A DNA stretch of 64,000 nt from Hyphomicrobiales bacterium. Its GTDB lineage: Bacteria; Pseudomonadota; Alphaproteobacteria; Rhizobiales; OSC116. This document shows positions 1 to 64,000 of this stretch, one piece after another. The number at the start of each line of letters is the position of its first letter. Position 1 is the stretch's first letter. Position numbers and translations under genes: made by a program. Location: assembly GCA_013214705.1 (NCBI GenBank), contig JABSRZ010000003.1, positions 401,443 to 465,442 on the forward strand. Reading direction: 5' to 3'. The notes under the pieces were generated by a model, which was not told the DNA's origin, made no database searches, and was given only the letters and a program-made list of their open reading frames with translations.

Positions 1-416
1 AGAGTTACACTGCGGCGCATAATGAGGCCATCGAATTGGCTAAATATTATTTAGACAAAGCTGGGCTTTATAAACATGCCGATTGGGATGCCGGCAATTT
101 ACCTTATGGCGAGCAAAGAAAGCTAGAAATAGCCCGCGCCATGTGCACCGAGCCTGATTTATTGTGTTTAGATGAACCCGCTGCGGGCTTGAACCCAAAA
201 GAAAGCGGCGAATTAAACAAGTTGCTCATATTGCTTAAAGAAGAATGCAATGTTGGTATTTTGCTTATTGAACATGACATGAATGTGGTGATGAAAATTT
301 CTGACCATATAATTGTGATAGATTATGGCCGAAAAATTGCCGATGGATTGCCCAAAGATGTGCAGAACGACCCGGCGGTGATAGCGGCTTATTTGGGCGT
401 GGAGGAAGAAGGCTGA
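1..416 (+). CDS. livG: Branched-chain amino acid ABC transporter ATP-binding protein LivG, 5'-truncated by the window edge
   Basis: The frame is open from base 3. It carries a LivG-type C-terminus with an LPYGEQRKLEIARAM signature-like region and an LLCLDEPAAGLNP Walker B. The stop overlaps the livF start (TGATG). Confidence 0.85.
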   Translation, partial: SYTAAHNEAIELAKYYLDKAGLYKHADWDAGNLPYGEQRKLEIARAMCTEPDLLCLDEPAAGLNPKESGELNKLLILLKEECNVGILLIEHDMNVVMKISDHIIVIDYGRKIADGLPKDVQNDPAVIAAYLGVEEEG

Positions 417-1126
417 TGTTAGAGTTTAAAGACGTACAAACATTTTACGGCTCCATTCAAGCTTTAAAAGGCGTTAGCCTAAATGTTGAAAAAGGTGAAA
501 TAGTGACGCTGATTGGCGCCAATGGCGCTGGCAAAACCACATTATTGATGACGCTTAGCGGCGTTACCCCGGCCTCTGTTGGTAGCATTACTTTTAAAGG
601 CGAAGACATCACCAAAATGCGCACCGATATGATTGTGCGCAAAGGCATTGCCCATTCACCTGAAGGGCGGCGGATATTTTCTAAAATGACGGTTTTTGAA
701 AATTTGCAAATGGGCGCCATGACCAATGACCCGGCAAAATTTGATGAAAATCTGGCATATGTATTTGAGCTTTTTCCACGGTTGAAAGAGCGTGGATGGC
801 AAAATGGTGGTACATTATCAGGCGGCGAACAGCAAATGCTAGCCATGGGCCGGGCTTTGATGAGCAACCCCGAATTTTTATTATTAGATGAGCCATCGCT
901 TGGCCTTGCACCCTTGGTGATTAAAGATATTTTTAGAGCCATTAAACAGATTAATGAAGAACATGGCATGACCGTTTTATTGGTCGAACAAAATGCCAAC
1001 CATGCCTTAAAACTTGCCCACCGCGCCTATGTTTTGGTGACCGGTAACATCGTATTAAGCGGCACTGGGCAAGAATTATTATCCAACCCCGAGGTGCAAG
1101 CCGCTTATTTGGAAGGTGGGCACTAA
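416..1126 (+). CDS. livF: Branched-chain amino acid ABC transporter ATP-binding protein LivF
   Basis: Walker A GANGAGKTT, signature LSGGEQQML, Walker B LLLLDEPSLGL, and the typical LivF C-terminus (PEVQAAYLGG). Confidence 0.92.
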   Translation: MLEFKDVQTFYGSIQALKGVSLNVEKGEIVTLIGANGAGKTTLLMTLSGVTPASVGSITFKGEDITKMRTDMIVRKGIAHSPEGRRIFSKMTVFENLQMGAMTNDPAKFDENLAYVFELFPRLKERGWQNGGTLSGGEQQMLAMGRALMSNPEFLLLDEPSLGLAPLVIKDIFRAIKQINEEHGMTVLLVEQNANHALKLAHRAYVLVTGNIVLSGTGQELLSNPEVQAAYLEGGH

Positions 1127-1491
1127 TGGAAAACCTATTTATATTTGAAACCACTGCGATGATTGGCGAAGAACCAATTACCTTTATTGTCATCACTTTT
1201 TTAATGATGATGTGCGCTTATTTAAGCGGCCAAAATTTGGCTAATAATTGGCGAACTATGGGCAAAGTGATCTTTTTCGGCGTGATTATTGTGGTTGGGC
1301 ATCGGTTTTTATTGACCACTTTGCGCAATGCTGAATTTTTGAATATAGCCGGTGTGCTGATGTCTAGCGCGTTGATATTCACCACATCAATATTAACTTA
1401 TTTATATAACAAAGCCAATAGAATGGTGAACCAATACCCGTGGGAGTTGAAGAAAAAAGGTCTGTTCGGGTGGAGCAAACTCGAATTATAA
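1126..1491 (+). CDS. Small integral membrane protein of unknown function (about 3 TM helices), translationally coupled to livF
   Basis: The ATG overlaps the livF TAA (TAATG). The 121-aa product has three hydrophobic segments. I recognise no catalytic motif. Confidence 0.6.
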   Translation: MENLFIFETTAMIGEEPITFIVITFLMMMCAYLSGQNLANNWRTMGKVIFFGVIIVVGHRFLLTTLRNAEFLNIAGVLMSSALIFTTSILTYLYNKANRMVNQYPWELKKKGLFGWSKLEL

Positions 1492-1712
1492 TTAGTTATT
1501 CAGTGGTTTGCCTAATTTAATTTGTTAAAAATAGGCAAATGACAGATTAATTTCTGTTAACCGGGTTTGTTAATATTATGCAAGAAATTGGGCTGTACAG
1601 CCTAAATTAAATGGCTTATCGTCGGGTCAACAGATGATTTGATTTTAAGTTATTTGTAGAGGGAGAACATCAAACAATTCGATTTGATGTTAAAAATCAA
1701 AGGGAAATAGAA

Positions 1713-2813
1713 ATGAAAAATATAATGAAAACCATGAGTGTTATTTCGGCCATCGCGCTGATGTCTGGCACTGCCATGGCTGAAATTAAAATTGGTTCAG
1801 CTGGTCCGTTTTCTGGCCAATATGCATCATTTGGTGAGCAATTATCTCGTGGCGCAGAAGCTGCTGTTGCCGACATAAACGCTGCCGGTGGTGTATTGGG
1901 CGAGCAACTATCGCTAAGCCTTGGTGATGACCGTTGCGACCCTAAAGAAGCCGTTAACGTTGCTAACAAATTTGTTAATGAAGGCGTTGTATTTGTAGCT
2001 GGCCATTTCTGCTCTAGCTCATCTATTCCGGCTTCTAAAGTTTATGACGAAGAAGGCATTCTAATGATTACGCCTGCGTCTACAAACCCTAAACTTACCG
2101 ATGATCTATCTGATTATGTGTTCCGTGTTTGTGGCCGTGATGACCAACAAGGTGATGTTGCTGGTGCTTATTTGCAAACTAAATATGCTGGCAAAAAAGT
2201 GGCTATCGCACATGACAAGCAAGGTTATTCTAAAGGTCTTGCCGACCTAACTAAAGCTGCATTTGAAGCTGCTGGCGGTACGGTTGCCCTTTATGAAACT
2301 GTTAACCCAGGCGAAAGCGATTACACTGCATTTGTGACTAAGCTTAAAGCTGCAGGCGTTGATGTGCTTTATTATGGTGGTTACCACACTGAACTTGGTT
2401 TGATTTCACGCCAAATGGAAGACCAAGGTCTTGACATTGACATCGTTTCTGGCGACGCGCTTGCGACTGCTGAATTCTGGTCTATCACTGGTGATGCCGG
2501 CGAAGGCGTACGCTTTACATTTGCTCCTGACCCACGTAAAAACCCAGCTGCTGCTGACCTAGTGGCTAAGTTTAATGCTGAAGGTTATGACCCAGAAGGC
2601 TATACACTTTATTCATATGCTGCTATCCAAATCTGGGCTGCTGCAGTGAAAAAAGCTGGCACAACAGAAGGTGCTGCAGTGTCTGCTGCCTTGCATGACG
2701 GAAGCTCATACGATTCTGTAATCGGCGCTTTGTCTTTTGACGCTAAGGGTGATCGTACAACTGCTGACTATACATGGTACACATGGACAGACGGCAATTA
2801 TGTAGAAGACTAG
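1713..2813 (+). CDS. livK: Leu/Ile/Val-binding periplasmic substrate-binding protein of a branched-chain amino acid ABC transporter
   Basis: Signal peptide ending AMA|EIKIG. The mature N-terminus KIGSAGPFSGQYASFGEQ..GAEAAVADINAAGGVLG is typical of the LivK/BraC family (type I PBP). Confidence 0.9.
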   Translation: MKNIMKTMSVISAIALMSGTAMAEIKIGSAGPFSGQYASFGEQLSRGAEAAVADINAAGGVLGEQLSLSLGDDRCDPKEAVNVANKFVNEGVVFVAGHFCSSSSIPASKVYDEEGILMITPASTNPKLTDDLSDYVFRVCGRDDQQGDVAGAYLQTKYAGKKVAIAHDKQGYSKGLADLTKAAFEAAGGTVALYETVNPGESDYTAFVTKLKAAGVDVLYYGGYHTELGLISRQMEDQGLDIDIVSGDALATAEFWSITGDAGEGVRFTFAPDPRKNPAAADLVAKFNAEGYDPEGYTLYSYAAIQIWAAAVKKAGTTEGAAVSAALHDGSSYDSVIGALSFDAKGDRTTADYTWYTWTDGNYVED

Positions 2814-2835
2814 GTCTTTTATATAATTTGAAATT

Positions 2836-2868
2836 AGGGTTCAGAATTCATTTTCTGGGCCCTTTTTT
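2836..2868 (+). terminator. Rho-independent terminator after the livK-like gene
   Basis: An 11-bp stem (AGGGTTCAGAA / TTCTGGGCCCT, with two G-U pairs) and a 6-nt loop, followed by a T5-6 run. Confidence 0.7.
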
Positions 2869-2887
2869 GTGCAATTATATGCCAGCT

Positions 2888-3259
2888 TTAGAGGCGGTTG
2901 CCAGTGGCGTAGGATATATGCTTTACAGATTGGTCTATATTTAGCTGCAATTTGTCGCCGGATTTGGCTTTGACTTTGTTGCTAAGCCGGATGATAAGGG
3001 TCAGATCACCGACAAAGCAGGTGGCAAAAATATCTGGGCCGGTATTTTTGGTCGATTGAATTACCACACTTAGTTTGAGACTGGCATTGACACTGAGATT
3101 GCCATTGCTATTTGCCGGATCTGCGATGATAAAATCTTCAGGCCTAATGCCGATAATGATGTTGTTTTCGGCAGGGTTGGTAAGGTTGTTGTTCACGGAA
3201 AATTTTAATTCTGCACCCGTGATTTTGGCCATGCCATCTATTACTTCTGCTGGCCAGCG
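2888..3259 (-). pseudogene. Remnant: C-terminal (TOBE-like) part of a MalK/UgpC-type sugar ABC transporter ATPase. The nucleotide-binding domain is absent.
   Basis: The translation (IGIRPEDF.., ..GDKLQLNIDQSVKHI) matches only the regulatory C-terminal domain of MalK-family ATPases. The frame is closed by a TGA at 3260-3262 with no Walker motifs upstream. Confidence 0.65.
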
Positions 3260-3265
3260 TCATAG

Positions 3266-3553
3266 CAGGCGTTTAGATATATATTCTTGCCATTGGCGCT
3301 GCCGAGTATCAGCGTGGTGGTTATATTGTCATTTATTTACTTGGTTAATGAATATCCCATTGCCTCAATGTTGTTGCACAATGTCGAAGACATGACATTG
3401 GCCGTGGGCATGAGACAATATTTATACCGGCAGAAATATTTATGGGGAGGTTTTGCCGTGGCGGTTTTATCGGTCTTGCCGACGACGATATTATTTCTGG
3501 TTTCGCAACGCTATTTGGTTAGCGGTATGAGTGACGGAGCGGTGAAAGGCTAA
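3266..3553 (+). pseudogene. Remnant: C-terminal about 95 aa of a MalG-type sugar ABC transporter permease
   Basis: The translation ..[56 protein letters not shown] is the canonical C-terminus of carbohydrate ABC permeases. The frame is closed by a TAG at 3263-3265, directly abutting the oppositely oriented ATPase remnant. Confidence 0.7.
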
Positions 3554-3641
3554 ATGGATGATTTGATCATGTAATAGTTGAGATTACAGCTTTAAATTGT
3601 TATAAAACTTATATTGATAGGTATAATTTCATATAATAGTT

Positions 3642-4877
3642 TTGAGTTCGAGATTTGCAATGAAAAAAAAGATCGGAATTACTGTTGTCGGCCAAGGCTT
3701 TGTAGGCCTAGTTAACTTTCTGATTACATTATCTTTTTTAAAATTCTCATCACCAGGTGAATTTGGTGTTTATGCGCTCATATTTTCAATCATGTTATTA
3801 TTTGGTGGCATTCAAAACGCCTTGGTCAACACGCCATTGGCGGTTTATCATGCTGCCGCGCTAGACCACACTCTACAAACCGATATCGACCAATCCATTA
3901 AATTAGTATCTAGAGTGAATAACTTAATGGCGGCGCTGATGGTGTTTTTGGCTTGGTGGTTATTGGCGGGCGCAGATTGGTTGTTTTCGGCTGCAGTTGG
4001 GCTGCTTATCTTGGCCCATCAAGTTCGGGAATATCATAAAAATCGGGCGATTGTCATGGCCGAAGTCACTAAAAGTGCATTGTCTGACATATTATATTCG
4101 GTGATGTTTGTTATGGCGATGGCCTATCTCGCGCAGACTGAGGTGACGGTTGAATATGTTGTTTACAGCCAAATTCTGGCGATGGCCATATCGTCGTTCA
4201 TTTTCATCGGCAGCCCGGTTAAATCTATCGGCATTAAACCGGCATGGCAGACTTACCGGGCGATTTTTACTGATAGTCGCTGGTCATTATTAGGCGTATT
4301 TTCGAGTGAAATACAGTCGCGAGGCTATATTTATATATTGGCATATTTTTTCAGCGCCAATATTGTCGGCCTCGTACAAGCCGGCAAGGTGTTTTTTGGC
4401 CCGCTAAACATGGTGGTTATGGCGTGGGGTAAAATTTATAGGCCTAAATTTGCCAAAATGATTGCGCAGAATGACCCTATCTTAAAAATAATGCTCATCA
4501 GCGCGCTCACTTTTGGCGCTATGAATGCGGTTTTCTATGCACTCGCCATCATCAACTGGGATTTGATATCTGGTTTGATTTTCTCTGACGAATATTCGAA
4601 CGTGAAAATATATTTCAGTCTGTGGAGTGTGGTTTTATTATTTGTGCATTGGCGAACCATCTTATCAATTGTCTGCCAGTCGGCAAAATTATTTAAGCCC
4701 TTGGCTATTATCGGCATGATATCGGTGGTTATTTCTCTGCTAAGTCTGGTGATCATCCTAAACATCAGTGGCGTCGAATTTGTGCCAGTTTCGGTGGTTT
4801 TATCTGAAATATTTTTGGTTATTGGGCTAATAAGCGTGTTGAAAAACCGAGGAGTGGGTGGCCATGCAAGCGCTTAA
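3642..4877 (+). CDS. Polysaccharide/oligosaccharide flippase (Wzx-like, MOP superfamily)
   Basis: A 411-aa polytopic membrane protein with a Wzx-like N-terminus (..FLKFSSPGEFGVYALIFS..). It is the first gene of a glycosyltransferase cluster. An alternative ATG start lies at 3660. Confidence 0.6.
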   Translation: MSSRFAMKKKIGITVVGQGFVGLVNFLITLSFLKFSSPGEFGVYALIFSIMLLFGGIQNALVNTPLAVYHAAALDHTLQTDIDQSIKLVSRVNNLMAALMVFLAWWLLAGADWLFSAAVGLLILAHQVREYHKNRAIVMAEVTKSALSDILYSVMFVMAMAYLAQTEVTVEYVVYSQILAMAISSFIFIGSPVKSIGIKPAWQTYRAIFTDSRWSLLGVFSSEIQSRGYIYILAYFFSANIVGLVQAGKVFFGPLNMVVMAWGKIYRPKFAKMIAQNDPILKIMLISALTFGAMNAVFYALAIINWDLISGLIFSDEYSNVKIYFSLWSVVLLFVHWRTILSIVCQSAKLFKPLAIIGMISVVISLLSLVIILNISGVEFVPVSVVLSEIFLVIGLISVLKNRGVGGHASA

Positions 4878-6138
4878 AACCGGCTCAGATATAGGATATA
4901 GCCACAAAAGATTTGAATTGCCAAATATTCTATTATTTTTAATATCATTATGGGTGTTGGATGTATTTTTGATGGATTTTAGCGTCCATACGCGGGTCGA
5001 TAATGCTGATGATGCTGCCGCTTTTTATGCCTCTGGCGGCATCGGCAACCAAGTGTTTTGGCTGGTTAGTTTTTTGGTTTCGGTGTGGCTGACGGTTAGC
5101 TATAAAGTCATCACTACAGCGGCTATTTTGCACAATTGGGCGCTTATATTATTGATTGGCATTGGCGTGGCTAGCTGTGTTTGGAGCGCCAGCCCATGGG
5201 ATAGTTTCCGCCGTATAATATTGCAAATATTTGTCGCCTATTCATTGTTTGCCGTCATATTTTTAATGCCGTCGCCGAGGGCAATTTTCAACACCATTTA
5301 CCTAGCATTTTGGCTGGTTTTAAGTTTAGATCTGATTTTTTTATGGTTGAACGGCCCACAACTCGACATTGGTTTCCCCGGCATTCATGGCAATAAAAAC
5401 ACATTAGGGTTTGTCGCCGCATCGGCGGTATTTCTCGGCATTGGACTTATTGAAAAGCAGCAAACCAATTTTTTGAAATATATATTCATAGTATTTTGGC
5501 TAATATTGCTATTTATCAGCCAATCTAAAACGTCAATCGCATTATGTTTTGTCGCCATCCTCGCCTATGGGTTGATGCTGAATATCAATAAATTATTACC
5601 CGCCAAACTAACGGCCACACTGCTCGTGGGCATGTTTTTCATCATCATTGGATGGCTGTTATATGCCATCGGCCTGGATGATTTAAATTTGAACAGCCTG
5701 CTGGATGCGCTAGATGATGGAACCTTAACCGGGCGCGCCAAATTATGGAAATTTGCGATTGATTTTCAATTTGAAAATGGCGTATTGGGCTATGGTTATG
5801 GCGCTTTTTGGGGTACGGGAAATTCACCCAACGTCATCTATGGTGATGATTTTATTCAATATATCATACAGGGGCATAATGGTTATTTGGACATTATATT
5901 ACAATTTGGCTATTTGGGATATGTTATTTTAGCTGGCATATTATGTTTTAGTGGCGTGGTTTTAATACGATCTGGCAATTGGGGAGACTGTAATTTCATA
6001 TTATTCTGTTTTTGTTTATTGTTTATTCTGCATAACCTCACTGAAACCAGTATGTTTAGATCCACACATTTTTTATGGCTGATAATGCTGATTGTTTATT
6101 TTATCTACACCCGCGATAGAATGTGGAAAAAAATATGA
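4858..6138 (+). CDS. O-antigen polymerase/ligase family membrane protein (Wzy_C domain)
   Basis: A polytopic membrane protein with the Wzy_C-type loop (..GYGYGAFWG..GHNGYLDIILQFGYLGY..). It overlaps the flippase stop. An alternative ATG lies at 4864. Confidence 0.7.
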   Translation: MAMQALKTGSDIGYSHKRFELPNILLFLISLWVLDVFLMDFSVHTRVDNADDAAAFYASGGIGNQVFWLVSFLVSVWLTVSYKVITTAAILHNWALILLIGIGVASCVWSASPWDSFRRIILQIFVAYSLFAVIFLMPSPRAIFNTIYLAFWLVLSLDLIFLWLNGPQLDIGFPGIHGNKNTLGFVAASAVFLGIGLIEKQQTNFLKYIFIVFWLILLFISQSKTSIALCFVAILAYGLMLNINKLLPAKLTATLLVGMFFIIIGWLLYAIGLDDLNLNSLLDALDDGTLTGRAKLWKFAIDFQFENGVLGYGYGAFWGTGNSPNVIYGDDFIQYIIQGHNGYLDIILQFGYLGYVILAGILCFSGVVLIRSGNWGDCNFILFCFCLLFILHNLTETSMFRSTHFLWLIMLIVYFIYTRDRMWKKI

Positions 6139-7037
6139 AAAACCTTGGCCTCATTAGCGTCTGCCTGTGCACATTTAAACGGCCACATGTGGTGAAAACC
6201 ATTGCCAGCCTCCTCGAGCAGAAATTGCCACCAGATATGCGGCTAGAAATTATAGTTGTCGATAATGATAAACAAAAAAGTGCGCAACAGGCGGTTGAGG
6301 CGATGCAATATGAAACTGTGCCTGTTCGATATTATGCATGCGAGCGGCAAAATATTGCGGCGGCGAGAAATGAAAGTTTGAAAAATGCCGATGGTGAATG
6401 GATAGCTTTCATCGATGATGACGAGATTGCGCAACAAAACTGGTTGATGAACCTATTTGCAACCCAGAAAAAAACCAATGCCGACGCGGTGGTTGGCAAT
6501 GTGATTGGCTTATATCCACCCCATACCCCAGCATGGATAAAAAAGGCTGATTTATTTAGCAAAACCAATAAAGTTGATTGCCAAAAATTGACCACTGCAT
6601 CCACATGCAATATATTAGTTAAAAAACAAACGCTTACAGGGTTGGAATTCTTATTTGATGAGGAATATGGCTTGACAGGCGGTGAAGATGCTGAAATTTT
6701 TAGCCGTATATTTTCTGCTGGTGGCCACATAGTGGCAAGCCCCAAGGCGATTGTTACTGAAATTGTGGAAGATGGCCGGCTTAATATGGCTTATTTAAAG
6801 CTCAGGGCAATCAGAGGCGGCGAATGCTATGCGCGGATATACAATAAGTCGGGTTTTATCAACAAAATCGGGCAGTTAATTTTATCGCTGGTGAAAATTA
6901 TGATTTTCGTTGGTTTGGCGTTGGTTTGTTTGCCATTTGGCAAACCATATTATGTGAGATTCACGTTAAAAGCATGGGCATCATTTGGCCGCTTAAAAGT
7001 TTTATGTGGCTGCAAATTGATACAGATTTACAATTAA
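6123..7037 (+). CDS. Glycosyltransferase family 2
   Basis: The N-terminal GT-A signature ISVCLCTFKRP...LLEQ..., the VVDND and FIDDDE (DXD) motifs, and a C-terminal membrane-associated tail. Confidence 0.85.
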   Translation: MEKNMKNLGLISVCLCTFKRPHVVKTIASLLEQKLPPDMRLEIIVVDNDKQKSAQQAVEAMQYETVPVRYYACERQNIAAARNESLKNADGEWIAFIDDDEIAQQNWLMNLFATQKKTNADAVVGNVIGLYPPHTPAWIKKADLFSKTNKVDCQKLTTASTCNILVKKQTLTGLEFLFDEEYGLTGGEDAEIFSRIFSAGGHIVASPKAIVTEIVEDGRLNMAYLKLRAIRGGECYARIYNKSGFINKIGQLILSLVKIMIFVGLALVCLPFGKPYYVRFTLKAWASFGRLKVLCGCKLIQIYN

Positions 7038-7043
7038 TTTTAT

Positions 7044-7988
7044 TTGTTTTTGGGACCTTATATGACGAGTAAAAACTTATCTCCTATCTGTTTATTCAGC
7101 TATAACCGACTTGATGAGTTGAAACAAACGGTTGAAGCGTTGCAAAAAAATGATTTGGCAAATGAGAGTGAGCTGTTTATTTTTTCAGATGGATGGCGGA
7201 TTGACGAGACAAAGCAAAGGGTTTTGGCGGTGCGCTCATTTGTAAAAACCATTGTCGGTTTTAAAAAAATTACCATTATTGAATCTGAGATCAATATGGG
7301 GTTGGCGACATCTATTATATCGGGGGTGAGTAAAGTTATTGATGAATTTGGCAGCGTAATTGTTGTCGAAGATGATTTAATCACCAGTCCGAATTTTTTA
7401 ACTTTTATGAACGAAGCGCTGATTCATTATAAAAACCGTCAGGATGTGTTTTCTATATCTGGTTATACTGGCATCCTGCAAGCCCTTGATAATTATAGAT
7501 ATGATAGTTATTTATCCTACCGGCCTTGCTCTTCGGGTTGGGCAAGTTGGCAGAACCAATGGGATGATATTGATTGGAGTGTTGAAGATTTTAAGACCTT
7601 TATTAGCGATAGAAAAAAAGTGACCAAGTTTAACCGAGGTGGCATCGATATGGCGCGCATGTTGCGCCATTATTTTGACGGCAAAAATAATTCTTGGGCG
7701 ATAAGATGGTCTTATTCTATGTTTAAGAAAAATAAATATTGCATCTATCCGACTGTTTCTAAAGTGCAAAATATTGGGTTTGGCATTGATGCGACACATT
7801 GCAAGGGGGTGGATATTTATCAAACAACACTAGATCAAACAAATTTAAGCGAGTTTAAATTCAATGATGAAGATAAAGTAGACCCTATAATTGCCAAGCA
7901 ATTCAAATATCGGTTCAGTTACCAAAACAAAGCCCTTAAAACTGCACAATATTACCTGAAGAGGTTTTTTCATGACAAAAAAAGCTAA
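7044..7988 (+). CDS. Putative glycosyltransferase (GT-A-like, family not assigned)
   Basis: It has CLFSYNRLDELKQTVEALQKN..LFIFSDG.. and VVEDDL (DXD-like) motifs and sits among glycosyltransferases. The more likely ATG start is at 7062. Confidence 0.6.
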   Translation: MFLGPYMTSKNLSPICLFSYNRLDELKQTVEALQKNDLANESELFIFSDGWRIDETKQRVLAVRSFVKTIVGFKKITIIESEINMGLATSIISGVSKVIDEFGSVIVVEDDLITSPNFLTFMNEALIHYKNRQDVFSISGYTGILQALDNYRYDSYLSYRPCSSGWASWQNQWDDIDWSVEDFKTFISDRKKVTKFNRGGIDMARMLRHYFDGKNNSWAIRWSYSMFKKNKYCIYPTVSKVQNIGFGIDATHCKGVDIYQTTLDQTNLSEFKFNDEDKVDPIIAKQFKYRFSYQNKALKTAQYYLKRFFHDKKS

Positions 7989-9099
7989 ACTCCTGTGTAT
8001 TTTGCACCTCGCGCCGCCCGCACATGGGGCCGCAAAAGTAGGCGAGTTTGTTGCCAATAGCCAAAAATTACATCATGAATTTGAGTGTAAATATATAACC
8101 ATCCGAACCTCTGACTCGATCGAGAGTTTGCAGCGGTTCAGCCTGAAAAAACTCTATTATGCGGTATATTTGTGGGTTCAAATTTTATTGACTTTGCTAT
8201 TTTTTTGGCCGCAAAAAATATATTTCACTGCCTCGGTAAACGGCTTGGCTTTTTATCGGGATTTGTCGGTATCCCTGTTATGGAAGGCATATTCAGTCTT
8301 CACAAAAGTTGACATATACTATCATTATCACACGCAGGGTGTGGATGAGTTTGTGGCAAAGTCTAATATGAATTTGCAGTTGACGCGGTTTTTACTCAAC
8401 AATGTCAACTTGATATTGTTAAGCCCGATATTGCTTGCAGACTTTAAAAAGGTGCCCACATATAAACAAATATTATATTTGCCAAATGGGGTTGAAGATG
8501 GGTTTGGCGATGAAGAATTTGAGTTATATATCAACGATAAATTCAGAAATACAGGCAAAACTGTAAATATCTTATTTTTATCAAATATGATTAAATCAAA
8601 AGGCTATTTTGAGGTTTTGGAACTCGCAAAATTAAGTGTCGGGAAAAATATTCATTTTAATTTTGCTGGCGCATGGCAATCTAAACAAGACGAGGCCGAA
8701 TTCTATGAATACATTCAAAACAATAATCTTGAACAGACTATAAAATTTCTTGGTTTTGTAAATGAACAGGAAAAACGAAAATTATTGTTAGAATCTAATT
8801 TATTTGTATATCCCACCAAAAATGATGCCTTCCCACTCACAATACTTGAAGCATTGTCGTTCGGAATTCCTTGTATCTCCACGCCAGTTGGCTCTATTCC
8901 GTATATATTGAATAAAGATACGGGAATAATGTTGACTGAGGAGGTGGATTTGCCCACCGCTTTAATTCAGGCTTTATCGGCGTATAATGACAGGTCAACA
9001 GCATTGAATTGCCGCCAAAGATTTAGAGAAAATTTCACTCTCACTATATTTGAAGATAATTTGATCGACATATTAAAAAATCAATTGACCATATATTAG
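7972..9099 (+). CDS. Glycosyltransferase family 4 (GT-B fold)
   Basis: The C-terminal EX7E-type region (FPLTILEALSFGIPCISTPVGSIPYIL) is typical of GT4/GT1-superfamily enzymes. Confidence 0.8.
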   Translation: MTKKAKLLCILHLAPPAHGAAKVGEFVANSQKLHHEFECKYITIRTSDSIESLQRFSLKKLYYAVYLWVQILLTLLFFWPQKIYFTASVNGLAFYRDLSVSLLWKAYSVFTKVDIYYHYHTQGVDEFVAKSNMNLQLTRFLLNNVNLILLSPILLADFKKVPTYKQILYLPNGVEDGFGDEEFELYINDKFRNTGKTVNILFLSNMIKSKGYFEVLELAKLSVGKNIHFNFAGAWQSKQDEAEFYEYIQNNNLEQTIKFLGFVNEQEKRKLLLESNLFVYPTKNDAFPLTILEALSFGIPCISTPVGSIPYILNKDTGIMLTEEVDLPTALIQALSAYNDRSTALNCRQRFRENFTLTIFEDNLIDILKNQLTIY

Positions 9100-9165
9100 G
9101 ATCAACATGTATTTGCGCAACAATAGCCGCTATATTGGTATATAATTAGGGATAGATGTTTTCAT

Positions 9166-9912
9166 ATGCCAGCCATTCAACCCATCCTCAAAATGCGTGT
9201 TTCGGTTACGAATTTAGCCGCGTGCCTGCAACAGGTTATGGAACTTGCTGGCAAAAAAAAGGCTGCATATATTTGCTTGTCTAATGTCCATATGTGTATG
9301 TTAACATTCGATAATGATCGGTTCTTAAAAATTGTAAATGATGCGGATTTGGTTATACCGGACGGCAAGCCGATAAGTGTTGCTCAACGGCTACTTGGCC
9401 ACAAACGAGCGCAACAAGTGCGCGGACAAGACATTATGAACGCCATTTGTGCAAGCTCTGGTGAATATAAGTTAAAAATTGGGTTTTATGGTGGTTCGTC
9501 AGATCCACTGCTTAACAAAATGATCAGCAAGCTAAAGTCTGTTCATACGGGCATACAAATTGCCTATGTTTATGCGCCGCCGTTCCGACCGCTTACTGCT
9601 GCTGAAGACATTAATGTATGCGATGAAATTAACCGCGCCAATGTTGACATATTATTTGTTGGGATTGGCTGCCCGAAACAAGAAATTTGGATGGAACAAC
9701 ATAAGCAAAAATTAAATTGCGTTATGCTAGGTGTTGGTGCGGCATTTGATTTTATCGCTGGTAACCAAAAACATGCGCCAAAATGGATGCAAGAAATTGG
9801 TGTGGAATGGCTGTATAGATTATGTAATGAACCCAAGCGTTTGTGGAAACGTTACTGCCGACAAAATCCACGATTTATTTACCATTTCATACACCAACTT
9901 ATACGCAATTAA
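9166..9912 (+). CDS. WecG/TagA/CpsF family glycosyltransferase
   Basis: Family-typical blocks PDGKPI..RGQD.., FYGG.., ILFVGIGCPKQEIWM, GVGAAFDFIAG..APKWMQEIGVEWLYRL..EPKRLWKRY. Confidence 0.88.
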   Translation: MPAIQPILKMRVSVTNLAACLQQVMELAGKKKAAYICLSNVHMCMLTFDNDRFLKIVNDADLVIPDGKPISVAQRLLGHKRAQQVRGQDIMNAICASSGEYKLKIGFYGGSSDPLLNKMISKLKSVHTGIQIAYVYAPPFRPLTAAEDINVCDEINRANVDILFVGIGCPKQEIWMEQHKQKLNCVMLGVGAAFDFIAGNQKHAPKWMQEIGVEWLYRLCNEPKRLWKRYCRQNPRFIYHFIHQLIRN

Positions 9913-10058
9913 TGAGATATCTGGCAACAATGTGGGTGGTTTTACCGCATTGGCGAAAGTGCCTGAAGGCGATAAGACATTGTTATTGACAGAGAAGTAA
10001 TCGGCTTATATGCCTTTAGTTAGAACTCATAGATTAAAATAATCAAAGCGGATCATAT

Positions 10059-11438
10059 ATGACTGAATATCAACCGATTAAAATCAATTGTTTTAAAGCC
10101 TATGATATACGTGGAAAATTAGGCAGCGAACTGAACGTTGATATTGCTTACCGCATCGGCCGGGCTTTTGGCCAGCATTTAAAGCCTAAATCTGTAGTGG
10201 TTGGCGGTGATATTCGCCTCACCTCTGCCGAACTCAAAAATGCACTAGCCGACGGCTTAAGAGATGCTGGTGTTGATGTGATTGACCTTGGCCAAACCGG
10301 CACCGAAGAAATATATTTTGCGACATCATATCTTGAATTAGATGGCGGGGTGGAAGTGACAGCAAGCCACAACCCGATGGATTATAACGGTTTAAAACTG
10401 GTCAGCAAAGGGTCTCGCCCGATTAGTGGCGACACTGGTTTGCTAGACATAAAAGCTTTGGCCGAAAGTGGAAAATTTATAGAGGTTAAAACCAAAGGCA
10501 GCTTAACCCATACATCTGTAATGGATGCCTATATACAGCATTTACTGGGTTATATTGACGCCGGAAATATAAAACCGATGAAGCTTGTGGTCAATGCCGG
10601 CAATGGCGCAGCAGGCGCGGTGATAGATGCACTTGAACAAAAATTTAAACAATTGAAAATTCCGTTAGAATTTATAAAAATTCATCACCAACCTGATGGT
10701 AATTTCCCGAATGGTATTCCCAACCCATTGCTGCCTGAAAATAGGCAAGCCACTATTGATGCCGTATTGGCACATAAAGCCGACCTAGGCATAGCTTGGG
10801 ATGGCGATTTTGACCGCTGCTTCTTGTTTGATGAGACTGGAAAATTCATCGAAGGCTATTATATAGTTGGTTTGTTGGCCGAAGCTTTTTTACAAAAAAA
10901 TGCCGGGGCAAAAATTATCCATGACCCGCGATTGGTGTGGAATACCATCGAAAAAGTCGAACAAGCTGGCGGTGAGGCCATACAAAGCAGAACCGGGCAT
11001 GCTTTTATAAAACAATTAATGCGCGAAAAAGACGCGGTTTATGGCGGTGAGATGAGCGCTCATCACTATTTCAAACAATTTTTTTATTGCGATTCTGGCA
11101 TGATACCGTGGTTGTTAATTGTCGAATTATTATGCGTAAAATCGGCCACATTATCATCGCAGGTTAAAGATGCGATGGCCGCCTACCCTTCGCCGGGTGA
11201 AATTAACCGCACCGTCGATGATGCCGACATGGTGGTTGAAAAAATTATGCATATATACCAAGCAGATGCGCTGAATATAGACCATACGGACGGCATTAGT
11301 GTCGATATGGGGCAATGGCGGTTCAGCTTGCGCAAATCTAACACAGAGCCGCTTATACGGTTGAATTTGGAAACCCGCGGTGACCGGAAACTTATGAAAA
11401 TTAAAACCGCTGAATTGCTAGCGCTTATTGAAGGTTAA
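10059..11438 (+). CDS. manB: Phosphomannomutase (ManB/CpsG-type alpha-D-phosphohexomutase)
   Basis: Phosphoserine loop [13 protein letters not shown], metal loop [10 protein letters not shown], sugar loop [10 protein letters not shown]. It looks collinear end to end with enterobacterial ManB/CpsG as I recall that sequence. Confidence 0.92.
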
Positions 11439-12088
11439 AAAGCGTTTTGAGGTTTATATAAAGCCGGCAGCGTCAGCCATATAATGCGCATATCGGCGGT
11501 GAGTGATTTTTTAGAAATATATTCGCAATCAGATTGCAGCCGATCTAATATTTTTTTGCGGGTGTCGGTAGGGCCTCTAAAGCCTCTAATTTGTGCCAGC
11601 CCGGTTATGCCGGGTTTGGTTTTAAAACGTTCGCCATAATTGCTTAAAGTTTTGATGTAGGTTTCGTCCATCTCGACCGCGTGCGGCCTTGGCCCAACAA
11701 TCGACATATCGCCTCGAAAAACGTTATACAATTGTGCCAACTCATCTAAGCTAAATTTACGCAAGAAACCACCAACACGGGTGACCCGGCTGTCATTGGT
11801 GACACACTGCGAAAACTCACTTTCGCCACTTGAAACAGTCATGGTGCGAAATTTGAGTATTTCAAAAGTCTTGCGGTGCAGGCCGTAGCGCTTCTGGCGA
11901 AAAAACACCGGGCCTTTTGAATCTAGTTTCACCATGATGGCAATAGATATCATCAGGGGTGATAAAAGCAATAGACCAGATGCAGAAATAATCAGATCGA
12001 AGGCTCTATAACCGGCATATTTTAACTTTTTTGTTGATTTCGATTCAACTTGCTCGATTTTTTTATTTAGATACGCCATACAACCCAA
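11435..12088 (-). CDS. Small monotopic polyprenyl-phosphate sugar phosphotransferase (bacterial sugar transferase family, ExoY/WbaP C-terminal type). Likely the priming enzyme.
   Basis: One N-terminal TM helix, then ..[19 protein letters not shown]..., [22 protein letters not shown] and PGITGLAQI motifs. Confidence 0.88.
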
Positions 12089-12339
12089 TAAAATAAAAAA
12101 CGGTTAAACATCCATTAAATGAATGTGTTAATAGATTATTAATAATTCAACCTAGCCAGTTTGTCAAATAATTTGGATGTCGGGGCGGGGCACAATAGGA
12201 TTTTCTTGGTTAATACAGCCTGTGATTGTGGCGTTAACATTTGCTAATAATCTCCCACAATTGGCTGTATTTATTGGTTGTAGGGACTATATTATGGCAA
12301 ACTCAAGGTTGTGAGCAGATGAAATAATCGCAGTTGAGT

Positions 12340-13068
12340 TTATGAAGGTGTCGGAATGACGCCAAGTGCAGCGGTTGACGGGTTGTCAATTAGTTCGGCC
12401 AGTTGCTGTTGTATTTCTTGGCTTAGATCTGCATTGATAATAGCTTCTAAAATATCATCCAACGCTTGAGGAGCCGCAATCAAGGCCGCTTGCACAGCCT
12501 GAACGGCCAATGATGGTGTCACCGCCACAACGGCTTGTACAACATTTGCCGCCAGACTAGGCACGGCTGTGACGACTGCGCCAACCACAGAGGCTAACAA
12601 TTGCGGGGTTTCAGTGGCAACAGCTGTCAGAACTTGGTTTAGGATGGCAGGGTGCAAAACCGCCACATCGGCGATAATTGACGCCAATGAGCCAGAAGCC
12701 GTGGTTGCCAACAAGCCAACCACATCGGCAATTGTGCTGGTCGGGCCGCTAGCCAACAGTTCTAATTGTGCCAAAACCGCCACATTTAAGTTTGAATTTT
12801 TGGCTGCATTTATTAACTGCGCGACGGCAATGCGATTTTGCGCAGCAGAAATTTGGATATGTGCATCGACACAGGCGGCACTGGTTTCATCTACACAAAT
12901 GGCTGCAAGGTTTGCATTTAATTGCGCAATTAGGCCAGTGTCTTCGGCAATGTTTGCGCTGGCAATGCTGGCAACAGCAAAGGTTGAAAATGCTGCAAAA
13001 CTTGCAAAAACGATAGAAATAGGCTTCAGCATTTTACCACTTTCAAACCAGTGTTTGGCAATAATCAT
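12340..13068 (-). CDS. Secreted Ala/Val/Leu-rich protein of unknown function with proline-punctuated helical repeats
   Basis: A signal-peptide-like N-terminus (..FAAFSTFAVASIASA|NIAE), one Cys pair, and a C-terminal half made of P-x-L..VV.AVV-type repeats. I recognise no family. An alternative start lies at 13032. Confidence 0.5.
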   Translation of the reverse strand: MIIAKHWFESGKMLKPISIVFASFAAFSTFAVASIASANIAEDTGLIAQLNANLAAICVDETSAACVDAHIQISAAQNRIAVAQLINAAKNSNLNVAVLAQLELLASGPTSTIADVVGLLATTASGSLASIIADVAVLHPAILNQVLTAVATETPQLLASVVGAVVTAVPSLAANVVQAVVAVTPSLAVQAVQAALIAAPQALDDILEAIINADLSQEIQQQLAELIDNPSTAALGVIPTPS

Positions 13069-13227
13069 TTGCTTTCATTAGCTATTTTTAATTTACGGGT
13101 ATGGTTGGAGTCAAGCGTTTAATCAAATATAAATAGATTAGTATTTATTATAATTGCAAAGACAGCTTGTTTTGTTGGTGTTATTATTTTCATAAACTTA
13201 CGAAATATATGTAAAGAAACTGGGCTA

Positions 13228-14010
13228 ATGTTTGAATATCTCAAAACAATTTTTAGTTGGATAAAAATTCAACCGCCGGCCTCTAGGGTGGGCGTTATGT
13301 CGTTTGACCGGGCCAAAACAAAAGCCAATCAACTGGTATTTGCGGTTGGTGATATACATGGTTGCGACCAATTGTTGAATGATGCCATTAGCTTAATTAA
13401 AGCCAAAATGGAGCAGTTGAGCGAGACTGAAGATAATTTATACCATATTGTATTTTTGGGTGATTATATCGACCGAGGGCCGAATTCTCGACTGGTCATT
13501 GAGCGCTTAATGAGTTTAAACATCGATAAATGCGAAATTCATTGCCTAAAAGGCAATCACGAAGACATTTTGCTTAATTTCATCAAATCTCCACAAAAAT
13601 ATTTTCAGCTTTTCAAGCAGATTGGTGGCATCGCCACGCTCAATAGCTTTGGGATAATGGATGTTGAAGCCCACAGGGCTGAACAAATTAGCGCCAAACT
13701 TGTTGAGGCCATGGGCATCGAGATGTTGGTTTTTTTGACGCAATTGCCGACTTATTACTCACATGAAGATTATTTCTTTTGCCATGGCGTGCCCAAAGCT
13801 GGCATCGCGCTTAGCCAACAGCCAGATAAAATATTAATCAATAACCGGCATGAAGCATCGCCGTTTTATGAGCAAATTGTCATTCATGGCCATGTCTCAT
13901 CTGATAAAGTCGAGCGAGATGGATCGAAGATTAATATTGACACTGCTGCCTATGTCACTGATAATTTAACAAAATTACTGGTTTATAATTATAATCAAAT
14001 AATTTTATAG
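13228..14010 (+). CDS. PPP-family metallophosphoesterase (PrpA/PrpB/ApaH-like Ser/Thr/Tyr protein phosphatase)
   Basis: All three PPP signature motifs are present: GDIHG, GDYIDRG, GNHE. It lies 35 nt upstream of the tyrosine autokinase gene on the same strand. Confidence 0.85.
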   Translation: MFEYLKTIFSWIKIQPPASRVGVMSFDRAKTKANQLVFAVGDIHGCDQLLNDAISLIKAKMEQLSETEDNLYHIVFLGDYIDRGPNSRLVIERLMSLNIDKCEIHCLKGNHEDILLNFIKSPQKYFQLFKQIGGIATLNSFGIMDVEAHRAEQISAKLVEAMGIEMLVFLTQLPTYYSHEDYFFCHGVPKAGIALSQQPDKILINNRHEASPFYEQIVIHGHVSSDKVERDGSKINIDTAAYVTDNLTKLLVYNYNQIIL

Positions 14011-14044
14011 AATAGTATGAAGCGGTTAAATTAGGGATTATGAC

Positions 14045-16264
14045 GTGGTGGATGATCAAAATATGTTCAAATTCAGTGAGTCAGAAATAATAAAAACCCC
14101 GCCAAATCACGCTCAAACTAAAAATTTAGTGGATTATTGGCACGTTTTAGTGCGGCAAAAAAAATATCTATTATTTACCATCTTGTTGCTTCTGCTGGTT
14201 GGCATGCCGATAATTTATAACCTCACCCCCATCTACCAATCTACTGCCAAAATGGTAGTGGATGCTGGCCAAGCTAAACTTGTCGGTTTGCAAACTGAAA
14301 ATACGACTGGTGCGGCGATTGATTTTAAAGTGAATACCGAAGTTGAAATCATCAAATCCAATAAAGTATACCTTCGCACCATCAAACATTTGCAATTATG
14401 GAATAGTGCCGACTATAATTTACTGTCTTTCGGTGAAAAGTTATTATCCTTATTTGCTACTGACAAAAGCCAAAAACCTAGAGATGAATATCGAACTTTT
14501 AGCCAATTATCTGGCCAAGACATTATGGGCTATTTAAAAGCCTTGAACGACCATGTCACTGTGGCGAGAATCCGCCGCACTAATGTGATAACCATAGGCG
14601 TTATATCCCCCTCGGCTAACAGAGCTGCGGACATAGCTAACAGCTTAACCCGCTCATATTTAGCCGAAAAAATAGAAAACAAAGCTAATTCCATGCGCGG
14701 CGTTGCCGAAATATTGAAAAATCAGTTGAATAAATTGGCTATCGAAATTCAGAATTTTGACCGCCAACGCGAAAATTTTATAACTGAATATGCAGACCAA
14801 ATATCCGACCCAAATGCCGGCAAAATACTTGCGGAATTGCGCGCAACAATCGACTTGAAAACACAAGAGACATTGCGCAAAATACTAGAGGTTTCGGAAA
14901 TTGGCCGGGCGGCATTGGCCAAAGACTATTTTGCGCTGGCGTCCTTGACTGAAGACCTGCAATTTGGTGCATTATTCAGCCAATATGAAAGCATTAATTT
15001 TCAATTATCAGCCCCTCGCCCTGCTGATGACAGCCAATTTAACCTGCAACAAGAATTGCAAAAAATTGAAGCCAATTTTGAACTATTGTCCCAACAAATG
15101 CAAAATAAATTAAACGCTGAAATATTCGCTAACCAAGCGCAAATTGCAGAGTTTCAGACCAATAGAATTCATATTTTTTCGGCCTATGATTTGCCGCAAG
15201 ATGTGCAAATGGCATTGTATAGATTGACTGAGGGTATCAAAAGCAAGCGTAATTTATATGCAAGTGAGGTGAAAAAATATAGCGAAGTGGAACAAAAAAT
15301 AGGCATTCTTATACCTGACGTGCGGGTGATCGCGACGGCGTTCCCGCCTGAGGCGGCCATTAAGCCCAATAAAAAACTATTGGCAGCCGGCTTGCTTATA
15401 TTTGCGGTTTTTTGTGGGCTTATATTGGCTTTTATGCGCGATGAATTTATTGGTGGATTTGTTTCTAGCGACCAAGTGCATGCGGTATTGGGCAAACAGC
15501 CGATTAGTGTCATACCCACGCACACCAATGAAGATGACGATAACATTATATTAAATGCGCCATTATCTCGATTTTCTGAATCAATACGCATGTTGAGGGT
15601 TGGCTTGGACAACCACAGCCTCAATAATAATGTATTCGACCAACGCGCCAAAATTATCGCTGTCACTTCGACAGTGCCAGAAGAAGGCAAAACTACCACC
15701 GCTTTATGTTTAGCCAGATCCTACTCTTTGGCCGGTAAAAAAACCATATTGGTTGAATTGGATTTTAGACACCCAGTGCTAAATGAGCGGCTGGCGCTAA
15801 ATGAGCGGCTGGGGCTAAATAGACCCTACAGCCTGCAAGATTTTATCAAGCAGGATGCCGATATGGCGATGATTGACAAAATTATTTATGTTGAACCAGC
15901 CACAAATCTTAGCATTGTTTTGGCTGGTGCGGCGCAAAAAACTGCAACTGATATTTTGATCCAATCGAAATCATTAGAGGGCGTTATCAGCAAATTTTCA
16001 AAAGATTTTGAAATTATAATTATAGATACGCCACCCGTTGGTTTGGTGGTTGATGGCCAAATTATTGCGCAAAAAGTAGATCAAATGGTCTATGCCATCA
16101 AACATGCCGCGACCAGCCAAAAAAACGTATTGGCCGGTATAAATTTCATCAATGCTGCCACCGTAGACCTGCCTGTTTTTACCATCATCACCCAGTTGGA
16201 TGACAGCCAAGCAGGGTATTTTGGCATGTATGGGGTCGAATATTCCTATTATTATGGCGGATAG
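14045..16264 (+). CDS. Polysaccharide co-polymerase / tyrosine autokinase (Wzc/ExoP/GumC type, PCP-2a)
   Basis: N-terminal Wzz-type TM plus a periplasmic coiled region, then a second TM. The C-terminal BY-kinase domain has Walker A (VPEEGKTTT), Walker A' (ILVELDFRHP), Walker B (IIIIDTPP) and a terminal Tyr cluster (YFGMYGVEYSYYYGG). Confidence 0.9.
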   Translation: MVDDQNMFKFSESEIIKTPPNHAQTKNLVDYWHVLVRQKKYLLFTILLLLLVGMPIIYNLTPIYQSTAKMVVDAGQAKLVGLQTENTTGAAIDFKVNTEVEIIKSNKVYLRTIKHLQLWNSADYNLLSFGEKLLSLFATDKSQKPRDEYRTFSQLSGQDIMGYLKALNDHVTVARIRRTNVITIGVISPSANRAADIANSLTRSYLAEKIENKANSMRGVAEILKNQLNKLAIEIQNFDRQRENFITEYADQISDPNAGKILAELRATIDLKTQETLRKILEVSEIGRAALAKDYFALASLTEDLQFGALFSQYESINFQLSAPRPADDSQFNLQQELQKIEANFELLSQQMQNKLNAEIFANQAQIAEFQTNRIHIFSAYDLPQDVQMALYRLTEGIKSKRNLYASEVKKYSEVEQKIGILIPDVRVIATAFPPEAAIKPNKKLLAAGLLIFAVFCGLILAFMRDEFIGGFVSSDQVHAVLGKQPISVIPTHTNEDDDNIILNAPLSRFSESIRMLRVGLDNHSLNNNVFDQRAKIIAVTSTVPEEGKTTTALCLARSYSLAGKKTILVELDFRHPVLNERLALNERLGLNRPYSLQDFIKQDADMAMIDKIIYVEPATNLSIVLAGAAQKTATDILIQSKSLEGVISKFSKDFEIIIIDTPPVGLVVDGQIIAQKVDQMVYAIKHAATSQKNVLAGINFINAATVDLPVFTIITQLDDSQAGYFGMYGVEYSYYYGG
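15779..15820. repeat. In-frame 18-bp tandem repeat (2.3 copies) inside the autokinase gene
   Basis: CTAAATGAGCGGCTGGCG / CTAAATGAGCGGCTGGGG / CTAAAT encodes LNERLA-LNERLG-LN immediately after the Walker A' motif. Confidence 0.9.
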
Positions 16265-16277
16265 GAAATTAGTGAAA

Positions 16278-16967
16278 ATGAAAGCCGTTCGACTATATTT
16301 TAAATATATTTTGCCGTTAATGTTGGTGGTTTTTTTAGGCCGGGAGGTGACAATATTTATTGCCACACCCAATGAGTATATTTTGGAGGCTGTGAGTTTC
16401 TTTGAACCAGCTAAACTTAAAAATGATCAGTTTAAGGCCGGGCTGGTGACAATGATAAAGCCGTTTATTGCCAATCGAAAAATTGTTCATTCGCAATATA
16501 AATCTTGTCACCATGACTTGATACGTTATGAGATTTTTGAGAAAACTTTATTTGCCGACCAGCTAATTAACTGCCTAGATATATTGGACAGCGCGCTTAT
16601 TGCAGCGCCCAGCTCGCCGCTTATATGGCTCGAGAAAGCCAATTTGCAGGCTAAAAACCCCGCTACAATTGATGGGTTAAACAAATCGCTACACAATGCG
16701 TGGCAAGTGGCCAAAAGACAGGCTTGGGTTGCGATTAGGCGCATTGAGTTTAGCCTGAATCATTGGCAAATATTGAATGCTGAAAATCGCCAAATTGCTG
16801 AACAGGAATTTCTATTTTATGCGCCACAGAAGCGCGAATTGGTTAGAATACTGGCTCATCAATATTTGCTAAAACCTCAGCTTAAAAATATCATTTCAAC
16901 TTGGGTCGGAAATTCAAATTTAGCCGTTCAGCGCCAATTTATTGCTGACATTAATTCCACACGCTAA
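16278..16967 (+). CDS. Hypothetical membrane-anchored protein (one N-terminal TM helix)
   Basis: The ORF track gives 16200-16967. The ATG at 16278 avoids overlap with the kinase gene and precedes a hydrophobic segment (ILPLMLVVFLG). I recognise no family. Confidence 0.5.
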   Translation: MKAVRLYFKYILPLMLVVFLGREVTIFIATPNEYILEAVSFFEPAKLKNDQFKAGLVTMIKPFIANRKIVHSQYKSCHHDLIRYEIFEKTLFADQLINCLDILDSALIAAPSSPLIWLEKANLQAKNPATIDGLNKSLHNAWQVAKRQAWVAIRRIEFSLNHWQILNAENRQIAEQEFLFYAPQKRELVRILAHQYLLKPQLKNIISTWVGNSNLAVQRQFIADINSTR

Positions 16968-16983
16968 AACGAACTATATGACA

Positions 16984-18369
16984 TCAGCTAAATTTGGGGT
17001 TTTTACGCCCTTTTTGATTGAATGACAGGCTGACCAAAATGGAGCTAAATAAGGCAATGGCAGGTATTTGCAGGGTGAAATCTAATGATGCATGCACCAT
17101 CATCGATGTAATTATCGCGATGGCCGGCAGGGTTAATTGCCAATTGGCAGATGAGCGAACGCTGCGCCTCACCAGATGAATAAACAGCCATATAATCAGA
17201 ATATAACTGATTAACATGACAGGCAAACCTAAGGTGAGCATCAACTCCATATGGGTGGAATGTAATTTGTTCCAAACCATGCCATCGTTTACATTAAACA
17301 TATGAAACAGGGGTTCGACATCGATATATGTCCCCGCTCCATAGCCTAAAATAGGCCGTTCGAATATGGCAGAAACGGCATCGGCAATTAAATAAAGCCG
17401 CGCTTGGGTGCTGCCGATGGCGCTGTTACCACCGCGGTTTTCGGCAAGATAATATAGCGCAATGGCGGTGAGTATAAAGGCGGCTAAAATGACCAAATAT
17501 AATGGCCATGGTCTATGTGAATTTTGTAGATTTGGCTTGCGCTTATGTTGTTTTCGGACTCCATAAATGACAATAAACAATATCAAAAACAGGCCAATTA
17601 AAGTCGAAACCACCCCGCCGCGTGACCCGGTTAAAATTTGCGCTAGGCTTAAAATAATGAAATTGGCGGAGAATATAAATATTTGGGTTTCGCGGTTTAG
17701 GGTCTTGAGCCACGATTTTTTATGCACTATCAGTTCTAACAGATATACTGCACAAATAATCATACCAAAGCCGATGAAATTGGCGGCGGCATTTTTATAG
17801 ACAAATGTCGCGGTTAGCCAGCCGTTAAAATAGATTTTATCGACAATGCCAAGCGTTTGAAACTCAAATAAATAAGTAACCAGGCCAAATATTGTGATGA
17901 GGTTAATGATTATTAGACATATCAATTGCAACTTTAACGCCGCTTTTAAATCGGCGATTGCCATATAGATGCCGATCAAAACCACCGACAGGCTTAAATA
18001 GCCCATGAGTGCGCCCCACGTTAGGCCAGAATTAAGGCTCACAGCACCACCTGTTTGCAAGCCCAGTTGTTGCCAAATCGGATGGTGTAAAAATTGCGGT
18101 GTATATGATGATGCCTGAAAGATCATCCATAATGGGATGGCCATAAACATAAAAATAATTATATATCGGGTGTTATTTTGGGCGGTATTTATCAACTGGT
18201 TTAACTTGCCAGAAAGAGCAAACAGAAAAATGGCACAGGCTGCCAAAGCTAAATTGATAATTTCGAAAATATGCCGATTGCCGCCCAACAAAATCGGCGA
18301 AGTGACCAGCATAATGATTAAAGTGATGCGGCTAAGTTTGTAAGCCTGAACGGGTGATATAAAAGTCAT
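16984..18369 (-). CDS. Second O-antigen ligase/polymerase family membrane protein (Wzy_C domain, ExoQ/WaaL-like)
   Basis: A 461-aa polytopic membrane protein with a large loop containing ..GYGAGTY..LHSTHMELMLTLGLP.., typical of the O-antigen ligase family. Confidence 0.7.
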   Translation of the reverse strand: MTFISPVQAYKLSRITLIIMLVTSPILLGGNRHIFEIINLALAACAIFLFALSGKLNQLINTAQNNTRYIIIFMFMAIPLWMIFQASSYTPQFLHHPIWQQLGLQTGGAVSLNSGLTWGALMGYLSLSVVLIGIYMAIADLKAALKLQLICLIIINLITIFGLVTYLFEFQTLGIVDKIYFNGWLTATFVYKNAAANFIGFGMIICAVYLLELIVHKKSWLKTLNRETQIFIFSANFIILSLAQILTGSRGGVVSTLIGLFLILFIVIYGVRKQHKRKPNLQNSHRPWPLYLVILAAFILTAIALYYLAENRGGNSAIGSTQARLYLIADAVSAIFERPILGYGAGTYIDVEPLFHMFNVNDGMVWNKLHSTHMELMLTLGLPVMLISYILIIWLFIHLVRRSVRSSANWQLTLPAIAIITSMMVHASLDFTLQIPAIALFSSILVSLSFNQKGRKNPKFS

Positions 18370-18394
18370 ATTGGCAGATCAAATAAGCTTGCGT

Positions 18395-18811
18395 TTAGAG
18401 AGATTTAGCATCAAAGCTAAAGTTTTCATCAAACAATTCGAGTGTTTTTTGTGGGTCGCCGGCAGCTTTTTCTTCGATAACCCGCTAGACCATAGATTTG
18501 GCAAATGGCACACCGCAGGATTTGATGGCTTGCAAATCACACGGTGCTAAAAAATGGGTTTGGCCTAAATCTCCAACTTTTCTGGCGGAAACGGCATCTA
18601 TACTGCCCAAAACTATTCCATCGGATCGCTTTACATGGTCTGAAGGGTCGGTCATTTCGCAAATGTCGCGCACCAAGGACGCCTCTTTGCTGGTGATGTC
18701 GACAATTTGGCCATCATGCACTGTCACGACAGAGGGGCCTTGTTCCGCGGCATTCCATAACCGCCCCAACAGCAAAGCTTCATTTGGTAAAAAACTCATT
18801 ATAACCTCCAC
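18395..18811 (-). pseudogene. Truncated fumarylacetoacetate-hydrolase-family gene. Only the N-terminal part remains, and it carries an in-frame TAG.
   Basis: The translation MSFLP..LLGRLW..GPSVVTVHDGQIVDITS..LAPCDLQAIKSCGVPFAKSMV*RVIEEKAAGDP.. is interrupted by an in-frame stop at 18485-18487. It ends at a TAA at 18395-18397 after about 138 codons. The FAH catalytic domain is absent. The family assignment rests on recalled sequence similarity. Confidence 0.55.
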
Positions 18812-18941
18812 GATGGTTTGACATTAGCATCTATTGAAGCTTTAGGTTGTAATATTTCTAGCTCTGGTAAGTTTGGTAATTTATTGACCTCTGGCGGATG
18901 TTAAACTGGCTCACAGCGACAAAAATTGCCCACTGGTTGTT

Positions 18942-19684
18942 TTAAGAGAAGTGCTGCATCAACATGGCGGTGAAGGATTTGGCATTCAAAGATGGCGGCG
19001 CGGCTTCAAGTTGGATGATCAGATAATTCCAAATTATCGCGGGGATGAAAGGTTTTATGACGATATCCGTATCTTGGCTACTGGTAGCAAGTGGGTCGAG
19101 AATTGATATGCCTGCGCCCGTCCTTACCAGCTCATATATCGTTTTTTGGGTTCTGGTCTCGATTAACAATTCGCGATCTATTTTTGCCTGATTAAAAACA
19201 TTGTCGATTAAATTGCGAAACGGGCTAGGTTTTGCCCAATCATCGAAACAACGCCAATGTCAAAACGCCGGGCGCGTATCATTTTTAGAGCTTGGGTATT
19301 GGGCGCGGTTTCCAGTTCAATGCTGACTTTTGGGTAGCGTTTGGTAAATAGCGCAATCAACGCTGGTAAAAAGCTTTCTAAACAAACAGGCATTGCTACG
19401 ATGCGCAAACTGCCCTGTTGTTAATTGGCAATAATTTCTGCGGCTCCTCGTATTTCTTCTAAGCCGATAAAAGCTCTTTCTAGCTCACTATATAGCGCCT
19501 GTACCTCTGGCGTTGGCTCTAAGCGATTGGGTTTGCGGATAAAAAATTGCAAACTGGTATTATATTCAAGGTCAGAAATGAGCCGGTTGATGGCTGGCTG
19601 GGTGCTGAATAACATCTTTGCGACCTCGCTGCTCGAGCCGGTGTCCATGACAGCTCTAAACGCTTCTAATTGTCGGAAATTCAT
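18942..19684 (-). pseudogene. LysR-family transcriptional regulator pseudogene (one in-frame TAA plus at least one frameshift)
   Basis: Three consecutive ORF pieces cover the gene: 19421-19684 (HTH), 19208-19408 and 18942-19169 (effector domain). The first two are in the same frame, separated by a TAA at 19421-19423. The third is in a different frame. Confidence 0.8.
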
Positions 19685-19784
19685 AAATTGCCCACTTTTT
19701 TGAAGTTACCTATTGCTTAGTATAAGATTTTGTTACGCAAAGCCTGATGATATTGAATTGAAATTATGCTAAAAAACATATATA

Positions 19785-20564
19785 ATGGCCTCAACATTAA
19801 TTAATCCAAGGCAAGCTTACATGGAGTGGACATTACTTTTGATAGTCACCTTTTTAGCCGCCACAGTGCAATCGGCGACTGGCTTTGGGTTTGGCTTAAT
19901 CGCTGTTTCGGTGTTCTTAATTTTGCTCAACTCGGTTGCTGCCATCCAAATTGTAATCATCATCACTCTGATAATGTCGTGCATTCACTGGCCAAAATTG
20001 CGCGGATTGGCGCCGACAAACCTGTTAAAATGGCTGTTGGTTGGTTGTACGCTCGGCTTCCCGCTGGGCATATTGGTTTTTGAGTTATTGGATATTGAGG
20101 CCATCAAAATGGTTGTGGCTATTTTGATCATCTTGATCAGCCTGCAGAATGGATGGTTGCTGTTCGCCGGGCAGAAACAAAATACTAAATCTAATGATCA
20201 ACAACATAAAACCAGCACCGTGCTCGGCGTTGGAATTGTCTCGGGTCTTATGGCCAGCGCCATGGCGATGCCCGGCCCAGCCATTATGCTCTACCTGTCA
20301 AGAACCAGCTTAAGCAAAAATGAAATTCGCGGCACCATTATAACCTCATTTGTATTTTCATATGCCGGGGCCTTGGTGCTACAAACTGCATTTGTTGGCA
20401 TTGATAGCCAAACTTGGGTTACCGCTGGCATGCTAACACCAGCAGCGCTCATTGGGGTTGTTGCTGGCCATATGTTGTCTAATAAAATTAACCAGAAACT
20501 TTTTAAGTGGTTGATTTTACTAGTTTTATTATTGACGGGTTTATTTATGTTATTCAACCTTTAA
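19785..20564 (+). CDS. TauE/SafE (DUF81) family anion exporter, candidate sulfite exporter (CuyZ/TauE-like)
   Basis: A 259-aa protein with about 7-8 TM helices and the internal-duplication architecture typical of DUF81. It lies adjacent to a CuyA/DcyD-family lyase. Confidence 0.75.
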   Translation: MASTLINPRQAYMEWTLLLIVTFLAATVQSATGFGFGLIAVSVFLILLNSVAAIQIVIIITLIMSCIHWPKLRGLAPTNLLKWLLVGCTLGFPLGILVFELLDIEAIKMVVAILIILISLQNGWLLFAGQKQNTKSNDQQHKTSTVLGVGIVSGLMASAMAMPGPAIMLYLSRTSLSKNEIRGTIITSFVFSYAGALVLQTAFVGIDSQTWVTAGMLTPAALIGVVAGHMLSNKINQKLFKWLILLVLLLTGLFMLFNL

Positions 20565-20601
20565 AGCTTTATTTTTATCAATTTTTTTAAAAGAGTCCGC
20601 T

Positions 20602-21609
20602 ATGTTAACTGATGATTACCCCCGCGTAGAGCTGTCGCATTCCCCCACACCACTAGAGTGTTTGAATAATTTGAGCCAAAAGCTCGGCGGCCCTAAAATT
20701 TGGGTAAAGCGCGATGATTGCACCGGGCTTGCCATGGGCGGCAATAAAGTGCGGCAGCTGGAATATTATATCGGCGATGCGGTGGCCAAAGGCGCGGACA
20801 CCATACTTACCACCGGTGCCATTCAATCTAACCAAGTGCGGTTGACCATAGCGGCCGCGCGTAAATTGGGTTTAGGAGTTGAGGTACAGTTAGAAGAGCG
20901 GGTTGCAGGGCGGCCAAAGGAATATTACGAATCGGGCAACCCATTTTTGATGAATTTAATGGGTGCGAAAATTCATCACTACCCCGTCGGCGAAGATGAA
21001 GAAGGCGCTGACCGCGCGCTTTATGGCTATGCCGATGAGCTTAGCAAAGCTGGCAAAACTCCTTATGTTATACCGCTGGCGGCAAACCATACGCCCTATG
21101 GGTCGCTGGGTTATGTGCAATGTGCAGAGGAATTGCTTGAGCAATTTAAGCAACAAGGGCTAGAAATAGATGGCATTATAGTGCCAACAGGCAGCGCAAC
21201 CACTCATGCAGGCTTGCTCGCCGGATTGCGGGCTTTGAATAGCAAAATACCCATTTACGGGTTTTGTGTGCGTCGAGACCAAGAAAGCCAAGCCGTGCGG
21301 GTGTTGGCCAAAGCCGAAAAAGTTGCTGAAATGATTGGCCATGCGGGCGTGGTTAGCCAAGATGATATTTGGACCAATGACAGAATGCTGCAGCCCGGCT
21401 ATGGGAAATTTAATGAAGAGGTGCAGCAAGCAATACTTCTAAGCGCCAGTTGTGATGGCTTGCTTTTAGACCCGGTTTACACCGGCAAAGCCATGGCTGG
21501 GCTGATCCATTTGGTTGAAAGTGGCCATTTTAAACCCGGTCAAAATATTGTGTTTTTACACACGGGTGGCACACCGGCATTGTTTGGTTACCCAGAATTA
21601 ATTGCCTGA
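20602..21609 (+). CDS. PLP-dependent D-cysteine desulfhydrase / L-cysteate sulfo-lyase (CuyA) / ACC-deaminase family enzyme
   Basis: It is collinear with E. coli DcyD as recalled: SPTPLE.., KRDD..MGGNK.R.LE, TTGAIQSNQVR, LDPVYTGKAMAGLI, FLHTGGTPALF. Substrate specificity cannot be decided from sequence. Confidence 0.85.
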   Translation: MLTDDYPRVELSHSPTPLECLNNLSQKLGGPKIWVKRDDCTGLAMGGNKVRQLEYYIGDAVAKGADTILTTGAIQSNQVRLTIAAARKLGLGVEVQLEERVAGRPKEYYESGNPFLMNLMGAKIHHYPVGEDEEGADRALYGYADELSKAGKTPYVIPLAANHTPYGSLGYVQCAEELLEQFKQQGLEIDGIIVPTGSATTHAGLLAGLRALNSKIPIYGFCVRRDQESQAVRVLAKAEKVAEMIGHAGVVSQDDIWTNDRMLQPGYGKFNEEVQQAILLSASCDGLLLDPVYTGKAMAGLIHLVESGHFKPGQNIVFLHTGGTPALFGYPELIA

Positions 21610-21640
21610 ATGGCTGGCTGCCTGAATCTTTACCAAAAAT

Positions 21641-22525
21641 CTAGACCAAAAATGCCGAACGGTTTGCCAATATAACACTGGCAGCATGGTCGACAAAGGC
21701 GCGCACACGCGCAGTTTTACGCAAATCATTGTGCAATAACAACCATATCGACCTATTGGGCTCTACCGCCACATGGGGGATGCGCACCAGCCTTGGGTCT
21801 GTATCAGCTAGAAAACACGGTATCATTATCATGCCAATATGGTTTGCAGCTGCCTCTATTTGCATAAATGGCTCCGGCAACTTGTGGCGCATACCAGCAT
21901 TGGGAAACGGGCTATCTTTAACCCATTCTAGCTCGTCATCTCCCCAACCAATCCAATGCGCTCCGGCGCCATCACCAATTGTTAACTCTGGGTGGTCTAG
22001 CAAATATTGTGGTGAAGCAAATGCACCCACCACATAGGTTAGTAGGCGGCGGCCGACCAAATCATCATCTACCTGATAACCAATTCTTATGGAAATATCT
22101 GCCTCTTGGCGGGCAAGGTTTGACACATCATTGGTGGCGATTAATTTTACCGTAATGTCTGGATATGCGATGGTAAAACTGGCTAAAATTGGCGCCAAAA
22201 ACCCCTGCGCAAAGGATGGCGGCAAACTAACTGTAATTTCGCCAGATGGGATGGCATCAAGGCCACGTATTTTGCGTGATATCTTATCGGTTTGGCGCTC
22301 TATTTCTTCGGCATGTTCTACCAAAGATTCACCAGCTTCTGTAAGGCTTAAGCCGCCTGATGAGCGGTCAAAAATACGCGTGCCAAGCCTGTCTTCGAGG
22401 CCTTTTAGAGCGCGGCTAACGGTGGCATGGTTAACCTTCAACTCATCGGAGGCACCGCGCAGGCTGCCAGCACGATGCGCCGCTAAAAAAATACGCAAAT
22501 GGTCCCAATTCATCGATCTTGGCAT
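21641..22525 (-). CDS. LysR-family transcriptional regulator (intact), divergent from the DUF427-egtBD operon
   Basis: The N-terminal wHTH (WDHLRIFLAAHRAGSLRGASDELKVNHATVSRALKGLE) and a LysR substrate-binding domain. Confidence 0.9.
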   Translation of the reverse strand: MPRSMNWDHLRIFLAAHRAGSLRGASDELKVNHATVSRALKGLEDRLGTRIFDRSSGGLSLTEAGESLVEHAEEIERQTDKISRKIRGLDAIPSGEITVSLPPSFAQGFLAPILASFTIAYPDITVKLIATNDVSNLARQEADISIRIGYQVDDDLVGRRLLTYVVGAFASPQYLLDHPELTIGDGAGAHWIGWGDDELEWVKDSPFPNAGMRHKLPEPFMQIEAAANHIGMIMIPCFLADTDPRLVRIPHVAVEPNRSIWLLLHNDLRKTARVRAFVDHAASVILANRSAFLV

Positions 22526-22541
22526 TAATCACCCTTTGCGT

Positions 22542-22592
22542 AAATCACTCTGTTGCTTAAATCATGCTGTTGCTTAAATCATGCTGTTGCGG
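22542..22592. repeat. Three tandem 17-bp repeats in the LysR / egt divergent promoter region
   Basis: AAATCACTCTGTTGCTT / AAATCATGCTGTTGCTT / AAATCATGCTGTTGCGG, starting 17 nt upstream of the LysR start codon. Confidence 0.9.
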
Positions 22593-22654
22593 ATCACATT
22601 CAATCCATGTTGGATGAATAATAGCCCTATCGGGATCAAAATCAATCCATTAAA

Positions 22655-22675
22655 CTAAGATCTTAGCATATATGC
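22655..22675. promoter_or_regulatory. Two adjoining perfect palindromes upstream of the DUF427 gene, candidate operator/promoter elements
   Basis: CTAAGATCTTAG (22655-22666) and GCATATATGC (22666-22675), 25-45 nt upstream of the ATG at 22700. Their function is not demonstrated. Confidence 0.35.
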
Positions 22676-22699
22676 AAATTTACCAGCGGAGTTGAATGA

Positions 22700-23140
22700 A
22701 TGTCAGATCCAAAGCCAGTGAAAGATTTTGTAGCCAGCGATATAACCATGGTCAAAAACGCCATACATAACCCGGCCGACCCGCGCCATTACGCCCGGGT
22801 AAAACCAGTGGAGCGGCTAATAAGCATAACCTATAAAGGCCAGATTTTAGCCCAAACAACCAATGGCTTACGGGTTTTAGAAGTGGGGCACGACCTTTAT
22901 GACCCAGCACTTTATTTGCCAGTTGATGCCATCAAAGTCAAATTAGTTATTAACCAAAAAACTAGCCATTGCCCGCTAAAAGGTGATGCCCAATATTTTA
23001 ATCTAATTGACCAAGACAATAACATAATTGAAGAAAATATCGCTTGGTCATACCCCGAACCATTTGGTTTTATAGACGCTATAAAAGGCAAAATTTCGTT
23101 TTACACTGACCGAGTGACTATGGAGGAAGCGCCTTTATGA
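22700..23140 (+). CDS. DUF427 domain protein
   Basis: A 146-aa protein with the DUF427 hallmark (..TSHCPLKGDAQYFNL.., ..IAWSYPEP.., ..KGKISFY.DRV). Its stop overlaps the egtB start (ATGA). Confidence 0.75.
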   Translation: MSDPKPVKDFVASDITMVKNAIHNPADPRHYARVKPVERLISITYKGQILAQTTNGLRVLEVGHDLYDPALYLPVDAIKVKLVINQKTSHCPLKGDAQYFNLIDQDNNIIEENIAWSYPEPFGFIDAIKGKISFYTDRVTMEEAPL

Positions 23141-24390
23141 ACCAGATTGTGACAAATATCTCGCTGCCGCCAGCCAAAGCGATTGCGTTGTTTGAAAAAG
23201 TTAGAACACAAACTCAAGCTTTGGTATCGCCACTAACCGCCGAGGATATGGCCTTGCAATCCATGCAGGACGCCAGCCCGCCAAAATGGCATTTGGCTCA
23301 TACCACTTGGTTTTTCGAAGAGTTTATTTTAAAACCCCGGATTGCCAATTATCAATCGCCAGATGATAGATTTGCGTTTTTATTCAACTCTTATTATGTC
23401 AAAGCCGGGCCGCGGCACGCACGCAACAAGCGCGGTTTGTTATCGCGCCCGAGTGTGGACGAAGTCATGAACTATCGTGCGCATGTGAATGACGCGCTTA
23501 ATAACCTGCTTAATGCGGACCGCGATGACATAGAGGACATTGCCAGATTGGTTGAATTGGGTTGCCACCACGAGATGCAACATCAAGAATTATTGGTGAC
23601 AGATCTGTTGCACGCATTTTCCTACAACCCGTTAATGCCAGCTTTTCGCGACCCAGAACCCATGCCAACCACAGATGAAATGGCGCTTACATTTACAAAA
23701 TATTCAGGCGGTTTGCTGGAAATTGGCAATGTAGGCGAACAATTTGCTTATGATTGCGAGCAACCGCGCCACAAAACTTATATCGAGCCATTTAAACTTG
23801 CCAATCGCGCCGTTAGCAACCGCGATTGGATAGAATTTATGCAAACTGGTGGTTATCTAGACCCGACTTTGTGGCTGATGGATGGTTGGGCCAAATGCCA
23901 AAGCGAAAAATGGAGCGCGCCGCTTTACTGGTGGCAACAAGATGATGAATGGTGGACATATACCTTGCGCGGTGCACAACCGGTTAACTTAGACGCGCCG
24001 GTGGTACATGTTAGCTTTTATGAGGCCGAAGCTTTTGCCCGGTGGGCAGCAGCCCGCCTGCCGACCGAAGCAGAATGGGAAGTTGCAGCCGAGCTATTGC
24101 CAATTAAAGGCAATTTTTTAGAAACCAATAATTTACGGCCACTACCAAATGGTGGCCTTTGGGGAGATGTGTGGGAATGGACGCAAAGTCCGTTTAGCCC
24201 CTACCCGGGTTTTCAACCCCCAGAAGGTGCGGTTGGTGAATATAATGGTAAATTTATGGTCAACCAATTTGTATTGCGCGGTGGCTCTTGTGCCACGCCT
24301 TTGGCGCAAATGCGGCCAACATATCGAACATTTTTCTACCCACATCAGCGTTGGCAAATGTTGGGTCTGCGCTTGGCAAAAAACAGTTAA
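23137..24390 (+). CDS. egtB: Ergothioneine biosynthesis sulfoxide synthase EgtB (DinB_2 + FGE-sulfatase domains)
   Basis: The DinB-type iron site (WHLAHTTWFFE, LGCHHEMQHQELL) and a C-terminal FGE-like domain (GDVWEWTQSPF, VLRGGSCATP). Confidence 0.88.
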   Translation: MNQIVTNISLPPAKAIALFEKVRTQTQALVSPLTAEDMALQSMQDASPPKWHLAHTTWFFEEFILKPRIANYQSPDDRFAFLFNSYYVKAGPRHARNKRGLLSRPSVDEVMNYRAHVNDALNNLLNADRDDIEDIARLVELGCHHEMQHQELLVTDLLHAFSYNPLMPAFRDPEPMPTTDEMALTFTKYSGGLLEIGNVGEQFAYDCEQPRHKTYIEPFKLANRAVSNRDWIEFMQTGGYLDPTLWLMDGWAKCQSEKWSAPLYWWQQDDEWWTYTLRGAQPVNLDAPVVHVSFYEAEAFARWAAARLPTEAEWEVAAELLPIKGNFLETNNLRPLPNGGLWGDVWEWTQSPFSPYPGFQPPEGAVGEYNGKFMVNQFVLRGGSCATPLAQMRPTYRTFFYPHQRWQMLGLRLAKNS

Positions 24391-24403
24391 TTAGGTATAT
24401 TTT

Positions 24404-25342
24404 ATGGACAAACGTATTATAAACAACATCGATTTGCTAACTTCGGCATTGGCTAGCCTGTCGGCGGAAAATAAGTGGTTAGACAGCAAATGGTTTTATG
24501 ACCCGGCTGGCAGCGTTTTGTTTGAAGACATTACCAAGCTGCCCGAATATTACCCCACCCGCACAGAAGTTAAAATTTTAACCAAAAATATCGACCAATT
24601 ACAGGCCTACATACCCGATGGCGCGGCGCTGGTTGAACTGGGTAGCGGTTCGAGCACCAAAACCCGAATTTTGCTCGACAGGTTTCACAATTTAAACGCT
24701 TATCTGCCACTGGACATATCGGAAGAATTTTTAAAACAATCGGCCAATGAACTGGCTTTTGATTACCCCGATTTAATTGTCGACCCGGTGGTTGCCGACT
24801 TTATGGTGCCGTTTAAATTTCCTGAGAACCATGTAAACAGCAGCAAAATTGCGTTTTTTCCCGGATCGACTATCGGTAATTTAGAGAGTGATAAAGCCAT
24901 TCAACTATTGGCCAGCATCCATGAATGGAACCAAGTGTCTGCCTTTATCATCGGCATCGATTTGATTAAAGATATTGACACATTGATATCCGCTTATGAT
25001 GATGCGGCTGGCGTCACCGCCGCGTTCAACCTAAATATTTTACACCGTATGAACCGCGAAATCGGGGCAAATTTTGACTTAGAAAAATATAAGCATGAAG
25101 CCCGGTGGAATGTTGAACAGTCTAGAATAGAGATGCATCTGGTCAGTCTGGTTGCGCAAATTGTTAACATTGGCGCAACCAAAATATGCTTTGAAGCTGG
25201 TGAGAGCATTCACACCGAGAATAGCCATAAATACAGCCAACAGAGTTTTGCCAAAATCGCTGCTCAAAGTGGCTGGAATATTAGCAAATTCATTACCGAT
25301 GAGGATGATTTTTTCGCCGTCGCGGTGCTTCAACCCAAATGA
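24404..25342 (+). CDS. egtD: L-histidine N-alpha-methyltransferase EgtD
   Basis: LPEYYPTRTE, the SAM-binding ELGSGSSTKTRILL, and the C-terminal ENSHKY motif. Confidence 0.9.
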   Translation: MDKRIINNIDLLTSALASLSAENKWLDSKWFYDPAGSVLFEDITKLPEYYPTRTEVKILTKNIDQLQAYIPDGAALVELGSGSSTKTRILLDRFHNLNAYLPLDISEEFLKQSANELAFDYPDLIVDPVVADFMVPFKFPENHVNSSKIAFFPGSTIGNLESDKAIQLLASIHEWNQVSAFIIGIDLIKDIDTLISAYDDAAGVTAAFNLNILHRMNREIGANFDLEKYKHEARWNVEQSRIEMHLVSLVAQIVNIGATKICFEAGESIHTENSHKYSQQSFAKIAAQSGWNISKFITDEDDFFAVAVLQPK

Positions 25343-25365
25343 CCTAAAACGCCCCATAAACCCGC

Positions 25366-26790
25366 CTATTTTAGCGAAAATAGATTTTTGATGTCTTGCC
25401 AAATGTCTCGAAACACCGACAGGTCGGCAACAGGTCGGCCATGTTTTCGTTCGGATTTGCGCATTTCAAACCCGGCATATATGCCCGCAGCTATGTTGCT
25501 AGCCGCCAAAGCGATTAATATAACCGTCACATTGAAATAAGCGGCGAGGAATAGAGGCGGGATGGTGAATAGCAAGGTTTTTACCGACATTAGTTTGAGC
25601 GACAATAATGGCAGTTGCAGGCCGTTAAAAATGGCCGAAGTGACATTTAAAATGCCATAAAAACCATATGAAACTGCCACGATGCGGAAGTAGAAAGTGA
25701 CAAAATTGATGATTTTTGGATCTTGCGAGAATATGGCAGCAATCCACGGGCCAAGCAAGGCCAGTGCGATAAAAATAACCACGCCCATATAAAGTGACGC
25801 TTTGCCAGCAAAAATAATGGCTGTATCAATGCGGTCATGCCGCCCGGCTCCAAAGTTTTGGGCTATAAATGGGGTCATTGCCGAACTCACGGCAAAAATA
25901 CCAATCAGGGCGAGTGCTTCGATGCGGCTAGCAACGCCAAACGCCGCTACCATTTCAGCCCCATAACCGGCCAACAAAAAGGTTACGAACATGCCGGTTG
26001 CGGGCACTAATAATTGCATAATTATGGTTGGCAATGCAATTTTAAAAATATCCTTAAACCCATGCCAAACGGCAGCAAAGTTGAACAGGCTGACAATGCT
26101 AATTAGTTGTTTACGCAGCATAATTACCGTCATGCCGATAAAAATAAACCCAAATGACATGGCCGTGGCAATGGCGGCGCCTTCTAGCCCGAGCTCAGGG
26201 AATGGCCCGATGCCAAAAATTAACAGATAATCAAACACCAGATTAATAACCCCAGCAATGGCGAAAATAACCTCGGTCAGCATCAAAACCCCGGTGGCAC
26301 GTACTGCACCGCTGCCAACAATGCCAAACACTAATAAAGGAAAACTCAAATATAAAATGCTCATATAACTATCGATCAGTGGCAGCACCGTTGCATCTGC
26401 TCCCAAGCCGCTAAACATTGGCGCTATCGCCTCGCGGGCGGCAAAGCTTGCAACGCCAGACAAAATTATCACCAATAACAGTGCCAAGGTTGTTAGCAAC
26501 CGCACTTTTGCTATGTCGGCCGCGCCTGCCGCTTTGGCCACAACTGAGGAGACGCCAATGGACATGCCAATGAATACCGCAATGAACATGAAATAGGCCG
26601 TGGATGAAAATGCCAACGCCGCCAATTCGTTAGAGCCGAGCTGGCCGACAAAATAGGTGTCGACTATTTGAAATAAAAATGTCGACATCATGCCGATGCT
26701 GATCGGTGCGGCCATTTTGAACAGCATTTTATTTACGGGCGCATCGATGAGGCTGGTATTGGGGCTAGATTTTGTAGCGTTGGTGGCCAT
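25366..26790 (-). CDS. MATE family efflux transporter
   Basis: A 474-aa, 12-TM protein with a MATE-typical N-terminus (..KMLFKMAAPISIGMMSTFLFQIVDTYFVGQLG). Confidence 0.85.
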   Translation of the reverse strand: MATNATKSSPNTSLIDAPVNKMLFKMAAPISIGMMSTFLFQIVDTYFVGQLGSNELAALAFSSTAYFMFIAVFIGMSIGVSSVVAKAAGAADIAKVRLLTTLALLLVIILSGVASFAAREAIAPMFSGLGADATVLPLIDSYMSILYLSFPLLVFGIVGSGAVRATGVLMLTEVIFAIAGVINLVFDYLLIFGIGPFPELGLEGAAIATAMSFGFIFIGMTVIMLRKQLISIVSLFNFAAVWHGFKDIFKIALPTIIMQLLVPATGMFVTFLLAGYGAEMVAAFGVASRIEALALIGIFAVSSAMTPFIAQNFGAGRHDRIDTAIIFAGKASLYMGVVIFIALALLGPWIAAIFSQDPKIINFVTFYFRIVAVSYGFYGILNVTSAIFNGLQLPLLSLKLMSVKTLLFTIPPLFLAAYFNVTVILIALAASNIAAGIYAGFEMRKSERKHGRPVADLSVFRDIWQDIKNLFSLK

Positions 26791-26818
26791 ATTTGAATCC
26801 TTGTAAAAAACCAGTGGG

Positions 26819-27388
26819 TTAACCGTGCCGCAGAAAGATTGGAATTATGATCTCTTCTTCATCGGCAATATGTCTGATCATTATTTTTTTGAGCTGGTGG
26901 GCATGGTTATATAATTTAGCTGTGGAATCGGTGGAAATACCGTGTTGAACAAGCGCGTCTAGGCTTTTTTTGGTATTTTCAAGAGCTTCATCTAATATTT
27001 TATGATCGCCATCCAACAATCTAAACGCCCTGTCCATACCCGGATAAAGCCGTTCAAACTGCGGAAAATAACCATGATCTTCAATCTCATGGTGGCCATG
27101 GGCAAATTGGATGAGATGGCGGCCATGATTGACTAATTGTGACTGTTGAATGAGGGTTTTTGCGTCAGTTAAATTCATATCTAAAACCCGCTCTAGGGTT
27201 GATGACAACTGAAGCGAACCATCGATTAGCTGGCGGTGAATGTTCATAAAGAAACGCGCTTTACCCGCATAACGCGGGTGTTTTTGCCATTCTGTTTGGG
27301 CTTCCTCAAGCAGGGTCTGACGGATTGCACGGGGCAATCCATCACGTTTGGCCACATGAAAGGTGGGGTTTTGATAATCCATCAACAT
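26819..27388 (-). CDS. Hemerythrin-like (HHE cation-binding) domain protein
   Basis: His/Glu-rich metal-ligand motifs are spaced as in hemerythrin-like domains (FMNIHRQL, HGHHEIEDHGYFP, HIADEEE). Confidence 0.65.
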   Translation of the reverse strand: MLMDYQNPTFHVAKRDGLPRAIRQTLLEEAQTEWQKHPRYAGKARFFMNIHRQLIDGSLQLSSTLERVLDMNLTDAKTLIQQSQLVNHGRHLIQFAHGHHEIEDHGYFPQFERLYPGMDRAFRLLDGDHKILDEALENTKKSLDALVQHGISTDSTAKLYNHAHQLKKIMIRHIADEEEIIIPIFLRHG

Positions 27389-27391
27389 TGG

Positions 27392-28027
27392 CTAACCTTC
27401 GACGTTAACTTTGGGTGAATTGCCTTGCGCTGCATGCACTATTAGCACCGCCGGGTCGGCCGCGAGTTTACGGATGATGCGGTCAACATTTTTATATTCA
27501 GATGTTGGTACATCAAAGCCATAAGCCCAGTTGGCCATGGGGTATAGAAATGCATCTGCTACCGATTTAGCGTCGCCGACCATCCAATGTTTGCCTTCTA
27601 GATGTTGGTCAATATGGGTTAGCGCCTTGCCAACCAGCAATTGCGCTGCGGCTTTGACCGCCTCTAGGCCGTTTTCATCGGTGGTGAAACGCTGTGGCAT
27701 AAAATATGGCCAAAAATAAGGGTGCAAAGTGCCAGAAATATAGACCAACCACTTGTGCAGGTCGACCCGCTCGGGCGTACCATGAGCTGGGCCAATGTTA
27801 GCCGCTGAATTTTGGTCGACCAGATGGAGCAATATCGCCATGCCTTCGGGCAGGATTAAATCACCATCAACCAGTGTCGGCACCACGCCAGAGCCATTGA
27901 TTTTAAGATATTCGGCGGATTTCATGGCCATAAAATCGAGATGTTCGACCTCATATGGTTTGCCGATCCATTCAAGTACGATGTGCATCGCGGTGGCGCA
28001 AGTGCCAGCGGCAGAATAAAGTTTCAT
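27392..28027 (-). CDS. Glutathione S-transferase
   Basis: A thioredoxin-like N-domain (MKLYSA.G.C....H..LEW..PYEV, VPTLVDGD) and a helical C-domain. The product is 211 aa. Confidence 0.85.
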   Translation of the reverse strand: MKLYSAAGTCATAMHIVLEWIGKPYEVEHLDFMAMKSAEYLKINGSGVVPTLVDGDLILPEGMAILLHLVDQNSAANIGPAHGTPERVDLHKWLVYISGTLHPYFWPYFMPQRFTTDENGLEAVKAAAQLLVGKALTHIDQHLEGKHWMVGDAKSVADAFLYPMANWAYGFDVPTSEYKNVDRIIRKLAADPAVLIVHAAQGNSPKVNVEG

Positions 28028-28053
28028 ATATTTTTCTTTCGGTTTTAAAAATA

Positions 28054-28653
28054 TTAAGCGATGAGTTTGGTAGCCACTTCGGCAACCACCCGACCTTGAT
28101 GGCGTGCGCCGTCTAATTCTTGTTCGGTTGGCATCCGCTCGCCGGTGGGGCCAGCCACATGGGTCATGCCGTAAGGTGAGCCGCCTTTAAGTTCGTCAAC
28201 CCCCATTTGGCCTTTATACCCATAGCCGAGCGGCACAATAATCATTCCGTGATGTTGAAGCACTGCTTGTGTGGTGATAATTGCCAGTTCTTGGCCGCCA
28301 TGTTGGGTAGATGAGGACGACATTACCGAGGCAACTTTGCCGGCCAAGGCTTGCGCCATCCAATGGCCACCGGTTTGGTCTAGAAATGATTTGAGCTGGC
28401 TGCCCATCATGCCAAAACGGGTGGAAACGCCGAAAATAATCGCATCATAATCGATCAACTCTGCCACCGTGGCTATTTCGGCATCTTGTTCTAACTTGTA
28501 ATAAGCCGATTTGGCCACGTCTTCCGGCACGGTTTCTGGGACTCGTTTTACCACAACATCGGCGCCGGTGGCGCGCGCGCCTTCGGCAGCGGCATAGGCC
28601 ATGGCTTCTATATGGCCGTAACTAGAATAATAAAGCACTAAAACTTTGGTCAT
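28054..28653 (-). CDS. wrbA: NAD(P)H:quinone oxidoreductase WrbA (flavodoxin-like)
   Basis: The N-terminus [19 protein letters not shown] and overall collinearity with the WrbA family. Confidence 0.92.
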
Positions 28654-28749
28654 TTTGTTCTCCTATTTAATGGATGCGGGGCATCCAGTTATTTGTTGAG
28701 CGGGTCTAAGCAGCTCATATTTGGTTGGGTTGGGTATATTGGGTTGGGT

Positions 28750-29193
28750 TTATTTGCTGTTTAAGCCATCAACATGTTTGACTATAAGTGTCGCAGCGGA
28801 TGGACCTGGACCAATAAGCTCAAAAACATTGCGGTCAGGGTCGCGGATGAAAATGGTTTTTGTGCCGCCAAAATCACGTCGCCCGGTAATGGGGATGCCA
28901 TTTTTTATCACGAAGGCCTCGGTCTTGGCGGCGTCTTTTACCTTGACCGCAAAATGGGTGATGCCGGGATATTTGGGTTTTTCATCCATCAATATATTTT
29001 CGCCCGGTTTGGCAGTTGCCGGGCCAAGTAGGTTAATGTTAATGCCCGAAGGGTGAAGCATCACCAGTGGATGACCGGCCTCATAACCACCGTCAGCCAC
29101 CAATTCAAAACCGATCAGCTCATAAAATGCCACTGATTTTGCGCGGTCGCTAATGCGTATGCCGATATGGTCGAAATTAGAAATATCTATCAT
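28750..29193 (-). CDS. VOC (glyoxalase/bleomycin-resistance/dioxygenase) family protein
   Basis: FDHIGIRISD..SVAFYE.. and a second beta-alpha-beta-beta-beta module (THFAVKV). The product is 147 aa. Confidence 0.8.
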   Translation of the reverse strand: MIDISNFDHIGIRISDRAKSVAFYELIGFELVADGGYEAGHPLVMLHPSGININLLGPATAKPGENILMDEKPKYPGITHFAVKVKDAAKTEAFVIKNGIPITGRRDFGGTKTIFIRDPDRNVFELIGPGPSAATLIVKHVDGLNSK

Positions 29194-29316
29194 GGTTTAT
29201 CCTTTTGCCTAAACTAGGCATATCTAACTAGTTTTATTGTCTTGCCTTCAACATAAACTTATGCTCCAATTGCAACAAGACGTTAAAAAATCACAACCCC
29301 TGTCCAATATAGTCAC

Positions 29317-30213
29317 ATGCCAAATACCGATAGAATGCGCGAATTTTTAGAAGTTGCTCGGGCGGGCAGCATTTCCCAAGCCGCACGCCAACTTGGCATG
29401 CCAAGAGCCACGCTGAGCCGCCGCATTACCGCGTTAGAAGCCGACCTAGCGGTGCGGTTACTGCACCGGCGGACCACCCGTTTGGTGCTTACGTCTGCAG
29501 GCAAAATGTTAGAACAACAAGCCAGCCGCATTGTTGCCGATATTGACGCTGCATGGGCGTCTGTGCGCCAGTTAGATGATGTCCCGCGTGGCCTATTGCG
29601 GGTGTCGATGACCGGGCCATATTTTTCAAAATTATTCACCGACTTTTTGGCTGATTACCCAGAAATTCAACTCGCCGTGCAATCGACAACCCGTCATGTA
29701 GATTTACTGGCCGAAGGGGTGGATGTGGCCATGCGCATTGGGGAAATTAAAGATGCAGACCTTATCGCGCGGAAACTACATTCTGACCGCTTATTGGTGG
29801 TCGCCTCACCGGCTTATTTAGACCAATATGGCATGCCCTCTAAGCCAAGCGAAATTACAAAACATAATTGCTTAACTGCATTTTCAGATGATTGGTTGCC
29901 CAACAAAACTTGGCCTTTATTATCTGGTGGCAGCGTGGCAATATCGGGCCGGTTGGCGGCTAACGAAATTGGCTTGGCACGCGACGCCGCCCTTAATGGT
30001 TTGGGGTTGGCTTTGCTGCCATCAGCCGCAATAACCAAAGAGCTGACTGCCGGGCTTTTGGTGCCGGTATTGTTAGACACTGTTGGCAAGGAAATTCCGA
30101 TTAGCATTGTCTATCTGGATCGAGATTATATCGAGCCGAAAGTGCGGGTGTTTGTCGACCGAGCGGTGAAGGTGATTTCTAGTGAAATGCCAAAGCCATT
30201 TAAATTCGATTAA
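29317..30213 (+). CDS. LysR-family transcriptional regulator, divergent from the VOC/WrbA/GST genes
   Basis: The wHTH (FLEVARAGSISQAARQLGMPRATLSRRITALE) and a LysR effector domain. Confidence 0.9.
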   Translation: MPNTDRMREFLEVARAGSISQAARQLGMPRATLSRRITALEADLAVRLLHRRTTRLVLTSAGKMLEQQASRIVADIDAAWASVRQLDDVPRGLLRVSMTGPYFSKLFTDFLADYPEIQLAVQSTTRHVDLLAEGVDVAMRIGEIKDADLIARKLHSDRLLVVASPAYLDQYGMPSKPSEITKHNCLTAFSDDWLPNKTWPLLSGGSVAISGRLAANEIGLARDAALNGLGLALLPSAAITKELTAGLLVPVLLDTVGKEIPISIVYLDRDYIEPKVRVFVDRAVKVISSEMPKPFKFD

Positions 30214-30329
30214 CCAACATTGTATAATGCCGTAACGTCAAAACTAAGTATCATGGCACGCAAAATTGACTTTTGAATTAAGTTTTTTTCATTTCAAGCC
30301 GCACCAGTTGCATTTTGTTAACCAATTTA

Positions 30330-30363
30330 TTACATACTCCGACTATTCCGGGAGAGTATGTAA
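30330..30363. promoter_or_regulatory. Perfect 10-bp inverted repeat (14-nt spacer) about 110 nt upstream of the chemoreceptor gene
   Basis: TTACATACTC-N14-GAGTATGTAA. It could be a protein operator or a 5'-UTR hairpin. Function is unknown. Confidence 0.3.
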
Positions 30364-30471
30364 AATATCACCGGGTTAAAAAAAGCCTTAAATCACTGGG
30401 GGGAGATTTAGATCTTTTATGGGTTTCACCATAGAGGGGGGCAGATATTTTAATTATTTTAGGATTCCTTT

Positions 30472-32619
30472 ATGTCGATAAGCATTTACAAGATCTCATT
30501 TAAACTACCAGCAGCCATTATATTTTCGGCGATAATATCGGCTTCCTGTGCTGGGTTTTTGGGATATTTTCAAATTAACAACAACATAACCGATGCGGTC
30601 AATAACCGTGTCGAGATTATTCTCAACAGCCAGAAACGGAGCCTTGAGGATTATTTGTCGCTGATCGAAAACGATTTGCATCAAAAAGCTATAAATACAG
30701 AAACAATACAAGCGCTTATCGAGTTTGACAATGCGTGGAATAAATTGGATGGCGACCAAGCAACGATTTTACAAAAAGCCTATAATGCTGATAACCCGCA
30801 TAAATTAGGTGAAAAAGAAAAGCTAGATGCAGCTCCTGAGACTACAGAATATAACAAAATTCATAAAAAATATCACCCTAGAATGCGGGATTTCTTATAT
30901 GCACGCGGCTATTATGATATCTTTTTATTCAATCTCAATGGCGACCTGATTTATTCGGTTTTTAAAGAGCTTGATTATGCCACCAACTTGACCAGCGGCG
31001 AGTATAAAGACACAGGATTGGGCACGGTATTTAAAGCTGCGTTAGACCTCAGCGCTGGCCAAGTGACATTTGATGATTTTAAACCTTATTCACCAAGCCA
31101 TGGCGCTGCTGCAAGCTTTATTGCTGAACCAGTTTTTGACTTAAGCGGGAAACGTATGGGTGTGATTGCTTTCCAAATGCCAATTGATAATATGAATAAT
31201 ATTATGAAATCACGTGGTAGATTAGGCGTTACCGGCGAAACCTTTATCGTTGGCAGTGATGGTTTAATGCGCAGCGATTCTGAGTTAAATGAACAATTCA
31301 AAATTTTACAAACTAAAATAGACTCTCCCATTTTGTCTCGATCCACAGCAGATGGCGTGGTTATAAGCATTGACGAAATATATAATGGCGCTGAGGCTAT
31401 AATGGCCGTTACCGACATTGAATTTCATAATTCGACATGGACACTGGTTGCGGTGCAAGAATTGGAAGAAATATTCGCACCTTTAACTGACGCGAGGAAT
31501 TTTATGATTCTAGTGGTTGTTGGGGTTTTATTATTGATTGGGTTTATCGGGCTGTTCATCGGCAGGTCAATTACCAAACCGATATCTAGCCTGACAAAAA
31601 TAATGTCGCTTATCGCCAACGGGAAATTAGAAACCGAGGTTCAAGGTTCATTGCGGGCCGATGAAATCGGAGATATGGCAAAAGCGGTTTCGGTTTTTAA
31701 AGACAATGCCATCACCAATATCGAACTTGAAAAGCAACAGGTTACGGACAGAAAAAATATGGAGAACCAAGCCAAGCTTGAGCAACAAAAATTTGCCAAT
31801 GATTTTAAAACCAACATTATGGGCTTTATCAATAAGGTCAGCCATAGTTGCGATGAGATGAGCGAAAGCACAGAAAGTTTGATAGAAGATGCTGTGGAGA
31901 CAGCCAATCAATCGCAAACCGCAAGGACAGCCTCTGAACGTGCTAGCGAAAATGTGCAAAACGTGGCCTCTGCGGCCGAAGAGTTAACCAATTCCATTAC
32001 CGAGATTACCCGGCAAGTGGCACAAAACCGAGAAATTATTAACGACGCGATTGCCGGTGCAAAAGCCACAAATGACTCGGTTAATAATCTTTCGGATGCG
32101 GCGAATGGCATAGGTGAAGTTATTGACCTTATACAAAGCATTGCCGAACAAACCAATTTGCTAGCGCTTAACGCCACCATCGAGGCCGCCAGAGCCGGAG
32201 ATGCAGGCAAAGGTTTTGCGGTCGTGGCATCTGAAGTGAAAGCATTGGCCAGCCAAACAGCCAGAGCGACGGATGAAATCAGCACTCAAATTAACCTGAT
32301 TCAAAGTTCGACAGAAAATACCGCGCGGGAAATTACGGAAATTACGGCGACGATGGACAAAGCCAACGACATCACAACGGCAATTTCAACCGCGATAGAT
32401 CAACAAAGTGAAGCCACATTGCTTATTTCTCAGAATATTCAAGAAACATCTAATGAAACGATATTGGTTTCTGAAAATATGATGGTGGTGAATGAGCGGG
32501 CTGAAAAAGCAAATCGGTCATCTACATTGTTGCGTGATGCCACCAATAGCATGTCAGCTCAGACCGAAGAACTTAGAACCGAGGTTGATGATTTTCTTGA
32601 CAGAGTCATTGCCAGCTAG
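30472..32619 (+). CDS. Methyl-accepting chemotaxis protein with a periplasmic Cache-type sensor and HAMP domain
   Basis: TM1, an about 300-aa periplasmic domain, TM2 ([21 protein letters not shown]), HAMP, and the highly conserved signalling hairpin [36 protein letters not shown]. Confidence 0.92.
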
Positions 32620-32624
32620 TTGAT

Positions 32625-32652
32625 TTGCTAACACATATTGGCTAACACATAT
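32625..32652. repeat. Direct 14-bp tandem repeat just after the MCP stop codon
   Basis: TTGCTAACACATAT / TGGCTAACACATAT. Confidence 0.8.
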
Positions 32653-32687
32653 AAGATCAGCTGGTATTTATGCCTGGCTTAAAAATG

Positions 32688-32715
32688 CAGGCGCTTAACC
32701 TAACTTAAGCGCCTG
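32688..32715. terminator. Perfect 11-bp hairpin between the convergent MCP and phyH-like genes (probable terminator)
   Basis: CAGGCGCTTAA-N6-TTAAGCGCCTG, followed on the + strand by a T-rich tract. It overlaps the last codons of the minus-strand gene. Confidence 0.55.
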
Positions 32716-33786
32716 TTTCAGTTTTTGTTGTTGCGATAGTGGCGCCAAACCGTTAACTGGCGGGTTGGTATCAAGATTGGTGGGAAATGGATATCCCTCG
32801 GCGCTGGCGGCAATGACATTTATTATTTCGGCTTCACTTAGCTGGCCAGTGTTAAGCGCATCGAACAAAACCGGGAGTAAGATGGCGCCCATTTTCTCGC
32901 GGTCAATGGTTTCCATCGCGCGGCCAAATGCCGAAGATATCTGCAATAAATTTACCATACGGACGACGTCTTTGGTGCTGTTAGCTCCGGCTGCGTGAAA
33001 CAGCGCCGGATTAAAAAACACCGCGTCACCTTTGGCCAGCGGCAACTGGATATAATGATTTTCAAAATATTGCTTAAAATCCTCACGCCGCCACGCTAGA
33101 TATCCAGAGGGGTAGTTTTGTGAAAAAGGCAATAATTTTGTTGGCCCGCTGGCCACCGACATATCGCAATGAGCCACCCCGCCTTGTAAGGTAAGAGATT
33201 GCGATAATTGGTGAACATGCGGCGGGTAATGGCTGGCACTATCGGCAGTTAAAAAACCAAGATGATAATCACAATGTGGTTGTTGCGCGCTACCACCCGG
33301 ACGCACCACGTTAATTTGGGAGGTCACCTGATAAGCCGGCCCTAACCAAGATTCTGCTGCCAACGCGATCATATCATTGGCATAATAGTGCGCAAAAACA
33401 TCCGGCGCTTGCAAACAAAGCTTTTCTAACGCGTTCCAAATCCGGTCATTTGCACCGGATTTGGCAAAATGATCTTCGCCTCCCATTGTGCCGCGCTCTT
33501 GGGCGATGATGCCTTGAAAAACTTCGGTCGCTTGGTCTATCTGCGTGGTGTCTGCAAACGCTTGTTTTAAAACAAAAACACCCGCGCCTGTCGACAAAAC
33601 AGCTGCCCATTCTGCCATTAAGTTTTGTTTGTATTTTGCATCGGGAATTTGATCACGTATTATCGTGCAATCATAAATCGGCACATTTTTTTGCACGTCT
33701 ACGGAATAGACAATGTCAGCATTATTATTCGGGTCGAGATGCAAAATAAACTGGTCTAGTAAACAATTTTCTTCGGTATATATCAT
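32695..33786 (-). CDS. Phytanoyl-CoA dioxygenase (PhyH) family Fe(II)/2-oxoglutarate-dependent oxygenase, substrate unknown
   Basis: An HxD iron motif (QQPHCDYHLG), a distal His (FFNPALFHAAGAN) and PhyH-like overall length. Its start lies 11 nt downstream of the iolG stop on the same strand. Confidence 0.7.
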   Translation of the reverse strand: MIYTEENCLLDQFILHLDPNNNADIVYSVDVQKNVPIYDCTIIRDQIPDAKYKQNLMAEWAAVLSTGAGVFVLKQAFADTTQIDQATEVFQGIIAQERGTMGGEDHFAKSGANDRIWNALEKLCLQAPDVFAHYYANDMIALAAESWLGPAYQVTSQINVVRPGGSAQQPHCDYHLGFLTADSASHYPPHVHQLSQSLTLQGGVAHCDMSVASGPTKLLPFSQNYPSGYLAWRREDFKQYFENHYIQLPLAKGDAVFFNPALFHAAGANSTKDVVRMVNLLQISSAFGRAMETIDREKMGAILLPVLFDALNTGQLSEAEIINVIAASAEGYPFPTNLDTNPPVNGLAPLSQQQKLKQALKLG

Positions 33787-33797
33787 GGCCTTTACCC

Positions 33798-34784
33798 TTA
33801 GATTTTAATGGTGGTTCCGGTAGAACAGGCTTTTGTAAGGGCAACTGCGATAATTTGAGCCTTTAGGCCGTCATCACCCGAGGGGGTGGGTGATACCCCG
33901 GTTTCAATGCAATCGATAAAATACGCCAGTTCGGCACTATAAGCTGGCATATAGCGTTCTAAGAAAAAATTGACTAAGGGTGCCGATTGAAAGCCATCGC
34001 CATTGGCTATTTCGACTGTGGTTTCGTGAATGTTACCCAGCCGTAACATACCTTTTGAACCATGCACTTCGAGGCGCTGGTCATAACCGTATGACGCCCG
34101 CCGCGAACAAGATATTTGACAAATTTTACCAGTGGCGGTTTTTAGGGTCGCTGCCACGGTATCAAAATCGCCAACGGTTGCTATTTCGGGGTCGACCAAA
34201 ACCGAGCCAACGGCTTGAACTTCAACCAATTCTTCGGCCAATAAAAAACGTGCCATGTCAATATCGTGAATCATCATGTCGGCAAAAATACCGCCAGAAT
34301 GCTTTATATATGATAGTGGCGGCGGCGAAGGGTCACGCGAAGTGATGATAATCTGTTCAATATCGCCTATTTCACCAGCCCGAAGCCGCGCTTGCAAGTT
34401 GGCAATGCTAGGGTCGTAGCGGCGGTTAAAGCCGATCATTAACGGAACGCCAGCTTGTTTAACGGTTTCCATACATTGGTGAATCCGGTCAATCGACAAA
34501 TCGAACGGCTTTTCGCACATGATGGCTTTGCCCGCCAATGCGGCTTGTTGGATAAGTTGGGCGTGGCTGTCGGTCGGGGTACAGATGATAACCGCATCGA
34601 CGCTATCATCGGCAAAAATTTGCTCTGCACTGCATATATTTGCACCGGTTTCGGTAGCCAAAGCACTGGCAGCAGACTCAAAAGCATCGTTAACCGCAAC
34701 GAGTTTTGCACGCTTGCTACTGCTGATTGTGCGGGCATGAACTTGGCCAATGCGGCCACAACCCAATAATGCAATGGATATCAT
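33798..34784 (-). CDS. iolG: Inositol 2-dehydrogenase (Gfo/Idh/MocA family)
   Basis: N-terminal Rossmann ISIALLGCGRIGQVHA, the EKP motif (CEKPF), its length, and its position in an iol operon. Confidence 0.8.
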   Translation of the reverse strand: MISIALLGCGRIGQVHARTISSSKRAKLVAVNDAFESAASALATETGANICSAEQIFADDSVDAVIICTPTDSHAQLIQQAALAGKAIMCEKPFDLSIDRIHQCMETVKQAGVPLMIGFNRRYDPSIANLQARLRAGEIGDIEQIIITSRDPSPPPLSYIKHSGGIFADMMIHDIDMARFLLAEELVEVQAVGSVLVDPEIATVGDFDTVAATLKTATGKICQISCSRRASYGYDQRLEVHGSKGMLRLGNIHETTVEIANGDGFQSAPLVNFFLERYMPAYSAELAYFIDCIETGVSPTPSGDDGLKAQIIAVALTKACSTGTTIKI

Positions 34785-34786
34785 AT

Positions 34787-35617
34787 TTATCTTCCTTTAA
34801 ACGAACTAATTACATCGATGGTCGCAAGTTTTACTGCATTGACAGTGGGGTTGAGCAATGCCAGCCGGTCGAAACTTTCGGGGTTATCTGCTAGCGAACG
34901 GCGCAAAGCTTTGCCAAAGGCCATGCGTAATTCGGTGCCTATGTTGAACTTACAAACACGGGTTTCGCGCGCCAAACGGATGCGAATGTCGGCTGGGATG
35001 CCACTGCCACCATGCATAACAAGCGGCAAATAGGTTAGTTTTTCGATGGCTTTTAGGGCATCAAAATCTATCGCTGTGGTTGGTTGGGTTTTCAGGTGCA
35101 CATTGCCAACCGATATAGCCAAGGCATCTGCGCCGGTTTCCGCATCAAACCGCGCGGCTTCGGCGGGCAGCGTGGTTGCAGATACTGGACCTTGGGCATA
35201 ACCCACAAAACCGACTTCGCCCTCAACAGAAACACCCGCGGCGTGAGCCACCTCAACAAGTTTGGCGGTTTTATCGATATTTTCTGAAATAGGCAGATTA
35301 GAGCCGTCAAACATGACCGAGGTAAAGCCACAGTCGATGCCTTCTAGGCACTCCTGAATGCTATATCCATGATCTATATGACAAACAACAGGCACGCTAG
35401 CTTGTTCGGCCAAATGCCGCAACATTTTGCCCAATATTGGCACTGGTGTGTGCATTCGAGACGCCGGCCCGGCTTGCAAAATGATCGGAATGCCGGTTTC
35501 CTCTGCGGCTTCAACATAAGCTTTTGCGTCTTCCCAGCCCAAAACCACCAAGCCGGCAACAGCGTGGCCTTGGTTCAGCGCCGGTATAAGGACATCTGAG
35601 AGGGTGGCTAGGGTCAT
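34787..35617 (-). CDS. iolJ: Class II aldolase (fructose/tagatose-bisphosphate aldolase family), probable 5-dehydro-2-deoxy-D-gluconate-6-phosphate aldolase
   Basis: Class II FBA motifs (VCHIDHG, VMFDGS, GEVGFVG, VMHGGSG), its position between iolB and iolG, and an ATGA overlap with iolB. Confidence 0.7.
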   Translation of the reverse strand: MTLATLSDVLIPALNQGHAVAGLVVLGWEDAKAYVEAAEETGIPIILQAGPASRMHTPVPILGKMLRHLAEQASVPVVCHIDHGYSIQECLEGIDCGFTSVMFDGSNLPISENIDKTAKLVEVAHAAGVSVEGEVGFVGYAQGPVSATTLPAEAARFDAETGADALAISVGNVHLKTQPTTAIDFDALKAIEKLTYLPLVMHGGSGIPADIRIRLARETRVCKFNIGTELRMAFGKALRRSLADNPESFDRLALLNPTVNAVKLATIDVISSFKGR

Positions 35618-36474
35618 TTGAATTTCGCAATCATATCTTTTATCCCGGGTATGGTTTCGACTTGGTAAGCGTGTTCGGGTTGGAAAAATTGCACCAGCGA
35701 GCGCTGGCTTTTGCCGCCCAAAATGGTGAAATAATACATTTCATAGCCCGGCGCGGCCACACAAGGGTGATAGCCAGAGTTGAAAGCAAATGTTGAACCA
35801 TCGATTATATGAAAAGCCTCGCCAATCTCAGCGGCTTCGGGTTGTAATAATTGCATGCCAAACCCGTGGTCGGGTTTAAAGCGAAAGTTATAAACCTCAT
35901 TATGGCAAGTTTCGTTAGGCAATCGGTCGGTGTCGTGTTTGTGCGATGGAAAACCAGACCAACCACCCGCACCTACTGTGTATAATTCTGATACCAGCAA
36001 TCTGCCGACTTTGTCATGATATTTGGTGCCTAAAATATGTTTGATTTTACGATGGGTTTTGGTGTCATCAGAGCCGTATTGAATCATCTCAATATCATCT
36101 GCACGAACCGCAAATGGGTCTAAGGTCTTGGCAAATTTTGCCCCAGCAATGAATATTTCGGCTTCATCAGATACGCAGACAAATTCGGCTTTTGCGCCAG
36201 ATGGTACATATACAGCTTCGGGTTCTCCGTCCCAAACGTTAAGCGTGCGTTTGCCAATGCTGGCATAATGTTGGCCTTCAACCTCTACATTTACACAGCC
36301 TGTCGCGGGGGCAATGCAGGTTTCGTAACCCGGTGTTTGATAAGTAAAGGCTTGGCCTTGTTTAAGTTTTACAATGTTGAAATAGGTATAGGGGGTGAGA
36401 GAATTCCCAATATCTACCAGCGGCTTATTAGAATTATCAAATGGCGGAATGTGCATATTTTTGTTTCGTTTCAA
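35614..36474 (-). CDS. iolB: 5-deoxy-glucuronate isomerase
   Basis: A cupin-type IolB/KduI-like sequence of typical length. It lies between iolC and the aldolase. The start may be the internal ATG at 36456. Confidence 0.8.
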   Translation of the reverse strand: MKRNKNMHIPPFDNSNKPLVDIGNSLTPYTYFNIVKLKQGQAFTYQTPGYETCIAPATGCVNVEVEGQHYASIGKRTLNVWDGEPEAVYVPSGAKAEFVCVSDEAEIFIAGAKFAKTLDPFAVRADDIEMIQYGSDDTKTHRKIKHILGTKYHDKVGRLLVSELYTVGAGGWSGFPSHKHDTDRLPNETCHNEVYNFRFKPDHGFGMQLLQPEAAEIGEAFHIIDGSTFAFNSGYHPCVAAPGYEMYYFTILGGKSQRSLVQFFQPEHAYQVETIPGIKDMIAKFK

Positions 36475-37456
36475 GTGAAGAAAGTGTGTTTAACTGGCGA
36501 AAAGTTGCGAGTTCCAAATGGTTGGGCATGGCTGATGAACAAGCCACGCGGGTCACCACAATTGCCGCCGATGCAGTGCCTTGAATAACGGCTTGATCGA
36601 GCGTCATACCCTCAGCCAGTCCAGCGATAAACCCGCCCATAAAAGCGTCGCCTGCGCCAGTTGGTTTTAAAGCGCTAACGGGAAATATACCAGTGTCGAA
36701 AATTCGCTCTTTCGTCAATGTGGTCGACCCAAATTCGCCTTTTTTAAAAATAACCACATCTGGCGCGGCTTTGATTAGCGATGTGGCATAATTTAAGCCT
36801 AGCTCGTAATTGCCAGCAGCGACGCCAAATTCGACATCATTGCCAATAACGATATTACACTGTGAAATCGCATCGGTATAAACGGCTTGCGCTTCTTCGG
36901 CCGATTTCCAAGTATAAGAGCGATAATCCATATCTATGACAATTGGCACATTTGCGGCGCGGGCTTGTTTGATGGCACAAAAAATTGCTGCACGCGATGG
37001 CTCTATGGCTAAGGCTGTACCAGACAGAATAACCCCGCTCACTTCTGCAAAATCAAACGCCTTTATGTCCTCTACATTCAGCTCCAGATCGGCAGCGCCT
37101 TGGCGATAAATTACCGACTGGCAATTTTCCAAACGTGTTTCTACAATCGCCAGCGTATTTCTGGCCTCGCCATCCGCAATGCGGCAATGTGCCGTGCTAA
37201 CGCCAAAATCATTTAATTTTTTGATGACACTGCGCCCGACGGCATCATCTGAAAAACAGGTGATGATGTCGACTTGACTTCCTAATTTAGCTAATGCTAC
37301 GGCAATGTTACCGGCAGAGCCGCCAACATGCGCCGAAAACAAGGTGGCATCATGCATTTCTGTGCCCGGTGGTTCGGCATAAAAATCTAGCCCGGCCCGC
37401 CCAATAGATACGAAACGTTTATGCTTTAAGAGCGCGCAAAGTGTTTTGATGCTCAT
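36437..37456 (-). CDS. iolC: 5-dehydro-2-deoxygluconokinase (PfkB family)
   Basis: PfkB signatures (GGSAGN.., DPTGAGDAFMGGF) and a 1-nt overlap of its start with the iolD stop (TAATG). Confidence 0.85.
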   Translation of the reverse strand: MSIKTLCALLKHKRFVSIGRAGLDFYAEPPGTEMHDATLFSAHVGGSAGNIAVALAKLGSQVDIITCFSDDAVGRSVIKKLNDFGVSTAHCRIADGEARNTLAIVETRLENCQSVIYRQGAADLELNVEDIKAFDFAEVSGVILSGTALAIEPSRAAIFCAIKQARAANVPIVIDMDYRSYTWKSAEEAQAVYTDAISQCNIVIGNDVEFGVAAGNYELGLNYATSLIKAAPDVVIFKKGEFGSTTLTKERIFDTGIFPVSALKPTGAGDAFMGGFIAGLAEGMTLDQAVIQGTASAAIVVTRVACSSAMPNHLELATFRQLNTLSSLETKQKYAHSAI

Positions 37457-39330
37457 TATACACCCCGGCGTTGGGCTTTGCGGCCAGCTTCGGTATCTTT
37501 ATGAGCGGCGGTGACATCTTCACTTTGGGAAATGTGCGGCGTGCCAACTTCCCACCAAGCGTGGCCTTGCTGGGTCCAACCATCATACGGGTCGACTTGC
37601 ATGCAAATTACATAGGTTTTAGTGGCTAGCTTGGCGCGTTTAAACGCCTCGGCCAATTCTGCTGGGTTAGCCACAGTTTCAGCTATTGCACCCATCGAGC
37701 GGGCGTGGGCTTCAAAATCCACCGCGAACGGTTCGGTTTTAATGTTGCAATCGGCAATTAGATTGTTAAACGATGGTTGGCCGGTGCCATTTTGCAATTT
37801 ATTAATGACCGCGAAACCGCCGTTATCCAGCACCAGAATGATCAACTTTTGGCCGGTTAAAACTGAAGAATATATGTCAGAATTCATCATCATATATGAA
37901 CCATCGCCGGTAAATATGATGGTATCTTGGTCTGGCTCGGTTTCTGATTGGGCGATTTTAGCCCCCCAACCACCGGCAATTTCATAACCCATGCAGGAGT
38001 AACCAAATTCGACATCAACCGTGCCGATGTCAAGCGTGCGCCAATTGGCCGTAACTTCGGCCGGCAAGCCGCCAGCCGCCGCCACAATTCTATCGCGTTT
38101 GTCGCATAACTCATTCACCACACCAATAGCTTGTGCGTATGAATTTGGCCTATTTTTGGCGCTGACATTATCGGCAATATAGGCATTCCAAGTCTGTCTT
38201 AATTGCTGGGCTAGTTTGGTCCAACCATCGGGGGTTTTATAACCATTCAGTTGTTTATGCACAGCTTGCAGGCTAACCTTTGCGTCGCCGACCACCGGCT
38301 GTGAACGATGCTTTTGGGCATCATGTCGCGCCACGTTGATGGAGATAATTTGCGCTTGCTGGTCAAACACTGTCCATGAGCCGGTGGTGAAATCTTGCAA
38401 TCTGGTGCCAACCGCTAAAATCACATCGGCCTTGGCAGCTATGGCATTTGCCGAATCTGACCCGGTGACGCCGATTGGCCCGATGTTTAACGGGTGGTCA
38501 TTTAACAAATTAGCCCGCCCGGCAATGGTTTCAACCACCGGAATTTCAAAAGCCTCGGCAAATTCGGTTAATTGGTTTACCGCAGCAGAATATTGCACAC
38601 CACCACCGGCTATAATTATTGGGCGTTTGGCGGCTTTTAACAAATCAACCGCTGCAGAAATTTCCAGTGGGTCGGCCGGGGCCCGGCGGATGCGATGAAT
38701 TTTCTTTTCGAAAAATTCTAGCGGATAATCGAAAGTCCAACCTTGGACATCCTGCGGCAATGCCAAAAATGCCGGCCCGCAATCTGCCGGGTCTAGCATA
38801 GTTGAGATGGCGTTAGGCAGTGACTGAATGATTTGCGCTGGGTGAGTGATTCTATCCCAATAACGCGACACCGCCTTAAAAGCATCATTCACCCCTAGTG
38901 TTGGGTCGCCAAAATGTTCCATTTGTTGCAATACCGGGTCTGGCAAGCGGGTTAGAAAGGTATCGCCACACAGCAATAACATAGGCAAGCGGTTGGCATG
39001 TGCCAAAGCCGCCGAGGTTAAAAGGTTGCTGGTGCCCGGCCCAGCACTGGCGGTGCAAAACATAAACCGTTGACGTAATTTTTGCTTGGCATAAGCGGCG
39101 GCGGCAAAACCCATGCTTTGCTCGTTTTGGCCGCGATAAACCGGCAATTCCGCTTGGTGATTATACAAAGCTTCACCTAGGCAGGTGACGTTGCCATGGC
39201 CAAATATGGCAAACCCACCACCACATAAACGCACCAACTCGCCATCAATTTCTATATACTGATTTGCGAGGTGGCGAATGAGCGCTTGAGCCAATGTTAG
39301 CCGAATGGTTTTGTCTTGAATTGGCATCAT
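37456..39330 (-). CDS. iolD: 3D-(3,5/4)-trihydroxycyclohexane-1,2-dione acylhydrolase (ThDP-dependent)
   Basis: A 624-aa ThDP enzyme with GDGSYMMMNS...NGG and an IolD-typical N-terminus (TIRLTLAQALIRHLANQ). Confidence 0.9.
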   Translation of the reverse strand: MMPIQDKTIRLTLAQALIRHLANQYIEIDGELVRLCGGGFAIFGHGNVTCLGEALYNHQAELPVYRGQNEQSMGFAAAAYAKQKLRQRFMFCTASAGPGTSNLLTSAALAHANRLPMLLLCGDTFLTRLPDPVLQQMEHFGDPTLGVNDAFKAVSRYWDRITHPAQIIQSLPNAISTMLDPADCGPAFLALPQDVQGWTFDYPLEFFEKKIHRIRRAPADPLEISAAVDLLKAAKRPIIIAGGGVQYSAAVNQLTEFAEAFEIPVVETIAGRANLLNDHPLNIGPIGVTGSDSANAIAAKADVILAVGTRLQDFTTGSWTVFDQQAQIISINVARHDAQKHRSQPVVGDAKVSLQAVHKQLNGYKTPDGWTKLAQQLRQTWNAYIADNVSAKNRPNSYAQAIGVVNELCDKRDRIVAAAGGLPAEVTANWRTLDIGTVDVEFGYSCMGYEIAGGWGAKIAQSETEPDQDTIIFTGDGSYMMMNSDIYSSVLTGQKLIILVLDNGGFAVINKLQNGTGQPSFNNLIADCNIKTEPFAVDFEAHARSMGAIAETVANPAELAEAFKRAKLATKTYVICMQVDPYDGWTQQGHAWWEVGTPHISQSEDVTAAHKDTEAGRKAQRRGV

Positions 39331-39388
39331 TTTTTCTCCAAATATCGAATTGTTTCTTGACGCAGATGTTAAATCAATTATATATAAA

Positions 39389-39404
39389 TTGCAACCGGTT
39401 GCAA
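39389..39404. promoter_or_regulatory. 16-bp perfect palindrome, candidate LacI-family operator (copy 1) in the iolD / oxidoreductase divergent region
   Basis: TTGCAACCGGTTGCAA. The identical sequence recurs at 43797-43812 next to the LacI-family regulator gene. The central CG is typical of LacI-family operators. Confidence 0.7.
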
Positions 39405-39439
39405 AATAACAACAATAAAAAAATTGGGATAACCTTTAA

Positions 39440-40564
39440 ATGCGCAATATAGGGATAGGAATCATTGGCGGTGGATATATGGGCAAAGCCCATGCCGTCG
39501 CTTATCACGCTGTGGGTGCGGTGTTTGCAACAAATCTGCGCCCGGTGTGCGAATTGGTGTGCACAACCACCGAAACAGGTGCGCGCGAAACCGCCAAAAA
39601 ACTTGGCTTTCTAAGGTCTACAGCCGATTGGCGCATATTGGTAGCAGACCCTTTAGTTGAAGCGGTGATTATAGCCTGCCCACAACAATTCCACCGCGAC
39701 ATCGCAGTGGCGGCGTTTAAAGCCGGCAAACCGGTTTTTTGCGAAAAGCCACTTGGCAGTAGCCTAGCAGATGGCGTGGCAATGGTGGCTGCCGCAGAGG
39801 CCAGTGGGTTGGCCAATATGACCGGGTTTAATTACATCCGCACGCCAGCATCGCAATTGGCTCGTGAAATCATCAACTCGGGTGAAATTGGCGAAATAAC
39901 CTCGTTTAGAGGTGAACATTTAGAGGATTTTTATGCCAACCCAAGTGAACCCGTTAGCTGGCGCACAGATGGCCGCGCCAACGGCGCAATGGGTGATTTA
40001 GCCCCGCATATGATTAATGGCGCGCTGGCGCTGGCCGGGCCGATTGTTAGTGTGGTCAGCGACATTCAGACCATTCATAAAACAAGGCCAACCAACGATA
40101 GTACGGCACGCGATGGGATGGCAAAAGTGACCAATGATGACCAAGGCCAATTATTGTGCCGGTTCGAAAATGGCGCATCCGGCTCTATTTTTATCAGCCG
40201 CGTCGCGACTGGCCGAAAAATGGGTTACACCTATCAAATATACGGCACCAAAGGCGCGATTTGTTTTGATCAAGAAGACCAAAATGCATTGTGGTTATAT
40301 GACAGCGGTGTAAAATCTAACCGCCAGGGTTTTACCAAAATATTAACCGGGCCAGAGCATCCGGATTATAAAGCCTTTTGCCAAGGCGCTGGCCATGGAA
40401 CTGGGTATCAAGATCAAATAATTATCGAAGCCAAAGACTTTTTAACCGCGATTGAAACCGGCAAACCAGTGTGGCCGACATTTCGCGATGGGTTGGAAGT
40501 TACCAAGGTGATTGACGCCGCTTGGCTAAGTGATGAACAAAAAAAATGGGTGGCGGTAAACTAG
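39440..40564 (+). CDS. Gfo/Idh/MocA family oxidoreductase (candidate inositol-stereoisomer dehydrogenase)
   Basis: Rossmann IGIGIIGGGYMGKAH, a CEKPL motif, and location in the iol locus. Confidence 0.8.
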   Translation: MRNIGIGIIGGGYMGKAHAVAYHAVGAVFATNLRPVCELVCTTTETGARETAKKLGFLRSTADWRILVADPLVEAVIIACPQQFHRDIAVAAFKAGKPVFCEKPLGSSLADGVAMVAAAEASGLANMTGFNYIRTPASQLAREIINSGEIGEITSFRGEHLEDFYANPSEPVSWRTDGRANGAMGDLAPHMINGALALAGPIVSVVSDIQTIHKTRPTNDSTARDGMAKVTNDDQGQLLCRFENGASGSIFISRVATGRKMGYTYQIYGTKGAICFDQEDQNALWLYDSGVKSNRQGFTKILTGPEHPDYKAFCQGAGHGTGYQDQIIIEAKDFLTAIETGKPVWPTFRDGLEVTKVIDAAWLSDEQKKWVAVN

Positions 40565-40613
40565 ATTTGAACCGCTACCAAGATATAAATAATATTGTCT
40601 GAAGGAATTAATT

Positions 40614-41507
40614 ATGACAATCAAAATTGGAAATGCACCTTGTTCATGGGGTGTGGAATTTGCAGATGACCCGCGTAATCCCGACTGGCTTAACGTGCTG
40701 GATGAATGCCAACAAGCTGGGTATAAAGGCATTGAACTAGGCCCTATTGGGTTTATGCCGGAAGACCCTAAAATACTGGCTGATGCCTTCGCTGAGCGCG
40801 AGCTAGAGCTCATTGGCGGCGTGGTTTTCAGGGCTTTTCATGATGCCAATGCATGGGATGATATTGTCGATGGCGCTGAGCGCACATGTAAGGCGCTAAA
40901 AGCCAATGGCGCCAAACATTTGGTGCTTATAGATTCGATTTCTGAAAGACGGGCGCCTACGGCCGGACGTGCCAGCCAAGCCGAACAGATGGATAAAGCC
41001 GAGTGGAATGCCTATGTCGAGCGCATCCGCAGCATAGCAAAAATGGGGTCTGAAGACTATGGTTTAACTGTCGGCATTCACGCCCATGCCGCAGGATTTA
41101 TGGATTTCGAACCAGAATTAGAGCGTTTGTTGAACGAGGTGGATGAAGACATCCTCAAAATATGTTTCGATACTGGACACCACGCCTATGCGGGTTTTGA
41201 CCCGGTGGCGTTTATGAAAAAACACATTAACCGCATTTCATATATGCATTTCAAAGATATAGACCCTAAGGTCAAAGCCGATGTTATTGTAAATGGCACG
41301 GGGTTTTATGACGCTTGTGGGCAAGGCATTTTTTGCAACCTTGGCAATGGCGAGGTTGATTTTCCGGCGGTGCGCCAAGTGCTGATAGATAATGATTTTA
41401 ACGGCTGGTGTACCGTAGAACAAGATTGCGACCCAACTCTAGATGTGTCACCTATAAAAGATGCTCGAGCCAATAGGCTTTATCTCGAATCAATCGGGTT
41501 TCAGTAA
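40614..41507 (+). CDS. Xylose-isomerase-like TIM-barrel protein, probable inosose dehydratase (IolE) or inosose isomerase
   Basis: The sugar phosphate isomerase/epimerase fold (..GYKGIELG.., ..HAHAAGF.., ..HFKD..). It is the only candidate for the IolE step in the locus. The N-terminus differs from the classical IolE W-x-NDD motif, so the exact activity is uncertain. Confidence 0.6.
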   Translation: MTIKIGNAPCSWGVEFADDPRNPDWLNVLDECQQAGYKGIELGPIGFMPEDPKILADAFAERELELIGGVVFRAFHDANAWDDIVDGAERTCKALKANGAKHLVLIDSISERRAPTAGRASQAEQMDKAEWNAYVERIRSIAKMGSEDYGLTVGIHAHAAGFMDFEPELERLLNEVDEDILKICFDTGHHAYAGFDPVAFMKKHINRISYMHFKDIDPKVKADVIVNGTGFYDACGQGIFCNLGNGEVDFPAVRQVLIDNDFNGWCTVEQDCDPTLDVSPIKDARANRLYLESIGFQ

Positions 41508-41518
41508 GGATTAATGAT

Positions 41519-42676
41519 ATGACTAAATTAAATTGGGGCATGATTGGTGGCGGAAAAGACAGTCAAATTGGGCCAGCACATCGGTTGGGCGCTAGCGTAG
41601 ATGGCGATTATGCCTTTGTTGCCGGGGCGTTAGATCATATCCCTGAAAATGGCCGGGCCTTCGCGCAGGAATTGGGCATCGCCGCCGACAGAGCCTATGG
41701 CGATTGGCGTGAAATGCTAGAGGGCGAGAGAAACCGCCCAGATCGGGTAGACTTGGTAACGGTTGCCACCCCAAACTCCACCCATTTCGAAATTACCAAG
41801 GCGTTTTTGGAAGCGGGTTTTCATGTGCTATGCGAAAAACCCATGACCATGACCGTAGAAGAAGGCGAAGAGATTGTCGCCGTGGCCAAAAAAACCGGCA
41901 AAATATGCGCGGTAAATTATGGATATTCGGGCTATTCTTTGGTGCGCCACATGAAAGCCATGGTCGCCCGTGGCGATTTGGGCAAGGTACGGGTTGTGGT
42001 ATCTGAATTTTCACATGGCCACCATGCAGATGCTGCGGATGCCGAAAACCCGCGTGTGCGCTGGCGTTACGACCCCAAACAAGCCGGTATTTCTGCCCAA
42101 TTTGGAGATTGTGGCATCCATGCCTTGCACATGGCCAGTTTTGTCACCGGCCAAGAGGTCGAAAAACTTTCGGCAGATTTTGTATCGGCCATTTCAAGCC
42201 GCCAGCTTGAAGATGACGCGATGGTCAATTTTCGTATGGATGGCGGTGCGGTGGGTCGATTGTGGACCTCGTCTATCGCTGTCGGCCGTATGCATGGCCT
42301 CACTATTCAAGTGTTTGGCGAAAAAGGCGGCTTGCAATGGTCGCAAGAGCAACCAAACCAGTTATTTTACACGCCAACGGGTGGGCGAAAACAAATTATT
42401 GAGCGCGGCGAAGCCGGTTTATCGCCAGAAGCCGACCGTTCTAGCCGGGTGACAATTGGTCATGCCGAAGGCATGCCATTGGCGTTTGCCAATATTTATA
42501 CCGACATTGCCGAAGCGATTCGTGCCGATAAACAAGGACGCCCCATCGACAAAGCGGCGGATATATTCCCACGTGCCACCGATGGGTTGCGGTCTATGGT
42601 TGCGGTGCATGCGGCGGTTAAATCGGCAAAGGAAAATGGCCGTTGGGTCGATGCGTATCCGCCAAGTTTGCGTTGA
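41519..42676 (+). CDS. Gfo/Idh/MocA family oxidoreductase
   Basis: Rossmann LNWGMIGGGKDSQIGPAH and a CEKPM motif. The product is 385 aa. Confidence 0.8.
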   Translation: MTKLNWGMIGGGKDSQIGPAHRLGASVDGDYAFVAGALDHIPENGRAFAQELGIAADRAYGDWREMLEGERNRPDRVDLVTVATPNSTHFEITKAFLEAGFHVLCEKPMTMTVEEGEEIVAVAKKTGKICAVNYGYSGYSLVRHMKAMVARGDLGKVRVVVSEFSHGHHADAADAENPRVRWRYDPKQAGISAQFGDCGIHALHMASFVTGQEVEKLSADFVSAISSRQLEDDAMVNFRMDGGAVGRLWTSSIAVGRMHGLTIQVFGEKGGLQWSQEQPNQLFYTPTGGRKQIIERGEAGLSPEADRSSRVTIGHAEGMPLAFANIYTDIAEAIRADKQGRPIDKAADIFPRATDGLRSMVAVHAAVKSAKENGRWVDAYPPSLR

Positions 42677-42700
42677 GAAAGCTTGAAATTGTGTAACCAA

Positions 42701-43699
42701 TTACTGGTTTTTTAATGTGCCGCGCTCTACCACATAGCAAGGGAATAAGCGATTTTCCGGATATCTATCCGGTTCTTCCAAAATCGCTTCCATCAGTTCG
42801 ATTGTCGATGAAATAATTTGCTGTATCGGCTGGTGGATGGTGGTTAAATTTATATTTTCCCAACCGGCAATTTCTATATCGTCCAAGCCCATAATGCCGA
42901 TATCTTCGGGTACAGATAAGCCTGTCGATTGAATGGCGCTGATGGCGCCAATAGAAATAACATCGTCGCCACAATAATAGGCTTGGGCGGTTGGTGATTT
43001 TAGCAATCGTAACATTTCTTTGCGGCCTGCCGCGAAAGTGTGACTTTCGGCATAGCTATAGCTTGCCTGAATTTCGGGGTGTGATTTAAGCACTTCTTTA
43101 AAGCCTTCGAAACGCCCACGAGACACAGATACATTTTCTGGCCCGCCCATAAACCCAATATTTGTATAGCCTTTTTTTATTAGCAACCGTGCCGCCATAC
43201 GACCACATTGCTTATTGTCTATGCTGACACAATGCATATCTGAAGTGTCTTCAGATATCATCCCGAATGATTCGATTATCGGGATATTCACTTCTTTAAA
43301 AGCTTTTGAAAAAATGGCAGGCAGTTCTGATGACGCCACAATAACCCCATCAACTGAATATTGCCTGAGCATGTGCGCCGCTTGTGCTGGGTCTGTTTCG
43401 GAGGTCAAATTAACCAATAGCGGGCGCAAACCAACATCCTGTAGGCCACTGGTAAATAGATCAAAAACTTTAAGAAAAAACGGGTTATCGAAATTATTAG
43501 ACACCAAGCCGATTAATTTGGTTCTGCGGGTGGTCAGGCTGCGGGCTAGAATATTTGGGGCATAGCCCAATTCATTGGCGGCTTTAATAACCTTTTTACG
43601 CATTTTGGTCGAAACCGATGCGCCGTCTGTAAATGTTCTTGAAACTGCGGAACGCGACACTTGTGCGCGCAGAGCAACTTCTTTTATTGTTACAGCCAT
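42701..43699 (-). CDS. LacI-family transcriptional regulator (candidate inositol regulator)
   Basis: An N-terminal HTH (VTIKEVALRAQVSRSAVSRTF) and a periplasmic-binding-protein-like effector domain. Confidence 0.9.
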   Translation of the reverse strand: MAVTIKEVALRAQVSRSAVSRTFTDGASVSTKMRKKVIKAANELGYAPNILARSLTTRRTKLIGLVSNNFDNPFFLKVFDLFTSGLQDVGLRPLLVNLTSETDPAQAAHMLRQYSVDGVIVASSELPAIFSKAFKEVNIPIIESFGMISEDTSDMHCVSIDNKQCGRMAARLLIKKGYTNIGFMGGPENVSVSRGRFEGFKEVLKSHPEIQASYSYAESHTFAAGRKEMLRLLKSPTAQAYYCGDDVISIGAISAIQSTGLSVPEDIGIMGLDDIEIAGWENINLTTIHQPIQQIISSTIELMEAILEEPDRYPENRLFPCYVVERGTLKNQ

Positions 43700-43796
43700 T
43701 AGATTGTCCTGCCTTTAATCCTCACTCGGGTGTTAATGCAAACCCGCACAATTGTAAACAGTGTCCGGGTCTGATGCTAGCATTGTGAATAAATTT

Positions 43797-43812
43797 TTGC
43801 AACCGGTTGCAA
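43797..43812. promoter_or_regulatory. 16-bp perfect palindrome, candidate LacI-family operator (copy 2) between the regulator and the ABC transporter
   Basis: TTGCAACCGGTTGCAA, identical to the copy at 39389-39404. Confidence 0.7.
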
Positions 43813-43903
43813 AAATATTCTATCTATGCTTTATTGAGTCTCGTAGAAGGGATTTTTATCTAATGCATAGGTAAAAACGAGAATTATAATAGGGAACACA
43901 CAA

Positions 43904-44845
43904 ATGAAAAAAATACTCACGATGGTTGCTGCTGCTGCACTTGCAGTTACCAGCATCGCAGCTCCGGCATATGCCGAAGGCGAAAGATATATTTTAGTCA
44001 GTCATGCGCCAGATTCAGATAGCTGGTGGAACACAATTAAAAACGGCATCGAGCTTGCTGGTAAGCAGATGGATGTTACTGTTGAATATCGCAACCCACC
44101 AACAGGTGACTTGGCCGATATGGCACGTATTATAGATCAAGCTGCTGCATCTAAGCCAAATGGCATCATCACCACACTTGCTGATTATGATGTTTTAAGT
44201 GGCCCGATTAAAAATGCGGTTGCACAAGGCATCAATGTTATCATTATGAATTCAGGTTCACCAGCGCAAGCGCGTGAAGTTGGCGCGTTAATGTATGTTG
44301 GCCAACCAGAATATGATGCAGGTCTTGCTGCTGGCATTAGAGCCAAAGGCGATGGCGTTGGTTCATTCTTATGTGTTAACCATTACATCTCTAGCCCTTC
44401 ATCTACTGAACGTTGTCAGGGCTTTGCTGATGGCTTAGGCGTTGAACTTGGCTCACAAATGATTGATTCTGGTCAAGATCCTTCAGAAATCAAAAACAGA
44501 GTATTGGCTTATCTTTCAGCCAATCCAAACACAGATGCCATCCTAACATTAGGCCCAACCTCTGCTGATCCAGTGCTACTAGCTTTGGATGAAAACGGCC
44601 TAGCTGGTGACATCTATTTCGGAACATTCGATTTGGGTGAAGAAATTGTTAAAGGCATTAAAGCTGGAATTATCAATTGGGGTATTGACCAACAACCATT
44701 CCTACAAGCTTATCTACCGGTTATAATACTTACGAATTATGATCGTTATGGTGTGCTTCCGGGTAACAACATCAACTCTGGCCCAGGTTTCGTCACTAAA
44801 GACGGCCTTACGCTGGTTGAAAAATATGCTGGTGAATATCGCTAG
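43904..44845 (+). CDS. Sugar (probably inositol) ABC transporter periplasmic substrate-binding protein
   Basis: A signal peptide (..IAAPAYA|EGE) and a type I PBP of the ribose/inositol-binding class. It lies in the iol locus. Confidence 0.85.
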   Translation: MKKILTMVAAAALAVTSIAAPAYAEGERYILVSHAPDSDSWWNTIKNGIELAGKQMDVTVEYRNPPTGDLADMARIIDQAAASKPNGIITTLADYDVLSGPIKNAVAQGINVIIMNSGSPAQAREVGALMYVGQPEYDAGLAAGIRAKGDGVGSFLCVNHYISSPSSTERCQGFADGLGVELGSQMIDSGQDPSEIKNRVLAYLSANPNTDAILTLGPTSADPVLLALDENGLAGDIYFGTFDLGEEIVKGIKAGIINWGIDQQPFLQAYLPVIILTNYDRYGVLPGNNINSGPGFVTKDGLTLVEKYAGEYR

Positions 44846-44859
44846 CATTTAGGTGATCA

Positions 44860-44892
44860 GGGCAGTTGCTAGTTTTGCAATTGCCCTTTTTT
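44860..44892 (+). terminator. Intra-operon Rho-independent terminator/attenuator after the binding-protein gene
   Basis: A 10-bp stem (GGGCAGTTGC / GCAATTGCCC, one G-U pair) and a 7-nt loop, followed by T6. Confidence 0.65.
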
Positions 44893-44924
44893 AAAAGGGG
44901 TTAAGGGGTTTAAAGGGGTTTAAA
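44893..44924 (+). repeat. Triple Shine-Dalgarno-like repeat before the permease start codon
   Basis: AAAAGGGGTT-AAGGGGTTT-AAAGGGGTTTAAA-ATG. There are three GGGG cores, at 44897-44900, 44905-44908 and 44915-44918. Confidence 0.8.
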
Positions 44925-46049
44925 ATGTCTAATAATGTAGGAAATGCTGTCGATGATGACGAACGGGTCAAGGGAATGTCGCCGCTTCGAAAAGCGATGA
45001 TAAGGCCTGAGCTAGGCGCCATATGCGGCACGATACTTGTATTTGTTTTCTTTTTCTTAACGGCCAGAGATTCTGGCATGTTTGGCGCGGCAGGTGTCTT
45101 AAACTGGACATTGGTTTCTGCCCAATTTGCCATTATCGCTGTCGGCGCATGTATGTTGATGATTGCCGGCGAATTTGATTTATCAGTCGGCTCGATGATT
45201 GGTTTTGCGGGCATTATATTGGCCTTGTTGACCATAAGTGTTGGGTTGCCAACATGGCTGGCAATTATCATTACTTTTATCGTTTGTATCGGCTTAGGCG
45301 CGGTGAATGGGTGGCTGGTGATTAAAACCGGTTTGCCAAGTTTTATCGTCACTTTGGCAACATTATTTATTCTGCGGGGGTTAACTATTTTTGCGGCCAT
45401 TGCCACCACCAGAAAAACCATTATTGGCGGCATGCGCGAAGCATCCGAAGGCGATTGGTTGGCTGGATTATTTGGCGGCAAAATATTTAAAGGCTTTTTT
45501 CAATGGCTGGGCGATGCGGGTATGATAGATGTATTTTCGCGTGGTGTTAAAAAAGGCATGCCGGTTGTGGAAGGCATCCCAATGCTAATTGTTTGGGCAT
45601 TAGGGTTGATAATTATCGCCCATATTGTGTTAACAAAAACTCGCTTTGGCAACTGGATATTTGCTTCGGGCGGCGACGCACAAGCGGCAAGATATGCTGG
45701 TGTGCCGGTGAATAGAACAAAAATATTAATGTTCATGTTTACGGCATTTTGTGCCACCGTTTTTGCCGTTTGCCAAGTTATGGAATTTGGCTCAGCTGGG
45801 GCAGACCGCGGCATCCTAAAAGAATTTGAAGCCATTATTTCTGTGGTTATCGGCGGGGCATTATTAACCGGCGGTTATGGTTCGGTTATCGGCGCGGCAT
45901 TGGGCGCATTGATATTTGGTGTGGTTCAGCAAGGCCTGTTCTTTGCCGGGGTTGAAAGTTCGTTATTCCGTGTCTTCTTAGGCATCCTCTTATTATTGGC
46001 GGTTATCTTAAATACTTATATTCGCCGCATGATTACGGGGGAAAAATAA
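44925..46049 (+). CDS. Sugar ABC transporter permease (BPD_transp_2 / RbsC-like)
   Basis: A 374-aa polytopic membrane protein of the ribose/inositol-type permease class, located between the SBP and ATPase genes. Confidence 0.85.
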   Translation: MSNNVGNAVDDDERVKGMSPLRKAMIRPELGAICGTILVFVFFFLTARDSGMFGAAGVLNWTLVSAQFAIIAVGACMLMIAGEFDLSVGSMIGFAGIILALLTISVGLPTWLAIIITFIVCIGLGAVNGWLVIKTGLPSFIVTLATLFILRGLTIFAAIATTRKTIIGGMREASEGDWLAGLFGGKIFKGFFQWLGDAGMIDVFSRGVKKGMPVVEGIPMLIVWALGLIIIAHIVLTKTRFGNWIFASGGDAQAARYAGVPVNRTKILMFMFTAFCATVFAVCQVMEFGSAGADRGILKEFEAIISVVIGGALLTGGYGSVIGAALGALIFGVVQQGLFFAGVESSLFRVFLGILLLLAVILNTYIRRMITGEK

Positions 46050-46050
46050 C

Positions 46051-46830
46051 ATGGTCGAACCTATTATCCGCATGAAGAATATCGAGAAGCATTTTGGTTT
46101 GGTGATTGCCTTGGCTGGGGTTTCGGTCGACATTATGGCCGGTGAATGCCATTGTTTGCTGGGTGACAACGGCGCTGGCAAATCGACATTTATTAAAACC
46201 ATGTCTGGCGTGCACAAACCATCCAAGGGCGAAATTATATTCAGTGGCGAAGCCATGAAATTTGAGCGCCCGCGCGATGCCATTGCGGCTGGCGTGGCCA
46301 CGGTTTATCAAGATTTGGCAATGATCCCGTTAATGTCGGTGTCGCGTAATTTCTTTATGGGCAATGAGCCGATTAAAAAATTCGCTGGCATTTCGTTTTT
46401 CGATCATGAATATGCCAACCGAGTGACCATGCAAGAAATGAAGAAAATGGGCATTAATTTGCGCGGGCCAGACCAAGCTGTTGGTACATTGTCTGGTGGC
46501 GAGCGCCAAACTGTGGCCATTGCACGGGCTGTGCATTTTGGCGCAAAAGTGTTAATTCTCGATGAGCCAACATCGGCACTTGGGGTTAGGCAAACTTCAA
46601 ATGTATTGGCGACCATAGATAAAGTGCGCAACCAAGGCATTGCCGTGGTGTTTATCACTCACAACGTGCGCCACGCTATGGCTGTTGGCGACCGCTTCAC
46701 GGTGTTAAACCGTGGTAAAACTTTAGGCACGGCTATACGGGGCGAAATTACCCCCGAAGAATTGCAAGATTTAATGGCTGGCGGGCAGGAACTCGCTTCG
46801 CTTGAAGGCTCCCTCGGAGGTACTGTATAA
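46051..46830 (+). CDS. Sugar ABC transporter ATP-binding protein (single NBD)
   Basis: Walker A GDNGAGKST, signature LSGGERQTV, Walker B VLILDEPTSALG. Confidence 0.9.
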   Translation: MVEPIIRMKNIEKHFGLVIALAGVSVDIMAGECHCLLGDNGAGKSTFIKTMSGVHKPSKGEIIFSGEAMKFERPRDAIAAGVATVYQDLAMIPLMSVSRNFFMGNEPIKKFAGISFFDHEYANRVTMQEMKKMGINLRGPDQAVGTLSGGERQTVAIARAVHFGAKVLILDEPTSALGVRQTSNVLATIDKVRNQGIAVVFITHNVRHAMAVGDRFTVLNRGKTLGTAIRGEITPEELQDLMAGGQELASLEGSLGGTV

Positions 46831-46848
46831 AGGTAACCCCGTAGACTG

Positions 46849-46884
46849 GAGGAACGGAAGATTATTTTCGTTCCTCTTTTTTTT
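46849..46884 (+). terminator. Rho-independent terminator after the ABC transporter operon
   Basis: An 11-bp stem (GAGGAACGGAA / TTTCGTTCCTC, one G-U pair) and a 6-nt loop, followed by T8. Confidence 0.8.
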
Positions 46885-46924
46885 GTGGTTTTCTTGTAGT
46901 GCGGTTTGTTTGCAATACAGGTTT

Positions 46925-47086
46925 TTATGAACGGGCATTTTTAGCCGCAATGTTCGAAATCTGCCAACGGCTGATATTTAGATCATCTAATTCTTTATTA
47001 TCAAGGTGGTTTAGCTCAACAATGGTCATTTGAATGTCCCAGCGGCGGCGCAATTGTGTGCGAATTTTTTTGAATATCATAATCAT
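46925..47086 (-). CDS. DUF1127 domain small protein
   Basis: The C-terminal motif ..LNHLDNKELDDLNISRWQISNIA.. matches the DUF1127 pattern (L..L.D..L.DIGI.R.DI). The ORF track extends to 47149, but the ATG at 47086 gives the usual 50-aa size. Confidence 0.55.
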   Translation of the reverse strand: MIMIFKKIRTQLRRRWDIQMTIVELNHLDNKELDDLNISRWQISNIAAKNARS

Positions 47087-47305
47087 ATCTTTCCAGAATG
47101 CGATATGCCGCTCATCGGCATTATCAACTGTGGAAACATCGTCCCACAATCGTTATATAGGCTTGCAACTGAAGCATTAGAAGCGCAAAAAATGCATAGC
47201 TGTTGCACATATTTTGCATGCTTAACTGCCAAATATTGTGAGCAAATTTAACGATCCTGATATTGTGGATATAGTGCTGATAATATTAGGATAATTAATT
47301 TCTAT

Positions 47306-48430
47306 TTATAAAATTTTGGTGCGGAATAACTTAATTTTTAAGCCACCATGGGCAATTGGCGCACCGGTGGCAAGCCACGGCAGCTTGGTGGCGTTGGCAA
47401 GCTCGGTGTCAGATGTGACCATGCCGATACGCCAGCCCTCAAACCGTTCGCGCATAACCTCGCCGAAAGCGGCGTAAAGCGCGTATAAATCTTTCTTTTT
47501 GCCAATTCTGCCACCATAAGGCGGGTTGACAATCACCAGACCAGTTGGGCCTTCGGGGCGGGTGAGGTTAGACAAGGCGACAGGGCTAAATGTGCACAGA
47601 TCGGCCACCCCTGCCCGCTGGGCATTGGCGCTTGAAAAACCAATGACATTTACATTGCGGTCTGAGCCATAAAAATGCTGCGCGCTCTCGCGCTCGGCCC
47701 AAGATTGTCTAATTTTTTGCACGGCATTTTTATCATAAGTCGCAAGTTTTTCAAACGCAAATTCGCGCGCGCGTCCGGCCATCATATGGCGCGATATTTC
47801 AGCAGCTTCGATCAGAAATGTACCTGAACCGCACATCGGGTCAACCACTGGCTCATCGCCAGTATAGCCGCAAGCGCGCAACAATAAAGCCGCCATGGTT
47901 TCGCGCATCGGGGCTTTGCCCATGGCCTGTTTATGGCCGCGCTTGTGCAAACCTGCGCCAGATGTGTCGACCGAAAACAATATATTATTGTCATCAAATC
48001 TAGCTTTGATGACGATTTCAGCCTCTTCCATAGTGTCGGCTATTTTGGCGCCAAACTCTTCAGATATGGCGCGTTCAATGCGCTGCACCGCCGCACCTGC
48101 ATGATATATTTTGCTCTTGCGATTGGTGCTGACATCAACCTTAACCACATTGTCGGGCATAAGAATGTCGCCCCAAGGGTATTTTCGCGCGCGTTTGTCG
48201 AGCTGTGCGACATGAAAAGCCCTAAAGCCGCCAAAGCGCGCCAATACTTTTGACGCACCGCGCAAGGTTAGGTTTGCACGCCACACTTCATCCCACCCAC
48301 CCCAAATGGTCACGCCGCCAACAATGGTTGTAGCGCGTTTAAATTTAGCCGCTTTCACCTCTTGCAGCAGATAAGTTTCTAGACCTGGAGGTGTAGTGAG
48401 TAAAATTTCAAACTCTGGCGAATCGGTCAT
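47306..48430 (-). CDS. THUMP-domain class I SAM-dependent RNA methyltransferase (RlmL N-terminal-module-like)
   Basis: An N-terminal THUMP region and a methyltransferase core with DPMCGSGTFLIEA and VNPPYGGR motifs. Confidence 0.85.
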   Translation of the reverse strand: MTDSPEFEILLTTPPGLETYLLQEVKAAKFKRATTIVGGVTIWGGWDEVWRANLTLRGASKVLARFGGFRAFHVAQLDKRARKYPWGDILMPDNVVKVDVSTNRKSKIYHAGAAVQRIERAISEEFGAKIADTMEEAEIVIKARFDDNNILFSVDTSGAGLHKRGHKQAMGKAPMRETMAALLLRACGYTGDEPVVDPMCGSGTFLIEAAEISRHMMAGRAREFAFEKLATYDKNAVQKIRQSWAERESAQHFYGSDRNVNVIGFSSANAQRAGVADLCTFSPVALSNLTRPEGPTGLVIVNPPYGGRIGKKKDLYALYAAFGEVMRERFEGWRIGMVTSDTELANATKLPWLATGAPIAHGGLKIKLFRTKIL

Positions 48431-48802
48431 ATGTCTAGGCTTCTCTTAAAATATCGATGTTTCTACTATGTCGTGTTTACACTTATCATAAAGCTGAAAT
48501 AAATGGCTATTTTATTAATCTTTAAGCCTAGATAATTTGCAATTTGACTTGGCAATAACCGGTATAAGCGGCAGCTATATTAATTGAAAGGCCAGTAAAG
48601 CGGATGTTTTATCGGCTCATAGTTTAACAACTAAATATAACGGCTATGGGCCTTCTATTGCTATAAATCATCCTATTAATGAAGCATTAAACATGTTTTG
48701 CTAGGTTATGAACGGTATAAATGGCGGTTCCCAGTTAATTTATAAAATCGGTATGCCGCATTATCAGTTATTTTTAATACTCTAGAGGTAACAAACAAAC
48801 AC

Positions 48803-51800
48803 ATGAATATACAAGACATAAACACCAAGCAGAAAATTTTCATCTCTGTTGCTATCCCAATGGGCTTTCTTATAATCATCAGCCTGATATCCACCTATAA
48901 CATTTTCCAGTTGACCGAACGCGACAAACTGGTTGATCACACCCATGAAGTGATAGAAGCGATGGCCGACATTAACTTAGCGGCTGTGAATATGGAAACT
49001 GGTATGCGCGGTTACCTACTTGCTGGCAAAGACGAATTCTTGGCCCCCTATGAAGCCGGCGAAATTGCAGCTTATAATGGCATTGAAACCTTGATAAATA
49101 AAGTTAACGATAACCCAGTTCAGGTTCAACGAATGCTGGATATTTCCAATCTGTTAACGACCTGGCAGCGAAAAGTAACAGATCAGCAAATTGCATTGCG
49201 AAGAGAAATTGGCCAAGCAAAATCTATGGAAGACATGGCAAGTTTGATAGGCGAAGCAAAAGGTAAATTAATTTTTGATAAATTTCGCGAACAAATGGAC
49301 AACTTCTTAGATGCTGAGCGACAATTACTAAAACAGCGGGAACTAGATTTATCAGCTTTGGGTGACACCATAAAATCAGATGTTCTCAACACTCGTTTGG
49401 CGGATACAGACCTTCAACTTATCCAAAAAACAATTATAACTATTGAAAAACTAGGGTTTTTCGCCATCTTAATCAATAGATCTGCGAATGACGCTAGCAG
49501 ATTTTTGGATAAAAATTCGCTCTCTACATTCGAAGTAAACGTTGCCAATTTCAAAAAATCACTGAATATCTTGTCTGAATTGACCACGGACAAGGTCGGT
49601 CAACGGACAATAGTTGAACGAATTTCATCACAATTCTCAGAGTGGAATGAAGCAGTAAATCTGCCAGTTTTTGATTCCGAAACCCCGGTATATGCTCAGC
49701 AAACTCGCGAATTTGGTCAATTTGATTCAGTACAAGAGCAACCGACAGATCAAAATAATAAAATATTCGGCTCTTTACTATCTAGCATCAATCTATTTTC
49801 TGAAGTGCAACACAAACGACTAGACAGTGCTATTAATGGAGTGAAAAATTTAGCTGCAAAAGCTGCTGAAAATATAGAGCATTTTACCGAAGGAGAAAAA
49901 TGGTTGCTTCATTCAAATCGGGTAATACAAAATGCATATAAAGTTATTTTGTCTGCTTTGGACATGGAAACCGGCATGCGAGGTTTTCTGCTATCAGGTA
50001 AGGAAGAATTTTTACTGCCTTATACAATCGGTTCAAACAACATTCAGCAGAGGGTATCGATCTTACAAAAATTGGTCAATGACAACTTAAACCAAGTCGG
50101 AATATTAGACCAAGTACAGGAGACCATTTTGCAGTGGCAGAATGAAGTCACTGAAGTCAATATTAGCTTAAGACGGGTTATTAACCAATCCAAATCCATG
50201 GAAGATATGGCCAAAACGGTTGGCCAAGCTAGGGGTAAAGATTTTTTTGATGAACTACGCTCACTTATGCTGGACTTTAAAACAACCGAATTGGACCTAA
50301 TGATCATTCGCAAGGACATTGTAAATGACACAGTTTCGACCAGCTACTATTTGATTTGGATCGCCTCTTTGATAGCGCTTACATTTGGCCTATTTGCCGC
50401 GCTAACGGTGGGCAACAGCATTGCCAAGCCACTAAGAAAAGTTACACTAGCAATGGAAGGTCTTGCGTCCGGAGACTTGAATACAACCTTAAAAAATACC
50501 AAACGTCGTGATGAAATTGGTATATTGACCCGGGCGTTTAACAGCTTAGTTCAGCAGTTGTCTTTCAAAGACAAAGCGGTTTTAAAAGAAAATAAGGTTA
50601 GGTTAGCAGCCGAGGAGAAGGCCGTAATTGCGAATGGTGCAAAGTCAGATTTCTTAGCCGCGATGAGCCACGAAATCCGCACACCACTTACCGGCGTTAT
50701 CGGCATGACCGAATTATTGCTTGATAGCCCACTTTCGGAGGACCAGCACAAATGGTCGTCGACCATCCTATCATCCGGCTACAGCCTGATGGATATTCTC
50801 AACGAAATACTAGACCAATCTAAACTTGAAGCTGGCATGGTAGAAATTGACAATATTGATTTTCACTTAAAGTCATTTATACAAGAAATTGTTAACTTAT
50901 TTTCGGCCAAGACCAATGAAAAGGGTCTAGAGCTTATTTTAGATTTTGATGATGAACTGCCCAAAGGCATATATGCAGATAAAACGCGCCTAGGACAAGT
51001 TTTAACTAATTTATTAAGTAACGCCGTAAAATTCACCGAACATGGTAGCATTAAAATTAAGGTTGAACAGGAGGCAAAAGCTGGTGACAAATTTATGCTG
51101 CGCGTCGAAGTGCAAGATACTGGCGTTGGGCTGAGCGCAGATGCCCAAGCAAAATTATTTCAACCCTTTACCCAAGCCGATAATTCCACCTCCAGAAAGT
51201 ATGGCGGCACCGGCTTAGGCTTGTCTATTTCCAAACAATTGGTAGAATTAATGGGTGGTGCTATATGTGTGGGTAGCGAGCCGGGTGTGGGTTCTTCATT
51301 TTGGTTCACAATTTTATGCCAACCCGCAGAGGCCAAGGTCGCCGTCCGCGAGCGTCGCAGGTCAATAAACCGTTGGACCGCCTCTCGCAGCCTCAACATC
51401 TTAATTGCTGAAGACAATATAGCCAACCAATTGCTAATTCGGACCATTTTGGAAAAATTAACCCATAAAGTAACCATTGCAGAAAATGGCAAGCTGGCGC
51501 TAGATTTACACCAACAGAATATTTACGACCTAATTTTGATGGATGTGCGCATGCCGATTATGGATGGACTGGAAGCCACTCAGAAAATCCGCGCTTTGAC
51601 AGGGGCAAAAGCAACCATTCCCATCATCGCTTTAACTGCCGACATTTCAAAACAAAATGTCGAACAATATACCCAAGCTGGGATGGATGCGGTTTGTGCT
51701 AAACCAGTTGATATACCAGCCTTGCTGACCGAAATTAACCAGCGTTTAGGCGAAGGCATTCACCAACCAAATTCACAGGCACATCGCAGCGATGAAGCGC

Positions 51801-52294
51801 AAAAACGGCTTGTGTCTCAGGACGATTTTGGCCAGCTTCAAAAAAGGGTGAAAGAAATTCATCAACAACATGATGAAAGCTTTGATTATGACGCTTTGGA
51901 TGACCACCACCCCATGGTTTCGGCCATTGGACTAGAAAAATACAAAGAAATTAGAGTGGGTTTTGAAGACGGCTTACCCATGGATTGTGACAATTTACGC
52001 ACTGCTTTTGAGGCGATTTCAGACACGCCAAATGATGAAGAAAATTACCAAACCTTGAGTTTGCTGATCCACACTTTTAAAGGCTCAGGGGCTAGCTTTG
52101 AGTATGAGTTACTCGCGACTCTGGCCAAGGAAGCCGAACGTATTTTGAAAAATGATTTCCCGGTGAAGCCAGACACATTGGCAATGTTGGACATTCACAT
52201 TGCGGCGATGAAACTCGTAGCAGATCACAAGATATATAGCCCCGAAAGCAAAGCGGGTGAGGCTTTATTAAGCGGGCTTAAAATCAGAAGATAA
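48803..52294 (+). CDS. Hybrid sensor histidine kinase/response regulator: TM, CHASE3, a second CHASE3-like module, TM, HAMP, HisKA/HATPase, REC, HPt
   Basis: Two copies of the CHASE3 core ([21 protein letters not shown] and [21 protein letters not shown]) lie between TM1 and TM2. The H-box is [15 protein letters not shown] and the G-boxes are [12 protein letters not shown] reads ILIAEDN...[13 protein letters not shown]. The C-terminal HPt reads [12 protein letters not shown]. Confidence 0.9.
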
Positions 52295-52333
52295 AACTTT
52301 ATCTGCTGGTCCGCAAATTTATGGTTTGGTTTA

Positions 52334-53944
52334 TTACAACCTAAAAATGCCAAATTCTGTGGTTTCGATTTTGGCGTTTAAACAGGCCGAAAAAGCCAAG
52401 CCCAACACCCGGCGGGTTTCAGATGGCGCGATGATGCCATCATCCCACAGTCGTGCAGTGGCGTAATATGGATTGCCTTCATCCTCATATTTTTGCAGAA
52501 TTGGCTGTTTAAACGCTTGTTCATCGGCCTTTGACCAATCTTCGCCCTTGGCGTGTTTGGCGTCTCGCTTTAAGGTTGCCATCACCCCCGCTGCCTGCGC
52601 CCCACCCATAACCGAAATACGGCTATTGGGCCATGTGAACATAAAGCGTGGGCTAAACGCGCGGCCACACATGCCATAATTGCCAGCGCCAAAGCTACCG
52701 CCAACCACAAGGGTAATTTTTGGCACTTTGGCATTGGCAACCGCCATAACCATTTTAGCGCCATCCTTGGCGATGCCGCCGGCTTCATATTGTTGACCGA
52801 CCATAAAGCCCGATATATTTTGTAAAAACAGCAATGGTATTTTGCGTTTGGCACATAACTCGACAAAATGTGCGGCCTTAAGTGCCGATTGTGAAAATAA
52901 AATGCCATTATTGCCGATGATGCCAATTGGCATGCCTTCTAAATGCGCGAAGCCACAAACCACGGTTTTGCCGTAAAGCTTTTTGAATTCGCTAAATTCT
53001 GAGCCATCTACAATGCGGGCAATCACTTCTCTTATGTCCACCGGTTCCGATAGGTTTTGTGGGGCGATGCCATTTAACTGTTCACTGTCAAACAATGGCG
53101 GTTCAATAGGCTTATGAACAACGGTCACAGGTTTCTGAAGGTTTAAATTCGCAATAATTTCACGCGCAATTTCAAGTGCGTGATTGTCATTTTCGGCCAA
53201 ATGATCGGCCACGCCCGAAATGCTTGTGTGCATGTCGCCGCCGCCTAAATCCTCCGCCGACACAATCTCGCCAGTTGCAGCTTTCACCAACGGAGGCCCA
53301 GCCAAAAATATGGTGGCTTGGTTACGCACCATTATGGTTTGGTCGCTCATTGCGGGCACATAAGCGCCACCTGCGGTGCAAGACCCCATCACCACCGCAA
53401 TTTGAGCAATGCCTTTGGCGCTCATCTGAGCTTGGTTGTAGAATATGCGGCCAAAATGTTCCCTATCTGGAAAAACCTCGGCTTGGTTGGGCAGGTTAGC
53501 GCCGCCACTATCGACCAAATAAATACATGGCAAGCGGTTTTGTTCGGCAATTTCTTGCGCGCGCAAATGCTTTTTAACCGTCATCGGGTAATATGTGCCG
53601 CCCTTAACGGTGGCGTCATTGCAGATAATCATGCATTCAACGCCCGATACGCGGCCAATGCCAGCAATGAGACCGGCTGCATGAATGTCTGCATCATACA
53701 TGTCATTTGCTGCCAACATGCCAATTTCTAAAAATGCCGAGCCTTTGTCGAGCAATTCTGCAACCCGCATGCGTGGTAATAATTTACCGCGCGCGACATG
53801 TTTGGCCTTCGCGCGCGCGCTACCACCGGCAGCCACTTGGCCACGTTTTTTTGCCAGATGTGCCAATAACTCAGCCATTTTGGCGGCATTTTGTGCATAT
53901 AATTCACTTTTTACATTCATTTCGGTGGTGAGTTTCATATTCAA
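52334..53944 (-). CDS. mccB: Methylcrotonoyl-CoA carboxylase carboxyltransferase (beta) subunit
   Basis: A 536-aa acyl-CoA carboxylase carboxyltransferase. It is adjacent to isovaleryl-CoA dehydrogenase and the biotin-carboxylase subunit. Confidence 0.9.
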
Positions 53945-53953
53945 CCCTTTAAA

Positions 53954-55126
53954 CTATTTGGTCTCATTAAACATTTCGCGGCCAATCAGCATGCGTCTAA
54001 TTTCACTCGTGCCTGCGCCAATTTCATATAATTTTGCGTCCCGCAGCAAACGCCCGGCCGGGTATTCATTGGTATAACCATTGCCGCCTAAAGCCTGAAT
54101 GGTTTCTAGCGCCATCCACGTGGCTTTTTCGGCGGCGTATAAAATAACGCCCGCTGCGTCTTTGCGGCTCACCTCGCCCCGGTCACAAGCCCGCGCAAAG
54201 GTATAAACATAGGCGCGGCAAGCATTCATAGTGCTGTACATATCGGCCAATTTGCCTTGCATCAGCTGAAATGTGCCAATCGGCTGGCCAAATTGTTCAC
54301 GCACATGCACATAAGGCACAACCACATCCATACAGGCCATCATAATGCCGGTTGGCCCGGCACTCAACACCGCACGTTCATAATCGAGGCCAGACATTAA
54401 TATTTTAACGCCGCCATTCAACTCACCAATGATATTCTCGACCGGCACTTCACAATCTTCGAACACCAATTCACAAGTGTCAGAGCCGCGCATGCCTAAT
54501 TTATCGAGTTTCTGAGCGGTAGAAAAACCTTTAAAGTCTTTTTCGATGATGAAAGTGGTGATGCCCTTAGCACCTAATTCAGGTTCGGTTTTGGCATATA
54601 CCACCAAAATATCGGCCTCTGGGCCGTTGGTGATCCACATTTTGCTGCCATTCAGCAAATAATGATCGCCTTTTAATTCAGCGCGTAATTTCATCGACAC
54701 CACGTCAGAACCGGCATTGGCCTCGCTCATCGCCAAAGCGCCAACATGCTCGCCAGAAATTAACTTGGGCAGGTATTTACGTTTTTGCTCATCGCTACCA
54801 TTGCGGTTAATTTGGTTGACACAAAGGTTGGAATGCGCGCCATATGACAGGCCAACTGAGGCCGAGGCGCGGCTAATCTGCTCATTGACCAAACAATGCT
54901 CCAAATAGCCCATGCCCGCGCCGCCAAACTCTTCGGGCACGGTGATGCCAAGCAGGCCCAATTTGCCAAATTCTGGCCATAAATCGCGCGGGAATTGGTT
55001 GCTCTCATCAATTTCTGCCGCGCGCGGGGCAATTTTTTCATTGGCAAAATTCTTAACCATGTCGGTAATCATATCGGCGGTTTCGCCAAGGCCAAAATTC
55101 ATACTGGGCAAATCGTAAAAGCTCAT
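53954..55126 (-). CDS. ivd: Isovaleryl-CoA dehydrogenase
   Basis: An acyl-CoA dehydrogenase with an IVD-typical sequence (..[30 protein letters not shown]..) and liu-cluster context. Confidence 0.9.
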
Positions 55127-55527
55127 TATATGTCCCTCTGATTTTTATTGATTTTTAATTCACTTATTTTATCGGTACAACCTTTTTCGACTCGGTCCAA
55201 TTCGACTAAGGATTCAGTGATGTCAGATAATTTTTGCACCAGAGATTCGCGTTGTTTGGCTATTTTTTCTTGCAGATGCTCTAACTGTTGTAATTCGCCA
55301 GATTTATCATCATACATATCGATAATCACCCGAATTTCGGCCAATGAGAAGCCCATGCGTTTGCCGCGCAAAATGAGCTTTAGCCGGGTGCGGTCGCCAT
55401 CGCTAAAAATGCGATTGCGGCCATTGCGTTGCGGCAATAGCAAGCCCTGATCTTCATAGAATCTCAACGCTCTGGTGGTCAGGCCAAATTCATCGGTTAA
55501 TTGTCTTATCGGTATGTTATATTTCAT
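55126..55527 (-). CDS. liuR: MerR-family transcriptional regulator (LiuR-type)
   Basis: The MerR HTH ([24 protein letters not shown]) plus a coiled coil. It is embedded in the leucine-catabolism operon, and its stop overlaps the ivd start. Confidence 0.85.
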
Positions 55528-55530
55528 AAA

Positions 55531-57465
55531 TCATTCTATTCTCAAAATTAGCTGGCCTTCGCTCACCTGTTCACCGAGGGATACCGCCAAATTTGTAACT
55601 GTGCCTGAAATTTCAGCGACCAAATTATGTTCCATCTTCATGGCTTCGACAATGGCCAAAACATCGCCTGCGACCACTTCATCGCCCAGAGCGACATTTA
55701 ATTTAAACAGGCAGCCGGGCATGGGCGAGGTCACTTGTCCGCCCGCTTCACTTTGCCCGCCATCGTCATAAATACGGGCATCAATCTGATAACCTTTGCC
55801 TTGATCGACAATATAATCGTGCGCATTGCCGTGGATAATGTTGAGCGCTGTTTCACTGGTCACGCCCGGGCGCACACCCGCCGCATCAATGATATATTCG
55901 CCTTGGTGCGGTTGGTTATTAATCATAACATCCATGATGGATTTACGACCATTATTGCCTTGTGCCATGTCAAACGCGTCGGCTCTGTCCCATGCTTGAT
56001 GGGTTTTGGAATTGATGTTTTTGGCATTGATGATTTTTTCAGTCAACATCACTGCTGCCATGGCGCTGACGGCGGTTAAATCTGGTTCATCTCTAGGCTT
56101 GTCAAAAAACCGTTCGATAAAGCCAGTGTCAAAAGTCTCGGCGATAAACTCTGTATCTTCCAAAAGGTCACGTAAAAAACCAATATTGACTTTTACCCCA
56201 GCAATTACAGTGGCACGGAGTGTTTTGGACAATTTGGACAATGCCGCTTTGCGGTTGGGTGCGTGGCAGATAATTTTGGCCATCATCGGGTCATAATGGC
56301 GGCTAATTTCATCGCCGGCCTTAACCCCGGTGTCTAATCGAATGCCGTCAGTTTGCGGCACATCAAAGGCAATAATCTCGCCAATCGAGGGCAGGAAATC
56401 ATGTTCAGCATCTTCGGCATAGACCCGCACTTCAACTGCATGCCCATTAATTGACAATTCAGCTTGGTTTTTGGGTAAGGTTTCACCCGATGCGACCCTA
56501 ATTTGCCATTCAACCAAATCTTGCCCGGTTATGGCTTCGGTGACCGGATGTTCCACCTGCAACCGTGTATTCATTTCCATAAACCAAAACCCATCAGGCT
56601 TTAGACCAGCTGAGCCATCGACAATAAACTCGACAGTGCCTGCGCCTTCATAATCGACCGCTTTGGCAGCACGTATGGCCGCCTCGCCCATGGCTTGGCG
56701 CATATCTGGTGTCATGCCCGGTGCGGGCGCTTCTTCAACCACTTTTTGATGACGCCTTTGTAACGAACAGTCGCGCTCAAACAGGTAGACAAAATTGCCA
56801 AATTGATCGCCAAATATTTGAATTTCAATATGCCGCGGGTTCAGAATGAATTTTTCGATCAGCACTATGTCATTGCCAAATGCAGCCATCGCTTCACGTT
56901 TAGCCGCGCCTAATGCATCTAGAAACTGGCTTTTTTCATCGACCCGCCGCATACCTTTGCCACCGCCGCCGGCCACGGCTTTAATCATTACCGGGTAGCC
57001 AATTTTAATCGCTTGTTCGGCTAAATATTCAGGCTGTTGATTGTCGCCAATATAGCCTGGCACAATGGGCACATCGGCTTGTTGCATTAGCAATTTTGCC
57101 GCATCTTTTAAGCCCATAGATTTAATGGCATGAGCTGACGGGCCAATAAATTTAACCCCCGCATCGGCACATTTTTGCGAGAATTCGGCATTCTCTGATA
57201 AAAAACCATAACCCGGGTGGATGGCCTGCGCGCCAACCTTTAGCGCCAAGGCAATAATTTCATCGGCTTTTAAGTAACTTTCATTCACCGGCGCTGCGCC
57301 AATTAAATGCGCTTCATCGGCCATTTTTACGTGTAACGCATTGGCATCGACGGCCGAATATATGGCAATGGTGCGCACGCCCATTTGCTTGGCGGTGCGG
57401 ATGACCCGACAGGCAATTTCGCCTCTATTGGCAATTAAAATTGAGTTAATCACGAGCCGCTCCAC
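55531..57465 (-). CDS. mccA: Methylcrotonoyl-CoA carboxylase biotin-carboxylase/BCCP (alpha) subunit
   Basis: A biotin carboxylase N-terminus (ILIANRGEIACRVIRTAK), an ATP-grasp domain, and a C-terminal biotinylation motif EAMKME. Confidence 0.9.
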   Translation of the reverse strand: MERLVINSILIANRGEIACRVIRTAKQMGVRTIAIYSAVDANALHVKMADEAHLIGAAPVNESYLKADEIIALALKVGAQAIHPGYGFLSENAEFSQKCADAGVKFIGPSAHAIKSMGLKDAAKLLMQQADVPIVPGYIGDNQQPEYLAEQAIKIGYPVMIKAVAGGGGKGMRRVDEKSQFLDALGAAKREAMAAFGNDIVLIEKFILNPRHIEIQIFGDQFGNFVYLFERDCSLQRRHQKVVEEAPAPGMTPDMRQAMGEAAIRAAKAVDYEGAGTVEFIVDGSAGLKPDGFWFMEMNTRLQVEHPVTEAITGQDLVEWQIRVASGETLPKNQAELSINGHAVEVRVYAEDAEHDFLPSIGEIIAFDVPQTDGIRLDTGVKAGDEISRHYDPMMAKIICHAPNRKAALSKLSKTLRATVIAGVKVNIGFLRDLLEDTEFIAETFDTGFIERFFDKPRDEPDLTAVSAMAAVMLTEKIINAKNINSKTHQAWDRADAFDMAQGNNGRKSIMDVMINNQPHQGEYIIDAAGVRPGVTSETALNIIHGNAHDYIVDQGKGYQIDARIYDDGGQSEAGGQVTSPMPGCLFKLNVALGDEVVAGDVLAIVEAMKMEHNLVAEISGTVTNLAVSLGEQVSEGQLILRIE

Positions 57466-57632
57466 TTAAGGTATGTATTCATTTGATTTACCTTATCGTA
57501 AGTCGAGGGGTGCCAAATTGCAAGTAATCAAGCGTTGGATTGACGTTGATTTCCTATTGTTGGCGATTATTTGTTTGACGCTGAATTTACATTGGTTAAG
57601 CTAGAGCCATAAAAACAACGAAAGAAATCGCC

Positions 57633-58091
57633 ATGCAAGGTTTATATTTTGAACAATTTATAGTCGGCGAAATCATTGAACATGGCTTAAGCAAAACCAT
57701 TACCGAGGCAGATAACATGCTGTTCTGTAATATGACTTTGAACGCCCAGCCATTGCATATTGACAAGCATTTTTGCGAAACGCACAGCGAATTTAAACAA
57801 CCTATAGTCAACTCGTTATTGACATTAGGCTTAATGATTGGCATCAGCGTCAATGACACAACCATAGGTACCACCATTGCCAATTTAGGCATGACAGATG
57901 TGAATTTTCCGGCGCCGGTGTTTCAGGGCGATAGTATTTATGTCAAAACCGAAATTCTCGACAAAAGGCAGAGCAAATCGCGCCCCAATGCTGGCATTGT
58001 CACCATGTTACACCGCGCCTATAACCAAGATAAACTGCTGGTTGCCACCTGCACCCGCAAAGCTTTTATAAAAAAACAGCCAACCGATTAG
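57633..58091 (+). CDS. MaoC-like (hot-dog fold) acyl/enoyl-CoA dehydratase-hydratase
   Basis: A 152-aa MaoC dehydratase-type sequence (..TITEADNMLFCNMTLNAQPLHID..). It is divergent from mccA. Confidence 0.8.
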   Translation: MQGLYFEQFIVGEIIEHGLSKTITEADNMLFCNMTLNAQPLHIDKHFCETHSEFKQPIVNSLLTLGLMIGISVNDTTIGTTIANLGMTDVNFPAPVFQGDSIYVKTEILDKRQSKSRPNAGIVTMLHRAYNQDKLLVATCTRKAFIKKQPTD

Positions 58092-58100
58092 ACTAAGGTT

Positions 58101-58949
58101 ATGCCGATGAGATCATTATTATTTGTGCCTGCTGACGATGCAAAAAAGCAACAAAAAGCCTTGGCCAGTGCCGCCGATGCGATTATTTTGGACATGGAAG
58201 ACAGCGTTGCGGCTGCCAATAAAATCAAAGCCCGGCAAACAATTGCTGAGTTTTATCGCCAATTGTCGAGTGATAAAATAATCATCATTCGCATCAATGC
58301 GTTAGATACCGATCTTTGGCAGGCTGATATGCAGGCCATATTAACGCATGCGCCAGATTATATCCTCATTCCCAAAGCCCGCTCTGGTGCAGATGTCACG
58401 ACGATAAACGAGCTTATTAAATCCAACCCTAAAGCTGCCATCAAGACTCAAATCATCGCTTTGGTGACAGAATTGCCAGAATCGATATTCAACATTGCCA
58501 GCTTTAAAAATAGTGGAGACGCATTGGCTGGCTTGACATGGGGGGCAGAAGACCTGTCGGCAGAAATAGGCGCACAAACCAATAAAGACAAAAATGGAGT
58601 TTATTTTCCGGTTTATCAAATGGCCAGATCCTTTTGTTTGCTTGGTGCGGCGCATGCCGAGGTGCCGGCGATAGATTCTGTATTCACCAATTTTAAAGAC
58701 CTTGAGGGCTTAAAAGCCGAGGCGGAACGCGCTAGAATAGAGGGGTTTCGAAGTAAAATGCTGATTCACCCGTGCCAAATTGCGACCGTCAATGAGGTGT
58801 TTAAGCCGAGCGAGGCCGAAATCAACCATGCCAAACGAGTGATAGAGGCCATCGAAAATTCGGCCAGCGGTGGCGTGGCGCAACTTAATGGTGAGATGAT
58901 AGACCAACCGCATTATAAACGCGCGCTTAACCTCATTAAACAATTATAA
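58101..58949 (+). CDS. HpcH/HpaI aldolase - citrate lyase beta (CitE)-like acyl-CoA lyase
   Basis: CitE-like blocks (RSLLFVPADD, ILDMEDSV, G..WGAEDLSAE.G). It starts 10 nt downstream of the MaoC gene. Confidence 0.8.
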   Translation: MPMRSLLFVPADDAKKQQKALASAADAIILDMEDSVAAANKIKARQTIAEFYRQLSSDKIIIIRINALDTDLWQADMQAILTHAPDYILIPKARSGADVTTINELIKSNPKAAIKTQIIALVTELPESIFNIASFKNSGDALAGLTWGAEDLSAEIGAQTNKDKNGVYFPVYQMARSFCLLGAAHAEVPAIDSVFTNFKDLEGLKAEAERARIEGFRSKMLIHPCQIATVNEVFKPSEAEINHAKRVIEAIENSASGGVAQLNGEMIDQPHYKRALNLIKQL

Positions 58950-58964
58950 TATCGGCCTATAGTT

Positions 58965-60407
58965 TTAAATGTGGATGGCCTCTCCCAACGCCATCATCGC
59001 GCTTTCCATAAACGCTTCGCCCATGGTTGGGTGGGCGTGGATGGTGTCGGCAATGTCTTCTAGCCGTGCAGACATTTCTAACGCCAGCGCAAATTCACCG
59101 GCCAATTCGCTGATATGCGCCCCCACCGCTTGAATGCCTAATATTAGATGATTGTCTGCCCGGGCAATCACCCGGACAAAGCCGCCATCGCCGCCCATTT
59201 GCTGCGACAACGCCCGGCCGTTGGCCACAAATGGAAAATTGCCAATTTTTACCTCGATATTTTTATCTTTTGCTTGTTGTAAAGTCATGCCAACGCTGAC
59301 AATTTCGGGGTCGGTAAAACAAATTGCGGCGATGGATGTTGGCGCAAATTCACGGGTTTTGCCGGTGATAATCTCGGAAACAATTTCGCCTTGGGTGGTG
59401 GCTTTATGCTCTAGCATTGGTTCACCAACTATGTCGCCAATTGCCCAGACATTGCGCATACTAGTGCGGCATTTATTATCAATTTTTATGAATTTTTTAT
59501 CGTCCGTTAAGTCAACCCCCATATGCTCCAAACCCCAGCCAAACAAGTTGGCTTGCCGGCCAATTGTGACCAGTATTTTATCGCAGTCAAGGCTGATTAT
59601 GTCATCATTTGCTGATTTTATTTCAAGCTGCTGGTTTTGGTTCAGACCAATGGCCGAGCTGTTCAGGAATATATCGACATTATATTTTTTTAGGCTGGCC
59701 ACAACTGGCCTAACCAGTTGTTTATCAAAGCTTGGCAAAATTGCATCGCCCATTTCGACAAAGCTAACTTTACTGCCCAATTTGGCATAGGCTAAACCTA
59801 ATTCTACGCCGATATATCCCGCACCAATAATGGCTAGTGTTTTCGGGACTGTTTGCAGGCAAAGCGCCTCGGTCGAATCAATCACTTTTCCGCCAAATGG
59901 CAGCGAAGGCAATGGCATAATTTTTGAGCCAGTGGCCAAAATAACATGCTCGGCGGTGAGTTCTAATGTTTCAATTTTATTGGTTGCATCTTTGGTTTCA
60001 ACCATGCAGGCCTTGGCATTGTGAAATTTTGCCCAGCCTTTGATGACAGTGACGCCAGCACGCTTTAGCAGGCCTTCGACGCCTTGGCTTAACTGGTTGA
60101 CGACAGAATCCTTCCAGCCTTGGGTTTTTGCATAATCTAACTTTACTGGCTGGCTAAAGTCTATGCCTAGTTCGGACACCGAGTGCGGCGATGTGGTTTG
60201 CAATTTGGCATATTGACCAGCCGCGTGGATGATGGCTTTGGAGGGAATGCAACCGCGAATGAGGCAAGTGCCGCCCATGCGATCGGCCTCTACTAAAATT
60301 ACTTTTTTGCCCAATTTACTGGCTCTAATGGCCGCCACATAACCACCTGGGCCACCGCCGACCACCAAGACATCACATGATATATGTTCAATATTTTCGC
60401 TAACCAT
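58965..60407 (-). CDS. lpd: Dihydrolipoyl dehydrogenase (E3)
   Basis: The FAD fold VVGGGPGGY, the redox disulfide GGTCLIRGCIPSK, and the C-terminal HAHPTMGE. Confidence 0.93.
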   Translation of the reverse strand: MVSENIEHISCDVLVVGGGPGGYVAAIRASKLGKKVILVEADRMGGTCLIRGCIPSKAIIHAAGQYAKLQTTSPHSVSELGIDFSQPVKLDYAKTQGWKDSVVNQLSQGVEGLLKRAGVTVIKGWAKFHNAKACMVETKDATNKIETLELTAEHVILATGSKIMPLPSLPFGGKVIDSTEALCLQTVPKTLAIIGAGYIGVELGLAYAKLGSKVSFVEMGDAILPSFDKQLVRPVVASLKKYNVDIFLNSSAIGLNQNQQLEIKSANDDIISLDCDKILVTIGRQANLFGWGLEHMGVDLTDDKKFIKIDNKCRTSMRNVWAIGDIVGEPMLEHKATTQGEIVSEIITGKTREFAPTSIAAICFTDPEIVSVGMTLQQAKDKNIEVKIGNFPFVANGRALSQQMGGDGGFVRVIARADNHLILGIQAVGAHISELAGEFALALEMSARLEDIADTIHAHPTMGEAFMESAMMALGEAIHI

Positions 60408-61693
60408 TACACATCTCCCATAAATAAGGTGGCAGGCACTTCGAGCAAGCTTTTGATATATTGCACAAATTGCGCACCATCATAACCATCGACAATGCGG
60501 TGATCGAAAGAGGCCGAAATATTCATCATTTTGCGAATGACAATTTCGCCATTAAATACCATTGGCCGCTCAACCAATTTATTGTTGCCGATGATGCAGA
60601 CCTCTGGCGCATTGATGATGGGAGTGGTGACAATGCCGCCCATTTTACCCAAAGAGGTGATGGTGATGGTTGAACCAGTCAGTTCATCGCGCGTGGCGGT
60701 TAGGGTTCGGGCTTTATCTGCCAATTCAACAATTTTATCGGCATAACCCCATATATCCATGGCTTCGGCATGTTTTATCACCGGCACCATTAACCCATTG
60801 GGGGTGTTGGCCGCCATGCCAAAATGCACTGGCTCAAATTGTTTAATCAGTTGGTTTTTTGCATCATAATGCGCGTTAACTTGCGGATATTTGGCCACAG
60901 CTTTAACGATGGCCTGCATCAAAAATGGCAATAATGTTAATTTGGGTTGGGCTTCAGAGCGCTCGGCATTTAGTTGGCCGCGCAATTTTTCTAAATCGGT
61001 CAAATCGACTTCTTCGACATAGGTATAATGCGGTATGCGCAGTTTGGAAATTTCCATCGCTTCGGCAATTTTACGCCTGACACCGCGCATTGGAATTTCG
61101 GCAATTGCGGTTTTTATGACCTTGCCGGGGACGTGTTCGCCAGATGATGGCAATTGATGAACAACCTGCGAAATATAGGTGCCCCCAGAAGCAATAAAGC
61201 CATCTAAATCGGCATGGGTTAGGCGGCCAGCAGGGCCAGAACCGACAATTAGACCCAAGTCGATATCCTCATCGGCAGCCCGGCGGCGCAATGAAGGCGA
61301 GGCCAATATATCGCCGTTAATGGCTTCAGCAGGCATCGGTTTTGCGGAAGATGCTTTTGAAATATTGACGTCTTTTGGCATGCTAGTGGGCGCAGGCGGC
61401 ACAACTTCGTGGCTGCTGGCAGAAACCGAGGATGACGCAATGTTTGGCTGGTCTGAAACTTCAAAACTAATGAGGGCTTCACCAACATTTATAATGTCGC
61501 CCACAGCGCCTGCTATTTTTATAATTTTACCATCAACTGGTGATGGCAATTCGACTGTGGCTTTGTCAGTCATCATGGCGATTAAAACATCGTCTTCCTC
61601 GACCACTTGCCCGACTTTAACGTGTAGCTCGACAATTTCAGAGGTCACGACCCCTTCGCCCAAATCTGGCAATAAAAAATCAAAAACAGCCAT
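60407..61693 (-). CDS. bkdB: Branched-chain alpha-keto acid dehydrogenase E2 (dihydrolipoamide acyltransferase)
   Basis: The lipoyl attachment motif MTDKATVELPSP, a peripheral subunit-binding domain, and the catalytic SFDHRIVDG. Confidence 0.9.
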   Translation of the reverse strand: MAVFDFLLPDLGEGVVTSEIVELHVKVGQVVEEDDVLIAMMTDKATVELPSPVDGKIIKIAGAVGDIINVGEALISFEVSDQPNIASSSVSASSHEVVPPAPTSMPKDVNISKASSAKPMPAEAINGDILASPSLRRRAADEDIDLGLIVGSGPAGRLTHADLDGFIASGGTYISQVVHQLPSSGEHVPGKVIKTAIAEIPMRGVRRKIAEAMEISKLRIPHYTYVEEVDLTDLEKLRGQLNAERSEAQPKLTLLPFLMQAIVKAVAKYPQVNAHYDAKNQLIKQFEPVHFGMAANTPNGLMVPVIKHAEAMDIWGYADKIVELADKARTLTATRDELTGSTITITSLGKMGGIVTTPIINAPEVCIIGNNKLVERPMVFNGEIVIRKMMNISASFDHRIVDGYDGAQFVQYIKSLLEVPATLFMGDV

Positions 61694-61696
61694 ATT

Positions 61697-62716
61697 CTAT
61701 GCCTCCATAATGCGGTTTATGGCATTGGTTATACGCTTCGGCCCGGGGAAATATTCCCACTCAAAAGCATGTGGGTACGGTATGTCCCAGCCCGTCACCC
61801 GCTCTATCGGCGCGCGCAATTTCCAAAAACAATTCTCTTGAATGATCGACAAAATTTCGGCACCAAAGCCGCCAGTTTTTGTCGCCTCATGGGCAACCAG
61901 GCAGCGGCCGGTTTTATTGACGCTGTTAATTATAGTGTCATTATCTATCGGAGCGAGGCTGCGCAAATCAATAATTTCGGCATCAACACCGGCCATTTTA
62001 ACCGCTGTTTCAACCACATGCACCATGGTGCCATAAGTGATGATGGTTAAATCCTCTCCTGCGCGGGTGATGGCGGCTTTGCCGAATGGTATGGTGTAGT
62101 GGCCTTCTGGCACTTCGCCTTTTTCATGGCTGTCCCAGCCTACAGAGGGTTTATCTGGCTCGCCATAAAATGGCCCATTATACAATCGCTTTGGTTCAAA
62201 AAATATCACCGGGTCATTGCTTTGGATGGCGCTAATGAGCAAGCCTTTTGCGTCATAAGGGTTTGAGGGCATGATCACATGTATGCCGGTTACATGGGTG
62301 AAAATACCCTCGGGGCTTTGGCTGTGAGTTTGGCCACCACGAATGCCGCCGCCACAAGGTGTGCGAATGGTTAAGTTGGTTGAATATTCGCCGCCGCTCC
62401 GGTAGCGAAGCTTCGCCGCCTCGGAGGCAATTTGGTCGAAAGCCGGGTAAATATAATCGGCAAATTGAATTTCGGCGATCGGCCTCAAGCCATTGAGAGA
62501 CATGCCAATAGCAGCGGCGACAATGCCATTTTCTGAAATGGGGGTATCAAACACTCTATTGCTGCCAAACTCGGCTTGTAGGCCTTCGGTGGCTCTAAAT
62601 ACGCCGCCAAAATACCCAATATCTTGGCCTAAAATGACCACTTTATCATCGCGTGCCAACATGGTTTTTTGGGCTGACAATATGGCTTCTAACATGTTCA
62701 TCTGTGCCATAATCAA
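61697..62716 (-). CDS. bkdA2: Branched-chain alpha-keto acid dehydrogenase E1 beta subunit
   Basis: A transketolase-like pyrimidine-binding plus C-terminal domain of typical E1-beta sequence. It overlaps the E1-alpha stop. Confidence 0.9.
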   Translation of the reverse strand: MIMAQMNMLEAILSAQKTMLARDDKVVILGQDIGYFGGVFRATEGLQAEFGSNRVFDTPISENGIVAAAIGMSLNGLRPIAEIQFADYIYPAFDQIASEAAKLRYRSGGEYSTNLTIRTPCGGGIRGGQTHSQSPEGIFTHVTGIHVIMPSNPYDAKGLLISAIQSNDPVIFFEPKRLYNGPFYGEPDKPSVGWDSHEKGEVPEGHYTIPFGKAAITRAGEDLTIITYGTMVHVVETAVKMAGVDAEIIDLRSLAPIDNDTIINSVNKTGRCLVAHEATKTGGFGAEILSIIQENCFWKLRAPIERVTGWDIPYPHAFEWEYFPGPKRITNAINRIMEA

Positions 62717-63969
62717 AGCCCCATTTCTTGGCGTTGTCTCAGTAAATTTAGCGGCATGTCTTCGTACACATCTTCAAACATGGTGGTCACATCTGGCCGA
62801 TCTCCAGATTTTAGAGTGCCGTAACTTTCTGCCTGTTTATAATTTTGTTTCATTTCGGTTTTAATGTCTTCAATCAATGTTTCATGTTGAGTTTCTGACC
62901 ATTGATTCAGGTTGATTAAATGAGTTTTTAACCGGTCAATGGGGTCGCCCAGCGGCCAAAAGTCTGGTTCATTTTTCGGCCGATAGGCTGATGGATCATC
63001 CGATGATGAATGCGGCGCCACGCGATAGGTGAAATATTCGATGACAGTTGCCCCCAGCCCGGCACGCGCCCGCGCGGCCGCCCATTTTGTGGCTGCATAG
63101 ACCGCCAAAAAGTCGTTACCATCTACCCGTAAACTTGGCAAGCCAAAGCCAATTCCGCGAGCGGCAAAAGTGGTTTTTTCGCCACCAGCAACCACTTGAT
63201 TGCTAGAGATTGCCCATTGATTATTGGTAATGTTTAAAATAACCGGCGGGCTGAAAGCGGTAGCAAATGTAAGCGCAGAATGAAAATCTAATTCGGCGGT
63301 GCTGCCTTCGCCAACAAAGGCGGATGCCACGCGGCCACCACCTTGTTGAGCTTCGGCCATTGCCCAGCCAACGGCTTGGCTAAATTGAGTCGCCAAATTG
63401 CCTGAAATGGAGAAAAAGTTACCCTTTTTCCAGCTATACATAATGGGCAATTGCCGGCCTTTGCAATTGTCACGCGCGTTAGATAGGCATTGGCACATCA
63501 TATCCACAAGGCTGTAACCTCGCGCGATCAAAATGCCTTGATTGCGGTAGGATGGAAACACCATGTCGGCAAAATTTATGGCGGCCGCATGCGCCACGCT
63601 GATAGCTTCCTCGCCGGTGGATTTCATATAAAATGATATTTTGCCGACCCGGTGCATCATCTGCATCCGCTCATCAAACATGCGGGTGACCAACATATCT
63701 TTGAGGCCTTTTACTAGCACATGCGGCTCTATGGTGCTGTTCCAATTGCCAGCGGCATTGCCATCATCATCCAAAACCCGAATAAGGCCATAAGCCAACC
63801 CCCGCATTTCATGCGGATTGGTGTCAATTGCCGGGCATTCGGCTTGCTCTACATTGGGTATGTTTAGGTTAGAAAAATCATTAAATTCATCTGGCCGTGC
63901 AGTCGGTTGCGGCACATGTAGTTTATTTAACGAGTTGACAATATTAGATTGATTTTGCTTTTTAGCCAT
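62713..63969 (-). CDS. bkdA1: Branched-chain alpha-keto acid dehydrogenase E1 alpha subunit
   Basis: A ThDP-binding region (..FVGEGSTAE.DFH.AL.FA..PVI..ITNNQWAIS) and its position as first gene of the E1a-E1b-E2-E3 operon. Confidence 0.9.
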   Translation of the reverse strand: MAKKQNQSNIVNSLNKLHVPQPTARPDEFNDFSNLNIPNVEQAECPAIDTNPHEMRGLAYGLIRVLDDDGNAAGNWNSTIEPHVLVKGLKDMLVTRMFDERMQMMHRVGKISFYMKSTGEEAISVAHAAAINFADMVFPSYRNQGILIARGYSLVDMMCQCLSNARDNCKGRQLPIMYSWKKGNFFSISGNLATQFSQAVGWAMAEAQQGGGRVASAFVGEGSTAELDFHSALTFATAFSPPVILNITNNQWAISSNQVVAGGEKTTFAARGIGFGLPSLRVDGNDFLAVYAATKWAAARARAGLGATVIEYFTYRVAPHSSSDDPSAYRPKNEPDFWPLGDPIDRLKTHLINLNQWSETQHETLIEDIKTEMKQNYKQAESYGTLKSGDRPDVTTMFEDVYEDMPLNLLRQRQEMGL

Positions 63970-64000
63970 CCTGACCCCTCCACTAACCAGATTTATTTGA

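Follow-up and report, generated by a model that had tools for sequence, protein, structure and literature searches.

How did a cluster of polysaccharide genes come to lie among gene remnants in the chromosome of an uncultured marine member of the Hyphomicrobiales, a relative of the OCS116 cluster? The window analysed here is the whole 64-kb stretch of DNA that holds it. The original prediction was of a replaced or acquired serotype-type locus. The idea of an exchangeable locus holds, with gene sets that vary around manB and a stump of manC; that of whole-block acquisition is not supported. The explanation that best fits the whole, judged reasonably probable, is that positions 3660-18369 are a chromosomal Wzx/Wzy-type cluster, of rhizobial (Pss/Exo-like) design, for a polysaccharide that is secreted or borne on the surface, with a variable cassette on the left and a conserved core on the right. 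Its genes, and the one remnant among them, are as follows.

3660-4877, plus strand: candidate Wzx flippase, a divergent 405-aa member of the MOP superfamily with some 11 hydrophobic stretches
4864-6138, plus: polytopic Wzy-type polymerase candidate (Pfam Wzy_C, E 1.6e-12; hydrophobic-segment scan)
6135-7037, plus: GT2 glycosyltransferase (Pfam Glycos_transf_2, E 2.6e-23)
7062-7988, plus: second, GT2-like glycosyltransferase (Pfam Glycos_transf_2, weak, E 6.6e-7)
7972-9099, plus: GT4 glycosyltransferase (Pfam Glycos_transf_1, E 3.5e-22; 36.1% GC)
9166-9912, plus: WecG/TagA/CpsF (GT26) glycosyltransferase (Pfam Glyco_tran_WecG, E 8e-57; NCBIfam TIGR00696), end of the variable block
9944-10054, plus: manC remnant, 37 codons with two in-frame stops
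10059-11438, plus: manB, intact CpsG-type phosphomannomutase (Pfam PGM_PMM I-IV), first core gene
11435-12079, minus: priming polyprenyl-phosphate hexose-1-phosphate transferase (Pfam Bac_transf, E 2e-62; NCBIfam WcaJ C-terminal domain, 294 bits)
12340-13068, minus: X, Ala/Val-rich with an N-terminal hydrophobic segment, no family match
13297-14010 (alternative start 13228), plus: PssZ-like PPP-family metallophosphatase (Pfam Metallophos, E 1.5e-12; NCBIfam PrpE/PrpA-like matches)
14045-16264, plus: Wzc/ExoP/PssP-type co-polymerase and tyrosine autokinase (BY-kinase; Pfam Wzz, GNVR, AAA_31; NCBIfam TIGR01005, TIGR01007)
16278-16967, plus: Y, one N-terminal transmembrane segment, no family match
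16984-18369, minus: second Wzy_C (O-antigen ligase/polymerase family) membrane protein (Pfam Wzy_C, E 1.1e-14), last cluster gene

The families suggest a pathway. The short Bac_transf enzyme would load hexose-1-phosphate onto polyprenyl phosphate; the two GT2, the GT4 and the WecG enzymes would assemble the repeat unit; the divergent MOP protein would flip it across the inner membrane; a Wzy_C protein would polymerise it; and the Wzc-type tyrosine autokinase would set chain length and export. The product would be an exopolysaccharide, a capsule or an O-antigen-like polymer; the sequence does not tell which. The pathway as seen is incomplete, because the 64-kb window contains neither an outer-membrane export protein (Wza/Poly_export) nor an intact manC. 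Both may be encoded elsewhere in the genome.

Profile matches in Pfam and NCBIfam bear out the gene families first listed for the locus, with amendments: the unassigned glycosyltransferase is a weak GT2, the phosphatase is PPP-type, and two conserved reading frames, X and Y, had been omitted. The candidate flippase has no direct Pfam or NCBIfam match. It has 980 homologous representatives; 3 of 60 homologues match Polysacc_synt or Polysacc_synt_3 (best E 2.6e-9), and its family profile matches a MATE transporter of the PDB, BH2163 (E 0.0016). This support, all of it indirect, suggests a flippase. The priming transferase is the short PssA/ExoY-like form, a catalytic domain plus one transmembrane segment. 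Motifs read in the phosphatase sequence (GDIHG, GDYIDRG and GNHE) are PPP-type, not Wzb-type. Its gene lies directly upstream of the kinase gene, which encodes a GK[ST] P-loop and a Tyr-rich tail read as YGVEYSYYYGG. A like phosphatase gene adjoins a BY-kinase gene on Azospirillum TSH100 plasmid p1, and the O-antigen-ligase-family gene beside that pair is 24% identical to the second Wzy_C.

The right half is recognizable in a relative. In L024, an OCS116-cluster MAG, the order and orientation of manB, the transferase gene, X, wzc and Y are identical, and the phosphatase gene is missing. Amino-acid identities are 79% for ManB, 57% for the transferase, 56.5% for full-length Wzc, 45% for Y (over 223 aa, at the same position directly downstream of the kinase) and, as weak conservation, 28% for X (over 125 aa, against a 160-aa reading frame at the same position). 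On these comparisons, manB, the priming transferase gene, X, wzc and Y, with the phosphatase gene in parentheses, form a lineage-typical core. The core other than manB, at 28-57%, falls far under the liv genes of the flank, where identity to the counterparts in L002-L004 is 70-96%. With such divergence, the core may have been exchanged as well.

ManB itself had been thought enterobacterial-like. This is true of type: it scores 721 bits on the NCBIfam CpsG model NF011943, under the 801-bit cutoff, and shares about 67% identity with Klebsiella CpsG. It is not true of kinship. ManB is 76-80% identical to its counterparts in related alphaproteobacterial MAGs versus 66-67% to those of enterics, and in the phylogeny it joins the four related MAGs in one clade, not the enterics.

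The boundary between the halves is marked by the manC stump. In L024, L026 and L027, manC lies directly upstream of manB, and the stump sits exactly where manC ends in those genomes. It matches residues 407-444 of the relatives' 472-aa mannose-1-phosphate guanylyltransferase (tblastn E 4e-4), in a single frame only, with Smith-Waterman scores of 81-84, where shuffled sequences average 25.6 (z about 14). Judged from this alignment, the stump is the point of truncation at which variable block and conserved core meet, and such a scar makes the block composite. The left half (wzx, wzy, three glycosyltransferase genes and wecG) is probably a swapped-in cassette that replaced an earlier one, with loss of most of manC at that point. 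The manC scar and more distant relatives are the grounds for this view; a search for a same-species genome with a different cassette found none, so the replacement is inferred, not observed.

Among those relatives, gene sets around the conserved manB differ. Part of the cassette has kin in L026, where the GT2-like product of 7062-7988 (36.5% GC, in the lowest-GC part of the cluster) finds a GT2 with 55% amino-acid identity, and the GT4 a counterpart with 49%. This block is inverted there and lies on the other side of manB, and the neighbouring WecG is just 34% identical. L026 has no counterpart for wzx, wzy, the first GT2, the phosphatase or the second Wzy_C. Moreover, the chromosomal position of the cluster differs in every relative examined.

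The low GC content is real. GC content is 40.6% over the 3554-18394 interval, compared with 43.1% in the left flank and 46.4% in the right 45.6 kb. Mean gene GC is 41.2% for the 13 cluster genes versus 46.8% for the 42 other genes in the window (p=1.8e-5), and GC3 is 42.2% versus 46.9% (p=4e-4), with GC1 and GC2 also lower. Measured by tetranucleotide distance, the cluster lies 0.191 from the right-flank reference, versus 0.150 +/- 0.018; the left liv genes (0.19-0.21) and a region at about 48 kb (0.217) are equally deviant. Thus the AT-rich island of the original prediction survives as a significant shift, but a modest one of just 1-2 standard deviations or so, with no step at the left edge, and common to the polysaccharide loci of relatives. 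In L024 the wzx/wzy-side genes have 37.5-44% GC versus 47-49% for flanking genes, and in L026 the glycosyltransferase, Wzy_C and neighbouring unassigned genes have 34-38% versus 43-44% for manCB.

Could the locus simply be old and vertically inherited, without exchange? Low GC would then reflect membrane-protein and glycosyltransferase composition together with weak selection, and the remnants unrelated gene decay. GC1 and GC2 are down as much as GC3, and ordinary genes of the window are as low (an MCP gene at 42.0%, a hybrid kinase gene at 41.8%); the core is kept in L024, and several pseudogenes lie nearby. Nevertheless this explanation is unlikely: manC is truncated exactly at the border with the variable genes, which are wholly different or rearranged in relatives while manB is still 79% identical; the remaining core proteins are far more divergent than ManB and the liv products; and the site is not shared.

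Evidence on how the cluster arrived comes from its edges, where the remaining four of the five gene remnants in the region are found.

1713-2813, plus: livK, periplasmic branched-chain amino-acid binding protein (Pfam Peripla_BP_6, E 1e-62)
2888-3259, minus: remnant of a sugar ABC ATPase gene of the MalK/UgpC type; the codons left, about 120 of about 360, encode the C-terminal regulatory domain
3260-3553, plus: remnant of a malG-type permease gene, its 3' third, ending in the native stop codon (3551-3553)
18398-18799, minus: remnant of an FAH-family gene, cut down to its N-terminal part (about 138 codons out of about 383), in-frame stop at 18485-18487
18942-19684, minus: LysR-type regulator pseudogene, nearly full length (Pfam HTH_1, E 1.6e-13; six-frame reading)

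In relatives at about 75-95% amino-acid identity, synteny stops at livK on the left and LysR on the right. LivK is 84-86% identical in L002-L004, and a terminator-like hairpin (2836-2863) follows its gene. The ABC-transporter fragments beyond it, first taken as the left boundary, are real remnants by their profile matches: the ATPase piece covers positions 257-347 of 357 in the NCBIfam UgpC model (E 1.3e-6), with Pfam OB_MalK (E 1e-3) and PDB AlgS residues 277-354, and the malG piece positions 199-296 of 296 in the NCBIfam MalG model (E 1.5e-37), with Pfam BPD_transp_1 (E 2.9e-6). They are not marks of cluster insertion. The two abut head to head, within about 40 bp, and one deletion within a divergent malK/malEFG locus accounts for both; it leaves the cluster untouched, because the 3' end of malG, stop codon included, is the gene's own.

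On the right, the predicted truncation of an FAH-family gene is confirmed. The remnant, which matches PDB 9kkt_B residues 12-140 (E 1.9e-11), ends at 18398, cut 28 bp from the Wzy_C start codon; it is the sole gene truly truncated at the cluster border, its 3' part removed by deletion. The LysR pseudogene has one in-frame stop (19421-19423) and one frameshift, and is the orthologue of an intact regulator gene found elsewhere, in L029-L031, beside TauE and a cysteate sulfo-lyase-like gene (76-77% amino-acid identity). The remnants around the cluster would then have arisen from deletions and point mutations independent of one another, in surroundings that are decaying, and would mostly be no signs of insertion.

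These edges bear on a second alternative, recent en-bloc acquisition, in which a 15-kb foreign island, possibly from Gammaproteobacteria, entered by illegitimate recombination between the sugar ABC transporter and FAH genes and destroyed both. GC, GC3 and tetranucleotide usage unlike the right flank, the loss of synteny at livK and LysR, the FAH gene cut right at the border and the likeness of ManB to Klebsiella CpsG are all in keeping with it, as is the uniqueness of every cluster protein at 90% identity. It is nonetheless quite improbable. The core order kept in L024 and a ManB at home among MAGs of the same group argue against single-block arrival; the mal deletion is internal to its own locus, with the malG stop kept; the composition shift is mild and has parallels in relatives; and the scar of manC lies within the block, which has no att-like repeats. 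On such grounds, the arrival of a whole 15-kb block that wrecked two genes is not supported.

The predicted lack of mobility genes is upheld. The window contains no tRNA gene and no bounding or att-like repeats beyond chance, and no integrase or transposase turned up in a scan that took in every reading frame of 80 aa or more in 1-25342 and almost every one of 120 aa or more in the rest. Exchange of the cassette would have proceeded via recombination or deletion rather than by a mobile element.

Finally, junctions that are chimeric metagenome-assembly joins are hardly credible: the sequence does come from MAGs, two assemblies break within the FAH remnant (at 18445 and 18482) and the same MAG has a second LysR-TauE-PALP locus (83% PALP identity), but one Logan contig runs through the left junction and the greater part of the cluster, an ENA 963-kb scaffold and a 1.83-Mb NCBI contig span the right junction, and a 99.88%-identical contig from another sample has the same Wzy_C-FAH junction up to 18445.

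Enterobacterial O-antigen and colanic acid loci, in which manC-manB correspond to cpsB-cpsG, share with this cluster a CpsG-type manB and Wzx/Wzy logic. They too have low-GC wzx, wzy and glycosyltransferase genes, and remnant genes at their junctions. Here, however, ManB falls short of the CpsG cutoff and has alphaproteobacterial nearest kin, manC is a dead gene, the rhizobial kind is seen in the kinase, the phosphatase and the priming enzyme, and there are no galF/gnd-type flanks.

The Sinorhizobium meliloti exo cluster (exoY, exoP, exoQ, exoT, exoF) is a comparable rhizobial system for Wzx/Wzy-dependent exopolysaccharide. Another is Pss-I of Rhizobium leguminosarum (pssA, pssL, pssT, pssP, pssN, pssZ). 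Features in common with these systems are a short priming Bac_transf enzyme, a co-polymerase/autokinase with Wzz, GNVR and P-loop, several glycosyltransferases, Wzy_C proteins and a candidate flippase of the MOP type. The in-cluster phosphatase resembles PssZ by its motifs. PssZ, a 263-aa protein with the motifs GDXHG, GDXVDRG and GNHE, is required for EPS production (PMC6071215). Differences from Pss-I and exo are that this window holds no PssN/ExoF-type outer-membrane export protein, that X and Y flank the kinase, and that a CpsG-type manB is present with manC destroyed.

A third comparison is with the replacement flexible genomic islands, or "glycotype" islands, found in marine bacteria such as Alteromonas and Pelagibacterales; their exchange is attributed to homologous recombination (PMC4033161, PMC11898729). 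As described there, they too are lower-GC surface-polysaccharide clusters without mobility genes, whose content varies around conserved genes. Those islands are defined at a fixed site by comparison within a single species, strain against strain, whereas the relatives compared here differ even in chromosomal site. The cluster is a replacement-type polysaccharide locus, of a kind already known.

The polysaccharide cluster at 3660-18369 is probably a lineage-typical Wzx/Wzy-dependent locus of rhizobial design, in which a conserved core (manB to ORF Y, 10059-16967) adjoins an exchanged cassette (wzx to wecG, 3660-9912), set in a neighbourhood with several independent deletions and point inactivations. 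The gene list of the original prediction is essentially correct by Pfam and NCBIfam matches; two ORFs, X and Y, went unmentioned there.

Genes of the polysaccharide cluster
3660-4877, candidate flippase
4864-6138, Wzy_C protein, polytopic (Pfam, E 1.6e-12)
6135-7037, GT2 (Pfam/NCBIfam)
7062-7988, second GT2, weak match (Pfam/NCBIfam)
7972-9099, GT4 (Pfam/NCBIfam)
9166-9912, WecG/TagA enzyme (Pfam/NCBIfam)
10059-11438, phosphomannomutase gene manB, four domains (Pfam/NCBIfam)
11435-12079, minus strand, short Bac_transf priming enzyme (Pfam Bac_transf, E 2e-62)
12340-13068, minus strand, X: Ala/Val-rich, low-complexity, with an N-terminal hydrophobic segment
13297-14010, Metallophos phosphatase (Pfam/NCBIfam)
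14045-16264, Wzz+GNVR+AAA_31 protein of the Wzc type (Pfam; TIGR01005 and TIGR01007)
16278-16967, plus strand, Y: single transmembrane segment
16984-18369, minus strand, second Wzy_C protein, polytopic (Pfam, E 1.1e-14)

The initiating polyprenyl-phosphate sugar-1-phosphate transferase of a Wzx/Wzy cluster is represented by the Bac_transf enzyme, which also matches the WcaJ/EPS_sugtrans C-terminal domain in NCBIfam (275-294 bits). Either of the two Wzy_C proteins may be the polymerase, and the other possibly a ligase. The protein at 14045-16264 is a PCP-2a co-polymerase with a BY-kinase domain (Wzc type); it contains a P-loop and a Tyr-rich C-terminal tail, YGVEYSYYYGG. Two pathway parts have no match in the 64 kb: a Wza-type exporter (Poly_export, the Wza/OPX outer-membrane family, matches no ORF scanned) and, apart from a remnant, manC. 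No phosphatase of the Wzb (LMW-PTP) or CpsB (PHP) type was found, the sole phosphatase of the cluster being a PPP-family Metallophos protein. The product may be an exopolysaccharide, a capsule or an O-antigen.

The protein at 3660-4877 matches no family directly, even at E values up to 10. It has about 11 hydrophobic segments. A full HMMER scan, run over 1.84 billion representatives, gave 980 homologues, and of 60 sampled only 3 match Polysacc_synt or Polysacc_synt_3. When the family was searched against the PDB as a profile, it matched the MATE transporter BH2163 (E 0.0016). Because of the hydrophobic segments and these two kinds of match, the protein is labelled a divergent MOP/Wzx candidate.

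The informative scar lies inside the cluster. The 146-bp gap between wecG and manB holds a 37-codon stretch (9944-10054) homologous to ManC residues 407-444 of 472. This stretch contains two in-frame stops. It aligns in a single frame, scoring 81-84 where shuffled sequences average about 25.6 (z about 14). In all three relatives found through ManB, manC lies directly before manB; because the stump sits where manC ends in these relatives, manC must have been truncated where it met the variable block. The window contains no other manC, and manB at this locus is without its usual partner. A junction scar at a conserved gene is a mark of replacement islands, and the manC stump, placed between variable block and core, is the best evidence that the left cassette was exchanged or rearranged, by recombination or deletion.

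The three relatives differ around manC-manB. One, an OCS116 MAG (L024), has manC, manB, Bac_transf (minus), a small ORF (minus), Wzc (plus), and a 230-aa ORF (plus); order and orientation agree with those of the window, at identities of 79% for manB, 57% for Bac_transf, 28% for X, 56.5% for Wzc, and 45% for Y. In the second (L026), manC-manB is followed by an inverted WecG-GT4-GT2-Wzy_C block, whose GT2 and GT4 are 55% and 49% identical to those of the window. The third (L027) has manC-manB without a polysaccharide cluster of that kind. Because these contexts differ, manB is seen to anchor a variable polysaccharide region in this group, the right half of the locus being a conserved core and the left half variable. 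A purely vertical locus that has undergone no exchange is possible but unlikely: it conflicts both with the manC scar and with the differing cassettes and sites among relatives.

The site itself also varies. Three MAGs with 84-86% LivK identity (GTDB genomes) share the liv operon and nothing downstream of livK, where they have tRNA-Gly(GCC) and unrelated genes. The tRNA gene follows livK within about 0.2-4 kb and occurs in two orientations (L002, 11257-11331; L003, 9471-9545; L004, 14895-14969). Because the relatives contain this tRNA in two orientations and the window has none, the region after livK has undergone repeated rearrangement in this group. A LivK query of JGI metagenomes returned nothing above 50% identity. 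Same-site comparison within the species recovered only the same organism, in several assemblies; the nearest others, at 84-86% LivK identity, are not syntenic. We infer replacement from the manC scar and the relatives.

ManB bears on the origin of the core. It matches the CpsG model NF011943 over its full length at 721.3 bits (below the curated cutoff of 801; the next model scores 393 bits), and NCBI annotates it as CpsG. Its nearest proteins, at 76-80% identity, come from MAGs labelled 'OCS116 cluster', 'Hyphomicrobiales', and 'Alphaproteobacteria', as against 66-71% for gammaproteobacterial and enteric CpsG. A neighbour-joining tree places it in one clade with four alphaproteobacterial MAGs. 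The enterobacterial likeness noted earlier is one of protein type and does not point to a recent enteric origin. The proposal of a replaced or acquired serotype-type locus divides in the same way. An exchanged cassette agrees with the manC scar and the differing cassettes of relatives. Insertion of a foreign block en bloc is very unlikely: the core is conserved in a relative, the ManB tree is alphaproteobacterial, the shift in composition is mild, and the malG end at the left border is intact.

The cluster had been judged markedly AT-rich by eye. The span 3554-18394 is 40.6% GC, versus 43.1% for the left flank and 46.4% for the remaining 45.6 kb. Mean GC per gene is 41.2% for the 13 cluster genes and 46.8% for 42 others (-5.6 points; Mann-Whitney p=1.8e-5); GC3 is 42.2% versus 46.9% (-4.7 points, p=4e-4), and GC1 and GC2 are lowered too. 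GC falls to minima of 36-37% in two places, the GT2/GT4 genes and the surroundings of the phosphatase gene. In tetranucleotide usage the cluster stands 0.191 from the right-hand reference, against 0.150 +/- 0.018; distances just as large occur in the left liv genes (0.19-0.21) and, near 48 kb, in a sensor kinase (0.217). Since the GC and GC3 shifts are significant, the left edge has no compositional step, and these other genes deviate as strongly, the cluster is AT-richer, to a modest rather than a marked degree. The dip is common to the polysaccharide loci of two relatives: in L024, GC is 37.5-44% in genes on the wzx/wzy side and 47-49% in flanking genes; in L026, manCB has 43-44%, and the glycosyltransferase, Wzy_C, and adjoining unassigned genes have 34-38%.

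The sensor kinase is a hybrid histidine kinase of 1163 aa (48803-52294) with two CHASE3 matches, HAMP, HisKA, HATPase, receiver, and Hpt domains. Its GC is 41.8%, and its tetranucleotide deviation equals that of the polysaccharide cluster. Because it matches the cluster values, low GC and tetranucleotide deviation are not specific to islands in this genome.

Remnants beside a polysaccharide cluster need not be insertion scars. Five pseudogenes are flagged here, in window order malK-type, malG, manC, FAH, and LysR, which automated calls gave as small hypothetical proteins or missed. The dead sugar ABC fragments described at the left border are real. On the minus strand, a fragment aligns with the final 90 positions of UgpC/MalK-type ATPases (E 1.3e-6), and a plus-strand fragment matches MalG positions 199-296 of 296 (E 1.5e-37); the two abut head to head within about 40 bp (3217-3260). 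The malG end at this border is intact, with its native stop codon at 3553. Ordinary intergenic space of about 100 bp separates malG from the first cluster gene, and an intact terminator-like hairpin lies downstream of livK. In the malB region of E. coli, malK is divergent from malE-malF-malG. If the ancestral mal locus was likewise divergent, one deletion, from inside malK to inside malG, would have removed both 5' parts and everything between them. This pair of remnants would then stem from a single deletion internal to the mal locus and separate from the cluster border.

At the right border, the FAH-family gene is truly truncated where the cluster ends, as had been proposed. The fragment aligns (E 1.9e-11) with residues 12-140 of a solved FAH-family protein of 383 residues. 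An in-frame stop lies at 18485-18487, and the fragment breaks off at 18398, leaving 28 bp to the start codon of the Wzy_C gene. The only homologues found for it are the protein itself and short fragments at 48-58% identity. Next comes a LysR-type regulator gene (18942-19684, minus strand), a pseudogene of almost full length that has a single stop (19421-19423) and a single frameshift. It is divergent from an intact gene for a TauE-type exporter and from a gene for a cysteate sulfo-lyase/D-cysteine desulfhydrase-family protein (PALP; 19785-21609). An intact LysR orthologue stands beside TauE and PALP in other loci; the trio is conserved there, and nothing to its left matches the window.

A second LysR-TauE-PALP locus (L029/L030; JALJPN010000006.1, ENA BOEU19 scaffold_47) has 76-83% amino-acid identity to that of the window (PALP, 83%). 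Its left neighbour is a decaying sugar-acid cluster that contains fragments of GD_AH (galactarate/altronate-dehydratase), FAA_hydrolase (86 aa, C-terminal FAH), and Amidohydro_2. Both contigs run out some 7 kb to the left of PALP, with 1.2-1.3 kb between the last called gene and the end. In each of the two NCBI assemblies this locus shares a MAG bin with the window, and it was for that reason rejected as an independent outgroup; it is either a paralogous copy or the product of a mixed bin or second population.

The reported absence of an integrase, tRNA, or IS element is borne out. The scan covered every ORF of 80 aa or more in 1-25342 and nearly every one of 120 aa or more in the rest of the window, and it gave no integrase, recombinase, or transposase. 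By ARAGORN, the 64 kb lack tRNA and tmRNA genes; Rfam yields nothing at gathering scores; and repeats or att sites flanking the borders are limited to chance-level matches of 14-28 nt. These negative results speak against an integrative island or mobile element.

The remaining window is ordinary chromosome: cysteate-type sulfo-lyase genes, ergothioneine genes, a MATE pump, an MCP, myo-inositol catabolism, a sugar ABC system, the hybrid kinase, and leucine and branched-chain keto-acid catabolism. At 23137-25342, an EgtB-like gene (DinB_2 + FGE-sulfatase) adjoins an EgtD-like gene (Methyltransf_33), a pair that suggests ergothioneine synthesis. The genes at 33798-42676 (KduI/IolB, PfkB kinase, TPP enzyme, GFO/IDH/MocA oxidoreductases, a xylose-isomerase-like barrel, and a class II aldolase) form a probable myo-inositol catabolic set, followed by a LacI regulator and a sugar ABC system.

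The cluster proteins match residue for residue in two NCBI MAG assemblies (NRB13159-13171 and MCJ8322842-54; one contig is 1.83 Mb), and the same proteins occur on a 963-kb ENA scaffold and on a Logan contig. Because several assemblies agree, the layout is not peculiar to one assembly. Each cluster protein stands alone in its 90%-identity cluster, except for fragments from the same organism. An assembly artefact is extremely unlikely, since independent assemblies span the junctions, although two independent assemblies stop within the FAH remnant. An ENA scaffold from another sample (99.88% identical) breaks off at 18445, 76 bp past the start of the Wzy_C gene, and a Logan contig from SRR7648326 at 18482, 113 bp past it. 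These ends may mean that the population is heterogeneous at the right junction, or that coverage is poor there. A strongly reduced genome, suspected from the 1.83-Mb contig, was considered and dropped, as protein accession numbering spans more than 2,700 entries.

The PPP phosphatase lies directly upstream of wzc (237-260 aa; motifs GDIHG, GDYIDRG, and GNHE). It may be an addition to the core, because it has no counterpart in L024 and sits in a low-GC patch. Homologues were found by tblastn on 379 plasmids, mostly alphaproteobacterial, and three contexts were examined. On plasmid p1 of Azospirillum sp. TSH100 (L049, 5866-9005), the phosphatase gene is directly upstream of a tyrosine autokinase gene and beside an O-antigen-ligase-family gene; on a Thalassobaculum plasmid, it lies within a polysaccharide cluster; and in Sphingomonas, it is beside wecB and wecC.

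X and Y lie on either side of the phosphatase-kinase pair and occupy the same positions in L024. Direct family searches with both, at E values up to 10, gave nothing credible, and Y has no detectable similarity to the hypothetical gene after the Azospirillum kinase. Conceivably, the phosphatase, kinase, X, and Y, with no Wza-type exporter nearby, constitute a distinct alphaproteobacterial module for regulation and export without Wza and Wzb, in which the phosphatase would be the direct partner of the kinase and X, Y or both would take over part of periplasmic or outer-membrane export; we regard this as quite unlikely. The recurring pairing of a PssZ-like phosphatase with a BY-kinase, together with X and Y, provides the only leads possibly worth experiments, and the wider significance of the locus is limited.

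A PPP-family phosphatase next to a BY-kinase seems unusual at first, but it has a precedent in PssZ of Rhizobium leguminosarum, a 263-aa PPP phosphatase with motifs GDXHG, GDXVDRG, and GNHE; PssZ is encoded within the EPS region Pss-I, and EPS production depends on it (PMC6071215). The protein of the window is likened to PssZ by its three PPP motifs, its size of about 240-260 aa, and its place inside an EPS-type cluster. In using a PPP-family enzyme it follows the rhizobial PssZ pattern and differs from Wzb/CpsB systems. As a whole, the locus is typical of mosaic surface-polysaccharide loci, and its carrier belongs to the OCS116-related Hyphomicrobiales, a marine group about which little is known. 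It is probably one of the variable surface-polysaccharide loci exchanged by recombination, akin to replacement flexible islands described in marine bacteria (PMC4033161, PMC11898729).

Follow-up and report, generated by a model that had tools for sequence, protein, structure and literature searches.

Leucine breakdown through (R)-HMG-CoA was described in 2019 as unprecedented (PMC6689899), and the route is known only from mycobacteria so far. The CitE-like lyase Rv2498c of Mycobacterium tuberculosis (Mtb) cleaves (R)-HMG-CoA with a kcat/Km of 3.9e5, and its deletion mutant does not grow on leucine and builds up HMG and methylglutaconate; the enzyme has little preference between (R)-HMG-CoA and (S)-citramalyl-CoA, and the CitE-like family as such is promiscuous towards beta-hydroxyacyl-CoAs (PMC6689899). 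For the specific cleavage of (R)-HMG-CoA, Wang et al. used PA0883, a CitE-like lyase of the itaconate pathway in Pseudomonas aeruginosa (PMC6689899); the activity is therefore not limited to Rv2498c. The Rv2498c gene belongs to the operon accD1-accA1-fadE19-Rv2499c-citE, which adjoins bkdABC and is co-regulated with it (PMC3920632, PMC4347857). The hydratase of that operon, Rv2499c, was shown to hydrate itaconyl-CoA (PMC11789021), while its action on 3-methylglutaconyl-CoA was only proposed (PMC3920632).

The window, i.e., the whole stretch of DNA analysed here (64 kb), stems from a marine proteobacterial MAG. We propose that its segment from 52.3 to 64.0 kb (12 kb) constitutes a complete leucine-to-acetoacetate module, composed of the following features:

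52334–53944, minus strand: mccB/liuB, beta (carboxyltransferase) subunit of MCC, at the end of the minus-strand operon (PF01039, 522 bits).
53954–55126, minus strand: ivd/liuA, isovaleryl-CoA dehydrogenase (PDB and database matches).
55126–55527, minus strand: MerR-family regulator, LiuR-type by family and position (PF13411, PF09278, PF00376).
55531–57465, minus strand: mccA/liuD, MCC biotin carboxylase/BCCP (alpha) subunit (Biotin_carb_N, CPSase_L_D2, Biotin_carb_C, Biotin_lipoyl).
57466–57632, no strand assigned: shared divergent control region of 167 nt (sequence; conserved blocks in a five-way alignment with relatives).
57633–58091, plus strand: MaoC-type single hot-dog (R)-hydratase, 152 aa (PF01575, 75 bits; PF19315, 60 bits).
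58107–58949 (longest ORF from 58101), plus strand: CitE-like beta-hydroxyacyl-CoA lyase, 280 aa (PF03328, 123 bits).
58965–63969, minus strand: BCKDH operon, immediately downstream of MaoC-CitE and convergent with it (domain and NCBIfam matches), comprising the next four genes.
58965–60407, minus strand: BCKDH E3, lipoamide dehydrogenase (TIGR01350, 471 bits; cut-off 409).
60407–61693, minus strand: BCKDH E2 (2-oxoacid_dh, lipoyl and E3-binding domains).
61697–62716, minus strand: BCKDH E1beta (Transket_pyr/Transketolase_C).
62713–63969, minus strand: BCKDH E1alpha (E1_dh and OxoDH_E1alpha_N, the 2-oxoisovalerate dehydrogenase N-terminal domain).

The gene identities across the locus are secure. 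Compared with PDB entries, the mccB product scores 787 bits against human MCCB, 786 against the P. aeruginosa MCC beta subunit and 749 against Mtb AccD1, and lower against the beta subunits of geranyl-CoA carboxylase (GCC; 500 bits) and PCC (~254 bits). The ivd product matches the isovaleryl-CoA dehydrogenase 4o5m with 653 bits and human IVD with 553 bits, all other ACADs scoring at most 301, and its 100% database match carries the name isovaleryl-CoA dehydrogenase. For mccA, MCC alpha subunits are among the top PDB matches, over the full length (human, 576 bits; P. aeruginosa, 569 bits); its true start is probably the GTG at 57453, ahead of which a GGAG is found. These Pfam and PDB scores, with the ORFs placed as before, bear out the minus-strand order mccA-liuR-ivd-mccB given in an earlier note on this DNA. 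The adjoining BCKDH operon was absent from that note.

The lyase most likely starts at the ATG at 58107 and not at 58101, because an AAGG occurs 8 nt upstream of the former and a 100%-identical entry (P0001) of 280 aa begins with MRSLLF. The gap between the MaoC and lyase genes would then be 15 nt: the divergent transcription of the pair from the 167-nt region is as the earlier note had it, but the 10-nt spacing reported there would need correction.

A domain scan of the window ORFs of at least 150 aa, across all 64 kb, detected no crotonase (ECH_1, PF00378), HMGL_like or CoA-transferase domain. The reported lack of LiuC and LiuE from the operon can thus be extended to the scanned window ORFs of this size; the check for the two covered the operon, the window and ±10 kb in relatives, and canonical liuC/hmgL genes could be present elsewhere in the genome. 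Pfam annotation of four close-relative contexts (L001–L003 and L085–L087) likewise revealed no CoA-transferase within ±10 kb, so that the itaconate CoA-transferase, whose proximity had been named as counter-evidence, is lacking from both sets. The window further encodes no citD, no citF and no acetoacetate-activating enzyme, and no atu-type genes were seen at the locus.

Neither protein of the pair matches the LiuC (crotonase) or LiuE (HMGL-like) families. The lyase belongs to the HpcH/HpaI-CitE-like superfamily (PF03328, 123 bits with a cut-off of 25, residues 4–224; PF15617, 43 bits) and has its catalytic Arg as well as the Glu and Asp that bind Mg2+. Its PDB matches are RipC, Rv2498c, Mcl and CLYBL at E-values of 1e-37 to 1e-24, Yersinia RipC (3qll) being the top one. 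At 33.7% identity to Rv2498c and 35.6% to RipC, it is not a clear orthologue of the proven mycobacterial enzyme, RipC being equally close. The equivalents of Rv2498c R64 (iiRINA), E112 (lvTE) and D138 (WGAEDL) are retained and invariant in alignment A1. Amongst the substrate contacts of Rv2498c, G135, A136, E137 and V181 are kept, and a T takes the place of the methyl-contacting M133; none of the known residues distinguishes the use of HMG-CoA from that of citramalyl-CoA. The MaoC protein is a member of PF01575 (75 bits, cut-off 27) and also matches PF19315 (MC_hydratase, the mesaconyl-CoA hydratase family; 60 bits). The family motifs T-x-N-x-x-P-L-H-x-D, NLG and S-x-S-R are at least 97% conserved in 81 homologues, and the window MaoC keeps the residues invariant across the family. 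In NCBIfam, the pair matches RipB and RipC of itaconate degradation best, with scores well under the equivalog cut-offs: 121.8 bits for MaoC against RipB/Ich (NF038241; cut-off 340) and 188.1 bits for the lyase against RipC/Ccl (NF038242; cut-off 375). Against the citrate lyase beta (CitE) equivalog TIGR01588, the lyase scores 160.5 bits, under the cut-off of 443. Readings of the locus as a citrate lyase, a malyl-CoA lyase/Mch or a geranyl-CoA (atu) system were dropped on scores and context.

We consider that the pair most likely performs the last two steps of leucine breakdown via (R)-HMG-CoA, in replacement of LiuC and LiuE. In the proposed pathway, BCKDH would deliver isovaleryl-CoA, which IVD would oxidise to 3-methylcrotonyl-CoA, and MccAB would carboxylate the latter to 3-methylglutaconyl-CoA. 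The MaoC hot-dog hydratase would then add water to yield (R)-HMG-CoA, opposite in stereochemistry to the canonical intermediate, and the Mg2+-dependent CitE-like lyase would split this intermediate into acetoacetate and acetyl-CoA; by such a hydration and cleavage, the pair would thus stand in for the crotonase LiuC and the DRE-TIM lyase LiuE. We infer that the two proteins are a 3-methylglutaconyl-CoA hydratase and an (R)-HMG-CoA lyase, respectively; by analogy with Mtb, the HMG-CoA intermediate must then be the (R)-isomer and not the canonical (S)-isomer. The earlier note had suggested the conversion of methylglutaconyl-CoA to HMG-CoA and on to acetoacetate and acetyl-CoA, and this suggestion is supported by analogy, the same chemistry having been proposed in Mtb and, for the lyase Rv2498c, demonstrated. 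The stereochemistry of the intermediate and the prior publication of the idea for mycobacteria had both escaped that note. Speaking against our proposal are the low identity of the lyase to Rv2498c, its M133-to-T change, the possible presence of canonical liuC/hmgL elsewhere, the fact that Rv2499c was shown to act on itaconyl-CoA, and the lack of an acetoacetate-activating enzyme from the window.

The locus is, most likely, a new proteobacterial case of the route already shown in mycobacteria. It shares with Rv2499c-Rv2498c the two protein families in the order hydratase then lyase, the companions (MCC alpha and beta, an IVD-type ACAD and an adjacent BCKDH operon), the catalytic Arg/Glu/Asp, the GAED loop and the V181 equivalent, and the same proposed (R)-HMG-CoA chemistry. 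Unlike in Mtb, the lyase (33.7% identical) has a T for M133, the pair is divergently transcribed instead of collinear, the regulator is MerR/LiuR-type and encoded inside the operon instead of the TetR-type BkaR, scoAB genes are lacking from the window, and the host is a marine proteobacterial MAG. With the liuRABCDE clusters, the locus has in common the proposed pathway positions, the net products acetoacetate and acetyl-CoA, the operon partners and a LiuR-type regulator. The folds are unrelated to those of LiuC and LiuE (hot-dog versus crotonase, HpcH/CitE-type versus HMGL-like), and, by our proposal, the HMG-CoA stereochemistry would be opposite; the relation is one of non-orthologous displacement, not of membership.

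The resemblance to the itaconate enzymes calls for two other explanations. Yersinia RipB/RipC and Pseudomonas Ich/Ccl (PA0878/PA0883) have the same folds and carry out a hydration to a 3-hydroxy-3-methyl acyl-CoA followed by a retro-aldol-type cleavage, whereas the window pair scores under their equivalog cut-offs, is without a RipA/Ict CoA-transferase and has leucine-catabolic partners. The pair could be bifunctional as in M. tuberculosis, acting on leucine as well as on C5 dicarboxylates (itaconate/mesaconate via (S)-citramalyl-CoA) with a CoA-transferase encoded elsewhere. The nearly equal use of (R)-HMG-CoA and (S)-citramalyl-CoA by Rv2498c, the itaconyl-CoA hydratase activity of Rv2499c, the best matches to RipB and RipC and the match of MaoC to the mesaconyl-CoA hydratase family would all agree with this; nevertheless, the scores are far under the RipB and RipC cut-offs, a CoA-transferase is missing from the window ORFs of at least 150 aa and from the ±10 kb around the relatives' modules, and control appears to be tied to the regulator of the liu operon. 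We deem such a dual function unlikely, and it would extend the leucine explanation, not replace it.

Comparative genomics adds independent support for the leucine role of the pair. The divergent module, with mccB-ivd-MerR-mccA on one side and MaoC-CitE on the other, recurs in each of the four close relatives that were fetched (lyase 74–83% identical), and MaoC-CitE is physically linked to mccA/mccB/ivd in all five loci of the window's own clade. The MerR gene occupies the same position between mccA and ivd in L001, L085, L086 and L087. The outer flanks vary amongst the relatives, with fre-ubiD-rho-trxA in one and TRAP/ABC transporters in another. The association of the pair with mccA/mccB/ivd holds beyond this clade: a second alphaproteobacterial clade has a collinear ivd-mccB-mccA-MaoC-CitE operon, which we found in Ponticaulis, Altericroceibacterium, Tsuneonella, ‘Rhizobium sp. 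L43’ and several MAGs. These Sphingomonadales-type and Ponticaulis operons, whose lyases branch as a clade of their own, encode the same five functions with the same protein families and include no crotonase or HMGL gene. They differ from the window in having every gene on the same strand and in lacking a MerR gene between mccA and ivd, and their lyase and MaoC are 43–44% and 44–53% identical to those of the window, respectively. In one locus (L076), a generic crotonase gene is located 5 kb from the operon.

More distant homologues were collected by a scan of genome contigs, the matches listed being 40–48% identical and from outside the window's close clade. A MaoC gene is found directly upstream of the lyase gene in ~72 of the 80 distant loci listed. 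Most of the distant homologous pairs listed (Hyphomicrobiales) are without liu linkage; in this large Hyphomicrobiales clade, MaoC-CitE occurs by itself, with housekeeping genes around it. The window MaoC is 54–69% identical to the MaoC proteins of that clade, compared with 44–53% to those of the liu-linked sphingomonad clade, which speaks against the leucine reading. A Thalassospira ivd locus is uninformative as a contrast because no mcc genes are nearby.

These unlinked pairs would fit a dedicated Ich/Ccl-type itaconate/mesaconate pair that merely lies beside the liu operon, with canonical LiuC and LiuE encoded elsewhere, as would the nearest curated families (RipB/Ich and RipC/Ccl) and the top PDB match 3qll. 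Yet the proven itaconate clusters include a CoA-transferase, of which none was found here, and neither protein reaches its equivalog cut-off; the link with mccA/mccB/ivd is shared by actinobacteria and two proteobacterial clades that are distinct from each other, and a chance adjacency would not outlast the turnover of the flanks amongst the relatives. This arrangement by accident is, in our opinion, quite improbable, more so than the bifunctional one.

In relatives, the module is enlarged by genes for a CoA ligase and a 4HBT thioesterase and by a CMD-family gene. These additions, together with the promiscuity of the CitE-like family towards beta-hydroxyacyl-CoAs, could point to an accessory role in branched-chain or isoprenoid-type acyl-CoA metabolism, e.g., the hydration and cleavage of another 3-methyl-branched enoyl-CoA. 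The carboxylase is nonetheless of the MCC and not the GCC type (787 versus 500 bits), the dehydrogenase is an IVD, BCKDH is adjacent and atu-type genes are lacking, and we regard such a role as very improbable.

A literature search on the MaoC/CitE-like pair, or on the collinear ivd-mccB-mccA-MaoC-CitE operon in Proteobacteria, returned no description beyond the mycobacteria. A broader reading, for and against which we see an equal case, is that the (R)-HMG-CoA route is widespread and independently assembled in Proteobacteria, the locus described here being a full replacement of LiuC/LiuE under LiuR control and the stand-alone pairs of the Hyphomicrobiales being the missing liuC/liuE of those genomes. 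If so, the R-stereospecific route would be no mycobacterial oddity but recurrent in marine and soil Proteobacteria, and enzymes from non-pathogens would become available for studying the discrimination between HMG-CoA and citramalyl-CoA in the CitE-like family. Since the concept has already been published, the gain is one of scope and annotation, not of principle. In the source record, both genes have generic names only, the lyase being a ‘CoA ester lyase’ (MCJ8322893.1) and the hydratase a ‘MaoC family dehydratase’ (MCJ8322892.1), so that an automated reconstruction of pathways would find the leucine catabolism of this organism incomplete; the same annotation gap is to be expected in many genomes with ivd-mccB-mccA-MaoC-CitE.

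The (R)-HMG-CoA route proposed for this locus would probably be under the control of the operon-encoded regulator. LiuR belongs to the MerR family and represses BCAA utilisation (PMC3223726), and a MerR-family regulator (MerR_1, MerR-DNA-bind and MerR domains) is encoded inside the liu cluster of the window. Three elements can be discerned in the control region:

57485–57504, no strand assigned: dyad GATTTAC-N6-GTAAgTC with a conserved core, a candidate LiuR operator.
57538–57545, plus strand: block GATTGACG (alignment), with a -35-like TTGACG at 57540–57545 and the A/T-rich hexamer GATTAT 19 nt on.
57575–57602, plus strand: second promoter-like element upstream of MaoC, with TTGACG (57575–57580), 16 nt and TAAGCT (57597–57602).

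The dyad core TTACCTTATCGTAA is invariant in all five aligned sequences, and L085 has both 7-nt arms of the dyad without mismatch. The dyad overlaps the predicted mccA promoter, namely a -10-like TACGAT on the minus strand (57500–57495), 17 nt from a -35-like TTGCAA (57523–57518), and is the only match in the window with at most one mismatch. Within 1.65 Mb of loci, the perfect form TTTAC-N6-GTAAA has three occurrences, two of them upstream of mccA (L085 and L087) and one at an unrelated site in L064. The dyad was found neither upstream of other window genes nor, in the 1.65 Mb, at liu or MaoC-CitE loci outside the clade; it therefore offers no regulatory link to the stand-alone pairs of the Hyphomicrobiales. 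An inverted-repeat finder had missed it because the arms are only 7 nt long with one mismatch. The MerR/LiuR-type repressor probably acts through this dyad on both divergent transcripts.

A generic scan of the control region for sigma-70 promoters and terminators gave nothing above chance and no consensus promoter. GATTGACG is likewise invariant in the five aligned sequences and, with the GATTAT hexamer, might form a MerR-type promoter for MaoC-CitE. The second promoter-like element could conceivably act as a promoter too; its TTGAC is conserved in four of the five sequences.

The liu operon, the divergently transcribed MaoC hydratase and CitE-like lyase genes (the pair) and their neighbours are arranged as follows.

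48803-52294, convergent with the end of the liu operon: CHASE3 hybrid sensor histidine kinase, 1163 aa (Pfam)
52334-53944, minus strand: mccB, MCC beta matches
53954-55126, minus strand: ivd, isovaleryl-CoA dehydrogenase match
55126-55527, minus strand: MerR-family regulator (profile searches)
55531-57465, minus strand: mccA, MCC alpha match over the full length
57466-57632: divergent control region, 167 nt, between mccA and the MaoC gene
57633-58091, plus strand: MaoC hot-dog protein, 152 aa (PF01575 and mesaconyl-CoA hydratase family PF19315)
58101 or 58107 to 58949, plus strand: CitE/HpcH-type lyase (PF03328)
58965-63969, convergent, directly beyond the lyase gene: branched-chain 2-oxoacid dehydrogenase (BCKDH) operon, four genes

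The ORF map and profile searches confirmed the anatomy that the earlier note had read from the sequence: mccA, the MerR gene, ivd and mccB form one closely packed minus-strand operon, with the pair divergent from it across the 167-nt region. The ivd product matched an isovaleryl-CoA dehydrogenase of solved structure at 653 bits (other ACAD classes, at most 301), and the mccB product scored 787 bits against human MCC beta, 786 against that of P. aeruginosa and 749 against M. tuberculosis AccD1, as compared to 500 for geranyl-CoA carboxylase beta and about 254 for propionyl-CoA carboxylases. On sequence grounds, the identities of mccA, ivd and mccB can be taken as secure. The probable mccA start is the GTG at 57453, with GGAG ahead of it; the longest-ORF start (57465) is probably not real. 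The BCKDH operon, an adjacency absent from the earlier note, encodes an E1 alpha with a 2-oxoisovalerate dehydrogenase N-terminal domain (profile search). Only 15 nt separate the ends of the lyase gene and the convergent gene for lipoamide dehydrogenase (58949-58965); no terminator-like hairpin was detected there by our scan. The kinase carries two CHASE3 stretches, HAMP, HisKA/HATPase, receiver and Hpt domains.

A precedent exists in M. tuberculosis, where Rv2498c, long annotated as CitE, is no citryl-CoA lyase (Wang et al. 2019, PMC6689899) but cleaves (R)-HMG-CoA (kcat/Km 3.9e5) and (S)-citramalyl-CoA stereospecifically. Leucine does not support growth of its deletion mutant, in which HMG, methylglutaconate and methylcrotonate build up; the breakdown of this amino acid therefore proceeds via (R)-HMG-CoA, not (S)-HMG-CoA (PMC6689899). 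Rv2498c is not alone in this activity, since the itaconate-pathway lyase PA0883 of P. aeruginosa was employed by Wang et al. as a known (R)-HMG-CoA-specific lyase (PMC6689899). In mycobacteria the genes run accD1-accA1-fadE19-Rv2499c (hydratase)-citE, then bkdABC, and a bkaR mutant shows joint derepression of them all (PMC3920632, PMC4347857). The window's 52.3-64.0 kb resembles this locus in having the same gene set and the same BCKDH adjacency.

The earlier proposal that the pair stands in for the canonical LiuC (crotonase-type hydratase) and LiuE (DRE-TIM HMG-CoA lyase, HmgL) is a sound one. BCKDH, IVD and MccAB would yield 3-methylglutaconyl-CoA, which the MaoC protein is predicted to hydrate to (R)-HMG-CoA; cleavage of the latter by the CitE-like lyase would give acetoacetate and acetyl-CoA. 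We consider it probable that the pair completes leucine breakdown in this way. The stereochemistry is consistent: 3-methylglutaconyl-CoA has mesaconyl-C4-CoA as its lower homologue, and hydration of the latter gives (S)-citramalyl-CoA, identical in spatial configuration to (R)-HMG-CoA (PMC6689899). Rv2499c has been shown to hydrate itaconyl-CoA (PMC11789021); that it acts on 3-methylglutaconyl-CoA in M. tuberculosis is a proposal (PMC3920632). A bifunctional role in leucine plus itaconate breakdown, as in that species, would extend the main reading without contradicting it; we hold it to be rather unlikely.

For the MaoC protein and the lyase, the best NCBIfam matches are itaconate enzymes, RipB/Ich and RipC/Ccl, with scores far below the equivalog cut-offs (121.8 versus 340 bits and 188 versus 375 bits, respectively). 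Such matches could suit a dedicated C5-dicarboxylate pair, with canonical liuC and liuE encoded elsewhere. A Pfam scan of the window's remaining ORFs of at least 150 aa found no crotonase, HMGL-like or CoA-transferase domain, in agreement with the stated absence of LiuC and LiuE from the operon, and no gene of these three kinds occurs within 10 kb in four groups of close relatives. We regard the dedicated pair as improbable.

The lyase was also tried, and rejected, as a citrate-lyase CitE (160 bits versus a cut-off of 443). Its start is most likely the ATG at 58107, with AAGG 8 nt upstream and a 100%-identical database entry of 280 aa; the identical MCJ8322893.1/NRB13210.1 comes from a marine MAG with the label Rhizobiales/Hyphomicrobiales and is annotated just as "CoA ester lyase". 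At 33.7% identity to Rv2498c and 35.6% to Yersinia RipC, it is not a clear orthologue of either. In the alignment, it conserves the Rv2498c active-site residues Arg64, the Mg2+ ligands Glu112 and Asp138, and Val181, likewise the carboxylate-binding backbone Gly135-Ala136-Glu137; Met133 is a Thr here and across the subfamily. The MaoC protein retains all residues at least 97% conserved among 81 homologues compared.

In the four groups of close relatives, with lyases 83, 81, 77 and 74% identical to the window's, the divergent module (CoA ligase)-mccB-ivd-(4HBT)-MerR-mccA <-> MaoC-CitE is always kept, and the outer flanks are unrelated (TRAP and ABC transporters in one pair, fre-ubiD-rho-trxA in the other). 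An AMP-binding CoA ligase (557-566 aa) follows mccB in all four; L085 and L086 have two more genes: one, lying between ivd and the MerR gene, encodes a 4HBT thioesterase, and the other, of the CMD family, directly follows the lyase. All three are absent from the window.

Extra module genes in the relatives: L001, 2345-4024; L085, 2096-3769, 6580-7026 and 10845-11420; L086 and L087, likewise
Stand-alone pair in more distant genomes: L004-L034 and most of L037-L084, e.g., L004, 9511-10888

Scanning species-representative genomes with the lyase returned at least 80 loci (lyases 40-48% identical), about 72 of 80 with a MaoC gene directly upstream, and at least eight or nine with a collinear ivd-mccB-mccA-MaoC-CitE operon, the pair last, all among the matches listed. 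Among the carriers are Ponticaulis profundi, Altericroceibacterium indicum, Tsuneonella litorea, Allosphingosinicella, "Rhizobium sp. L43" and several MAGs; where the arrangement is cleanest, neighbouring genes touch or overlap without insertions. By neighbour-joining, these loci group in a clade of their own, apart from the window's and a large Hyphomicrobiales clade. The pair is thus physically tied to MCC and IVD in no fewer than three lineages (the actinobacteria, the clade of the window and the sphingomonad-type clade) and across two different operon architectures; in the large Hyphomicrobiales clade it stands alone. Another branched acyl-CoA role seems highly improbable. One of the main weaknesses of the leucine reading is that the window's MaoC is closer to stand-alone Hyphomicrobiales proteins (54-69% identity) than to liu-linked sphingomonad ones (44-53%), among the matches listed. 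The stand-alone two-gene unit (Bosea, Microvirga, Methylocystis, Methylocella, Stappia, Coralliovum) neighbours housekeeping genes such as those for threonyl-tRNA synthetase, NAD kinase and flavin reductase, without liu genes nearby.

Taxonomic labels conflict: the source MAG is Rhizobiales/Hyphomicrobiales, the nearest named IVDs (about 80%) are from Sneathiella and Thalassospira, and, when the window is compared with the L001/L087 flanks, a relative whose IVD is 90% identical carries the label Oceanospirillaceae together with the fre-ubiD-rho-trxA flank, which is typical of Gammaproteobacteria. Either a label error or a module transfer between classes would be involved.

A five-way alignment of the control region has two invariant blocks. 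The first, TTACCTTATCGTAA, is the core of a dyad GATTTAC-N6-GTAAATC, perfect in L085 and with one mismatch in the window (57485-57504), which overlaps a -10-like hexamer of the minus strand, TACGAT, with a -35-like TTGCAA at a distance of 17 nt. LiuR, of the MerR family, is described as repressing the use of branched-chain amino acids (PMC3223726). The position of the dyad, a candidate operator, would suit a repressor of mccA; the window has no second copy, and in other clades the liu and MaoC-CitE loci have none. The second block, GATTGACG (57538-57545), faces MaoC, and 19 nt beyond it comes an A/T-rich hexamer. Such spacing is typical of MerR-controlled promoters, and the two elements may form a putative MerR-type promoter toward MaoC.

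The principle of an R-specific leucine route is already known from M. tuberculosis, and the present case would be no great surprise to specialists. As judged from its genes, the window holds a new proteobacterial case, with a new divergent, LiuR-linked layout. We found no description of the route outside mycobacteria in the searchable literature, so that annotators may wish to note how it recurs in alphaproteobacterial genomes, those of Sphingomonadales type among them.

The remaining ORFs of at least 150 aa encode Liv-type transporter parts, regulators (Pfam) and three further groups.

3642-18369: polysaccharide/EPS cluster (Pfam)
23137-25342: adjacent FGE-sulfatase/DinB_2 protein (EgtB-like) and Methyltransf_33 histidine methyltransferase (EgtD-like, 345 bits)
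32695-46830: complete-looking myo-inositol catabolic cluster (Pfam)

The EPS cluster, with a GC content (0.38-0.43) below the rest of the window, holds two Wzy_C proteins, GT2 and GT1 transferases, WecG, PGM/PMM, Bac_transf and a Wzz/GNVR chain-length protein; its ORFs 3642-4877, 12340-13068 and 16200-16967 have no Pfam match. The egtB/egtD-like genes look like a two-gene ergothioneine biosynthesis pair. The myo-inositol cluster includes IolG-like oxidoreductases, a class II aldolase, IolB, a PfkB kinase/IolC, the TPP enzyme IolD, an IolE-like TIM barrel, a LacI regulator and a sugar ABC transporter, with a PhyH-family dioxygenase at one end.
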